DNA from: a virus | Lineage: Duplodnaviria; Caudoviricetes | Virus record (IMG/VR): IMGVR_UViG_3300036546_000144 | Coordinates: 1-33,905 of that record | Reading direction: 5' to 3' (one strand) | DNA: 33,905 bases | Shown here: positions 1 to 33,905 of the stretch, piece after piece | Layout of the letters: every line of letters starts with the position of its first letter | Position numbering within the stretch: position 1 is the first letter of the stretch | Program-made: the position numbers and the translations under genes | Notes under the pieces: generated by a model | The model's database searches: none | Told to the model about the DNA's origin: nothing | What the model saw: the letters and a program-made list of their open reading frames with translations, nothing else

Positions 1-465
1 CACTTTCTCCAGAACCCAACGCGCGCGATACCCATCAACAGAAACAGCCACCTGTACTTTCTGACCATTCTGATCATAGTAGTAGGTGTTATCCGGGTTA
101 CGCTGATACTGGAAGATCAGGTCGGGCACGATATCCAGACACAGTCGTAATGTGGCGGCGTCACCAGCGTCCTCAGGGATAAGGCGCTGAACCATCATGC
201 TGTTAGCTTTACCATTAATCGTAGTGATGAACGGTGTTTGGTGTGTAGCAAAGCGCGAACGCTCGTCAAATGTTTTACGGCCGTAAGTTTCCACCAATGC
301 ATCACCCGAAACCAGCTGGGGTGAGAGTGGACCGCGTTCTGCAAACGTAAACACGTGGGGAAGGTGAGTTGGGATCATCTCCGGCTCAATCACCGGGGGA
401 CGACCACTCTCATCCTTAATACCACGTAAGATCGCTTGCGGAGCGGCGTTCTTAAAGTTGACCAT
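1..465 (-). CDS. Tail sheath protein, N-terminal part (phiKZ gp29-like); runs off the window edge
   Basis: Not in the ORF track; translated by hand from ATG at 465 with an AGGAG RBS: MVNFKNAAPQAILRGIKDESGRPPVIEPEMIPTHLPHVFTFAERGP...YGRKTFDERSRFATHQT...VQRLIPEDA. Resembles phiKZ-family sheath N-termini and is divergent from the gp28-gp25-like operon. Confidence 0.85.
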   Translation of the reverse strand, partial: MVNFKNAAPQAILRGIKDESGRPPVIEPEMIPTHLPHVFTFAERGPLSPQLVSGDALVETYGRKTFDERSRFATHQTPFITTINGKANSMMVQRLIPEDAGDAATLRLCLDIVPDLIFQYQRNPDNTYYYDQNGQKVQVAVSVDGYRARWVLEKV

Positions 466-723
466 ACTAAGAGCTCCTATGATCGATCGATCGAATTTTA
501 ACGTTAAAAAATCAGCCCTTCACGATACCGAAACGTACACTCTAAAATAACCGTCTTCTAAAGTCCATGGCACCTAAAAGACACGAGTGAAGGAATGATA
601 TAGCGACGACTAAACGGATGCACGACATCATACTATTAGATGATTGTCCTTAATTCAGTTTTGTCTATTCCTTTTTTACGTGTTACAAAACCGGTCTTGG
701 ACTATACGATAGGAAACTTTACC

Positions 724-1632
724 ATGTACATTTCTCCTTATGAAACCTTAGCGTGCCGCTCTTACAACCTCGAACCTATTAAAAAAGGGATCAATTTGGC
801 GAATGTCGAGGACGGTTTAACCTTCGCTACCTTAGGTAAAGAAACCGTAAACGGTGTGTTAATACTTCGCCCATCCGATAAAGAAACCCCGCTTTTTGCG
901 CACCCTGTTCTTTGGAACAATGGGCACGGTAATTTTGTAGTGGTCGATGCCCGTGGTTTGGTGCGGGAAAATGCTCAAGGTGAATATCAGGTTACTCAGA
1001 AAACAGATTACACCTTCCAGGTGGGTCGTGCTGGTCTCATTCTACACGCTAAAGAAATGGGGATGGATGACATCCAGAACTTGGGCGACATAGCTGCCAC
1101 CACGTTCTGTCGATACATTGCTGAAAACATTACCCGTCGTTTGGGATTGAGTCCTGAAGAGCAGGCCATCATTACCATGGTCTCGTGTATTTATTATTAC
1201 TGTCTGTTTAAAGAGACTAGTGAACTGACCAGTCGTGATTTTGATAAGATGGTTCAAAAGACCAGTCGGGTTACGCGTTTGGGTGCAAACTGGATTTATG
1301 ATCGAATGCCTGAACCAGTCTTTATGGCGAACTTGGATGAGTTCACCCGAGTCCTTAAAGAGAAGTTGGATTCTCCGCGCACCAAAGACTTGTCTCCGGC
1401 GGTATTGATTTCGTTCTTAGGGGGAGGATGGTTTGGCGCTAACGGTCGCGAAAATATGGCGGTGGCACTTGAGCACCCACCAACGTTCGTAACTATGGTG
1501 TACATTGCACTGACTGACCGTAGCTATCGCAATGCGGGTGTATCTAAAGCAGTTTTGCTGAACGATCGTAACGGTGCAGGGAAACAGTTTGTCGTCAATT
1601 ACGAGCGCCTCCTCACTAACATAGGTGGTTAA
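724..1632 (+). CDS. Virion structural protein (phiKZ gp28-like)
   Basis: Long ORF; likely start is ATG 724 after an AGGAA RBS (track start 640). First gene of the operon ending in terminase. Assignment mainly by synteny. Confidence 0.65.
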   Translation: MYISPYETLACRSYNLEPIKKGINLANVEDGLTFATLGKETVNGVLILRPSDKETPLFAHPVLWNNGHGNFVVVDARGLVRENAQGEYQVTQKTDYTFQVGRAGLILHAKEMGMDDIQNLGDIAATTFCRYIAENITRRLGLSPEEQAIITMVSCIYYYCLFKETSELTSRDFDKMVQKTSRVTRLGANWIYDRMPEPVFMANLDEFTRVLKEKLDSPRTKDLSPAVLISFLGGGWFGANGRENMAVALEHPPTFVTMVYIALTDRSYRNAGVSKAVLLNDRNGAGKQFVVNYERLLTNIGG

Positions 1633-1633
1633 C

Positions 1634-4192
1634 ATGTTTGAATACCTGGTAAATCATGCACACAACAACGTGTGGTGTACCCCTGACCAGGACTATCAAT
1701 TTATCTTTAAACCGGCCCGTATCACCGGATCACGTGGTGTACTGAACCAAGTTAAGGTGGAGTGGCAAACGTATCGCCTCCCCACACTTAAGGAAGTGTA
1801 TCACGTGTATCAAATCGGTCAGGTACATCCCAGACTGTTGGGTATCTTAACTGATGACGATACGTGGCACTGTTTCAGTGAGTTGAGTGATGTTGATAAC
1901 CTGGTAGTCGATCTCTACACGAAGGCTGGTATTGAACTCCCCCGTGGGGAATGTTTCTTTATGCGGACACGGAATCGAAACATTGTGTTGGCATTGAAAC
2001 ACATTCCACGTGTGGTGGATCAAGTAAATAACCCTGTGTTTGTAAGGTTCTATTCCAATGCTTATTTTAGTAGTGATCGCAGTGACCCTGTTCACGACAC
2101 GGTGCATGTACAATCGTTTGTAATGGACCGCGTGGACAATTACCTTCTATTCCAAAGGGATTATCATGATCACCAAAAACTGAAAGGACATACGTACCTG
2201 ATTTATAACGGACTTTACGTACACGACAGGTTACCCACTGAAGTGGCGGTAGGTGATCGGCTTGAGTTTGTTTACGACAGTACTATTACTCAGGTAATCG
2301 ATTTACCTATAAATACACTGGAAACGTTTGTCAGTGAGTTGGATGGTAAACGAAAATACTTAGTCCACGTACCTAAACGCGTGGATGACCGGATTGAATA
2401 CCGCGATGACATCGATTTCTGGTTACTGGATAAAAACGGGGAAAAGTTTAAAGGGGTTTATTATCACAAGAATCAGGAAGATTCCGTGCGGATGGTTACC
2501 CATAAGGACTATTCATTACCGGTACCTTACTTGGTTGGGTACGTCACCGATAACGAAATCCTCACCGATATCCGGAACTGTACCCTTCGCCTGCATATAC
2601 GTGAATCCGGTTACGATAGACCGTTGGTGTTTGAACACAATCGAATTCATGAGCTCTACAAACTTGACGATGTTGATATTGTTCGGGCTATGTTGGGGAT
2701 CGATTCAACTGTCAGTGTTTGGCGTGCCGAAGAATTGGAAAAATCGGCTTATACTGAGATCATGCGGGCTAACGGGCGCAGCGTTACACCTGATCTGGTT
2801 CAAGCGGCATATGGTTATAACGCGATTACGTCTCTGGTGGCAAATACGCCACAGAAAACCGTACACGGTGGCGGGCGCTGGACGACTGAACTACCGTACA
2901 TGTTATCCCACCAAGCCACCGTCTTTGAATATAACCAGAGTGGACACTTAACTGGGTTTTATCAACACACCGATAACTCGGTATACGTTACGCGGGACCT
3001 TGGAACTCGCAGTGTTGAAGCACTGTCAGGGGTAGGTGGTATTCGCTTGACCACACGGTACAATGAAGAGGAAAGTGTACTTGATCCTCGTTACAATCAC
3101 CGGTTCTATAAAAGTCCGTTAATCCAAGACGCACCAACCAATCAATGGTCTACTGCAGAAGAAGGGGTGGACTATACGGTTGTAGACGGTAAAGTCACCT
3201 GGAGTGTCGATCGTAACCAGGTCTACACGGCTGTTCGCGATGACTCACACTTCTTGACTTACACGTACGAAATGGAACCTGAGGACGGGTTACTGCGTTT
3301 TAGTGTGGTGGCTGAAGAGAAACGGTCGGATGGTAACTGGTATCAACAGGTCTGTCATTTGCCGTTAGGGAAACTGGAACTATGGTTGAATGGGCGGCCC
3401 CTTATTGAACACCTGGACTATTTCGTTCAGTGGCCTGAAGTGATCATCACCAATAAAATGTATTGGGTAGAGGGACCACAACAGATCACGGTTCGGTGTA
3501 CGGGGTTCTGTAACGACGACATGTCGCTAACACCGGTGGCCGAATTTGGTTTTGTGGAACACGGTCTTCTGAGTCGTAACCGCAGGTATGACATTCGTGA
3601 CGACAAAGTCATGCGGGTCATTGCTGGGGGAACGCTGCAGCATAAACAGGATTTGGGTTTTGCTGAGAACCATTCGGGGGTTTACCTCGAGGGTTTGGCT
3701 AACGGGACACCGTACGTCATTGATGATGTCATTGTGCCGGTCAAAGGTGTGGATGGTGAGGACACGTACAGTCTTAAATCTAAAGCGTTGTTAATTGATG
3801 CGGAGATTTCAGACTACCTTACACACAAGTTACCTGAACCTGAAATTCCAGAGATCAGTCCGATCACCGAGCGGTATATGGTCTACAGTCCGTTCTGTTC
3901 TAAGATCATGTATGACTTCATCAATGGTGTCTTTTACCCTGAGGAGATCAAGGGACAGTACAGCGAAATTGACATTCGGAACTGGTGTAAGGGATACGAG
4001 TGGTTATTGGCGTACGACCCCACGCAACACCCGATTGATGATCGGTATGTGGCAATACATCCCCATAACCTCTTCAATGTGGTTGAGTTAGATATTTATC
4101 AGTACATGTTCTTAGAGCGTGTAATCAGTTTTTATTTAGACGATAAAGTTGACTTGAGTAGCTTTATCGCTGTCAAAGAAGGGTGGTTATAA
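1634..4192 (+). CDS. Large virion structural/baseplate protein (phiKZ gp27-like)
   Basis: ~852 aa ORF starting 1 nt after the previous stop; N-terminal NVWCTPDQDYQ motif; synteny with sheath and terminase. Confidence 0.7.
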   Translation: MFEYLVNHAHNNVWCTPDQDYQFIFKPARITGSRGVLNQVKVEWQTYRLPTLKEVYHVYQIGQVHPRLLGILTDDDTWHCFSELSDVDNLVVDLYTKAGIELPRGECFFMRTRNRNIVLALKHIPRVVDQVNNPVFVRFYSNAYFSSDRSDPVHDTVHVQSFVMDRVDNYLLFQRDYHDHQKLKGHTYLIYNGLYVHDRLPTEVAVGDRLEFVYDSTITQVIDLPINTLETFVSELDGKRKYLVHVPKRVDDRIEYRDDIDFWLLDKNGEKFKGVYYHKNQEDSVRMVTHKDYSLPVPYLVGYVTDNEILTDIRNCTLRLHIRESGYDRPLVFEHNRIHELYKLDDVDIVRAMLGIDSTVSVWRAEELEKSAYTEIMRANGRSVTPDLVQAAYGYNAITSLVANTPQKTVHGGGRWTTELPYMLSHQATVFEYNQSGHLTGFYQHTDNSVYVTRDLGTRSVEALSGVGGIRLTTRYNEEESVLDPRYNHRFYKSPLIQDAPTNQWSTAEEGVDYTVVDGKVTWSVDRNQVYTAVRDDSHFLTYTYEMEPEDGLLRFSVVAEEKRSDGNWYQQVCHLPLGKLELWLNGRPLIEHLDYFVQWPEVIITNKMYWVEGPQQITVRCTGFCNDDMSLTPVAEFGFVEHGLLSRNRRYDIRDDKVMRVIAGGTLQHKQDLGFAENHSGVYLEGLANGTPYVIDDVIVPVKGVDGEDTYSLKSKALLIDAEISDYLTHKLPEPEIPEISPITERYMVYSPFCSKIMYDFINGVFYPEEIKGQYSEIDIRNWCKGYEWLLAYDPTQHPIDDRYVAIHPHNLFNVVELDIYQYMFLERVISFYLDDKVDLSSFIAVKEGWL

Positions 4193-4194
4193 CG

Positions 4195-5889
4195 ATGTCA
4201 ACAAACGACACACCTATCGTACCCATCATTGACCCGAACCGAAGTCACCGACGGTGGCGGATGGAAGAGATCTACACAGGTCCCACAGGGTCAGGTCGGT
4301 ACGTACCGAATTTGGACGATGAAGTTTTTTCTTGGGGTACAGGGCTGTGGCGAGTAATAGGCGTTGATTACTCAACAGGTCTTTCAGAGCTGCAGATATA
4401 TATTCCGCCTAAGGAAGCTGATTCGATTGACCACACGGATGTCCTGTTGGGGACCGGACCGGGGTATCAGAGTGAGACCTTCCGTGCGTACCTCGACACG
4501 TCAGTGATGCCTCATGTTCTTGCTGTAGACTCTCGGTTGCGGTTTTATGGAACCACTAACAGCTTTGTTAAAATCTTCCTGGGGACTGACATTAGTGATC
4601 AGGGGACTGTGGTCTCGGCTATGTACGACCAAGGCGGTACTTTGCTAGGGGACAACATCCCACTAGAGTTGGTGGCGATGCCCAATGACCCCGTGAATGA
4701 TAACCCGGGTATGAATAACTACGCCGTCAAGACACCTATGGTGGGTTACACCACTGTTAAAATGTCTGACAACGAAGTGGTTACCGTAGTGGCGTATGAC
4801 GATGCTGGTCACGTCACGTCCATTGCGAAACTCTTGGTTAAGAACACTGCGTTTATCCGCACCAGTGACCAATCCAAGAAGTATGTAGCGTCTATCCACC
4901 TTGAATCGCCGTTTATGTCCAACAGTGACGATACCTTGTTGGAATACCCCATCAACCTACCGGTTGAAGCCATGGAGCTTCGAGGGGTAGTTACGTACAG
5001 TGATGGTAGTCGGCTGGTGCTCCCTGTGGATGGGACGAAGTTTGCGCTCCACGGCATTAGTAATTTTGTGTCTACCATTGTGGGTCAGCAGATACCGCTG
5101 GTATTGACGTACTACCTCTCTGAAGAGGAATACGTATACGGTGCCTCCACTGGGGTAACCAAGCACATTTCGATTCCGTATTCAGCAACCACTACAAACG
5201 TGGATGGCAGTTACAGTGTGAAACTCTTTGCTGCACCGGTTTGGGTAAATGCGATTGAAGGGTATCGTTTACGCTGGTTCATGTATAACCTCGATCGTGA
5301 AGAGGTTTACGAAGTCACTCAACACGTTCAATTGGCAGCAAACTCTCGCAGTTTCAACCCGATTGAATATGGAACGATGCAACAGCTTTCTGTTGCCGTT
5401 GACATGAACAAAGTGAATTCGAAATACACCAGCTATCGACACACTCAGACGGTTTCCATTGCCCTACTGAATCAAGGTAGTCTGGACCAGGAGAATTGGA
5501 ACATCAATTACACACCTGGTCAGGAAGTACCTTACGGGGATAACTTCCGTGCTAACCTACGGTTTGTGAATACAAACTATTGGGTCCTGAACCTGAATAG
5601 TGGTTTCACCTCGAAAGAGACCTGGCTTGAGAATGTGTACTACAATGCACAGCCTCTGGTACATCCTGACTTCGAAAACCGTGCACCTGAACCTAATTAC
5701 TTCACCATTGTAATTGGTAACCAACGTATTGAATGTCCGATTGAACAATGGAATTCGGATATTGTAACGCAGGTGGGTGTGAATGATGGGGACGTTGTGT
5801 TGATTGAGTTCTTCAAGCGTAATGCTGCGACCGACCTTCAGTTGGGTATCGGTGTTCTCCCTGTTCATCAGGAAATGCCTTCAGGTTAA
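4195..5889 (+). CDS. Virion structural protein (phiKZ gp26-like)
   Basis: ~564 aa beta-rich ORF (WRMEEIYTGPTGSGRYVPNLDD) immediately upstream of terminase. Confidence 0.7.
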   Translation: MSTNDTPIVPIIDPNRSHRRWRMEEIYTGPTGSGRYVPNLDDEVFSWGTGLWRVIGVDYSTGLSELQIYIPPKEADSIDHTDVLLGTGPGYQSETFRAYLDTSVMPHVLAVDSRLRFYGTTNSFVKIFLGTDISDQGTVVSAMYDQGGTLLGDNIPLELVAMPNDPVNDNPGMNNYAVKTPMVGYTTVKMSDNEVVTVVAYDDAGHVTSIAKLLVKNTAFIRTSDQSKKYVASIHLESPFMSNSDDTLLEYPINLPVEAMELRGVVTYSDGSRLVLPVDGTKFALHGISNFVSTIVGQQIPLVLTYYLSEEEYVYGASTGVTKHISIPYSATTTNVDGSYSVKLFAAPVWVNAIEGYRLRWFMYNLDREEVYEVTQHVQLAANSRSFNPIEYGTMQQLSVAVDMNKVNSKYTSYRHTQTVSIALLNQGSLDQENWNINYTPGQEVPYGDNFRANLRFVNTNYWVLNLNSGFTSKETWLENVYYNAQPLVHPDFENRAPEPNYFTIVIGNQRIECPIEQWNSDIVTQVGVNDGDVVLIEFFKRNAATDLQLGIGVLPVHQEMPSG

Positions 5890-5968
5890 AACATATACAT
5901 TAAAATTGGGGAAGGCTGGCACCTGTAAGGGTGCTGGCCACCCTAACCCACTGTATGGATTTCTCCGT

Positions 5969-8125
5969 ATGACTATACTTTTCCATGAAGACTGGAAGCG
6001 TTACCCGAACGCCATAGTCGACTACGAAACCAAAAACGAATCGTTTAAGCGGGTCGTCAGTCTGTTCTCTGAGATGGGAGTGGAAAACTGCCTGTTCCCG
6101 TTGACACTGATGCAACCGGAGTTACAAGGACTAGATCCGTTTGATGAGAACTTGACAGAAACCCAAAAGACTCTAATCGGTATTGAGTGTAAATACAACC
6201 CGTGGTACTTCTTACGGGAAGTAGTTCGTATACCTCCTGTGGCAGGACCACACCCGGTGTCCTATCGGGCGAACCGTGGTAACATTGCATTGACGTGGGC
6301 GTTCCTGTCTAATATTGACATAGCGTTGATACAGCCTCGACAGACCGGTAAGTCAGTTTCTACAGACTGTTTGATGGTGTGGTTGGTTCAGATCGCCTTG
6401 GATAACACCATGGTGAATATGATCACAAAGGACCACACACTGCGTACAGCAAACATTGAGCGTTTGAAGAAGATACGGGATTACTTACCTCCCTACTTAC
6501 GTTATGTTCGTAAAGACGATTCAGATAACCAGCACGAACTCACCTGTAACGCGTTAGGTAACATTTACCGTACAGGGGTGGCCCAGAACTCCGAGTCAAC
6601 AGCTAACAACCTGGGTCGCGGTTTGACCAGTCCAGTGGCACACATCGATGAGGGTCCCTTCATCAAGTTCATTGACATCACTCTACCTGCTGCTCTGGCG
6701 GCTGGCACAGCAGCCCGTGAAGAGGCGATGCGCAATGGTCGCCCGTATGGAAACATCTTCACTACAACCGCTGGTAAGAAAGATGACCGTTCTGGTAAGT
6801 TCATGTACAACTGGATTACGGGAGGCGCCTGTTGGAATGAAGCCTTTTACGATGCTAAGAACGTTAAAGATTTGGAAGACTTGGTAGCCCGTAACTGCAG
6901 TGGTCGTAAAACCATTATCAACGCCACCTTTTCGCACCGTCAGTTAGGCTATACTGATGAATGGTTATATAAAACCATCGCTACAGTAGGTGCGACCGGC
7001 GAAGCAGCAGACCGTGACTTCTTCAACGTGTGGACTAGTGGTACTCAGAGTTCGCCCTTGAGTACCAAGTTGAACGAAATCATCCGTGAGAGTGAAATTG
7101 AGATCAAGCACAATGAAATCAGTCGTGACAATTACATTGTGCGCTGGTTCTTGGAAGAGGATGAGATAGCCCAGTACATGGATGAGGGTTATTTTGCCTT
7201 AGGACTGGATACCAGTGAAGCGATCGGGCGGGACAGCATTGGTGGGGTGCTGATAGACTTACGGGACTTATCCACGGTAGGTGCATTCACTGTGAATGAA
7301 ACTAACCTGATCCGTTTCTCCAAGTTCTTGGCAGAATTCTTGATCAAGTATCCTAAGGTTACACTGGTCCCTGAACGTAAGTCTACTGGACAAATGATTG
7401 TCGATAACTTGTTGCTGATTTTACCGCGTTATGACATTGACCCTTTTAAACGGATCTATAACGTCATCGTGGATCGCTCAACTGAGTTCAAGGAGGAGTA
7501 TAAGCTAATCAGTCAACCCATGTCGACACGTTCGCGTGAGTTCTATGACAAACTCAAGAAACACTTTGGTTTCACTACAACTGGGGGGAGTCGTAATACG
7601 TTATACTCCACTGTATTGCAGAACGCGGCTAAGAATGCGGGGCATCTGGTGCGAGATAAAACCTTGTCGATGGAAATTCGTGGGTTAGTGGTTAAGAATG
7701 GTCGCATAGACCATGAGGCCAGTGGTCATGACGATATGGTAATTGCTTGGTTGTTAGGGAACTGGTTTGTGACTTTGTCTAAGAACCTTCAACACTACGG
7801 TATTGATCCTTCCCGTATTCTGACAGCGGTTTCAGCGAAGAGTAAAGAGTTGACCGACATTGAAATCCTTGAAAAGGAGATGTCGAATCGTGTTAAAGAA
7901 GAAATAGAAGAAGTCTTTGACGCATTGGTGAATGAAACGTCTAACATTGTTATCCTTCAGTTAGAGAATCGGTTACGCACACTAACCGAACGTTTACCAG
8001 AAGAGGACAGCGAAGCAATGTCTTTGGAAGACTTAATTCATAAAGCCAGTGAAGAACGCTTGTCTAAAGGGATGCGTTCTACACGACATACTGAACAAGG
8101 TATCCGTCGCATCAGTATGTGGTGA
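5969..8125 (+). CDS. terL: Terminase large subunit (phiKZ gp25-like)
   Basis: Walker A QPRQTGKS, Walker B AHIDEGP, coupling motif TTTAG, RNase H-like nuclease GLDTSEAIGRD and HDDMVIA. Likely start ATG 5969 (MTILFHEDW). Confidence 0.93.
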   Translation: MTILFHEDWKRYPNAIVDYETKNESFKRVVSLFSEMGVENCLFPLTLMQPELQGLDPFDENLTETQKTLIGIECKYNPWYFLREVVRIPPVAGPHPVSYRANRGNIALTWAFLSNIDIALIQPRQTGKSVSTDCLMVWLVQIALDNTMVNMITKDHTLRTANIERLKKIRDYLPPYLRYVRKDDSDNQHELTCNALGNIYRTGVAQNSESTANNLGRGLTSPVAHIDEGPFIKFIDITLPAALAAGTAAREEAMRNGRPYGNIFTTTAGKKDDRSGKFMYNWITGGACWNEAFYDAKNVKDLEDLVARNCSGRKTIINATFSHRQLGYTDEWLYKTIATVGATGEAADRDFFNVWTSGTQSSPLSTKLNEIIRESEIEIKHNEISRDNYIVRWFLEEDEIAQYMDEGYFALGLDTSEAIGRDSIGGVLIDLRDLSTVGAFTVNETNLIRFSKFLAEFLIKYPKVTLVPERKSTGQMIVDNLLLILPRYDIDPFKRIYNVIVDRSTEFKEEYKLISQPMSTRSREFYDKLKKHFGFTTTGGSRNTLYSTVLQNAAKNAGHLVRDKTLSMEIRGLVVKNGRIDHEASGHDDMVIAWLLGNWFVTLSKNLQHYGIDPSRILTAVSAKSKELTDIEILEKEMSNRVKEEIEEVFDALVNETSNIVILQLENRLRTLTERLPEEDSEAMSLEDLIHKASEERLSKGMRSTRHTEQGIRRISMW

Positions 8126-8141
8126 ATAAACGACATAGTAA

Positions 8142-8169
8142 AGAGTCCTCCCGTGGGAGGACTCTATTT
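8142..8169. terminator. Hairpin between convergent genes, probable bidirectional terminator
   Basis: AGAGTCCTCCC-GT-GGGAGGACTCT inverted repeat between the terL stop and the convergent paralog gene; near-identical copy at 31335. Confidence 0.75.
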
Positions 8170-8175
8170 ATAACG

Positions 8176-8880
8176 TCACGCGACCTTCTCTAGAACTGGA
8201 CGCCAACCATAAAGACGGTTTACATCGCTTTTTCTATAAACCCGGTAGTGAGAATAACCTTGTCGACCACGATTCACGGCGTTACCACCATCAGATTCCC
8301 GACACCACGTTATACCCCCATCCACCGATGACCCGCCATTACTGATCATACCGAGATCGACATTCGTGAATGGGACAAATGTGATGTGTGGTTCTTCAGA
8401 GGCTGTGGTATTTCCGGACTGTGTAAGACTTCTATCCACTAAACGGTATATAATCCGATTCCACTCACTACCGTGTGTGATTGGGAGGTCGTAACCCATT
8501 TGAGTGGTGGGCCTCAGCCCTGGTGCGACTCCACCTAACAAACGGACCTTAAACGTGTCATTGTTTATAACGATGGTTTGGTCACCATTAATTAGACCAA
8601 TATTGGCCAATTGATCCCATGTTACGGAATGTAGAAATGGTTTCTTAGCCACATAAAGTTCGATTCCATCGAGTCCCACGTTCAACCATCCCGAATCTTG
8701 GTTGATTGGTGACCCGACTGCTAAACCCAAAACGGAAGCTAAGGCGTCGCCAGTGATGAACTCTTCAGCTGAAACCTCTCCGTACCAATCGACACCACCG
8801 TCCGAAACAATGGGTCGTTTACCCCCCTTTTTTTTTCCTTTCCCTCCGGCTGTCCCGGAGAGTAACATTCTCTCAAACAT
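8176..8880 (-). CDS. MFERMLLSG paralog family copy 1; putative virion/tail-associated protein with a CLec-like C-terminal domain
   Basis: Shares MFERMLLSGTAGGKGK, DGGVDWYGEV, HGSEWNRI and GWRPVLE with 22155-22874 and 30617-31321. Function is inferred. Confidence 0.7.
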   Translation of the reverse strand: MFERMLLSGTAGGKGKKKGGKRPIVSDGGVDWYGEVSAEEFITGDALASVLGLAVGSPINQDSGWLNVGLDGIELYVAKKPFLHSVTWDQLANIGLINGDQTIVINNDTFKVRLLGGVAPGLRPTTQMGYDLPITHGSEWNRIIYRLVDRSLTQSGNTTASEEPHITFVPFTNVDLGMISNGGSSVDGGITWCRESDGGNAVNRGRQGYSHYRVYRKSDVNRLYGWRPVLEKVA

Positions 8881-9199
8881 TTTTAATTACCTTTTCGTTA
8901 TAAAGATTAACGGCTTTGGTTAACATTATCTCGCGTGCCCACTCTTCGTGTTCCGCCTGAATATACTCAACTACCTTGTATCCAACATTGGATTTGTCGA
9001 TTAACACCGCAACAAATACCCAATAGGGTTTAATCAACACTTTAAAATCGTCACCTACAATCCGATTAAACATTAACGTAACCGGACGATATGACATTTT
9101 CACCTGAGACAACCCCGGGCACTCTTCCTCTAACCCATGGACAGTATGGTCTCTCACTTCGCCAGCATAACACACAGTACCTTCTTCGACATTCGGCAT
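8873..9199 (-). CDS. Hypothetical protein
   Basis: 108 aa ORF with an AGGAGG RBS; its stop overlaps the start of the next gene. Confidence 0.75.
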   Translation of the reverse strand: MPNVEEGTVCYAGEVRDHTVHGLEEECPGLSQVKMSYRPVTLMFNRIVGDDFKVLIKPYWVFVAVLIDKSNVGYKVVEYIQAEHEEWAREIMLTKAVNLYNEKVIKNV

Positions 9200-9230
9200 G
9201 ATAAAAACCTCCTGTACAATTAGAATGGTT

Positions 9231-10463
9231 TTAGCTATAGTAGTTCATTGAGAATGCACGCAAAACGATGTATAGCTCCAACCCTGTCCGTAGGCTGGAT
9301 AGTACCGCTTTGTTCTTACTGTTCACTGCTTTACCCACAATGGAGTCAGCTAGCTCTTTGGCGCGAACCAGTGCCGGGTCAGACATTCGTGAGGCCATGT
9401 ACAGACTCCTTAGTCTAGACACTAAGCTGGTCAAGTCAACATTCCCACGGATTAGGTTGCGGTTCTTAAATAAGAAGTCAAAGGCATGTAACATTAATTC
9501 GTCAATTAATTCAGCAATCTCACCCCCACCTTTTTGACCATAATTGATAGAGCAATACCGTAACGTATCCAGGAATAATTTTTCTGGCATGGTGTGCATG
9601 GCATCTTGGACCACTTTCACCACTTCGCCTCGGATAAAGGTGTTAACATCTTGGATAGTGGAATGGATATACCGCTTGTAAATAGTGATGCCGTTCTTAC
9701 GGTCTTTCAGTATCACTTCACCGTCTAACTCAATCGTGCTGCTGGTGGAAACAATGCGACCTTTGTTGTTATTGATGTGGATAAGGATGGACATCATCTT
9801 CTTAACCACTTCTTTAATACGTCCTTGTATGTCGGTGATCACGTAGAAGATGGCTTCGTCATCGTCAAACTTTTGGAAGGTTTTGTAATGGATGCCGCTA
9901 GGGCTCACTATTTCCTCGCTACGGGCGAATAAGAACGCCCCCCAACTTCCGTACTGCTTTAGCCCAAACTTTCGACTGAGGCTCTCGTAGACGGCCTGAG
10001 CGACCTCTGGGTCAGTGGGGTACTTGATATAATGCGCAAACACACTAGTTAAGAACTTTACCTGCAGCATGAAGATGACGTCCACCATCGCTTTGTGGGC
10101 GTCGCGACTACTTAATGACTTCGTATTCATCAATTTATGCACTAACCAGACACTGCTCAAGTTTACCACGTCACTGGTGCGCTTAAATTCTTCATTGATT
10201 ATTTCTAAGTCATACAATGCATCCGTCAGGGAGGTGTCGTCTATATCTAAGACTTCTCCAAACCAGGCTTCTCGATCGCTGGGTAAATACCGTACCGTGT
10301 AGACCCCTAGCAGGTTACTACCAAAGAAGTTAACATGGTCTTCGTTTTTGTTAATGAATTGGTTGACGTAACGGTTAAGTCGTTTAACCAACTTAGAGTC
10401 TATCGACACATTCGAACACTCGTCTTCAAAAACACCTTTTATTGTGCCGGACATTATCGCCAC
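9231..10463 (-). CDS. Conserved phiKZ-family core protein (probably gp32-like)
   Basis: 410 aa helical ORF (FFGSNLLGV, LSRKFGLKQYGSW). Family assignment from recall and position. Confidence 0.6.
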   Translation of the reverse strand: MAIMSGTIKGVFEDECSNVSIDSKLVKRLNRYVNQFINKNEDHVNFFGSNLLGVYTVRYLPSDREAWFGEVLDIDDTSLTDALYDLEIINEEFKRTSDVVNLSSVWLVHKLMNTKSLSSRDAHKAMVDVIFMLQVKFLTSVFAHYIKYPTDPEVAQAVYESLSRKFGLKQYGSWGAFLFARSEEIVSPSGIHYKTFQKFDDDEAIFYVITDIQGRIKEVVKKMMSILIHINNNKGRIVSTSSTIELDGEVILKDRKNGITIYKRYIHSTIQDVNTFIRGEVVKVVQDAMHTMPEKLFLDTLRYCSINYGQKGGGEIAELIDELMLHAFDFLFKNRNLIRGNVDLTSLVSRLRSLYMASRMSDPALVRAKELADSIVGKAVNSKNKAVLSSLRTGLELYIVLRAFSMNYYS

Positions 10464-10559
10464 CTTTTAAAATTGAAAAAAAAACTTTATCACTCACAAA
10501 ATAGCGCTATACTTTGAATGTCTTCGACGTATTCCCTATACAGAAAAGGAAGCCCCATT

Positions 10560-10844
10560 ATGTTTAAGGTACTGTTTAGTCATTTCGACACCGTCCCTGC
10601 TAAAGTAACAGTCGATAAAGAATCAGAACGCACTCACATTGAGCTGCGTATTTACAATAGCGAACCCTTGATTCTGATGAAAGACCTCCCACCCGCCATT
10701 CAGGCTGCTGCCGACTGGTGTATTGAATGCTTCATTGATGGTCGCTTCTGGACCATTGAAGGGGGTCACGGTGAAGTGACTAACCTAACCTACGAAGGGT
10801 TTCCTGGTATTGATATCCGTACCAAAATATTTGGTCGCGCTTAA
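10560..10844 (+). CDS. Hypothetical protein
   Basis: ATG 10560 after AAGGAA; followed by a terminator hairpin at 10866. Confidence 0.7.
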   Translation: MFKVLFSHFDTVPAKVTVDKESERTHIELRIYNSEPLILMKDLPPAIQAAADWCIECFIDGRFWTIEGGHGEVTNLTYEGFPGIDIRTKIFGRA

Positions 10845-10865
10845 CGCTTGTTGTTGTGCGTTTTT

Positions 10866-10892
10866 GGGGAGGCATTGCACTCCCCTTTTTTT
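10866..10892 (+). terminator. Intrinsic terminator
   Basis: GGGGAG...CTCCCC stem followed by T7. Confidence 0.75.
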
Positions 10893-10900
10893 ATGCCCTT

Positions 10901-10925
10901 TAAATAAATTTCAAATATATATTAC
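10901..10925 (+). promoter_or_regulatory. Phage early promoter motif, copy 1
   Basis: TAAATAAATTTCAAATATATATTAC; contains the phiKZ early consensus TATATTAC; lies between a terminator and an AGGAG RBS. Confidence 0.8.
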
Positions 10926-10959
10926 TAACTTGAATCCGTAATGTTCTTAGGAGAACACA

Positions 10960-11172
10960 ATGACACAAACCGTCAATATTCTTTCAGACGATGGGAAATC
11001 TTCCATCTACGCTGAGCGCATTTACAAGAAGCGCATAAAAGTTTACAGTTTCAGCTATGAAACAGAGAGATGGGGCGATGCACGGGTTATAGCGGAAACC
11101 GATTTCAAGGACAGCTACCCCAGACTTTACCGTAAATTGCTGTTAATAGAAAGTCGTGGAGGTGTGCGATGA
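10960..11172 (+). CDS. Hypothetical early protein
   Basis: AGGAGAACACAATG start directly after the early promoter. Confidence 0.75.
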   Translation: MTQTVNILSDDGKSSIYAERIYKKRIKVYSFSYETERWGDARVIAETDFKDSYPRLYRKLLLIESRGGVR

Positions 11173-11339
11173 AATTCTGGTTACTGTGCAACGTTATCTA
11201 TTGGTACGTTGTTTACAGAAATAAACCTTTAACCTTAAAAACTTTCCGGTGGTACCATTACTGGTTCCGTTTTACAGTGTGGTTACCTGCAACACTTTTC
11301 ACTCTACTGAAGTCTGAGGGACCTACCGATGGACGATAA
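11169..11339 (+). CDS. Small aromatic/hydrophobic protein, 56 aa
   Basis: Not in the track. ATGA overlap with the previous stop, GGAGG RBS; MKFWLLCNVIYWYVVYRNK...; its end overlaps the next start. Confidence 0.6.
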   Translation: MKFWLLCNVIYWYVVYRNKPLTLKTFRWYHYWFRFTVWLPATLFTLLKSEGPTDGR

Positions 11340-11625
11340 CATTCAAACCTGTTTGACCCGTATGGTGGAGGACGTCATCACCCACCCCTTTCTGGTGGAT
11401 TCTTCACCGGACGTCAATTTAGTCTTTGACGAATTATTCAATCTCTACCCATCTGACCTTAAAACCAAAATCGGGTATGTACAGGATACCTGTGCACACG
11501 TCTTCATAGACGACAGGAAAAATTATGAAGCCGACATCCCAGAACTACTGGAAACTGAAATATTCAGTGTAGATATGGATAGTAAAGTAATTCAAACGGA
11601 TAAAGGCCTCATTCGTTTCGCTTAA
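11329..11625 (+). CDS. Hypothetical protein
   Basis: 98 aa ORF, GAGGG RBS, followed by a terminator. Confidence 0.7.
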   Translation: MDDNIQTCLTRMVEDVITHPFLVDSSPDVNLVFDELFNLYPSDLKTKIGYVQDTCAHVFIDDRKNYEADIPELLETEIFSVDMDSKVIQTDKGLIRFA

Positions 11626-11630
11626 ATACC

Positions 11631-11659
11631 GAGTCTCCTTAGGGAGACTCTTTTTTTTT
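11631..11659 (+). terminator. Intrinsic terminator (GAGTCTCC family)
   Basis: GAGTCTCC-TTAG-GGAGACTC followed by T9. Confidence 0.85.
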
Positions 11660-11705
11660 CGTCCTTTAAGGGGAATGGTGTAGGTAACCTAAGGAGTAAA
11701 GTAGA

Positions 11706-12380
11706 ATGTCCATTAAAGATTTATTTGCCAGTGTCGATGATGAAGTTGAAACAGACGTCGAAGAAGTTGAAGAGACCGAAGAAGAAAGCGCCAGCGCGAT
11801 TGCTGAGCTTTTCCCGAAGGTCTTCGAATTAGTCAACCGGTCCATAAACGACGGTGAGGAGGAAGAAAGTGAAACCTCCTTAGAGAGTATCAAGGAAGAC
11901 TACGATCATGACAGCAATCCTGAGGTAAGCGATGATGACCCCGTTAGTCCTGACGAGCACCTCACCGATTGGGGTACCGATGTCGTTCTGTACCCAGAAC
12001 GGGACAATGGACTTTCCTGGTCAAAAACGTTTAAAGACCGTGCAGGTAACTGTACAGTGAGTCTGAGTTCTACTCTAGCACTAGAAACCATGCAGATGGA
12101 TGAAACGGCTAAACGTGAAGTGTTAGAGAAAATGCGACAGTCCACTAAGGTCTACGCACTGCCTGAGGAACAGGATGGTTTCACGTCCAGAACCAGTTTG
12201 ATTGAATCGAATATGGTTAACCCTGAACGGGTTGTGGTCGTGGACGATACTGACTACGTAGATGCAGATGGCGACTACGTCGAACGCAGAACCTTTGTAG
12301 ACTCTTTACGTGAACGCGGTGCGGTAGTCGTTAATTCGGTTGAGGCTGCTGCTGATTACGTCTCTACGTACCTCTACTGA
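11706..12380 (+). CDS. Acidic protein, possible head protein with a propeptide
   Basis: AAGGAG RBS; very D/E-rich N-terminus; SLES and ALE motifs like phiKZ prohead-protease (S/A/G-X-E) sites. Confidence 0.6.
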   Translation: MSIKDLFASVDDEVETDVEEVEETEEESASAIAELFPKVFELVNRSINDGEEEESETSLESIKEDYDHDSNPEVSDDDPVSPDEHLTDWGTDVVLYPERDNGLSWSKTFKDRAGNCTVSLSSTLALETMQMDETAKREVLEKMRQSTKVYALPEEQDGFTSRTSLIESNMVNPERVVVVDDTDYVDADGDYVERRTFVDSLRERGAVVVNSVEAAADYVSTYLY

Positions 12381-12384
12381 ACAG

Positions 12385-12800
12385 CATAAACAGGCGGCCT
12401 CCCTGACGGGGGCTGCCGATATGCCGCCGCTGCGCTAATAAGAATTTTCTTTTTTATTGTTTTCATTCTCTTCGAGAATAGAGTGAATAGTTTTATAGTT
12501 TAAAACTACGTTTACGTTGAGTTTTAAACGTTTTCTTTTTTACCTTATACACAATATATTCTTCTTAGTAATATTTTACGTAGTAGACATATGATTTGTT
12601 AAGAAAAGCCGAGTGAGCAACGCGAACGAGAGCCTACCTAACGCCTCCTTGGACGCAGTCCAGGAGTGAGCGCAGCGAGCGACTGGAATGGGGGAAAGGG
12701 GGCAACCAAAAGCGGAGAAACGGAGTTTCTCCTTTCCTTATTGTTTTTATATACACAGAAAAGAGCAAAGCACTCTTACCGTAAGGTAGAAGAGTGCTAG
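12385..12800. other. Non-coding locus with an AT-rich tract and a hairpin cluster; candidate replication origin or ssDNA signal
   Basis: No ORF. AT-rich 12436-12600 with the inverted repeat GTTTAAAACT...AGTTTTAAAC. Hairpins TGGAC-GCA-GTCCA, GC-GCA-GC, GGAGAAAC-GGA-GTTTCTCC and CTTACC-GTAA-GGTAAG. Confidence 0.4.
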
Positions 12801-12842
12801 TGGTTTTATACTGTTTAGTACACCCAAATAGAGGGTAGGAAT

Positions 12843-13199
12843 ATGACTATACTCTTCGGTAAACTGGTTCGAGAAACCTATACCAGTCCAAATGGCGAAT
12901 TCCATTTGTATCTGTTACGTATCCATGGGGGTGAAATGGCATCAGCGGTATTCATTGGTACGCACGCCCCTAAGGCGTTAAAGAGTGTTGAATACCAGTT
13001 ACACGGAGAGTGGCAGCATAACCCTCGTTACGGTCGACAATTTTTGATTGACCATTTTAGTCGTCCGGTTAAAGAGAATCGCACAGTGGATCAACGGTTG
13101 GATACTCAGACCGTTATTCAAGCTAAGAAACGGATTGATCCTAACGTGTATGGGATTAAACAAGACGAGTTATCGACTACGCTAGAATGGTGGTTATAG
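12843..13199 (+). CDS. Stand-alone RecD2 N-terminal-like OB-fold protein
   Basis: GEWQHNPRYGRQF matches the G-x-W-x-x-H/N-P-K/R-Y-G-x-Q-F motif of RecD2/YrrC N-termini; no helicase motifs follow. Confidence 0.6.
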   Translation: MTILFGKLVRETYTSPNGEFHLYLLRIHGGEMASAVFIGTHAPKALKSVEYQLHGEWQHNPRYGRQFLIDHFSRPVKENRTVDQRLDTQTVIQAKKRIDPNVYGIKQDELSTTLEWWL

Positions 13200-13209
13200 T
13201 GCGACTAAT

Positions 13210-13237
13210 AGGAGTCTCTCTAAGGGACTCCTTTTTT
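13210..13237 (+). terminator. Intrinsic terminator
   Basis: AGGAGTCTCT-CTA-AGGGACTCCT followed by a T-run. Confidence 0.8.
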
Positions 13238-13246
13238 ATGCCGAAT

Positions 13247-13271
13247 TAAAAATATTTCAAATATATATTAC
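13247..13271 (+). promoter_or_regulatory. Phage early promoter motif, copy 2
   Basis: TAAAAATATTTCAAATATATATTAC upstream of AAAGGAGAAACACAATG. Confidence 0.8.
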
Positions 13272-13308
13272 TAATTTGAATTCCCACAGTTTCTAAAGGA
13301 GAAACACA

Positions 13309-13746
13309 ATGGATAAGCGTGAAGTTTTTCGCAGTAACATATCAGCATGGACCCGTCGACTGGGGCTTGAGAAGCCCACCGACATTGATTCAGTGGTCAA
13401 GGTGGCCCAGAAGATGGGACTTGACATTGGAAGTCGCTTCACCGCGATGTTTGTGGTGGCGTCCAACTACCTCCTGACTAAGGACTTGATTAATGATCGG
13501 GTTCAGCGGAGGAAGGTGGCGTGGGTGACTGCTCACGTTGCCTACTCTTTTTGCTATGGTGAACATAGTAAAACGGGTGGTAGCATACCGGCGGTGACCG
13601 CATTATTCTCAGGTAAAGCCGGTGCCGAGTTCAGTGACCGCGAGCGGACACTCGTGGCAGATGTGGCAGGGACTATGATTGGTAGTCGATCTGTCGATCG
13701 TAGTAAACCCAATATGGTTAACAACATCCTCAAGAAGGTGCGTTGA
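13309..13746 (+). CDS. Hypothetical early protein, weak resemblance to a degenerate ImmA/IrrE-type domain
   Basis: Strong RBS; own promoter and terminator; RRKVAWVTAHVAYSF...ERTLVADVAGTMI. Confidence 0.65.
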   Translation: MDKREVFRSNISAWTRRLGLEKPTDIDSVVKVAQKMGLDIGSRFTAMFVVASNYLLTKDLINDRVQRRKVAWVTAHVAYSFCYGEHSKTGGSIPAVTALFSGKAGAEFSDRERTLVADVAGTMIGSRSVDRSKPNMVNNILKKVR

Positions 13747-13759
13747 TTAACCGGTGTAA

Positions 13760-13798
13760 AAAAGATTCCCCCTTATTGGATGGGAATCTTTTTTTTTT
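13760..13798 (+). terminator. Intrinsic terminator
   Basis: AAAGATTCCC...GGGAATCTTT followed by a long T-run. Confidence 0.8.
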
Positions 13799-13813
13799 CT
13801 TTTTTAAGCCTTT

Positions 13814-13838
13814 TAAATAAATTTCAAGTATATATTAT
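13814..13838 (+). promoter_or_regulatory. Phage early promoter motif, copy 3
   Basis: TAAATAAATTTCAAGTATATATTAT. Confidence 0.75.
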
Positions 13839-13880
13839 TCAAGGGAGTATTAACCAAAGTTGTTCTAAGGAGAAAACGAA

Positions 13881-14138
13881 ATGGGTAGTTTGTTGAACGT
13901 TGAACTGGTTAGTGTAGCCATTAACTCTGACCATCTGGAAAAATTCGCCCCGGGGGTTTACCACGAAGTGGATACCCATAAAGCCGTTCTGGTTAAAAAA
14001 GGTTTGGGACAGGAGGATTCCATTGTTAAGATAGAACCTAACGGGACTATCGGTAACCCACACTACACATTTGAAACGGGTCTGTGTGTACATAGTGACA
14101 CCGAGATATGGGTAAGTGGGGCTGAACAAGTTTTTTGA
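13881..14138 (+). CDS. Hypothetical early protein
   Basis: AAGGAG RBS, 85 aa. Confidence 0.75.
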   Translation: MGSLLNVELVSVAINSDHLEKFAPGVYHEVDTHKAVLVKKGLGQEDSIVKIEPNGTIGNPHYTFETGLCVHSDTEIWVSGAEQVF

Positions 14139-14196
14139 AGAAAACCCTATTGAAGACTATATCTTTTAAAAACAGCTTTATAAGGGAAATAAAACT

Positions 14197-14535
14197 ATGG
14201 CCTATACTGCGCTCATAACACGAACCTATTGGGATCAATGGCTAGAGTCTAGCGAACAACGCAAGGTTGTTAAACCCCTTTCCCCATCGATGGTGTTTAT
14301 CATTGACAAAGGCTGGTTAATGTGTCGCGACCACTCAGTTGAAGGTGACTGGCAAAAAGTGGTGGGTGTCCCTGTATACCCCATCGAAGGACTGGTATGT
14401 GGGGAATTCACACCGGGTTACAGTACGACAATCCAAGGGGAAGGGAAAGCCTACTACTTTGAAGATATTATGATAATACCCGGTAACTTGGGTCAACAGT
14501 TACAGTGCCATCTCGTTTTTAAACCACACTCTTAA
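14197..14535 (+). CDS. Hypothetical protein
   Basis: AAGGGA RBS, 112 aa, in an operon. Confidence 0.7.
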   Translation: MAYTALITRTYWDQWLESSEQRKVVKPLSPSMVFIIDKGWLMCRDHSVEGDWQKVVGVPVYPIEGLVCGEFTPGYSTTIQGEGKAYYFEDIMIIPGNLGQQLQCHLVFKPHS

Positions 14536-14546
14536 GGAGAGTAAAT

Positions 14547-14849
14547 ATGGAACTAATTGATTCAATCAAGGTGATTGTTGAGCACCCAACTTTGACCGAC
14601 TTTAACGAGTCGATGTGGTTGACCGACTCAGACACATTGAAGTCATTCCCGGATGACTTTCAGGACGCCGTATTAGGCCTCACAGTCGTTTGCAACGCGT
14701 ACCTGATAACTGACTCAGGGGGACTTGAAACGAAGTACACAGAGGCTCTCAGAGCCGTAGGGTGTCGGGTAGGTCCAGGGGAACAGGATTCGTTTGGCCT
14801 ATTGACGGCGATACTCTACACACCGAAGGGTAAAGTGTTGTTTGGTTGA
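14547..14849 (+). CDS. Conserved phage hypothetical protein
   Basis: AAGGAG RBS; C-terminal GEQDSFGLLTAILYTPKGKVLFG motif that I recall from small phage proteins. Confidence 0.75.
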   Translation: MELIDSIKVIVEHPTLTDFNESMWLTDSDTLKSFPDDFQDAVLGLTVVCNAYLITDSGGLETKYTEALRAVGCRVGPGEQDSFGLLTAILYTPKGKVLFG

Positions 14850-14913
14850 TAGGGGGACTTGGGAGGGACTGTGTGTCCCTCTCTTTTTTTACTTATTGAA
14901 GAAGGTGTTGACA

Positions 14914-15111
14914 TTGACTAATAACACACGGGCGTTAATCATTCAAACGAAACGGGTAATAGAAGAAGGTGGGGAATACGATAAATACGAGGAGGTCTTG
15001 ACCTACTTTGTGGAAAGTGGCCTACTTAAAATCGTGAAAAAAGACCAAACAGTCTGTTACCCCATTAATGAGGTGGTGAAGATAAGTGTTTACCCAGAAC
15101 CTTTTTGGTAA
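14914..15111 (+). CDS. Hypothetical protein
   Basis: The track ORF starts at 14842, but a terminator-like GAGGGAC...GTCCCTC-T-run lies at 14862-14890, so TTG 14914 after GAAGGTG is a more plausible start. Confidence 0.5.
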   Translation: MTNNTRALIIQTKRVIEEGGEYDKYEEVLTYFVESGLLKIVKKDQTVCYPINEVVKISVYPEPFW

Positions 15112-15138
15112 CTTTCACTAAAACCGGAGCTAGACAAG

Positions 15139-15444
15139 ATGTCCGATGAAACAAAATTACAAGGTATAAAAGCGATACTGTTAGGTATCATGGGGTTAAT
15201 GAAACCAACAGATCATAAAAGTTTCCTTCTGCTGGATAACCTGAACCTCATAATCGTGAGATTCCATGACTGTTATGAAATCAAGTTTAAGGAATACGGT
15301 GTTTACGTGGCATACTGGTTTTTGCTGAACGAGGATATTCCTGATAGTCGAAACCTGGATTTGTTTGTACATTCGATTTATTCCATCAGTCTGGAATATG
15401 ACGACTTTTACGAACATTTTGATGTTTTACGTAACTCTTGTTAA
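15139..15444 (+). CDS. Hypothetical protein
   Basis: GGAG RBS, 101 aa. Confidence 0.65.
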   Translation: MSDETKLQGIKAILLGIMGLMKPTDHKSFLLLDNLNLIIVRFHDCYEIKFKEYGVYVAYWFLLNEDIPDSRNLDLFVHSIYSISLEYDDFYEHFDVLRNSC

Positions 15445-15563
15445 CTCCTACGCAGTTGAAGTATGATCTAGGAAGAAGAGAGAGTAACAAAAACAAGGAG
15501 TCACCGTAACCCAATTGACTTTTACACCCTTTTCAAACATTCAAACGAGAAGGGGAGGACGCT

Positions 15564-15761
15564 ATGAACCACTCTCAGAACTACCGCCTGAATCGAGAAA
15601 AAGCACAAGAGCTGTTTTCACGACTCCCCAGTCACACCACATTTGGTGACATCATCAATACGTTTGGACGTATTAAAAACCCGAAAGAGATCAGTATGGA
15701 TGAGTTAATTGTAGAGATTAACTACATCACTGAAGAGCGTTTGAGAAACACTCAAGGGTAA
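15564..15761 (+). CDS. Hypothetical protein
   Basis: GGAGG RBS, 65 aa. Confidence 0.65.
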   Translation: MNHSQNYRLNREKAQELFSRLPSHTTFGDIINTFGRIKNPKEISMDELIVEINYITEERLRNTQG

Positions 15762-15781
15762 CCCAAGAAAGGAGAAACACA

Positions 15782-15835
15782 ATGCGTGGTTTCAAAACAC
15801 TGCTGAATGCTATCGAAGCATTGCTGGCACCGTAG
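15782..15835 (+). CDS. Candidate 17-aa micropeptide MRGFKTLLNAIEALLAP
   Basis: Preceded by AAAGGAGAAACACAATG, identical to the RBS/start of the 13309 gene; followed at once by a terminator. Confidence 0.55.
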   Translation: MRGFKTLLNAIEALLAP

Positions 15836-15839
15836 TACG

Positions 15840-15868
15840 AAAGGGTGAGGTTTCCCTCACCCTTTTTT
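15840..15868 (+). terminator. Intrinsic terminator
   Basis: AAAGGGTGAGG-TTTC-CCTCACCCTTT followed by a T-run. Confidence 0.85.
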
Positions 15869-15877
15869 ATGCCGAAT

Positions 15878-15902
15878 TAAAACAGTTTCAGGTATATATT
15901 AC
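15878..15902 (+). promoter_or_regulatory. Phage early promoter motif, copy 4
   Basis: TAAAACAGTTTCAGGTATATATTAC. Confidence 0.8.
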
Positions 15903-15972
15903 TTATCTGAAGACTTTACGTGAAGTTCACGTGTATTGTAGTAAAACCCATTAGATTAAAAGGATCTAACCA

Positions 15973-16938
15973 ATGAAAACTATCACTTTTTATAACGATG
16001 TACTCCCGATCGACCTCGTTGGTGCAGAGGTAATTTACCCTATTGAGATGAAATGTTTCACACACTTCTTTGATCGGGTGGTGAAACGACCCACCTTCGA
16101 CAACTTCGAAAACGAATTTGTCTGTTACTTCCGTCACGTAGTGAATGAAAATTTGGACCTCTTTTTGTTCCTTGACCTTACGACCAACAAAATCTTCGGT
16201 GTTTCGACCCCTGAAGTCGGACGTTCCAGTAGCCCACTCGTGATGCGGGTTAAGCCCAAAGAAATCTTCCAAAGTATCGTGGAAGGTTTCGTGGAGTACT
16301 GGTCGGGTTTGGAAGACATTGAGATAATTGGGTTTGAGAGCATTGATGCCGAAGACCTGGTTGTAGATGAACCCGTCCAGGACACCGAAGATTTTAGTGA
16401 ACCCGAACTAACAAGCCCAAATGAAGATGGGGTGCGGGATTACTTCGCACAAAGCCCGGAGGAAAATAGAATTGTAGTAAACCTTTCCATCCTCCCGAAA
16501 TGGAAAATGTTGAATGAGTCTTTGAAGACATCCAACATCAAAGCCATACCGTTTACTAGTGAACTGCGACCAGAACCCACCGATTTCATTAAAATAGGGG
16601 AAGGTGATAGTTGGCTGTCAGTCATTCCAGTCGCTAAAGACGTTAGCCTAAAGTTGCTGGAGTGTCGACTTGAGAAAGGTCTTTTCACCCTCCCGACCTT
16701 TGATGACCTCAGTGTGTTGCTAGAGCACCTACGCACTACAGGTCAACACGCGGTGAACTTTTTTGTAGGTGATCTGGTAGTGTGTGCCTGGTACCAGTAT
16801 AACGGTCGAATCTTTTTGGCAGAACTGGACCTGGTTAAGTGTCGTGTTGTTAATGTCAAGGAACCCCAAAACAACATCGCCCGCCAAACCGAAGATGGTA
16901 CCGGTACTTACGTCCTGTTCCCGAAATTCACTAAATAA
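15973..16938 (+). CDS. Hypothetical early protein with an acidic linker
   Basis: 321 aa, AAGGA RBS; no motif recognised. Confidence 0.75.
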   Translation: MKTITFYNDVLPIDLVGAEVIYPIEMKCFTHFFDRVVKRPTFDNFENEFVCYFRHVVNENLDLFLFLDLTTNKIFGVSTPEVGRSSSPLVMRVKPKEIFQSIVEGFVEYWSGLEDIEIIGFESIDAEDLVVDEPVQDTEDFSEPELTSPNEDGVRDYFAQSPEENRIVVNLSILPKWKMLNESLKTSNIKAIPFTSELRPEPTDFIKIGEGDSWLSVIPVAKDVSLKLLECRLEKGLFTLPTFDDLSVLLEHLRTTGQHAVNFFVGDLVVCAWYQYNGRIFLAELDLVKCRVVNVKEPQNNIARQTEDGTGTYVLFPKFTK

Positions 16939-16949
16939 GGTAAATTAAA

Positions 16950-17405
16950 ATGAAAAACTTTATTTTGATTGTAGTTTTCTCCCTTTTCTCTACTTTCGTT
17001 TATGCCACACCTGAAGAGTGTGTGGATCAATATTTTGCCGAATGGATTAACGAATACGGCAATATAAAAGGAATAAGCGAAGAACAGACAAAAGAATGGG
17101 AAGACGAATGTGGTCTTGTCTACGACACTCCCGAAAATAACTACACCCTTTCGCTGGGTGGCAATATCACCTTTAACCCCACAACCTATAACAACATGAT
17201 CAAACTGATCAATAAGGGCGACACGCTCAATGTTATTGGTTATACGGTTAACCGTGGTACTTGTTTCCGTAAAGACCGTCTTTTTGGAGGGCCCCAAAAA
17301 CTCCGCTTCGGCGAAACCATGAACCTTCAGTACCGTTCTGATTGCGAGTTATTGGAGGTGAAAGTCATCACTGATGTCGGTGAATTTGACTGGTCCTTTA
17401 ATTAA
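16950..17405 (+). CDS. Putative secreted/periplasmic protein
   Basis: Signal peptide MKNFILIVVFSLFSTFVYA with a VYA cleavage-like site; four cysteines. Confidence 0.7.
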   Translation: MKNFILIVVFSLFSTFVYATPEECVDQYFAEWINEYGNIKGISEEQTKEWEDECGLVYDTPENNYTLSLGGNITFNPTTYNNMIKLINKGDTLNVIGYTVNRGTCFRKDRLFGGPQKLRFGETMNLQYRSDCELLEVKVITDVGEFDWSFN

Positions 17406-17409
17406 CGCA

Positions 17410-17445
17410 TAAAAAAGAGTCTCCCAAGGGAGACTCTTTTTTTTT
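17410..17445. terminator. Bidirectional terminator (GAGTCTCC family)
   Basis: A-run, GAGTCTCCC-AA-GGGAGACTC, T-run, between convergent genes. Confidence 0.85.
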
Positions 17446-17448
17446 CAT

Positions 17449-17874
17449 TCAAACCGTGGCGTAAAAAATGTCCATCATGTACTCATTGGCGTCTAACTTT
17501 AAAACGAGTTTAGAGTTAGATAATTCACACGAGTCGATGAAGTCATCCCATTTGTTTTCCATCAGTTCTAGAAACTGAACTGAGCTGCCGCGAGAGCGGT
17601 ACCGTTCCAAGTACTCGTCCTTCAATTCCCGCTTAGGGTGAATGAGTATATAGTCAAGACCCCGTTCTTCCAACCCCTTCCGGACATCCTCATGGGAAGA
17701 CACAAAGAGTAAATACCCCTCTTTATGCTTCTCCTCAATGTGATCAAGGTAATTCTTAGGAAACTGACTTTTATCAAATAAAGAACTATCACTATCCAAA
17801 ACTTTGTCGTGAATGTCAGATAGTATCTTAAACGAGTGACTTTTACCCACTCCCGGAAAACCACTTATAATCAT
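17449..17874 (-). CDS. P-loop NTPase, nucleotide-kinase-like
   Basis: N-terminal Walker A IISGFPGVGKS, LDSDSS, and an ERYRSRG lid-like motif. Confidence 0.8.
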   Translation of the reverse strand: MIISGFPGVGKSHSFKILSDIHDKVLDSDSSLFDKSQFPKNYLDHIEEKHKEGYLLFVSSHEDVRKGLEERGLDYILIHPKRELKDEYLERYRSRGSSVQFLELMENKWDDFIDSCELSNSKLVLKLDANEYMMDIFYATV

Positions 17875-17891
17875 GTTATAACCCCTTTACT

Positions 17892-18233
17892 CTACCAAAA
17901 TAATGAATGTGGGATGGATTCATTACCCACACTATCTCGGGGAAAAAGCGGCTCTATCTTCCGGTTCTTCAACGAAAGTGTGATGGGTAACTTCACCGCC
18001 ACCACATCGTTTTCTCGGTAAACGTTTTCATCAATAGTCACTTCTTCTTCTTGAATCGTGGTATAATAGAAGCTTGCATAGTCCCGATGGAAGTTTTGTT
18101 TAATGAAGTCACGTAAAGCCGGTAATGATGTGTGGACAGCTTTCAGTTGGTATTTTTTCGTTTTGGGATAATGTAAAATCCCCTTTAGAACTTCTTCTTC
18201 GGTTAAGGCAAAATACAGCATGTCATTTACCAT
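17892..18233 (-). CDS. Hypothetical protein, possibly virion
   Basis: 113 aa; coupled to the upstream gene; ends ...GNESIPHSLFW, similar in style to the upstream protein's SFEEPPSIKW. Confidence 0.65.
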   Translation of the reverse strand: MVNDMLYFALTEEEVLKGILHYPKTKKYQLKAVHTSLPALRDFIKQNFHRDYASFYYTTIQEEEVTIDENVYRENDVVAVKLPITLSLKNRKIEPLFPRDSVGNESIPHSLFW

Positions 18234-19357
18234 TTGATAGATGGGGGTTCTTCAAAAGACAGTTTATCGGCATGTAGACCTTTAAGGGTAGACCATTCAC
18301 TGGATGTTACAGTCTGTATATCCAATAAATCAAACTGTTTAAAATCACGTGAACGCTCAAAGGTAATCCGATAGTAACCTTTCTCTAAAACATTCTCAGT
18401 GTCAAACGCAATGGAACCTTCAGAAATCTCCAATAGCATCTGAACGTGGTACAATCGCGTTCTCTTTTTATCCGAAAACGCTGTGGTCATGACTTGTCGG
18501 TAGAAGAAACGACCCACTATTTTGGATGGGTATTTCCATTTCTCTTTACTGTAAGGTACTAACCAACACTCTCCTGACTCTTCAGCATCATACAGGATAC
18601 TTTTATTGGGCCGTAAAACAGTTTCGTTTTCAAACACGTAAATATACCACCCCCCATTCCAGTCGCCCCAATCGTTACTGAAATCGTATAGATCAGAAAC
18701 ATACCCGATCAAACATCCTTTAAGGGTAGGTGCTACAGATACCCTAGGAACTGAACGGTCCTCTTTATTAGCAGTGCGCCTAGAAACGCTGGGTATAAAG
18801 TGTTTAATCTTAGGGTCGGTCGGGATATGAAAAAGTCGTTCGTGGTGTTCGACCGTAACTTTTTTCTTTAATGTTGGATAAGCCGTGTCTAAATATGTCT
18901 GCAGTTTCTCATTATCACTCTCTTGAGATTCCATGGTGATACTAACCCTAAAGTGTTTTATAAAATCGAGTATTCCCGGATAATCGTTAAACCTGACCCT
19001 TAACCCGTCGTCCCAGACTTGTTGGATGTTTTCCGACTGGGTGCCCCACTTCAGGTTATTGGGTTTAACGTTGGTTCGATCATTATCCAAGTGTAAGACA
19101 ACCGCACCGTCAAAGGGTGGTGGTCCTTTAAACGCTAGACACATGATGATGTGTAGGTACTCTAACGTATGTCGTTTGGCCCCGTCACGGTATACCGCCA
19201 CACGAAGGTAGCGACCACTCATAGAGCCCTTAGACACCCTCCCTGTCTTTTTGGTGAGGATCTCCCCTCTGGGGTTAGCACAATACCCTGAGAAGCCCGG
19301 AATTTCAAACCAACCCGTATATTGTTTAGAGGGGATGGGATTAAAAATGTCAGTCAT
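18227..19357 (-). CDS. HNH endonuclease (NUMOD4/HNH_3-like) fused to a phiKZ-type head-protein-like domain
   Basis: N-terminal WFEIPGFSGY...LHIIMCLAFKGPPP...VVLHLDNDRTNVKPNNLKWGTQSENIQ; C-terminal LFHI...FIP...EDRSVPRVSVAPTLKGCLIG. Likely start ATG 19357, overlapping the SNase stop. Confidence 0.8.
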   Translation of the reverse strand: MTDIFNPIPSKQYTGWFEIPGFSGYCANPRGEILTKKTGRVSKGSMSGRYLRVAVYRDGAKRHTLEYLHIIMCLAFKGPPPFDGAVVLHLDNDRTNVKPNNLKWGTQSENIQQVWDDGLRVRFNDYPGILDFIKHFRVSITMESQESDNEKLQTYLDTAYPTLKKKVTVEHHERLFHIPTDPKIKHFIPSVSRRTANKEDRSVPRVSVAPTLKGCLIGYVSDLYDFSNDWGDWNGGWYIYVFENETVLRPNKSILYDAEESGECWLVPYSKEKWKYPSKIVGRFFYRQVMTTAFSDKKRTRLYHVQMLLEISEGSIAFDTENVLEKGYYRITFERSRDFKQFDLLDIQTVTSSEWSTLKGLHADKLSFEEPPSIKW

Positions 19358-19772
19358 GGTAACTACCCAATTTTTCGAACCCTTCTTCAATCAGGATGTC
19401 TTTCAGTAAACGATTGTCAGGGAGTATCACATTCCCCTCAACGCGATTATAGACACCCCAGCCCCATACTTTTAAACGCAACGGTTTTTGAGACAACAGT
19501 TCAGTCGCCCGTACAGTTGCAGCTTCACCGTGGGTGCGTTCTGCTTCTGTTTTGGGTCGCCACGTTTCTGGTGCATCAAAATCCTTAATGCGGACTCGCT
19601 GATCGGTTCGGATACCCAAACCCAAGTCGATTTCAAAATCCATAGTGTCAGCATCCACAATGTTCGTGAGTCTGACTGGAAAGACGTGCGTGGGGTACTC
19701 TTCTGCGATGACGGGGTGACAATGGGTCAGTACCGAGGATAAAATAATGAGTATAAATTTCTTAAACACCAC
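19350..19772 (-). CDS. Thermonuclease (SNase) family protein with an N-terminal signal/membrane segment
   Basis: IVDADT, VRIKDFDAPE and GVYNRV correspond to the SNase DGDT / RLxGIDAPE / D-K-Y-G-R motifs. Confidence 0.85.
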   Translation of the reverse strand: MVFKKFILIILSSVLTHCHPVIAEEYPTHVFPVRLTNIVDADTMDFEIDLGLGIRTDQRVRIKDFDAPETWRPKTEAERTHGEAATVRATELLSQKPLRLKVWGWGVYNRVEGNVILPDNRLLKDILIEEGFEKLGSYHD

Positions 19773-19774
19773 TT

Positions 19775-20575
19775 TTATCCTCTACTTATTTGAAGCTTTA
19801 AGTGCCGTTTGAACGCTTCCGGGTCATTGAACAGGGCAACCTTCTGCCAGACTTCATTGAAATGTTGTTCGTAAAGTTCATTAGCATCGGCGTAACCGTC
19901 TACGATTTCTTTAAACCGACCTAAACTCACACCGCCCGACAATTCAGCCTGGTCAATTTCAATAACCAGCTTATTAAAGATATAAGCCTTGGTAGCAAAT
20001 TCAACCAGTTTACTGAATGCGGGAATGGATTGAGGTTTCAGGTGACTGAATTCGGAATCCGCTTCTAAAACACAGCGTAAGAACAACATACCGGGTAAAC
20101 GCATCGTGTCGCGCACCAGAACCGTGTTCTCACCGATTAAACTGACGTAGGCGGTAGACGTCATGGGTATAGGCAAATGCGCCGCTACAAGCCCGTCTGC
20201 AGCGTCCATCAGCGCACTCCCTTTAAACTGCTGTGGGTTAGTGTAACCTATAACGCCGTTCTGACCAAAACTCAAATGGAGCACCTTGCTGATAGTTCTT
20301 CCCTGGGTCATGCTCTTAGGGATACGGTAAACCGTATTGTAGGTATCAATGTGTTTAGGCACGACATTGTACAGAGGCAACGTGGTTTCAGTACCCCCCA
20401 CCAAATTACAGTCCGGAATAACACGGTCGTTAATGACCTCTTCACGGATACGGTAGTCCAGAGATACTGGGGTGTGGATACCGCCTAACGCAGTGTTCTT
20501 TATAAAAGCGCGTTCTAAAATCTGTCGGGGAATACGGTTTTTAACGTCCGATAACGCTTTCTGAATGGCATTCAT
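19775..20575 (-). CDS. Conserved phiKZ-family core protein (probably gp42-like)
   Basis: 266 aa; MNAIQKALSDVKNRIPRQIL...ATKAYIFNKL; AGGAG RBS; divergent from PhuZ. Number assignment from recall. Confidence 0.6.
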   Translation of the reverse strand: MNAIQKALSDVKNRIPRQILERAFIKNTALGGIHTPVSLDYRIREEVINDRVIPDCNLVGGTETTLPLYNVVPKHIDTYNTVYRIPKSMTQGRTISKVLHLSFGQNGVIGYTNPQQFKGSALMDAADGLVAAHLPIPMTSTAYVSLIGENTVLVRDTMRLPGMLFLRCVLEADSEFSHLKPQSIPAFSKLVEFATKAYIFNKLVIEIDQAELSGGVSLGRFKEIVDGYADANELYEQHFNEVWQKVALFNDPEAFKRHLKLQISRG

Positions 20576-20705
20576 CGTCAGTCTCCTGTAGGGGATAATC
20601 AGTAAATAATAATTGACCTTCTCTATAGTTTAGAGCATCAAAAACGGTAATACTGTGAAGTAACCCGCTTTTCATTGACACTTTCCCATTAACAGGAGAA
20701 TTTAG

Positions 20706-21674
20706 ATGTCAACAGCTAATAAAGGTACAATTCGTCTTTACGGTGCAGGTGGTGCCGGGATTAACTGTATCTCCATTTTCAATAATGTCGAAGAAGTACC
20801 TGGTTGCGCTAAAATCCTAACCAGTTACATTGACACCAGTCGCTCTAACCTGAAGCCCGAATTCAAAGAAGACGATTGTTACCTTTTGAAAGGAGTGGAT
20901 GGTTCTGGTAAAATCCGTCGGGAAAACCACCGTGAAATCTCAGAGTCCATTAAACAGATTCTTTTGGAGCACAAACCCGGTGACTTCAATGTGGTGGTCT
21001 CTTCAGCGTCTGGTGGTTCAGGGAGTGTCCTGGCTCCGCTCTTGCTGGCCGAGTTGCTCAAACGCGGCGAGTCTGTTGTGTACTGTCTGATTGGTTCAGC
21101 CGAGTGTACGGTCACCGCCACCAACACACTGAATACCCTGAAATCAATCGCTGCAATCTCTGAACGCAACGACGTTCCTGCTATTGTTTATTATGAACAC
21201 AATGACGATCGCCCGCGCAGCGAAGTAGATACCTCTATCCGTTACGCCATCGCGACCCTGGCTAACCTGAGTTCACGTCAGAACACAGAACTAGACAGTA
21301 AAGACATTTCCAACTGGGTACGTTTCAATTACAGTACAGGCGTACCGGCCCAGTTAGCACTCCTGGATGTTTTCACTGACCCGGACCAGGTGTCATTGGT
21401 TAAAGACCCAATCTCCATTGCCAGCCTTTACAACGACCCCGACCAAACCAAGGTTAAAGCAACACCTGAATACAGCTGTGTGGGCTATATGACCAACAAA
21501 CCCAAAGACTATGACCAGATTCACTTGGTTATCTCGACTGAAGGTTTGGAAGGGATCTACGACAAGATTGGTGAAACAGTTAACAGCTATGTTGAACGTC
21601 GTGAAGGTCGCCAAGCCAAACTTCGCATCGTCAGTGAGAATGATAATGTGACTGACGATTACCTCGTACTTTAA
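20706..21674 (+). CDS. phuZ: Phage tubulin PhuZ
   Basis: YGAGGAG loop, IDTS, G(S)GK(I)R, tubulin signature SASGGSGS, ELDSKD T7-like loop, acidic C-tail DDYLVL. Confidence 0.92.
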   Translation: MSTANKGTIRLYGAGGAGINCISIFNNVEEVPGCAKILTSYIDTSRSNLKPEFKEDDCYLLKGVDGSGKIRRENHREISESIKQILLEHKPGDFNVVVSSASGGSGSVLAPLLLAELLKRGESVVYCLIGSAECTVTATNTLNTLKSIAAISERNDVPAIVYYEHNDDRPRSEVDTSIRYAIATLANLSSRQNTELDSKDISNWVRFNYSTGVPAQLALLDVFTDPDQVSLVKDPISIASLYNDPDQTKVKATPEYSCVGYMTNKPKDYDQIHLVISTEGLEGIYDKIGETVNSYVERREGRQAKLRIVSENDNVTDDYLVL

Positions 21675-21898
21675 TGAATAGGTGTTACATGACCACTGGA
21701 TTGTTTGTGTGTGAAAGCTGTAACTGTGTGGACCATATTGAATTGGCGTACACGGTACAGGAGAGACAGTACGACCACGCCCAGTGGTTGTGTACAGAAT
21801 GTCAAGGAAAACCTTGGCATAACCAATTCCCTAAACTCCCTTTCGATGAAACAGAAGACAACGTTGTAAACTACCCCAGTGGAATTGGTCTGGGTTAA
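21674..21898 (+). CDS. Small Zn-finger-like protein
   Basis: CESCNC...CTEC...WHNQFPK; start overlaps the phuZ stop. Confidence 0.7.
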   Translation: MNRCYMTTGLFVCESCNCVDHIELAYTVQERQYDHAQWLCTECQGKPWHNQFPKLPFDETEDNVVNYPSGIGLG

Positions 21899-21902
21899 TG
21901 TG

Positions 21903-22068
21903 TATAGTATGCAAGTGTTAGTTCCTTTTCTGTCGATGCGCTGCTCTTTAACAAATCGGACTAAAGAACGGGTTTATACAAACCCGTTCTTAAACTTGTC
22001 GATCGTCTTTACGGTCTTCTTAAGCATTCGTAAATCGTATGAATGCGACCCTTGAATGGGTCACTATA
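21903..22068 (+). ncRNA. Candidate structured RNA (~165 nt, five stems)
   Basis: Consecutive stems TTAGTTCC/GGACTAA, AAGAACGGGTTT/AAACCCGTTCTT, GATCGT/ACGGTC, GCATTCGTA/TATGAATGC and GACCC/GGGTC, closed by TATAGT/ACTATA; followed by a terminator. Confidence 0.45.
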
Positions 22069-22075
22069 GAGAGAA

Positions 22076-22106
22076 CCTCCCCTTATTAGGGGAGGATTTC
22101 CTTTTT
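22076..22106 (+). terminator. Probable intrinsic terminator
   Basis: CCTCCCCT-TATT-AGGGGAGG followed by ATTTCCTTTTT. Confidence 0.65.
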
Positions 22107-22154
22107 ATGCTCTAAATTATGAAGGTTACCTTTAATAAAGTATAGGACTTTAAA

Positions 22155-22874
22155 ATGTTTGAGAGAATGTTACTCTCCGGTACAGCCGGAGGGAAAGGAA
22201 AAGGGAGAAAACTAGGACTGTTTAACCGACCCTTACTCGCCAGTGACGGAGGCGTGGACTGGTATGGGGAGGTTACGAGTGAGGAATTGATTGATGGGGT
22301 AGGTTTAGCCAGTCTGATAGGGTTAACCGCAGGTACAGCTCAGTATCCCGATGCAGGTTGGCTCCACGTAGGACTGGATGGTGGACCGGATCTCTTTGTT
22401 GCGAAGAAGCCTTTGCGCTACAACCTGACAGCGGCAGAGGCAAAGGTCGCAGGTCTGTATTTGGGACATGAAATCGAGATTGAGGGTGTCAGATACCGCG
22501 TACGTAATCTGGAGGGTGTTAATAAAAATGCCACATACGGCAGCAACACAACCTTGTACGACTCTGTCGAAACCCATGGGACCGAATGGAATCGGATCAT
22601 GTACCGATTGGTGAAGCCTTCAGAAATAGGCAGCCAGATCGCGTCTGATACCACAGTGTCCGAAGGTGAATATGTACCGTTGGCATCCTATAGTTATGAT
22701 GAGCTTGGCATAAACGCTATGAATGGATCACTGTCCATCACGAATGTTCGAGGTCGGCCGGACGTTAATGCATTCTTCAGAGGAGGTGGAGCGGTCTCGT
22801 CAGTACATAAATCGACAACTTATAGCTATAGTGGCACAAATCGCGGCTGGCGTCCTGTACTCGAGCGTGTGTAA
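22155..22874 (+). CDS. MFERMLLSG paralog family copy 2
   Basis: Same conserved blocks as copies 1 and 3; ends GWRPVLERV. Confidence 0.75.
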   Translation: MFERMLLSGTAGGKGKGRKLGLFNRPLLASDGGVDWYGEVTSEELIDGVGLASLIGLTAGTAQYPDAGWLHVGLDGGPDLFVAKKPLRYNLTAAEAKVAGLYLGHEIEIEGVRYRVRNLEGVNKNATYGSNTTLYDSVETHGTEWNRIMYRLVKPSEIGSQIASDTTVSEGEYVPLASYSYDELGINAMNGSLSITNVRGRPDVNAFFRGGGAVSSVHKSTTYSYSGTNRGWRPVLERV

Positions 22875-22883
22875 AAAACTACA

Positions 22884-23392
22884 TAGGACCAGATGATATA
22901 GACGACAAGTACGTCTTAGGTCCTAGGTTAATCTCTAGAGGGATTGAAAATTTAAACCTTATTACTGAGGTAGCGCTTGGTGATATAAAGAGATGCGCCC
23001 ACACTACGTTAGCTGACGAGTTGGGAAGTTGTAAACGAAAACCATAAGAGAGTGAAACTTCGCCGATATAGGTTTTGCTTAAGGTTCAGTGTGCAGCCTT
23101 TAAGGTATCAACAGGTAAATGTCGACCACTACTTCTGGTACCTTAATGGAAGCACGTTGGTGTGTTGCGTAAACGAGTGAGGTGCAATCGGAGTTTTCTG
23201 ATTCCTTTGGCCGATTGTAGGGGGTTGCGGGACCCCACCAAACTTGTACCCGGCTTTTAATCCGACTCGGTGTTCGAGGAGTAGACTGCAACTCTTCTTT
23301 TAGTGAGGTTTCCGGTATAACCTCGTTCACTGGTACACTGAGTCGTTTTAAGAGTATGACATTCCGTAGGACGGGGTAGCGGACCTTTTCAA
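22884..23392 (+). ncRNA. Candidate large ornate non-coding RNA (~520 nt)
   Basis: No credible ORF; at least nine stems with G-U pairs on the + strand, including a long-range helix TTCAGTGTGC/GTACACTGAG; ends at a strong terminator; about 1 kb from the tRNAs. Confidence 0.55.
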
Positions 23393-23393
23393 A

Positions 23394-23429
23394 AATTCAG
23401 CGGGGCGAAATCTCCGCTGAATTATTTTT
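23394..23429 (+). terminator. Intrinsic terminator
   Basis: AATTCAGCGGGG-CGAAAT-CTCCGCTGAATT followed by ATTTTT. Confidence 0.8.
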
Positions 23430-23458
23430 GCGTTTAAGAAGGACTAGAGGAAAAGAAT

Positions 23459-23932
23459 ATGTATTCAACATATCTTAGTGCGCTAAATGATTTATCTGGT
23501 ATAATGGACTCCGTCTATAACACTGTATGTGATTATGCTGAACATATGCCACAGGTGTTAATAAAAGAATTTCGAACAGCAATAGTACACGGACCCAGAC
23601 AGACCGGTAAAAGTCGAGCAGCGGTGAATTTCTATAGTAACCAAGAGTGTGCTATACTGGTAGTGCCTAACCGGGTCCATGTTGTATCAATGAAGCAATG
23701 CGTTAACCACGTGTTTGTCGAAACAACTTTGTCAAAATCGCAAAGCGAAAAAATAATCACGGCATCAAAATTACTCAAGCTGCTAAATGAATATGATTCA
23801 ACACTTTTAAAGGAAACCGACATTTTTGTTTTGGACATCATGGGTAGTCCTGAAGAAGGTGAGCTGATATCCAGTTTAACGGATTGGCTAACAAAAAATA
23901 AACGATTTAAAAGTAAAGTTTTTATTTTATAA
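23459..23932 (+). CDS. Small P-loop protein with a terminase-like Walker A
   Basis: IVHGPRQTGKS, AILVVPN and DIFVLD (Walker B-like); GAGGA RBS. Confidence 0.7.
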   Translation: MYSTYLSALNDLSGIMDSVYNTVCDYAEHMPQVLIKEFRTAIVHGPRQTGKSRAAVNFYSNQECAILVVPNRVHVVSMKQCVNHVFVETTLSKSQSEKIITASKLLKLLNEYDSTLLKETDIFVLDIMGSPEEGELISSLTDWLTKNKRFKSKVFIL

Positions 23933-23937
23933 AAAAA

Positions 23938-23961
23938 AAAGACAGGCTGCAGCCTGTCTTT
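23938..23961. terminator. Terminator-like palindrome
   Basis: AAAGACAGGCTGCAGCCTGTCTTT perfect palindrome after the stop codon. Confidence 0.6.
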
Positions 23962-23971
23962 CTATGCTGTT

Positions 23972-23996
23972 TAAAATTAATTCAGGTATATATTAT
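23972..23996 (+). promoter_or_regulatory. Phage early promoter motif, copy 5 (upstream of the tRNA region)
   Basis: TAAAATTAATTCAGGTATATATTAT, identical to copy 6. Confidence 0.75.
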
Positions 23997-24471
23997 CAAA
24001 TTGAACCAATAACCTTAATGAAGGCGAACACATGATTAACTATTACGGTATACTTAAAGAGGTCCTATCTCCAACGCCATAAAAGTGATGTTAGCTAACT
24101 ACGCTGACCCCTAGTAAGATTAAAATTTTTGAACTGTAAGGAAAAGAACATGTTCACAGAACCGATGGCGGGAGAGGCTCGTATTGTGTGGTCACACGTA
24201 AGATGGCTGAAATTACAGAATCGGTCAGACCCATTTACTTACTAAAGTAAAAAAATACTTCCCTTCTAAACGTATGACGAACTAACATTCGTTCAAACAT
24301 AGTGAATACCTCCTGTTGTAGATCGGAGGGTGAAATTAAGTAACCCTCCACCCACTTAGAAACTCGTGTTCGGGTAAATATGGTAAAAGCGTTCAGAGTA
24401 ATGGGGAAACGTTAGGTCGCCTTGAACTAACGTTATCCTATTAAAAAAAAAAGACTGATTAAAAGTTTTAT

Positions 24472-24558
24472 ACGGGTATGGCCAAATCGGTAAAGGCAAC
24501 AGATTTAAAATCTGTCGGTGTTAGCACCTTGCGAGTTCGAGTCTCGCTACCCGTACCA
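24472..24558 (+). tRNA. tRNA-Leu (anticodon UAA)
   Basis: Acceptor ACGGGTA/TACCCGT + A + CCA; anticodon arm ACAGA-TTTAAAA-TCTGT; long variable arm GGTG-TTAG-CACC; T arm GCGAG-TTCGAGT-CTCGC. Confidence 0.95.
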
Positions 24559-24562
24559 CTAT

Positions 24563-24639
24563 GATCCTGTCTAACAAAACAAAACGAACCCACTCGTTGA
24601 CTGGTAACTTCAGAAACTACCATCGCGTTAGACAGGGTC
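24563..24639 (+). ncRNA. Candidate small three-way-junction RNA within the tRNA cluster
   Basis: 13-bp closing stem GATCCTGTCTAAC/GTTAGACAGGGTC enclosing the hairpins AACGA/TCGTT and TGGTA/TACCA. Confidence 0.5.
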
Positions 24640-24728
24640 TCACTATTAGGGCCTATAGCTCAGTTGGTCAAGAGCATCCGTAAAAAAATATTATTTGTAT
24701 GTGTGCTCTAACCAAAGCATAATTAGTT

Positions 24729-24805
24729 GTCCCTGTAGCTTAGCGGTCTAAAACAGCAAGCTCATAACTTGTAAATCGTGGGTTCAAATCCCACCGGGGA
24801 CACCA
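24729..24805 (+). tRNA. tRNA with CAU anticodon (elongator Met or Ile2), nested inside the split tRNA
   Basis: Acceptor GTCCCTG/CGGGGAC + A + CCA; anticodon arm GCAAG-CTCATAA-CTTGT; T arm GTGGG-TTCAAAT-CCCAC. One D-stem mismatch; lacks the initiator 3 G-C pairs. Confidence 0.9.
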
Positions 24806-24829
24806 CTTAAAAATTTTAAGGATTATGCT

Positions 24830-24881
24830 ATGAAAACCAAAATAGAACTAGACTACCCATACACCAAAAGATGGAAAACAG
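24830..24881 (+). pseudogene. N-terminal remnant of a probable HNH homing endonuclease
   Basis: AAGGA RBS; MKTKIELDYPYTKRWKT resembles the start (KIxLEYP..W.xGY) of HNH genes I recall from phage tRNA clusters; the frame then runs into the tRNA 3' half. Confidence 0.5.
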
Positions 24882-24931
24882 AATCCATTGGTCACAGGTT
24901 CAAGTCCTGTTGGGCCCACCATACATTAAAT

Positions 24932-24960
24932 AAAAGGAAAGGGTTTGACCTTTCCTTTTT
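24932..24960 (+). terminator. Terminator of the tRNA cluster
   Basis: AAAAGGAAAGG-GTTTGA-CCTTTCCTTTTT. Confidence 0.8.
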
Positions 24961-25026
24961 ATGCCGACAACCCTAAGGACGGTGTGAATTTTGAACGTTA
25001 CTTTTCACTTTGTAAGGAATCAATAA

Positions 25027-25638
25027 ATGAATAAAGTAGTATGGAACAAAAACGCAGTGTGGGCACGTGACTGTAAAGATCACCCGGAAGTTCGAAGTAC
25101 GTCGTATGGTGAAGTATTCGAGATATTAGGCACTGCTGGGTGTTCACGAGAAGAACCGTTTTGGTCATGGATGGTGTTGGGGGTTTTGGAGACCGAACGC
25201 GGTAAACAGTTGGTGTGTCCCGGTGACAGCATCATTGAAATTGTAGAGGGTGTATACCTGGTGACAAGTGACACTGATTTGGCTGTCAAAATAGTAAATA
25301 GGACCCAACCCCAATATCCAATAATAGGTACAATCAATTTGTACCTGAATCCACACTCGTTCAGTGATGACCGTTTGGGTAGACTTTTAAAGTTTAAACC
25401 GACGAAAGACGGACCGAAGCTCCCGATGTCCACTACCAAATATAAAGCTACTCCCCAAAATACTGAGAAATACGGTAACGTCGAGTTAACTTTCATATCC
25501 AATCATGAAATCTTTGATCTGAATACTTGGGACGGTTTCAATGATGTTTCTCAAGTTACAGAATTTTTGTCGAACGGGACTAGTGAGCGACAGGTCTACT
25601 TATTCTTTAAGGAGTTCTTACGTCTTATCTGTACGTGA
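25027..25638 (+). CDS. Hypothetical protein
   Basis: 203 aa, AAGGA RBS. Confidence 0.75.
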   Translation: MNKVVWNKNAVWARDCKDHPEVRSTSYGEVFEILGTAGCSREEPFWSWMVLGVLETERGKQLVCPGDSIIEIVEGVYLVTSDTDLAVKIVNRTQPQYPIIGTINLYLNPHSFSDDRLGRLLKFKPTKDGPKLPMSTTKYKATPQNTEKYGNVELTFISNHEIFDLNTWDGFNDVSQVTEFLSNGTSERQVYLFFKEFLRLICT

Positions 25639-25903
25639 AGTAAAAACTACGGGTTTTAATATCTTATAGACAAAAAAGTCGCCATAAAACAAATAAGGGG
25701 GGTGAATTGCTACTTAATCTATTTGCCCCCTGGGCAATCCTTTAAAATACTTTCCATAAAAAGCCGCTTTGACAAAACATTTTGTGGTATGTCAGTGACG
25801 TCGTGTAGGACTTGAGACTGACGATAAAAAAAAATGCTAAGGAGGGACTGACCCCCTCCTTAACTTTTATACGGTTTCTTTTTTTTTTTGAGGATAAACG
25901 TTA

Positions 25904-26248
25904 ATGAAAGCTATTCCCGTAAAGATAGTGGGCGACCAAGGGTTTAAGAAATGTGACTTACAAGAATGTACTCACGTGATGATACATATACCCAGCAGAA
26001 CCTACCCCGAATCACTACCCGTCATTCTGAAAGGTAGTCGCGACAATAGTGGGGGATGTTGGAGTTGGAATGGCGACTCTCTTGATCCCACTTTAAGACC
26101 CAGTATTTTAACTGTGAATCCAGGGACAGGTTTTCGGTGCCACAGTTTTGTTAATGATGGAAAGGCTAAATTCCTTACCGACTGTAGCCATAACTTAGTT
26201 GGTCAGGAAGTGGATCTTTTAGAGGTCGACCCAAAATTTTACCAGTGA
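25904..26248 (+). CDS. DUF6527-like metal-binding protein
   Basis: WSWNGDSLDPTLRPSIL...RCHSFVNDGKAKFLTDCSHNLVGQEVDL; GAGGA RBS. Family from motif recall. Confidence 0.7.
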   Translation: MKAIPVKIVGDQGFKKCDLQECTHVMIHIPSRTYPESLPVILKGSRDNSGGCWSWNGDSLDPTLRPSILTVNPGTGFRCHSFVNDGKAKFLTDCSHNLVGQEVDLLEVDPKFYQ

Positions 26249-26496
26249 AATAAAGAGTTCTCTCAACACAATACTATAGGGGGCGGCCGCAATCAAGACA
26301 AATCCGATTAGGGGTACGTTGAGACCACCACTTGAACAGGAAAGCGTTGTTAGGTCGCTCTTTTTATATGACTCTGGGTGTGACACCTTAAACCGAATGC
26401 TTGTCGTTTTCTCCCCTTTTACGACAACTTCGTCCATGTCCACTCAGAGTCTCCCACCTTTTTTTATACGCTTATTTTTTTATAGGGAGCAACGTT

Positions 26497-26739
26497 GTGG
26501 TTAAAAAGGTTCAGGTTAGGATAAAGCGTGGGGCCACTATTTTACACAACAATAAATTAGGTAAGTGGCCTGTAACTGAGAAAGGGCGGATGGAACATGT
26601 AGATATGATCTTTGATGGGGTTCACAAGATTCTAAATGGTGAGGTTTTGTGGGAGTGCACATCCAAGGGATACGGAAGTACAGGACATTATGGTCACGGT
26701 ACAATTACAGTATTTGACCAGGCAGTTGAGGTCGTTTAG
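26497..26739 (+). CDS. Hypothetical protein
   Basis: GTG 26497 after AGGGAG, in frame with the track ORF 26401; followed by the hairpin CTCCTAGCCCC/GGGGCTAGGAG. Confidence 0.6.
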   Translation: MVKKVQVRIKRGATILHNNKLGKWPVTEKGRMEHVDMIFDGVHKILNGEVLWECTSKGYGSTGHYGHGTITVFDQAVEVV

Positions 26740-26863
26740 TCTCCTAGCCCCACAAAGGGGCTAGGAGCTCCACTATACCGTTTTAAAGTTAAAAGTCACA
26801 TAGATCCACCATCTTATAGGAACGTCCCGTAGAAGCCAAAATAGAAAGTTCTAGGGATTGTGT

Positions 26864-26888
26864 TAAAATTAATTCAGGTATATATTAT
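26864..26888 (+). promoter_or_regulatory. Phage early promoter motif, copy 6
   Basis: TAAAATTAATTCAGGTATATATTAT. Confidence 0.75.
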
Positions 26889-26926
26889 CTAGGTAGACAC
26901 TTTACACTAGAGAAGGAAATGATGAC

Positions 26927-27427
26927 ATGCGGTTACCTTGTTTTAATGACGTGCATCCCAAACCACTAGAACACTGTCGACCCAATCAGTTGGTGAACAT
27001 CTACCTGATGACGTCTTATCTTTATTACCATTTGGACGAAAGTGTGATAACAGATGCTGAGTTCGATTACGTCTGCACTGAACTATATAAACATTTTGAC
27101 GACATTACACACCAGCACAAATATCTGATAGATAAGGATCAGCTAATAGCCGGTACAGGCTACTATATAGCCCACAACGAGTTTCCCAATATCGTAATAG
27201 GCGGTGCTAAGATGTGGTTAAAGGAGTCCCTCTCGCGACAAGGTCGTTGGGGGACACGAAAAGTAAAAAAGTCCCAAAAGGAATACGTCCGTAAGAAGAT
27301 CATTGCTAATACAGTGGAGGAGATTAATGGTTGCATGTCCAACATGGGTTTATGGGATGCCAGCATTAATTCCATCGACCGGATAAATCCCCGTACAGTA
27401 GTGGCCACCGTTGACTGTTTAGAATAA
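26927..27427 (+). CDS. Protein containing an NAD+-dependent DNA ligase domain Ia-like module
   Basis: SYLYYHLDESVITDAEFDYVCTEL matches the LigA Ia pattern YY-x-x-D-x-P-x-I-S-D-A-E-Y-D; no KxDG adenylation motif. Confidence 0.65.
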   Translation: MRLPCFNDVHPKPLEHCRPNQLVNIYLMTSYLYYHLDESVITDAEFDYVCTELYKHFDDITHQHKYLIDKDQLIAGTGYYIAHNEFPNIVIGGAKMWLKESLSRQGRWGTRKVKKSQKEYVRKKIIANTVEEINGCMSNMGLWDASINSIDRINPRTVVATVDCLE

Positions 27428-27450
27428 CTTGACAATTAAGGAATCCAGTT

Positions 27451-28014
27451 GTGATATACGTCCTCCCAATCAACGAAATGTCCCGCTCGTTTCATGGTCA
27501 AACCTTACGTTTCCTGGAAGAGAAAGAGCTCGACCCTTCAATGTTCTCTTTTGCTAAATGTGAAGCGCTTGTAACGGCCGTCCTTTACAGGGTTTTGTAT
27601 GACAAGTTTTATTGGATCCCCTACGAGGAAGAAAGGCATCACGCTGGCCTAAGTGTTAACGACGACGGGGCAGTCGTCATGACATTCCAACCCTTGTCTT
27701 CTAATAGTCAGCTCTATAACGCTGAAGAAGAATATGTAAGAGCCTTGACTCGACTGTTCGATTGGATGACCACAGATGCCGAAGAAGAAGACTTGTGCAA
27801 CCCCACCGTTTTGAAAGAAGTGATGATTACCAATCAGTATGATTCGACGGTTGTGGATGACGTGTGGTTATCTATCAACGAGTTAGTGAAAATGGCTATA
27901 CCAGAGAAAACCTGGAAAGTTTGGGAAGTCCAACGTCTGGGCTGCGACCTGTACTTGAAAGAAGGTGAAGATTATCGCATCAAAGATTGGATGAAGCGCC
28001 ACCGGGGAGTTTAA
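27451..28014 (+). CDS. Hypothetical protein
   Basis: GTG start after AAGGA; first of a tightly packed run leading to the DNA polymerase. Confidence 0.75.
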   Translation: MIYVLPINEMSRSFHGQTLRFLEEKELDPSMFSFAKCEALVTAVLYRVLYDKFYWIPYEEERHHAGLSVNDDGAVVMTFQPLSSNSQLYNAEEEYVRALTRLFDWMTTDAEEEDLCNPTVLKEVMITNQYDSTVVDDVWLSINELVKMAIPEKTWKVWEVQRLGCDLYLKEGEDYRIKDWMKRHRGV

Positions 28015-28019
28015 CCGAA

Positions 28020-28466
28020 ATGGTTAAAAACTACGTATTTAATATCGCGGACTGTGAGAAAATTATCCAACACGGACTGGAACCTTACATCGGTGTGGTG
28101 GTACTCTACTCTAACTTCCAGCCCATTGTTCACTCAATGGTGGAAAACTATCTGTACGGTAGTCCTTTGTCGTCCTTACCTCAAATCACAGGTATGGTTC
28201 GCGCGTATGGGGTCCCAACTGACGTCGCAGAGGAAATCGTCCTTTCAGCCAAAAACCCACTGACCTTAATGCTCTATGAGGTTATGGGCCCACTGAATCC
28301 GGATTCAGCCTATGACTTTGAGATCACGCCACTTGGGGACCTTAAAATAACCGAGATGACTGCCCAACCACCTACTGAAGAACAGCTATTCATAGAAAGT
28401 ATACGGGAAGGCGTGAGTCGCGGCGATTACTACCCCGAGCATCTCAGGCGTTTAGCAGGAGTATAA
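28020..28466 (+). CDS. Hypothetical protein
   Basis: ATG 28020 after GGGGAG. Confidence 0.75.
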   Translation: MVKNYVFNIADCEKIIQHGLEPYIGVVVLYSNFQPIVHSMVENYLYGSPLSSLPQITGMVRAYGVPTDVAEEIVLSAKNPLTLMLYEVMGPLNPDSAYDFEITPLGDLKITEMTAQPPTEEQLFIESIREGVSRGDYYPEHLRRLAGV

Positions 28467-28468
28467 CG

Positions 28469-28873
28469 GTGCAATATACCAAAGAACCCTTTTACAAAAT
28501 GGTGATCGCTCGTAATGAGGTCCCGTTAGTCCGTCAGGACGTTTTGTCGGGGTTGGGGTATAGTCAAGACATGTTTGTCTCGTATGTGGTATTCACACTG
28601 CCGCTATTAGACTTGAGCGACGTCGATGGTTCGATTTCGTCATTTCTTGATGAGTTGATATCTGATGTATTGAATATAGAGGAGTCCCTCCCGGAATGGG
28701 TGGGCTTCCTTTATGATGAGTATTATAAAGTGGCGTACCAGCTCTCTAAATACACCTTCCCTTATCTGGATAATATTTCTAGTATGGAAAATGTGTTTCT
28801 AGAAGGGTTGTCACTGACCAACTCCCCCCAAGACCCGTATTACGTTATTGAATTTGAGATTTATACCGAATGA
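28469..28873 (+). CDS. Hypothetical protein
   Basis: GTG after AGGAG; ATGA overlap with the next gene. Confidence 0.75.
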   Translation: MQYTKEPFYKMVIARNEVPLVRQDVLSGLGYSQDMFVSYVVFTLPLLDLSDVDGSISSFLDELISDVLNIEESLPEWVGFLYDEYYKVAYQLSKYTFPYLDNISSMENVFLEGLSLTNSPQDPYYVIEFEIYTE

Positions 28874-29316
28874 ACGAAAAGGAACGCATTATGCGATTAA
28901 AGCAAGGCATCTTTTATATGAACGTGGTGTTGGATACCCGTTCGATTTATATGAGGGTGTTGGATTCAATTTCGGCATTATCGGAAGGTGACGTTACCTC
29001 CACGAATATTCTAGAGTGTACGTTTCGAGCGTGGTCGATGTCCACTAACTCCATCGTAGACCTCAATTGCAATGGTTTTATAAGTCCACGTGATGCCATA
29101 ATGATCACGGTAGCTGAATTCTGTGGAGCCGACGCCAGAAGTTCCGATGTGGGGTGTGAAACCAAGTTCACTAAACTGTGTGAACTCTGTCACGACATTT
29201 ATTTGGACATTGCACCCCAACTCGATAACGCGTGGTTCCTGGTTAATGAAGTGCGTGACATAAAAGTCAAGCGCTTTGTTGGGAAGGACATGGTTGTGGA
29301 AATTGAATACAATTAA
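28870..29316 (+). CDS. Hypothetical protein
   Basis: 148 aa, translationally coupled. Confidence 0.7.
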   Translation: MNEKERIMRLKQGIFYMNVVLDTRSIYMRVLDSISALSEGDVTSTNILECTFRAWSMSTNSIVDLNCNGFISPRDAIMITVAEFCGADARSSDVGCETKFTKLCELCHDIYLDIAPQLDNAWFLVNEVRDIKVKRFVGKDMVVEIEYN

Positions 29317-29329
29317 ACAGGTGGTCGAA

Positions 29330-29800
29330 ATGATAAGTGAAAACATCATAATTGACAGTGAAGTAGATTACCGGATTTTCTACGCCACGACCTCAGCAAT
29401 GTCGAATGTTGATTATGACCCTATTGAAGTCACTGCCTTAATCTTCAATGAGTTGAGGTCGGCAACCGCTATAGAAGAGCGCCTTGAGGCGTTAGCCGAA
29501 TCTTTCAAAGATAGGGGACGTTCACCCGATGACATTAAAGACGGTCAAATCCTTTCGGTTGCAGTAAGGACGTTGGCTTTTTCTATGTTGGAGTGGGTTC
29601 GTAAAATTGGACTTTACAACGAACAAGGCAAGATGACTTATACATTTGAAGAACTCTTGTCGGGTAAAACCGTTCGACTCAGTAGAGACACGTGCTCAAC
29701 CAAAGTCAGTATTCCAGCTGGACCTTTGAAAAACTTTTTTCAAGAATGGTTAAACGAAATAAGAAGTACGAACGACAAAAAACTTAGACTTATAAGGTGA
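29330..29800 (+). CDS. Hypothetical protein
   Basis: ATG 29330 after AGGTGG, in frame with the track ORF 29276. Confidence 0.7.
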   Translation: MISENIIIDSEVDYRIFYATTSAMSNVDYDPIEVTALIFNELRSATAIEERLEALAESFKDRGRSPDDIKDGQILSVAVRTLAFSMLEWVRKIGLYNEQGKMTYTFEELLSGKTVRLSRDTCSTKVSIPAGPLKNFFQEWLNEIRSTNDKKLRLIR

Positions 29801-29808
29801 AGTCGTGA

Positions 29809-30120
29809 ATGAAATACGTCATTGTTGAGTGTTCCGAAATCACACTTGCACTGAAGATAGTGCAGCGTATCATTTTCCCAGACTGTGAGGTCGGGTACGA
29901 AGCTAAACAACAGTGTCGGTCGGCAGTTGAAGAATTGCTTCTGAGTTACTTAGGTATCCGCGACACTCTGTTGGAAGATGATAGTATCTGGGTATACGAG
30001 GAATGTTGTGACCTCTTTGAGTTACTGACAACCAGACCAATCTGGCAGGACTACGAACACGAAATCGAAGCTGTAAAGTTGATTGATTTCAGGGGTGGTC
30101 TACTAATTGAATTAAAGTGA
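29809..30120 (+). CDS. Hypothetical protein
   Basis: 103 aa, in an operon. Confidence 0.7.
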   Translation: MKYVIVECSEITLALKIVQRIIFPDCEVGYEAKQQCRSAVEELLLSYLGIRDTLLEDDSIWVYEECCDLFELLTTRPIWQDYEHEIEAVKLIDFRGGLLIELK

Positions 30121-30129
30121 GGGGGCGTC

Positions 30130-30537
30130 ATGTCCAATTTCGATTTATTGAAACCTAAAGCAGTCGTGAACTTTGATGTTTATCCTGCTGCTATACTGGG
30201 TTCTAATTTTAATAACGTTCGCGTTGAAGCTATACTGGATGCTGAGACCGCTCGAATGATTGGGTACGATCCGTGGAGTATGCATGTTAACGTGTATCCT
30301 ACGCTCCCTGAAGGGACACCTAATGACCCTAATGACTACCTCTTTGTCCGACTGAAGCTTGAGTCGGGGGAAAGTGCTATTGTAGGACTGCCTTGGATTC
30401 GAGAAGAGTCCATTGAACAAGTCAGTTACACCACCATTTCACTGAAGATTCCTAACGTGGGACCAGGTGACGTTGAGAAGGTGGTTAAAGCGTTGTCAGC
30501 GAATGGTTATAAAACCAGTGACATTAAATTGGTTTAA
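30130..30537 (+). CDS. Conserved phiKZ-family protein (probably gp49-like)
   Basis: VNFDVYPAAILG...HVNVYPTLPEGTPNDP...IVGLPWI; from recall it normally lies just before the DNA polymerase gene. Confidence 0.65.
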   Translation: MSNFDLLKPKAVVNFDVYPAAILGSNFNNVRVEAILDAETARMIGYDPWSMHVNVYPTLPEGTPNDPNDYLFVRLKLESGESAIVGLPWIREESIEQVSYTTISLKIPNVGPGDVEKVVKALSANGYKTSDIKLV

Positions 30538-30541
30538 TGAC

Positions 30542-30570
30542 GAGTCTCCTTCGGGAGACTCTTTTTTTTT
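30542..30570 (+). terminator. Intrinsic terminator (GAGTCTCC family)
   Basis: GAGTCTCC-TTCG-GGAGACTC followed by T9. Confidence 0.9.
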
Positions 30571-30616
30571 GTCTTAAACTATGAGTATACTCAAAAACCA
30601 CTAAAGGTCATTTAAA

Positions 30617-31321
30617 ATGTTTGAAAGAATGTTACTCTCCGGGACAGCCGGAGGGAAAGGAAAAGTGAAAAAGGCGGCTTTATTTAACCGACCCCTACTC
30701 GCCAGTGACGGTGGGGTCGATTGGTACGGGGAGGTTTCCAGTACTGAATTAATCGATGGGGTAGCGTTAGCCAGCCTGATAGGGTTAACCGCAGGTATAG
30801 CTCAGTACTCGGATGCAGGCTGGCTGTACGTCGGGTTAGACGGTACTGAATTATTAATCGCAAAACGTCCTTTGCGTTATGGCCTGACCTGGAACCATAT
30901 CAATGAGGTCAACGCCGTGTACGGGAACCGTACCATCGAAATAAACAGTCAGCTCTATAAAGTCCGCCTCCTTAAAGGGGCGAACTCCGACCCTACAGTA
31001 AACGCAGAAGGTTATGACGTTCCCTCCTCTCACGGGAGTGAATGGAACCGTATTTTCTACCGGTTAACCAATGACACCTACCTCAACAGTCAGAATACCA
31101 AAGCCTCTGAGGGCGAGTTTACTCACTTAGCCCGGTATTCCGAGAGTGATTTACTCTTGTACCACAGTTCCGGTAACGGGAGCTACTGCTACTGTCAAGA
31201 AACCTCAGGGAGTAACCGAGTCGCTCGCGGTGGCATGGGCGTTTCTTTCTTGAGTATGCGCGGGGCACCGACTGCGGATTCGGGCCGTGGTTGGCGTCCT
31301 GTACTCGAGCGCGTCAATTAA
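30617..31321 (+). CDS. MFERMLLSG paralog family copy 3
   Basis: Same conserved blocks as copies 1 and 2; ends GWRPVLERVN. Confidence 0.75.
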   Translation: MFERMLLSGTAGGKGKVKKAALFNRPLLASDGGVDWYGEVSSTELIDGVALASLIGLTAGIAQYSDAGWLYVGLDGTELLIAKRPLRYGLTWNHINEVNAVYGNRTIEINSQLYKVRLLKGANSDPTVNAEGYDVPSSHGSEWNRIFYRLTNDTYLNSQNTKASEGEFTHLARYSESDLLLYHSSGNGSYCYCQETSGSNRVARGGMGVSFLSMRGAPTADSGRGWRPVLERVN

Positions 31322-31334
31322 TAAAACATAGAAA

Positions 31335-31362
31335 AGAGTCCTCCCGTGGGTGGACTCTGTTT
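31335..31362 (+). terminator. Terminator-like hairpin, near copy of 8142-8169
   Basis: AGAGTCCTCCCGTGGGTGGACTCT. Confidence 0.65.
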
Positions 31363-31429
31363 ATGACCTAAAAGTCTTTTTTAACAGACAGGTTCTATAG
31401 TCTGAACGTAACAAAGGAGTTCTCTAAAG

Positions 31430-33571
31430 ATGAAGAATCATTTTTTAAAACCCGCCAATGAATACAGTCGTGACTTGAACGTTGTTAAGAACTATAAAGA
31501 AGATATGGCGTTGTTCTTGTCTAAACGCACCGGTAAACCACTTGAAGTGTGTCAGGAATACATGGAAAGGGAAACAGGGAAGGGTGGTAAGTTTGAACTC
31601 AAAGAACCTCGGGCACTGTGCTTGACCCGTAATAAACACGGGGACCGAGTTAAGGAGGCGATTCCCTATTCAGAATACCTCAGGGACATCGTCGAAAACA
31701 AACGCTTGATGTCACCTGCAATGACGGTCTACCTCAACCCCGAAGACAAGCCCAGTATTTTGGCTGAATACATCAGTCAGAACATCGCTAACCGTGCACG
31801 CGTTAAGAAAGAAGGTATCGCGGCTAAGATGGCGGGTGATCAAACGCTGGCTGACATCAAAGAAAACGAACAGACCACCTTTAAGATTGCCAACAACTCA
31901 TTGTCGGGTGCTCAGGTATCACCTCACACCATCTTGTATAACAAGTCAGCTCACTCCAGTTTGACCTCTACGTGTCGCACCGCCACCAGTTACGGTAACG
32001 CAAACAATGAAAAGTTTTTATGCGGTAACCGCCACTACTGGTGCCCGGACGTCGTGAAAGCGAACATTGTTTCTATCTTACGGCATGTTGACTTCGATCT
32101 CATCAAACAAGCAATGGATCACTTTAATCTACACTACCCAACCGCCGAGGAAGCGTTAGAGTGTGTAACCTATTCCACCGACTTGTATTGGAAGAACGAA
32201 CACGAAATTTCTGAAATTTTTGAACTATTGAAAAGACTCACGCCACTCGAGCGTGCTACGTTTATTTATGTAGGTGACCTCTACCACCTCAGGAAATACA
32301 ACGACGACGTAGTAAGGAAATTCATTGGGACGCTGTCCACCAAAGCAACGACCCCGTTGGACGATCCCGCGCCGTACATGACTAACTTGGATAATGACAC
32401 CAAGGCGTTTGTATCACTACTCTGTACGAAGGAGTTGAATGGTGAGGTATTGGATAAACTGGCCGATAAAGACCCAGAAGCCTATGCTAAAATAGCTCAC
32501 ACGGTTAAAAACACCTTTGAATGTCTTGACCAACACCAATTACTGATTAAAGCCTTTTGGACAACCGATAACGTCCCTGCAAGCATTGCCTATCTTAGGG
32601 ACAGTATCCGCCGTGCGGCTGTTACGTCAGACACAGACTCTACTATCTTCACGACACAAGATTGGGTAGAGTGGTATGTGGGTGAGATTAACTTCACAGA
32701 AGAAGCCAACGCTGTTTCGTACGTCATGGTCTACTTGGCCACACAAGCGATTATACACGTCCTGGCTATACAGTCTACAATCATGGGGGTTGTTCCAGAC
32801 AAACTCAATGTGTTGGCTATGAAGAACGAGTACGCCTTCCCGGTCTTCAGTTTGACGGCTATGGCAAAACATTATTACTCGTATATGTCGGCACGTGAAG
32901 GTAACGTGTTCAAGGAGTTTGACCTTGAAATCAAAGGAGTGTACCTAAAGGATTCCAACTGTCCCCCAGCAGTCATGAAACAAGCGCAAGACTTGATCTG
33001 TGACATAATGGACAATGTCATTGCCGGGAAGAAGATGTCTATAAACGCCCTTTATCAATTGATAGCGGGGATTGAAAAACAGATCATCGATTCCATTAAG
33101 TCAGGTTCTTCAGAATACTTGGCAGGTGGCTCTGTTAAAGACATAGGTTCCTACACCAATCCTTCATCTTCACCCTACCAGCATTATTTGTTGTGGCAAG
33201 CGATATTCGCTCCGGTTTATGGGGACGCACCTCCTCCCCCTTACTCAGCGGTTCGAATTTCTTTGGACATTAATAACAAAACTCAAATGCAGGCATGGGT
33301 CGATAGCATTCAAAACCCTGATATCAAAGAAAACCTTATCCGTTGGATGAAGGATCAGAATAAAACAGTTATACCCACACTTTTACTACCACGACCCGTT
33401 GTGGAAATGGTAGGGATTCCTAAAGAAATAGTACAAGGTATGGATATTCGTAAGATCGTGTTCTCGATCACGCGACCGTTCTACCTGATCCTGGAATCGC
33501 TCGGTGTTTATATGAAAAACGATAACAATACGCGTTTGATTTACGATACTGTATACGGTGAGACTATTTAG
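31430..33571 (+). CDS. Family B DNA polymerase, catalytic subunit (phiKZ gp50-like)
   Basis: Motif B-like KIANNSLSGA, motif C SDTDSTIF, AKHYY and EIKGV; no N-terminal exonuclease motifs, consistent with the split polymerase of this family; AAGGAG RBS. Confidence 0.88.
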   Translation: MKNHFLKPANEYSRDLNVVKNYKEDMALFLSKRTGKPLEVCQEYMERETGKGGKFELKEPRALCLTRNKHGDRVKEAIPYSEYLRDIVENKRLMSPAMTVYLNPEDKPSILAEYISQNIANRARVKKEGIAAKMAGDQTLADIKENEQTTFKIANNSLSGAQVSPHTILYNKSAHSSLTSTCRTATSYGNANNEKFLCGNRHYWCPDVVKANIVSILRHVDFDLIKQAMDHFNLHYPTAEEALECVTYSTDLYWKNEHEISEIFELLKRLTPLERATFIYVGDLYHLRKYNDDVVRKFIGTLSTKATTPLDDPAPYMTNLDNDTKAFVSLLCTKELNGEVLDKLADKDPEAYAKIAHTVKNTFECLDQHQLLIKAFWTTDNVPASIAYLRDSIRRAAVTSDTDSTIFTTQDWVEWYVGEINFTEEANAVSYVMVYLATQAIIHVLAIQSTIMGVVPDKLNVLAMKNEYAFPVFSLTAMAKHYYSYMSAREGNVFKEFDLEIKGVYLKDSNCPPAVMKQAQDLICDIMDNVIAGKKMSINALYQLIAGIEKQIIDSIKSGSSEYLAGGSVKDIGSYTNPSSSPYQHYLLWQAIFAPVYGDAPPPPYSAVRISLDINNKTQMQAWVDSIQNPDIKENLIRWMKDQNKTVIPTLLLPRPVVEMVGIPKEIVQGMDIRKIVFSITRPFYLILESLGVYMKNDNNTRLIYDTVYGETI

Positions 33572-33586
33572 TCTGACGGTATAGTG

Positions 33587-33614
33587 GAGAGTCTAGCCCT
33601 AGGGCTAGACTCTC
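33587..33614. terminator. 28-bp perfect palindrome between convergent genes
   Basis: GAGAGTCTAGCCCTAGGGCTAGACTCTC. Confidence 0.7.
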
Positions 33615-33619
33615 TGGTT

Positions 33620-33904
33620 TTATGCGCAGTGATACATGGATAAGTTATACTCATTAAAGAGTGCGTCCACTTTATCCATTTCTTCTTTAGACCGTTTCTT
33701 AGGTTGGGTGAGGATAGCTTCAGAACGATCGAAATCAAAGGGGAACGGTGGGATAGGGGTTTCTTTATTAGGGACTTCCAAATCCACTTTAGCCCAGGGA
33801 TGTAAAGACCCGTAACGATCAACGTAAACATCCACTTCCCACACCAAACCACCCTCGGCTTTAAGCTTAAATCGCTTCTTGCGAGTCCCGGTGTTGGAAA
33901 AGAC
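33620..33904 (-). CDS. C-terminal part of a CYTH-like (triphosphate tunnel) protein; start lies outside the window
   Basis: Open to the window edge: ...RKKRFKLKAEGGLVWEVDVYVD...WAKVDLEV..., matching the CYTH K-x-R / WEVD / x-E-V pattern. Confidence 0.6.
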   Translation of the reverse strand, partial: VFSNTGTRKKRFKLKAEGGLVWEVDVYVDRYGSLHPWAKVDLEVPNKETPIPPFPFDFDRSEAILTQPKKRSKEEMDKVDALFNEYNLSMYHCA

Positions 33905-33905
33905 T

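Follow-up and report, generated by a model that had tools for sequence, protein, structure and literature searches.

The element at positions 22884–23429 is a strongly conserved large phage non-coding RNA, which represents an uncatalogued sequence family and carries a non-canonical hammerhead-like front. We have little doubt that it is a real non-coding RNA gene. The window, i.e. the whole stretch of DNA that was analysed (33,905 nucleotides), is the entire 33.9-kb contig of a phiKZ-like phage. The preliminary description of this DNA had proposed a large structured RNA on the + strand near phage tRNA genes, followed by a terminator and possibly of a new class. This proposal was supported, and the RNA is independently encoded and without a match in Rfam. 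It missed a 65-nt deletion in the window copy and a hammerhead core, and the presence of this core changes the likely biogenesis of the RNA from the one described there.

Conservation of the element and independence from its neighbours

The contig encodes the terminase large subunit, virion proteins, a DNA polymerase and the tubulin PhuZ (20706–21674). The nearest cultured match of this PhuZ, in Xanthomonas phage LucasX, is just 46% identical, and therefore the lineage is uncultured. The element sits between a virion-protein paralogue gene (22155–22874), starting 10 nt 3' of its stop codon, and an ORF of 157 aa (23459–23932). One tRNA-Leu and one tRNA-Met gene lie 1.1–1.4 kb downstream in the window and in the related contigs L001 and L091. 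The stretch had been described as ORF-free, and no + strand ORF of at least 60 aa was found in 22875–23458. The one − strand ORF (23100–23330, 76 aa) gave no PHROG match and is frameshifted in L001 and in the sequencing run X17.

Two further full copies of the element were obtained, one in L001 (several of the loci detected are this same contig) and one in L089, whereas L091 is another assembly with an element identical to that of L001. Words of the element are carried by 24 public runs, eight of which are covered by the comparison; differences from runs were taken among those listed, the remainder being mostly from X5 and X11. The three full copies differ at 11 of 465, 13 of 466 and 20 of 533 letters (2–4%), compared with 24/153, 34/152 and 31/151 four-fold sites of PhuZ and 27/112 of a second gene (16–24%). 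This indicates that the non-coding element is under six- to eight-fold constraint versus silent sites. The nearby tRNA-Leu differs between the window and L001 far more than the element does.

The genes at both sides of the element are not fixed. The upstream gene is absent in L001, carries an internal deletion in X5 and has a paralogue in its place in L089, and both L089 and X5 lack the downstream gene. Throughout these losses and swaps of flanking genes, the element was retained together with its promoter-like motif and a terminator, which demonstrates that the element is independent of the neighbouring genes. The virion-protein family concerned (phrog_1062 group) has three paralogues in the window, at 8176–8880, 22155–22874 and 30617–31321, and close relatives differ from one another by the gain, loss or exchange of its members.

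The promoter-like motif, an A-run followed by CTACA (22871–22884, + strand), was found by motif scan and likened to the middle promoter of phiKZ, in which TACT is centred 22 nt ahead of the start and follows an A-rich repeat (PMC8244752). Judging from this likeness, transcription would start at about 22903–22905. In L001, the motif is the first conserved block, and a terminator is located ~25 nt upstream of it. At the other end of the element, the terminator claimed in the preliminary description was confirmed as an intrinsic terminator-like hairpin of 12 pairs with a U-tail (23394–23423, + strand), which has changed letters in L001 and L089 and is nevertheless kept in both.

Several minor features were observed around the element. 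An AT-rich motif, which we take to be similar to the phiKZ early promoter, is present in six + strand copies (10918, 13264, 13831, 15895, 23989 and 26881), and the motif scan placed all six ahead of clusters of small orphan genes. Between the early-type promoter at 23989 and tRNA-Leu there is a second ORF-poor stretch (24040–24470), parts of which are 87–92% conserved in L001, with insertions; its portion 24140–24470 folds with a z of −2.3. The sequences of tRNA-Leu(UAA) of the window (24472–24558) and L001 (5364–5451) are strongly divergent, pointing to gene replacement between these two close relatives. A tRNA 5' half (24649–24681) and a tRNA 3' half (24883–24921) with compatible acceptor strands flank tRNA-Met; L001 has the 5' half without the 3' half, and both halves are probably remnants of tRNA gene turnover. 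Farther downstream, 26927–27427 encodes a stand-alone 166-aa protein consisting only of the NAD+-binding N-terminal domain of DNA ligase (Pfam Nlig-Ia, E 8e-13), which could serve as a nucleotide sensor or sponge.

Folding of the stretch and the compact 3' domain

Folding of the + strand was better than that of dinucleotide-shuffled controls (z −3.81, with 0 of 100 shuffles as good; z −2.68 without the terminator), as compared with a z of −1.78 for the − strand. Some of the changes between relatives preserve pairing solely through a G-U formed on the + strand; the orientation proposed in the preliminary description was upheld. The folding signal is confined to 23088–23386 (z −3.73, 0 of 200 shuffles as good), whereas the 5' part (22904–23087) gave a z of −0.28. 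The idea of the whole stretch as one uniformly paired domain was not supported. Thirteen other 300-nt windows of the same contig ranged from z +1.5 to −4.5, and therefore folding alone does not single out the element.

All 11 stems named in the preliminary description were found in the sequence, between 22884 and 23342, with very different mean pairing probabilities in the window: 0.99 for GAGGAGT, 0.98 for TTAAGGTATCA, 0.94 for TAGGACC, 0.88 for GAGGTT, 0.79 for GGGGTT, 0.41 for TGCAATCGG, 0.23 for AGACG, 0.20 for AAAACC and 0.11 for AATCTC. For AGGTT/AACCT, the second and third placements had a probability of 0.00, the 5' placement being outside the three listed. The helix TTCAGTGTGC/GTACACTGAG, which had been thought to close a multibranch domain over a span of ~240 nt, had a pairing probability of 0.00, as a local helix of 11+8 pairs (0.99) takes up its 3' strand. 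The outermost 5' stem, TAGGACC/GGTCCTA, was not supported either: a G-to-A change breaks it in L001 and X5, and the predicted start comes only after its 5' strand. Another helix joining the 5' and 3' ends of the RNA (22918–23/23381–86) had a probability of 0.00 and was dropped.

The predicted fold of the compact 3' domain (298 nt, 23088–23385, + strand) comprises one long hairpin (23088–23158) and a multibranch domain closed by helix 23159–23168/23376–23385. Inside the latter, the predicted helices are 23173–78/23242–47, 23183–91/23211–19, 23221–26/23231–36, 23253–60/23348–55, 23263–73/23335–45, 23276–82/23291–97 and 23305–10/23319–24. The first base of this stable domain, 23088, comes directly after the predicted ribozyme cut discussed below, and bases 23088–23094 are paired at 0.87. 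Neither pseudoknots nor kissing loops with support were detected in the 3' domain. Palindromic kissing loops were considered and rejected, as palindromes were present in 4 of 10 loops (null 3.0, P 0.34), which is no enrichment, and loop complements were short and lacked variant support among the few sequences compared.

Changes at paired sites were analysed on the L001 copy. Helices with a probability above 0.75 contain 30 distinct changes, and pairing survives 16 of them (null 13.5, P 0.08). In the segment 3351–3404 of L001, 11 of 12 changes break predicted pairs, compared with 15 of 18 that keep them elsewhere, marking 3360–3404 as a variable linker; helix 3351–58/3397–3404, predicted at 0.82, is broken in L089, X7 and X17 and was discarded. 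In the 3' half, 10 of 13 paired-site changes keep the pair, including all 10 transitions (P 0.017, for a split that was made afterwards). The preliminary description had proposed a test of covariation among homologs. Two-sided changes were limited to two, both in X7 and one of them read from a loose contig end. These pair changes support the 3' fold, short of proof by covariation, and the predicted fold of this domain holds as far as shuffles and one-sided changes reach.

The hammerhead-like front domain

The 5' part of the RNA (22904–23087, + strand; 184 nt in the window and ~250 nt in the relatives) is made up of leader hairpins and a hammerhead-like domain. The core C3-A9 (CUGACGA, 23013–23019) and the segment G12-A15.1 (GAAA, 23037–23040) are present, with no change listed in any variant. 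Stem II (23020–23036) is opened by the 10.1-11.1 pair, G23020-C23036, which is followed by one or two U-A pairs and loop II, all compatible with the sequence. Stem III (23040–23043/23083–23086) has four Watson-Crick pairs, including A15.1-U16.1, and a probability of 0.76–0.90 in transcripts ending just past the tail. Position H17 is C23087, and the descriptor search predicted cleavage after this base (23087–23088), in a UUC triplet; UUC cut sites also occur in hammerheads with complete stems of unrelated phages (L178, L184 and L208).

This arrangement is rare by chance. Among 20,000 dinucleotide shuffles, a fraction of 0.0004 combined the core with the G10.1-C11.1 pair and GAAA. When the core was kept constant, 3,000 shuffles produced a stem III of four pairs along with a stem I of six pairs, allowing for up to 10 inserted nt, at a frequency of 0.013 for Watson-Crick pairs and 0.034 if G-U was permitted. 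None of 41 core and core-adjacent positions is variable, as compared with 47 of 245 in the 5' part (listed differences, with positions chosen post hoc), an invariance that was equalled by 2 of 245 circular shifts.

Stem III may be extended by 23045–23048/23078–23081 and 23054–23060/23070–23076, partly supported by X7, in which this stem shows one two-sided change (A-U to C-G), two one-sided changes that keep pairs and two that break them. The window copy, as assembled, lacks 65 nt here (L001 3383–3447; deletion site 23066–23067), a segment present in all nine relatives that cover the site. The deletion removes the 3' strand of a helix with 22972–22981 (X23 and X24 were left out of the judgement in the pair check of this helix) and, from stem III, just the tip, so that a closed hairpin remains. 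No long repeat flanks it.

One departure from the hammerhead consensus is the absence of the N2.1-N1.1 pair adjoining C3. Base G23012 faces A23088 and cannot pair with it, and therefore stem I needs an insertion before C3, either of 2 nt in a weak register (pairing with 23007–23010) or of 7 nt in a strong one (23088–23091/93 with 23002–23005/23000–23005). Hammerhead hits with a mispair beside the core were rejected by Perreault et al. (PMC3088659); the same paper describes saltern hammerheads with a 2-nt insertion near C3 that cleave slowly and need high Mg2+. Since the pair beside C3 is missing, the 5' part is not assigned as a member of the type I hammerheads; it would work like one or descend from one.

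A second obstacle is a rival hairpin over the core (22998–23025), with a probability of 0.82–0.98 in short transcripts. Its fold is ~10 kcal/mol better (−42.9 versus −33.2 kcal/mol, in two-dimensional folding with the pseudoknot left out), and stem II had a probability of 0.00 at all ten transcript lengths folded in two dimensions. The 5' strand of the rival hairpin has only two variable sites, 23002 and 23006, and these are its two bulged bases. According to the predicted folding, 23152–23158 captures the stem I strand once it is transcribed. A candidate loop II pseudoknot of six pairs (23028–23033/23092–23097) is possible and invariant, with no covariation, and belongs to a type known from the hammerheads of PMC3088659; together with stem I it would occupy 23000–23097 (+ strand). 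On balance, the 5' domain is probably hammerhead-derived; as to whether the predicted ribozyme cuts to a meaningful extent in the cell, we are nearly undecided, leaning slightly to doubt.

The type I hammerheads of phages and prophages (PMC3088659; RF00163) have in common with the element the C3-A9 and G12-A15.1 segments, U16.1 and C17, a short stem II opened by G10.1-C11.1, loop II pairing with the stem I flank (a candidate in the element) and a phage intergenic setting, and the saltern variants HHmeta and HHphage also share the stem I-C3 insertion. The element differs from known hammerheads in the size of this insertion (2 nt weak or 7 nt strong), in a stem III insert of 40–105 nt, in the rival hairpin over the core, in being embedded in a 500–570-nt RNA instead of flanking a gene, and in having no Rfam match and a cut that is predicted only. 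Silence of Rfam on the hammerhead is uninformative because L184 and L208, hammerheads with complete stems and stem III inserts, escape Rfam too. In the unrelated phages L178, L184, L208, L275 and L280, type I hammerheads are located directly upstream of ribosome-binding sites, often several per locus, and some of them have branched stem III inserts and are missed by Rfam. An unannotated hammerhead-like core, with a loop II complementary to an upstream stretch, was also observed in an intergenic gap of Burkholderia phage FLC9 (L174 ~1470–1560; 182,524–182,546 of the phage, − strand).

RNA libraries and interpretation of the element

Contigs on the element were present in all three RNA runs compared (two studies), with depths of 8, 106 and 33. 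They begin at 22918, 22921 and 22927 and end at 23111 (X23 and X24) and 23126 (X18), crossing the predicted cut by 24 nt in the former two and by 39 nt in the latter; therefore the libraries contain uncut RNA (or DNA carried over). RNA contigs on the 3' domain are missing from X18 and X24 and ~14-fold shallower in X23. No RNA run gave a contig on the conserved intergenic region 22000–22150, which is covered by the DNA run X5. The absence of RNA contigs on the flanking genes was not counted, because the relatives lack these genes or have replaced them. As these runs were found via the element itself, their contigs are a weak hint of transcription. The contig pattern argues against both complete cleavage and a build-up of the 3' piece, unless this highly paired piece is lost in reverse transcription.

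The explanation that we tentatively prefer is a middle-phase transcript with partial or conditional self-cleavage, whose released 3' RNA acts in trans on a protein. Transcription would run from the middle-type phage promoter at ~22904 to the terminator. The ribozyme would have a folding window at a transcript length of 190–200 nt, before 23152–23158 captures the stem I strand, and competition with hairpin 22998–23025 would make cutting slow or conditional. Partial or conditional cleavage after C23087 would release a 298-nt core (~340 nt with the terminator) with both ends in helices, and a 5'-hydroxyl buried in a helix together with the 3' terminator would make this product stable. The released RNA might then act on a protein during infection as a stable scaffold or decoy. 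This last role is a still more tentative guess, made by exclusion and from the likeness to other large phage RNAs, because the element has no ORF, no antisense partner (none within the window, best self-match E 0.66), no fixed neighbour gene and no tRNA, tmRNA, RNase P or intron match. The searches made yielded neither a partner protein nor a target or a distant homologue.

Large RNAs of bacteria and phages are rare, and ROOL, GOLLD and OLE have no assigned job. A built-in ribozyme would offer a direct handle on such an RNA, as both the cut and its product would be defined and an allele with a natural deletion of 65 nt is at hand. If the proposal is true, the hammerhead architecture tolerated at the stem I joint would be wider, and nucleus-forming phages, whose non-coding RNAs in the reports consulted are below ~250 nt, would gain an RNA-level component in their biology. 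In these reports (PMC8545117, PMC10914365, PMC11512511), the small RNAs of phiKZ and 201phi2-1, likewise non-coding RNAs of nucleus-forming jumbo phages, are ~90–250 nt long and mostly UTR-derived; the element is two to five times longer and has its own promoter-like motif and terminator. No large or hammerhead-led RNA of phiKZ-like phages was found in the literature covered (mostly open-access articles).

The preliminary description had compared the element with ROOL and GOLLD, large ornate RNAs of phages and prophages, of which ROOL averages 581 nt and GOLLD often exceeds 800 nt (PMC5737381, PMC12286853). The likeness is sound with regard to size class (~500–570 nt), multistem junctions, a phage site near tRNA genes, a variable internal linker and a function without assignment. 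By sequence the element is neither ROOL nor GOLLD: no Rfam family matched the window copy or the full-length L001 copy at E≤10. It also differs from them in its 3' domain without supported pseudoknots or kissing loops, in its hammerhead-like front and in its occurrence, in the searches made, in one narrow phiKZ-like clade. No model matched for tmRNA, RNase P RNA, SRP RNA, 6S, OLE, group I and II introns or the other small Rfam ribozymes, and motif likenesses to tmRNA, RNase P and group I introns had no model support. ARAGORN gave nothing at its 90% threshold and inconsistent calls at 60–80%; regarding an intron identity, the element interrupts no gene.

An alternative that we rate as unlikely, if worth serious attention, is that the RNA works uncut, as one 500–570-nt ROOL/GOLLD-like particle or multimer, the hammerhead-like letters being a disabled relic or part of hairpin 22998–23025 and a long irregular helix. 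The size and the site 1.1 kb upstream of tRNA genes fit the description of ROOL (PMC5737381, PMC12286853), the RNA contigs span the predicted cut, the rival hairpin is favoured with the variable bases at its two bulges, and the linker L001 3360–3404 recalls those of ROOL and GOLLD. However, neither copy has an Rfam match, loop palindromes are unenriched, loop-loop pairing lacks variant support, and the hammerhead core arrangement is rare by chance. We find it improbable that the functional species is instead the 5' piece of ~260 nt ending at ~23111, trimmed by a double-strand nuclease (e.g. RNase III) at the internal loop of hairpin 23097–23149. This piece is the deep one in the RNA contigs, two libraries from different studies end exactly at 23111 without loose letters, and 23111 lies in a bulge after a 14-pair helix. 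Nevertheless, a strong hairpin can make reverse transcription or assembly stop at one and the same base whatever the library, X18 continues to 23126, contigs cannot show RNA ends, and it is the 3' domain that is best conserved and best folded. Cutting at another place, the GUC of the 65-nt segment (L001 3420–3422), which would make the window copy a dead allele, is quite improbable. This site has a canonical GUC, a G-C pair beside C3 and eight more pairs (0.021 of shuffles), and one X24 change keeps a pair; however, it relies on one additional A within GAAA and on 5 nt that bulge out a single pair away from the core, with a stem III of three pairs, it conflicts with the extended stem III backed by X7 and the deletion, and the RNA contigs cross it with at least 70 nt on the 3' side.

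Explanations without an RNA that acts in trans fare worse. The start 10 nt after the stop of 22155–22874, and the position upstream of 23459–23932 and two tRNAs, would suit a cis-acting element, either the 3' UTR belonging to the virion-protein gene or a leader involved in processing or regulating the tRNAs and the gene that follows. We regard this as very improbable: both neighbours are lost or replaced in relatives, the element ends in its own terminator, and the early-type promoter at 23989 precedes the tRNAs. Least credible is the absence of any functional RNA, the stretch then being a DNA element, a chance series of hairpins or a small protein gene on the opposite strand. Other 300-nt windows (13) do reach similar z values, to −4.5, and the pair test of the whole RNA was not significant; against this stand the constraint over silent sites, the changes that preserve pairing solely as + strand G-U, the frameshifts of the − strand ORF in L001 and X17, and the RNA contigs.

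Searches for homologues were negative outside this clade. Among 50,697 phage records, blastn found no match at E≤1 with the window copy and seven chance matches of 21–31 nt (E 2–8) with the L001 copy, and 72,556 plasmids gave no match; by sequence, the element is in no cultured phage or plasmid among those searched. In pattern scans of viral contigs, the true loci (1 of 77, 1 of 19, 2 of 107 and 1 of 40) were all the L001 contig; metagenome contigs gave 3 true loci of 29 (L089, L091 and L100) and genome contigs 0 of 6. One further match in genome contigs, L129 (E 3e-4), was seeded by the search word itself and was rejected. The covariance models R1 and R2, weak because they were built from three copies ~97% alike, found nothing in 28 other PhuZ loci. 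R1 found nothing in five whole records or in FLC9, nor R2 in FLC9 and LucasX, and with filters off neither model gave a match in the FLC9 locus. Homology to the 770-nt gap behind PhuZ of Burkholderia phage FLC9 (best local match 15 of 16 letters; P 0.025, reached in one of 11 comparisons) was not accepted.

A more elaborate version of the preferred reading is speculative and, taken as a whole, rather improbable. In this version, a hammerhead that can be switched, with 7 nt inserted at its stem I joint, would be kept inactive by a hairpin over its own core until a signal of the infected cell triggers it. It would then free a 300-nt RNA of a new structural class, used by nucleus-forming phages as a scaffold or anti-defence decoy, and the structured gaps downstream of PhuZ in distant relatives would represent analogues or diverged members. 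No sequence link was found between the element and these gaps (L137, L161, L173 and L138).

The gaps themselves are ORF-free and hairpin-rich (L137 11226–11690, L161 11231–11580, L173, from FLC9, 12985–13754, and L138 11080–11540), and share a position behind PhuZ or behind its small Cys-rich neighbour, a homologue of window 21674–21898. The L137 gap has a z of −7.5 with its terminator, and that of L161 starts with a hammerhead-like core with a 10-pair stem III and a mismatched stem II. Another ORF-free gap, L168 12820–13220 (z −7.7), has U/C-rich hairpin loops resembling anti-Shine-Dalgarno sequences. Finally, a group I intron (RF00028, 62 bits) was observed inside the PhuZ gene of a distant relative (L169 9361–9955).

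Follow-up and report, generated by a model that had tools for sequence, protein, structure and literature searches.

How does a phage genome come to hold a complete tRNA gene between the two halves of another, broken tRNA gene, and what has broken it? This question is raised by a short tRNA region in a virus record of 33.9 kb (33,905 nucleotides, hereafter the window), for which an initial annotation, made from the sequence alone, had proposed that an HNH element invaded the anticodon arm of a resident tRNA gene. Our analysis suggests, with a probability of roughly 0.8, that the locus is a decayed "cut and replace" homing cassette without an intron, which destroyed its target tRNA gene and brought its own replacement.

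The phage and its tRNA region

The window belongs to a phiKZ-like jumbo phage and encodes a PhuZ tubulin, a divergent family B (phiKZ-type) DNA polymerase, a terminase and virion proteins, and no protein named chimallin was among the 20 window proteins passed through general family scans. The best phage match of the tubulin was Xanthomonas phage LucasX (46%), megablast with positions 15000–33905 revealed no close cultured relative, and neither the downstream protein nor the exact 5′ half gave a match in the viral contigs searched. Two complete tRNA genes were detected by ARAGORN and Rfam in the window, namely a tRNA-Leu(UAA) at 24472–24558 and the nested tRNA(CAU) listed in Table 1. AUA accounts for 77 of the 386 Ile codons in the 17 main ORFs, so that an AUA-reading tRNA would plausibly be useful to the phage. 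At 18227–19390 (minus strand), a second, unrelated HNH_3 domain was observed, fused N-terminally to a phrog_5043 protein.

Table 1. Features of the split tRNA locus (window positions).
Feature	Position	Strand	Evidence
5′ half of resident tRNA-Ile2(CAU) gene, tRNA positions 1–26 (acceptor strand and D arm), now a scar	24649..24676	+	26/28 identical to Churi tRNA-Ile
Left part of cassette, TCCG and AT-rich spacer	24677..24728	+	absent from empty allele (joint 24676–24882); 49/52 identical in L143
Complete nested tRNA(CAU), likely Ile2, likely a working replacement	24729..24805	+	ARAGORN, Rfam (61.8 bits); 74/77 identical in L143
RBS-like AAGGA	24818..24822	+	7 nt before ATG at 24830; sequence only
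HNH stub, 17 codons and first base of codon 18	24830..24881	+	15/17 identical to P0218 N-terminus
3′ half of resident tRNA-Ile2(CAU) gene, tRNA positions 37–76 with CCA	24882..24921	+	36/40 identical to Churi tRNA-Ile
Terminator-like hairpin at the end of the tRNA region	24932..24959	scanner lists minus strand	11-bp perfect stem; partly kept in L143

The split resident gene

The two halves had been described by the initial annotation as having fully complementary acceptor strands, a gap of about 205 nt and no anticodon, and these statements were borne out: the acceptor stem pairs at 7/7 positions, one of them a G.U, the T stem at 5/5, the insert between the halves is 205 nt in length, and tRNA positions 27–36 including the anticodon are missing. 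Half-tRNA profiles were derived from complete tRNAs (154 halves), and when the whole window was scored with them, the orphan halves reached E values of 0.0037 and 4e-5, comparable to the halves of the two intact tRNAs, and the next-best background matches only 1.7 and 0.28. A single annotated tRNA-Ile(CAU) of the Phikzvirus Churi matches both halves. According to PMC1635315, the marks of a tRNA-Ile2 are the CAU anticodon, the Ile-specific G3-C70, C4-G69 and C5-G68, with C3-G70 being usual for Met. The split gene carries G3-C70, C4-G69 and C5-G68, and its CAT anticodon is read from the unbroken allele of a relative (see below), identifying it as a tRNA-Ile2(CAU) gene.

The TCCG that follows position 26 does not pair with the 3′ half of the window, and similar CTCCG remnants are present in two other loci of the family, L063 and L068, so that, speculatively, the cassette might have come from another tRNA allele, of whose anticodon stem TCCG is possibly a remnant. 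The conservation of the left spacer in the related IMG/VR locus L143 is not above the genome background. A cassette promoter before the nested tRNA gained no support, as the 8/12 sigma-70 match seen by eye lies below the threshold and the scanner gave two sites against 1.7 ± 1.2 by chance.

The nested tRNA

The complete, sequence-divergent tRNA(CAU) that had been noticed inside the insert is called by both ARAGORN and Rfam. It shares 23 of 40 bases with the resident 3′ half (17/40 differ), and the 5′ strand of its anticodon stem differs from the resident at 4/5 positions, with the anticodon loop being the same. Its sole E. coli match is a CAU tRNA annotated as tRNA-Ile (E 7; 54/77 overall). 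C4-G69 and C5-G68 are present and initiator marks are not (no A11-U24), but the gene has C3-G70, which speaks against Ile2 and is nevertheless also found in the matched E. coli tRNA-Ile(CAU); on balance the nested gene is probably an Ile2. The window's copy has a private C11.A24 mismatch in the D stem, which is absent from the relatives, and the copy in L143 is structurally better (72.7 vs 61.8 bits).

An 11-nt inverted repeat (24713–24723 and 24822–24832) flanks the nested tRNA and could cover the leader and RBS of the HNH gene in a precursor RNA. As a general feature of such loci this flank helix was rejected, since 53 of 2000 shuffles were as good in the window and 55 of 2000 in L080, 10 other loci were unremarkable and three were too short.

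The HNH stub

The peptide encoded after the nested tRNA had been likened to the N-terminus of HNH homing endonucleases, and the searches agree. The closest among the family members listed is P0218 (Table 1), and when all 1331 six-frame segments of the window were compared with the profile of this family, the stub ranked first (E 0.00085). The family is PF13392 (HNH_3) or phrog_14913; the stub itself contains no HNH domain. By tblastn against 50,697 phage records, the peptide matched only one sequence, the N-terminal part of a putative homing endonuclease from Aeromonas phage P19 (E 0.3), and this P19 protein served as the entry point to the PF13392 family search. A weak PDB match to the HNH homing endonuclease 1u3e was also obtained (E 0.044). 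The putative RBS proposed upstream of the 17 codons is likewise present, as AAGGA. It had also been stated that the 17 codons stop abruptly at the 3′ half; this holds for the homology, which ends at residue 17, but not for the reading frame, which stays open through the 3′ half as an ORF of 48 codons, and a word search gave no longer homologue of the 48-aa ORF. Since residue 18 of P0218 is a Gly, the lone G preceding the 3′ half belongs to codon 18, as its first base, and does not mark the end of an intron.

Linkage of the HNH family to tRNA genes

The HNH family is large, with 2108 matches. Our survey included 89 strong loci, 82 among the matches listed (IMG/VR and metagenomes) and seven from hand-picked cultured phages, of which 79 were left after 90% dereplication and 59 had enough flank; tRNA halves were found by profiles. 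Among the matches listed, a complete tRNA lay within 150 nt of the HNH gene, on either side, in 41/59 loci, and some tRNA feature was observed in 53/59, compared with any plus-strand tRNA in only 1/53 weaker HNH loci. The HNH gene lies between halves with at least 6/7 acceptor pairs in 14/59 loci among the matches listed, or 13 without L087, which was dropped because its downstream part is a whole tRNA; cross-locus control pairings reached 6/7 in 17/182 trials, and the count is lenient because a register shift of 2–3 nt was allowed.

Three layouts were revealed among the split loci: half-HNH-half; half-tRNA-HNH-half, the type of the window (L063, L080, L129 and L136); and half-HNH-tRNA-half (L071 and L082, and by eye L110 and L117). 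A complete nested tRNA was thus called in six of the 13 split loci, upstream of HNH in four and downstream in two, so that the arrangement of the window recurs with intact HNH genes in phages unrelated to it. The seven others have no ARAGORN-called nested tRNA, with some holding a degenerate one, which means that tRNA genes are split by this family without rescue as well. CAT is found in the remnant as well as in the nested gene of L063 and L080, and in L129 and L136 a remnant that by eye is Ile2-like surrounds a tRNA-Ile(UAU), another AUA reader. Cassettes with tRNA-Ile(UAU) inside apparent tRNA-Ile2(CAU) remnants were observed in L129 (1380–1950), L136 (1331–1896), L119, L082 and L110, and from their sequences these could possibly represent a switch from lysidine-dependent to lysidine-independent AUA decoding.

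The stop codon of HNH ends 38–39 nt before the CCA end, that is at anticodon-loop positions 36–38, in 12/21 loci with a close 3′ half (10/18 without duplicates). The 3′ half of the window starts at position 37, as if the deletion had taken the T of a likely TAA stop. At the family loci the leaders are too short to accommodate an intron, and no Rfam intron match was obtained in the window or in 16 family loci, in line with the earlier suggestion that the insert had no self-splicing intron.

Among the 19 cultured-phage loci examined, LucasX harbors a half-HNH-tRNA-Thr-half arrangement with 7/7 acceptor pairs, Aeromonas phage P19 and Vibrio phage 1.026.O harbor simple splits (half-HNH-half), and YF01, Bas91 and HPP-Temi carry a 5′ scar followed by HNH and a whole tRNA; in all of these the tRNA halves are unannotated in the records. 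An intact tRNA(CAU) is found at the syntenic site in 3/3 P19 relatives compared, and at one site the tRNA(CAU) bodies of three Aeromonas phages are all different. The reading of the split P19 gene as a tRNA-Lys is doubtful, since the relatives have tRNA(CAU) there, and the joins of halves proposed by the intron mode of ARAGORN were rejected as false. HNH genes in split tRNA genes without a replacement were observed in L001 (P19, 2451–3043), L057, L058, L059, L068 and L159, some of them with nearly complete halves and the HNH stop codon in the anticodon loop. The Acinetobacter phages Bestia (L137) and AM24 (L154) have, at the same locus, a tRNA-Thr followed by HNH in one and HNH followed by a near-identical tRNA-Thr in the other. 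Among Kuravirus phages, an HNH-tRNA-Arg block is present in some and absent from others.

These layouts bear on a stepwise history, in which HNH alone broke the tRNA gene and the replacement was acquired afterwards in a separate event, favored by selection for AUA decoding, without any co-mobile unit at this locus. Loci of the half-HNH-half type without a nested tRNA do exist (P19, L057, L058, L059, L068 and Vibrio 1.026.O), and a tRNA of the nested type occurs without the stub in metagenome contigs of X2 and X3, the X3 contig continuing from a loose end at 24805 into hairpin-like sequence and not into HNH. However, the complete tRNA stands directly beside HNH, on either side, in the 41 of 59 loci counted above among the matches listed, the tRNA-HNH block inside halves in six dereplicated loci and LucasX is a poor fit to independent chance rescue, and the halves of P19 look decayed, with a non-canonical T loop. 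We therefore consider a stepwise origin unlikely, and favor a cassette in which HNH and its replacement tRNA moved together.

Allelic states of the site in relatives

The metagenome comparison covered four of the 14 listed runs, including X1, X3 and X6. The initial annotation had anticipated an empty allele and alleles with a full HNH ORF among relatives; the former was found, and no intact HNH at this very site was read among the alleles of the relatives. The empty allele, known from a single X3 contig (depth 3.05, with 30 letters on the short side), is 92% alike over 24387–24676, including the phage's own flank and the D loop; after 24676 it continues with ten letters ending in CTCAT, which contain the CAT anticodon, and then with 24882, giving an unbroken tRNA. 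The truncated allele was observed in an X1 contig, perhaps from the window's own source sample, which spans 24443–26300 without a difference, and in an X3 contig of 186 nt from another study, which covers 24726–24911 with three differences (depth 2.6) and has 30 letters to the right of the junction, one below the 31-letter threshold. A longer allele is present in an X6 contig from a third study, where the scar and the nested tRNA are followed by 519 letters instead of 103 and the window sequence is rejoined only at 24914. This insert, known by its length, has room for a full HNH gene, but it rejoins so late and gave no alignment to the stub at 80%, so that it may be something other than HNH.

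The resolved allele is that of L143, whose tubulin is 99% identical to that of the window and whose DNA is 92–95% identical. Here the 5′ scar (25/28), the spacer and the nested tRNA are joined straight to the downstream flank, and both the 3′ half and HNH are deleted, which we infer to have occurred between two CACCA ends. No close family member was found elsewhere in the L143 record, which is 16% complete and gave one weak HNH match (E 1.7e-5). The nuclease had been predicted to have been lost after the invasion; this fits the presence of only a stub in the window and the entire loss of HNH in L143 with the nested tRNA retained. Overall, empty, truncated and resolved alleles are found at the same site in close relatives, and the nested tRNA is the sole part kept in every occupied allele. 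A search with a 17-nt anticodon-arm pattern gave five matches, all unrelated tRNAs.

Three further explanations are weighed by these alleles, and even jointly they are quite improbable. In the first, two neighbouring tRNAs of the cluster decayed independently around a free-standing, SegB-like HNH gene, and the look of one gene is only apparent. Pseudogenes occur in phage tRNA clusters, and acceptor stems do pair across loci in the control trials mentioned above; against this, the X3 relative joins exactly these halves into one intact tRNA, which largely refutes the explanation, both halves match the same Phikzvirus tRNA-Ile, and the layout recurs with a stop codon in the anticodon loop, so that separate decay can hardly be correct. 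In the second, the insert represents a present or former intron, of the group I or the protein-spliced type, and the two halves become one again in the RNA. A group I intron of a proteobacterial tRNA-Ile breaks the gene at position 36/37, after a G, as the 3′ break does here, and some half-HNH-half loci keep nearly complete halves. Nevertheless, no Rfam ribozyme core was matched in the window or the 16 family loci, that G is explained as the first base of the conserved Gly18, the exons are incomplete, so that ligated halves lacking positions 27–36 cannot give a tRNA with an anticodon, and L143 has lost the 3′ half altogether; group I ancestry was rejected on these grounds, and splicing of any kind is very improbable. 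An assembly artefact from tRNA repeats is scarcely credible, for although tRNA segments are common to many organisms in the samples and many foreign tRNA pieces aligned, the X1 contig spans the locus without a difference, the contig from the other study has the same stub-to-half junction, and L143, which comes from a different collection, shares the left part; the locus is real, and no assembly chimera as far as the contigs show.

Other variation was observed around the site. A branched hairpin at 24563–24639 (L143 5452–5540), located in the gap that separates tRNA-Leu from the 5′ half, is predicted to fold much more stably than its shuffles (z −5.5 in the window and −5.4 in L143), although only 64/90 letters are identical between the two and both strands of the long stem contain changes, and it gave no Rfam match. 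Small stable RNAs occur in T4-type tRNA clusters, and the hairpin is possibly a similar RNA. At the neighbouring tRNA-Leu(UAA) site, L143 (5364–5451) contains a different intact allele, 57/88 identical to that of the window, and the X6 contig carries the 5′ half of the L143-type tRNA-Leu allele in front of a window-type tRNA-Leu gene; judged by these sequences, the tRNA-Leu(UAA) at 24472–24558 has the appearance of a completed swap resembling that at the tRNA-Ile2 site. A 203-aa ORF at 25027–25638, with no Pfam, PHROG or IMG/VR relative, is found in X6 and is absent from L143. Paralogous virion-protein-like genes are located at 8176–8880, 22155–22874 and 30617–31321, and those starting at 22155 and 30617 have near-identical N-termini and both fall within gaps of the L143 alignment.

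Proposed mechanism

For the "cut and replace" cassette, the following course might be envisaged by analogy with homing endonucleases. During a mixed infection, an intact HNH enzyme would introduce a nick or a cut, in or close to the anticodon, into the unbroken tRNA gene that a related phage carries, and repair from the donor would copy the cassette in, with the D arm or the upstream flank and the 3′ half serving as homology. The insertion would split the recognition site, so that the new carrier is protected, and the divergent nested tRNA would be a poor substrate and could take over decoding, reading AUA after lysidine modification if it is an Ile2. Once the site is occupied, the nuclease would no longer be selected and would decay, in the window probably by a deletion that began with the second base of codon 18, reached tRNA position 36 and included the T of the likely TAA stop, and in L143 by a deletion between the two CACCA ends that removed HNH and the 3′ half. 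The net outcome would be one tRNA allele swapped for another. The further idea of the initial annotation, that such swaps could serve to evade host anticodon nucleases, is conjectural, the resident and nested alleles having identical anticodon loops and differing in their stems.

Comparison with known systems

SegB of T4 and T6 is a free-standing GIY-YIG homing endonuclease of the tRNA cluster, which targets conserved tRNA gene sequence with a T-loop motif in related phages (PMC2330249); it can also bring about the amplification of a tRNA gene that counters the Septu defence (PMC13096335). Of the known systems it is the one to which the present family comes closest, as an intron-free nuclease gene linked to phage tRNA genes. 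However, SegB is of the GIY-YIG type and lies between intact tRNA genes, with no split or nested tRNA described in the accessible parts of these accounts, whereas the present locus has its HNH_3 gene within a tRNA gene, and the family scans gave HNH only and no GIY-YIG domain. Free-standing Seg and Mob endonucleases, which include HNH members, are mobile without an intron or intein and cause co-conversion of flanks; they are described as intergenic, with the cut site hundreds to thousands of bases away (PMC2988022). Like them, the gene studied here belongs to an HNH family, lies outside any intron or intein and is present or absent at the same site in relatives. Unlike them, it is located within the target presumed for it and is accompanied by a complete substitute gene, and since it is inside the tRNA gene and not intergenic, it would be a variant of intronless homing and not a plain member. 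Free-standing HNH genes that split conserved genes are known as Aeh1 mobE in nrdA and T4 mobA in gene 60 (PMC2988022), but the split proteins there reassemble and are functional, whereas the tRNA halves here have no anticodon and can be deleted (L143).

With group I introns that carry homing endonucleases in tRNA and phage genes (PMC12908238, PMC3984707), the cassette shares the insertion into the anticodon region of a tRNA and the self-protection by splitting the target. It differs from them in having no ribozyme and in being rescued at the DNA level by a spare gene and not by splicing. Some integrative elements rebuild the 3′ end of the tRNA gene into which they integrate, and here too the invader brings sequence that keeps the tRNA function; unlike in those elements, there is no integrase or att duplication, and a whole divergent gene is supplied while the resident is lost. 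Homing endonucleases of nucleus-forming phages have to be imported into the nucleus, and they can be of use in competition (PMC12908238).

No published description of an HNH gene together with a replacement tRNA inside a split tRNA was found in the literature covered, chiefly open-access articles without supplements, and the nested HNH-tRNA layout is not described in the accessible text of PMC5418858 and PMC1524935. The vibriophage phi-pp2 is reported to have a 465-nt insert adjoining an extra Met-tRNA (PMC3468402), which possibly is an unrecognised case of such a cassette.

Meaning for phage tRNA genes

Most likely, the locus is a spent member of a recurrent cassette of HNH plus a spare tRNA, a variant of intronless homing, and it supplies an unusually complete series of alleles with the states before, during and after. 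More tentatively, and with rather less confidence than even odds, such cassettes might constitute a widespread and so far undescribed class of natural tRNA-gene drives of the "cut and replace" type and be a main engine of tRNA allele turnover in phages, with a full cycle at tRNA-Ile2 and an apparently finished tRNA-Leu swap in this lineage, and with imported alleles that may persist by escaping host tRNA-cleaving defences. If true, homing endonucleases would have, in addition to introns and inteins, a third means of residing inside a conserved target without depriving the carrier of that gene's function, namely a recoded spare. It would also explain the unnoticed orphan tRNA halves that flank HNH genes in GenBank records (P19, LucasX and Vibrio 1.026.O) and the strong divergence of syntenic phage tRNA genes between close relatives, and, as far as sequence comparison can suggest, it may be a route by which phages change their tRNA bodies under the pressure of tRNA-targeting defences.

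What the first reader, a model, noticed from the sequence alone, without database searches (positions are those of the whole stretch)
24654..24721. The insert begins with an antisense copy of the tRNA D-arm that can sequester the orphan 5' half
TGCTCTAACCAA-AGC-ATA (24704-24721) can pair with TAT-A-GCT-CAG-TTGGT-CA-AGAGCA of the broken 5' half, giving a long imperfect hairpin that ends just before the nested tRNA. The 12-mer TGCTCTAACCAA is the exact reverse complement of the common D-arm sequence TTGGTTAGAGCA, not of the local variant TTGGTCAAGAGCA. This suggests it evolved against tRNA targets generally rather than arising as a local inverted duplication. Inference: it prevents the orphan half from misfolding the new tRNA, or presents a clean RNase P leader.
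Basis: partly seen in the sequence, partly recalled or inferred. Interest (0 to 1): 0.7.

Follow-up and report, generated by a model that had tools for sequence, protein, structure and literature searches.

The report
Mirror copy folds broken tRNA half
In this jumbo phage a DNA insert has split an isoleucine-type tRNA gene, and it carries a spare tRNA, a likely nuclease-gene remnant and a back-to-front copy of the broken gene's own D-arm; the copy is predicted to fold the leftover half shut, likely arose as a local mirror duplication, and is not predicted to affect the spare tRNA.

Summary
The window is a PhuZ-encoding jumbo phage. A 205-nt insert (24677-24881) splits a tRNA(CAU) gene; an intact allele exists. 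The insert holds the mirror arm, a replacement tRNA(CAU) and 16 codons resembling an HNH family that sits in split tRNA genes. The 12-mer is not a general tRNA motif: among 130 fetched tRNAs it occurs in 9 of 20 tRNA(CAU) and 0 of 110 others, including the homologous gene of a phiKZ-like phage. Symmetry continues into insert DNA, and in three runs the spacer is inverted: this is a local inverted repeat carried by the cassette. Deleting it leaves the nested tRNA's predicted fold unchanged but restores the dead gene's D-arm (0.00 to 0.95). The last third of the finding pairs over the nuclease's ribosome-binding region. One unrelated cassette has the same anatomy, but 8 of 8 unselected cassettes lack it, and pattern hits do not exceed a control. 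Selected function is unproven.

The parts
24649..24676 (+). Orphan 5' half (about positions 1-26) of a tRNA(CAU) gene, Ile2-type by acceptor pairs C4-G69 and C5-G68 (determinants recalled)
   Evidence: intact relatives with CAT anticodon; matches the intact allele of run X3 without gaps
24677..24881 (+). Insert (cassette), 205 nt, replacing 10 nt of the anticodon arm
   Evidence: Joint 24676 to 24882 with 10 letters between in a run X3 contig of 324 nt, depth 3
24664..24715 (+). Imperfect inverted repeat and hairpin: arms 24664-24682 and 24698-24715, loop 24683-24697 with palindromic centre at 24689/24690
   Evidence: spacer inverted in runs X2, X3, X12
24704..24715 (+). Anti-D-arm 12-mer, mirror copy of the common tRNA(CAU) D-arm
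24716..24724 (+). 5' strand of a second stem that encloses the nested tRNA
   Evidence: Pairs with 24821-24829 at p 0.91-1.0; inverted repeat I13
24729..24805 (+). Nested replacement tRNA(CAU), diverged from the split gene, likely Ile2
   Evidence: ARAGORN; Rfam RF00005 61.8 bits; many weak matches annotated tRNA-Ile or tRNA-Met
24817..24829 (+). Shine-Dalgarno-like AAGGA and spacer of the nuclease relic, predicted to be paired
   Evidence: Unpaired probability 0.07 or less in the precursor
24830..24877 (+). Likely relic: first 16 codons of an HNH endonuclease gene
   Evidence: 69% identity over 16 aa to the Aeromonas phage P19 HNH; tblastn E 0.3; phrog_14913 HNH E 0.13; weak alone, supported by context
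24882..24921 (+). 3' part of the split tRNA gene (about positions 37-76)
   Evidence: absent in L019 and L045
24930..24962 (+). Terminator-like hairpin closing the tRNA transcript
   Evidence: I6, I10; listed on the minus strand; palindromic

Best explanation
The segment is the right arm of an imperfect inverted repeat at the left end of an insert that splits a phage tRNA(CAU) gene; it likely arose by fold-back copying of the D-arm of an earlier allele of that gene, likely travels with the insert as part of a nuclease-plus-spare-tRNA homing cassette, and is predicted to fold the leftover 5' half shut, which would stop the dead gene's transcript from looking like a tRNA. Shown: the hairpin-capable sequence, the insert boundaries, the intact allele, conservation of the arm, the flipped spacer, the restriction of the 12-mer to tRNA(CAU) in the fetched set. 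Predicted by folding: loss of the dead gene's D-arm, no effect on the nested tRNA, and pairing of the adjoining 9 nt over the nuclease ribosome-binding region. Inferred: fold-back origin (about 0.75), homing by the HNH (about 0.8), and retention because the hairpin silences the dead shell (about 0.4).
For: Intact allele with identical 5' half, extra A included. 12-mer in 9 of 20 tRNA(CAU), 0 of 110 others, including phage phiHQ's gene whose first 15 nt equal the window's, and the P19 orphan half. Symmetry continues to a palindromic centre. The letters before 24705 in X2, X3 and X12 match the minus strand of the L019 spacer. Three of 24 metagenome hits (L035, L036, L042) are near-perfect fold-backs centred on tRNA anticodon arms, probably library artefacts, which shows that DNA synthesis can make this anatomy. 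Shell D-arm probability 0.00 with the 12-mer, 0.95 without. All four listed X6 changes in the hairpin keep or add a pair, three as G-U; the flipped allele has G-C and A-U where the window has A-U and U-G. L085, an unrelated 286-kb phage contig, has 5' half, mirror arm (12 of 13 pairs, the same C-A mismatch, 4 pairs beyond the search pattern), HNH_3 gene (E 7e-11), replacement tRNA(CAU) and 3' half.
Against: The hairpin persists in alleles without the 3' half (L019, L045; terminator-like sequence follows the tRNA in X2 and X3), where no shell can form. L019 has a pair-breaking change at 24704, and the flipped allele breaks the pair at 24672. By my count, stem transitions are 5 G-U-type to 2 A-C-type, not different from 50:50; only 7 of 18 X6 differences were listed. 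Paired changes can come from DNA exchange between arms without RNA selection. The arm is barely more conserved than the rest of the cassette (24/24 versus 74/77 and 25/28). None of 8 unselected nuclease cassettes shows excess half-to-insert pairing (30-98 of 100 shuffles as good; one reached 7 of 1000 in the duplex test). The general pattern gave 2 non-tRNA lineages besides this one; the reversed control also gave 2. The shell acceptor stem stays at 0.92 with the hairpin, and RNase P can cut acceptor-plus-T-arm substrates (recalled). No RNA data.
Confidence: 0.5

Rival explanations
1. Neutral scar: a fold-back duplication made when the cassette was first captured, kept alike by recent homing and by exchange between the arms, with no selected RNA role.
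For: Spacer inversion shows DNA-level exchange; conservation similar to the rest of the cassette; pair-breaking changes exist; 8 of 8 unselected cassettes do without it; control pattern gives as many non-tRNA lineages.
Against: Three G-U-type changes and one gained pair in X6 cannot come from arm homogenisation alone; same anatomy and same mismatch in L085.
Confidence: 0.3
2. DNA operator: the mirror copy is a second binding site for the cassette's HNH nuclease, used to turn down its own transcription, as I-TevI does (operator mentioned in PMC2988022 passages; mechanism recalled).
For: The arm matches the common target allele, not the local one, here and in L085; the right arm is better kept than the left; a TATG, the phiKZ late-promoter motif (PMC4666361 passages), lies at 24698-24701.
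Against: TATG is frequent and not sufficient; the arm persists after loss of the HNH (L019); no binding data; flipping the spacer would move the TATG.
Confidence: 0.1
3. One reading: the arm protects the nested tRNA from misfolding with the orphan half or presents a clean RNase P leader.
For: The arm is always joined to the nested tRNA in the alleles seen.
Against: Nested acceptor 0.98, T arm 1.0 and cloverleaf cost 2.32 kcal/mol are unchanged by deletion, and pair probabilities by 40 scrambles; leader accessibility unchanged without the 12-mer. Caveat: equilibrium folding of unmodified RNA does not recover this tRNA's D and anticodon arms in any context.
Confidence: 0.07
4. Trans-acting antisense RNA against host tRNAs in general.
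For: A transcript starting inside the loop would carry the arm without its cis partner.
Against: In cis the arm is paired at p 0.6-1.0; in a leader-only transcript it folds on itself; the 12-mer is confined to tRNA(CAU) in the fetched set; paired changes track the cis arm. Host tRNAs were not examined; the host is unknown.
Confidence: 0.03

Closest known systems
T4 SegB, free-standing homing endonuclease of the tRNA cluster (PMC2330249; abstract and passages read)
   Same: A nuclease gene among phage tRNA genes; SegB cuts within tRNA genes and spreads itself with flanking tRNA genes.
   Different: SegB is GIY-YIG, lies between tRNA genes and recognises the T-arm. Here an HNH relic and a same-anticodon replacement tRNA sit inside the anticodon arm, with a mirror D-arm copy; none of that appears in the passages read.
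RBS-sequestering hairpins of phage homing endonucleases: I-TevI, I-TevII, I-TevIII, segB, Aeh1 mobE (PMC2988022; passages of sections 12 and 14 read)
   Same: 24716-24724 pairing with 24821-24829 is predicted to cover the region between the Shine-Dalgarno-like sequence and the AUG of the nuclease relic.
   Different: The stem encloses a whole tRNA, so tRNA processing would release it (inference). The anti-D 12-mer itself does not touch the RBS.
Inverted repeats from fold-back or template switching, with spacer inversion between arms (recalled, no paper read)
   Same: Symmetry to a palindromic centre at a break point; spacer found in both orientations.
   Different: The arms are old and imperfect, and several differences are G-U-compatible.
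Group I introns and archaeal-type introns in tRNA anticodon loops (recalled)
   Same: An insert at the anticodon arm of a tRNA(CAU) gene.
   Different: No Rfam intron match; 10 nt of the anticodon arm are lost, so splicing could not restore the gene; a spare tRNA is carried instead.

Membership tests
Free-standing HNH homing cassette in a tRNA gene | Insert-plus and insert-minus alleles at one site | tested here: met
   Intact allele in run X3, one 324-nt contig at depth 3
Free-standing HNH homing cassette in a tRNA gene | Intact endonuclease gene in the insert | tested here: not met
   Only 16 codons resembling an HNH N-terminus; X6 has 519 other letters there, starting with a possible ORF, not identified
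Free-standing HNH homing cassette in a tRNA gene | Relatives of the nuclease occupy tRNA genes | tested here: met
   15 of 54 records fetched; ARAGORN finds tRNA in 14 of 15; an orphan 5' tRNA piece directly upstream in 8 of 15 by eye; P19 splits a tRNA(CAU)-type gene
Free-standing HNH homing cassette in a tRNA gene | Nuclease cuts the empty allele and spares the occupied one | not testable with these tools
   Needs a biochemical assay
RBS-sequestering hairpin of phage homing endonucleases | Stable stem over the RBS of the nuclease gene | tested here: met
   Predicted only: unpaired probability 0.07 or less over 24817-24829, via 24716-24724 and a local stem; unaffected by loss of the 12-mer
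RBS-sequestering hairpin of phage homing endonucleases | Late promoter that removes the 5' strand | not testable with these tools
   TATG motifs are present but too common to call; no RNA run listed
Self-splicing or protein-spliced tRNA intron | Intron core or exons that rejoin to a full tRNA | tested here: not met
   No intron family in Rfam; 10 nt of the anticodon arm missing
Selected cis RNA hairpin | Significant covariation or excess of pair-keeping changes | tested here: inconclusive
   Four sequence types only; 5 G-U-type versus 2 A-C-type; two double changes in a flipped allele
General anti-tRNA antisense RNA | Complement to D-arms of many isoacceptors | tested here: not met
   12-mer in 0 of 110 non-CAU tRNAs, 11-mer in 1 of 110, in a phage-derived and biased set; host tRNAs not tested

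The most novel reading that the evidence does not exclude
Elements that break tRNA genes have repeatedly evolved a built-in silencer for the half-tRNA they leave behind: a mirror copy of the target's own D-arm that rides at the element's left end, stays paired through compensatory change and arm exchange, and keeps a dead tRNA shell from being processed, modified or charged. It is seen here, in an unrelated HNH cassette with the same target and the same mismatch (L085), and possibly at tRNA-Phe and tRNA-Arg halves (L079, L084).
Probability: 0.3. Interest if true: 0.7.

Novelty: new variant of a known kind. Interest (0 to 1): 0.42.

Why it matters
The locus shows a series of states of one selfish element: intact gene, split gene with a nuclease relic, split gene with a different long insert, loss of the 3' half, and a flipped spacer. 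If the mirror arm is selected, it shows how an element that destroys a tRNA gene without splicing limits the harm of the leftover fragment, and it is testable with a 273-nt transcript and RNase P. If it is a scar, it records how such cassettes are first captured. Cassettes of nuclease plus same-anticodon spare tRNA inside a tRNA gene were not found in six paper searches, but they recur in this scan's own notes, so the cassette is not unique to this window.

Tried and rejected
Protection of the nested tRNA: no change in predicted fold. Idea that 24714-24723 is the flank of a phiKZ-type terminator, as in phiHQ: no such flank pair 10-40 nt apart in the window; left open. Sigma-70 promoter seen by eye at 24695-24723: not listed by the scan, and hits were at chance level. 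GTDB scan for the arm plus leader: 17 hits, 0 of 17 with a tRNA, treated as chance. IMG/VR scan for the nested tRNA: only the L019 contig. First hairpin pattern: 2 IMG/VR stretches, one L019 and one not a tRNA; 24 metagenome stretches, of which 2 are this clade, 3 are near-perfect tRNA fold-backs and the rest unrelated. P19 HNH in IMG/VR: no relative confirmed; the family alignment was too variable to search with. L080 matched the pattern but has no extension, and the hairpin is not its predicted fold: treated as chance. The control was run for the pattern only, not. L076 was left out because no D-arm remains. Rfam gave nothing for the hairpin. No RNA holder listed. No earlier scan notes on this genome or sequence. 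No supplements were read.

Full report
Setting. The window encodes PhuZ tubulin, terminase and a phiKZ-type DNA polymerase; the closest PhuZ in named phages is Xanthomonas phage LucasX at 46%. It is a fragment of a phiKZ-like jumbo phage. ARAGORN and Rfam find two tRNAs, Leu(UAA) at 24472-24558 and a tRNA(CAU) at 24729-24805. The second lies between two halves of another tRNA gene, 24649-24676 and 24882-24921. Intact relatives of that gene carry a CAT anticodon (14 of 16 loci; phage phiHQ). Both tRNAs have C4-G69 and C5-G68, which I recall as Ile2 determinants.

The observation. The 12-mer and the local variant are as described. The hairpin has arms 24664-24682 and 24698-24715, with pair probabilities 0.6-1.0 in the full precursor. 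It beats shuffles: 1 of 200, 0 of 100, 18 of 1000 for the D-arm alone. Two details differ from the finding. The pairing runs inward past the D-arm into insert DNA, toward a palindromic centre at 24689/24690. The claimed outer pairing does not form in the full precursor: 24716-24724 pairs with 24821-24829, enclosing the nested tRNA and covering the stretch just before the AUG at 24830.

Alleles. L019 (PhuZ 99% identical) and L045 keep the 5' half, the hairpin and the nested tRNA, but join the tRNA's end directly to the terminator, so the ORF relic and the 3' half are gone. A run X3 contig (324 nt, depth 3) is the intact allele: it matches 24633-24676 without gaps, so it has the same extra-A D-loop, and continues through 10 letters of anticodon arm into 24882. 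The insert is therefore 24677-24881. Another X3 contig covers 24726-24911 like the window. X6 covers 24449-24810 and then has 519 other letters before 24914. Contigs of X2, X3 and X12 (two studies) match only 24705-24805; the letters before 24705 match the minus strand of the L019 spacer. The spacer between the arms is inverted in those alleles, as expected of a DNA inverted repeat whose arms exchange (recalled principle).

The cassette. The ORF starting at 24830 gives weak HNH matches (E 0.13; Aeromonas phage P19 homing endonuclease, E 0.3; 69% over 16 residues). The P19 gene is HNH_3 and sits inside a tRNA gene at its anticodon loop. I fetched 15 of the 54 records that match it. ARAGORN finds tRNA in 14 of 15, and by eye 8 of 15 have an orphan 5' tRNA piece directly upstream; LucasX, HPP-Temi and Bas91 follow the gene with a whole tRNA that appears to be of the same kind. 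L016 shows the same tRNA(CAU) gene split in another phage by a different, nuclease-like gene plus a replacement tRNA, and L005 is a shortened form (family judged by eye). The insert is best read as a decayed homing cassette with a spare tRNA; the homing itself is inferred from SegB (PMC2330249, abstract and passages) and from the allele pair.

Why the arm does not match the local half. Among 130 distinct tRNAs in the fetched loci the 12-mer occurs in 9 of 20 tRNA(CAU) and 0 of 110 others. The set is enriched for this gene family, so the 9 of 20 is inflated, but the 0 of 110 speaks against a general target. The phiHQ gene has the window's first 15 bases followed by exactly this D-arm. The simplest history is that the arm was copied from an allele with the common D-loop and that the cassette later entered an allele with the extra A. 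Near-perfect fold-backs centred on tRNA anticodon arms occur in 3 of 24 metagenome hits; they are probably library artefacts and serve only as an analogy for how such a copy can arise.

What it does, by folding. The nested tRNA is unaffected: acceptor 0.98 and T arm 1.0 with the segment, without 12 or 18 nt, and in 40 scrambles; enforcing the cloverleaf costs 2.32-2.34 kcal/mol in every context. Leader accessibility does not change without the 12-mer. The program does not recover this tRNA's D and anticodon arms in any context, which limits the test. What changes is the dead gene: its D-arm goes from 0.00 to 0.95 when the 12-mer is removed, its T arm from 0.25 to 0.40, and its acceptor stem stays at 0.92-0.93. 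With the arm, the precursor would lack the D-loop to T-loop elbow that tRNA-processing enzymes use (recalled). The last third of the finding belongs to the other stem, which resembles the RBS-covering hairpins of T4 homing endonucleases (PMC2988022, passages).

Is it selected? For: the four listed X6 changes in the hairpin keep or add pairs, three as G-U; the flipped allele has G-C and A-U where the window has A-U and U-G; L085 repeats the whole anatomy with another HNH_3 gene and the same C-A mismatch, with 4 pairs beyond the search pattern; L079 and L084 have long hairpins over tRNA-Phe and tRNA-Arg halves (MFE better than 100 of 100 shuffles, but chosen by pattern). Against: L019 and the flipped allele each break a pair; my tally of stem transitions is 5 G-U-type to 2 A-C-type; only 7 of 18 X6 differences were listed; the arm is hardly better kept than the nested tRNA; the hairpin remains where the 3' half is lost; none of 8 unselected cassettes shows excess pairing; and the reversed control pattern found 3 non-tRNA contigs of 2 lineages among 35 hits, against 2 other lineages for the real pattern. 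Selection is possible but not shown.

Comparison and verdict. The cassette works like a free-standing homing endonuclease of the SegB kind but is not an intact member, and it is not an intron. Six paper searches found no description of a nuclease with a same-anticodon spare tRNA inside a tRNA gene, nor of a mirror D-arm in such an element (listings and abstract starts only, plus passages of PMC6409571, which links HNH genes to tRNA clusters without such detail). The library lacks most subscription papers. This scan's own unchecked notes list 15 similar cassettes and one integrase-type element with an antisense copy of the tRNA 5' end; they are leads, not support. Verdict: a real, cassette-borne mirror copy of the target gene's D-arm, likely of local fold-back origin, predicted to close the orphan half; not a general anti-tRNA element and not predicted to help the nested tRNA fold. 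Interest 0.42.

Noticed in passing
window 24563-24639; L019 5458-5533: Structured non-coding element between tRNA-Leu and the split gene: a long closing stem rebuilt with different letters in L019 and two conserved inner hairpins; no Rfam match. May be a small phage RNA.
   Followed up: partly
window 24357-24558; L019 5364-5451; run X6: The neighbouring tRNA-Leu(UAA) appears to be a replacement too: L019 has a different Leu gene at this site, and X6 has a 5' half resembling the L019 gene followed by the window-type gene (table 5c).
   Followed up: no
run X6, between window 24810 and 24914: 519 other letters beginning with a Shine-Dalgarno-like motif and ATG; possibly a second nuclease gene in the same cassette.
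   Followed up: no
L016 (reverse strand 805-1525) and L005: The same tRNA(CAU) gene split in other phages by a nuclease-like gene plus a replacement tRNA; L016 has its own hairpin across the left junction, using the anticodon-stem strand.
   Followed up: partly
L080 (reverse strand 894-1406): An HNH-like gene after an orphan 5' half; the end of the insert seems to supply a new 5' half to the resident 3' half of a tRNA-Asn.
   Followed up: no
L079 (reverse strand about 860-1514): An HNH-like reading frame appears to start upstream of a tRNA-Phe 5' half and read through it and its hairpin.
   Followed up: no
L064-L078: One HNH family (N-terminus KIELEYP-like, C-terminal zinc-finger-like cysteines) lies beside or inside tRNA genes of many isoacceptors in unrelated phages.
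   Followed up: partly
window 18227-19390 (-): A second HNH-domain gene fused to an unknown domain (phrog_59, phrog_5043).
   Followed up: no
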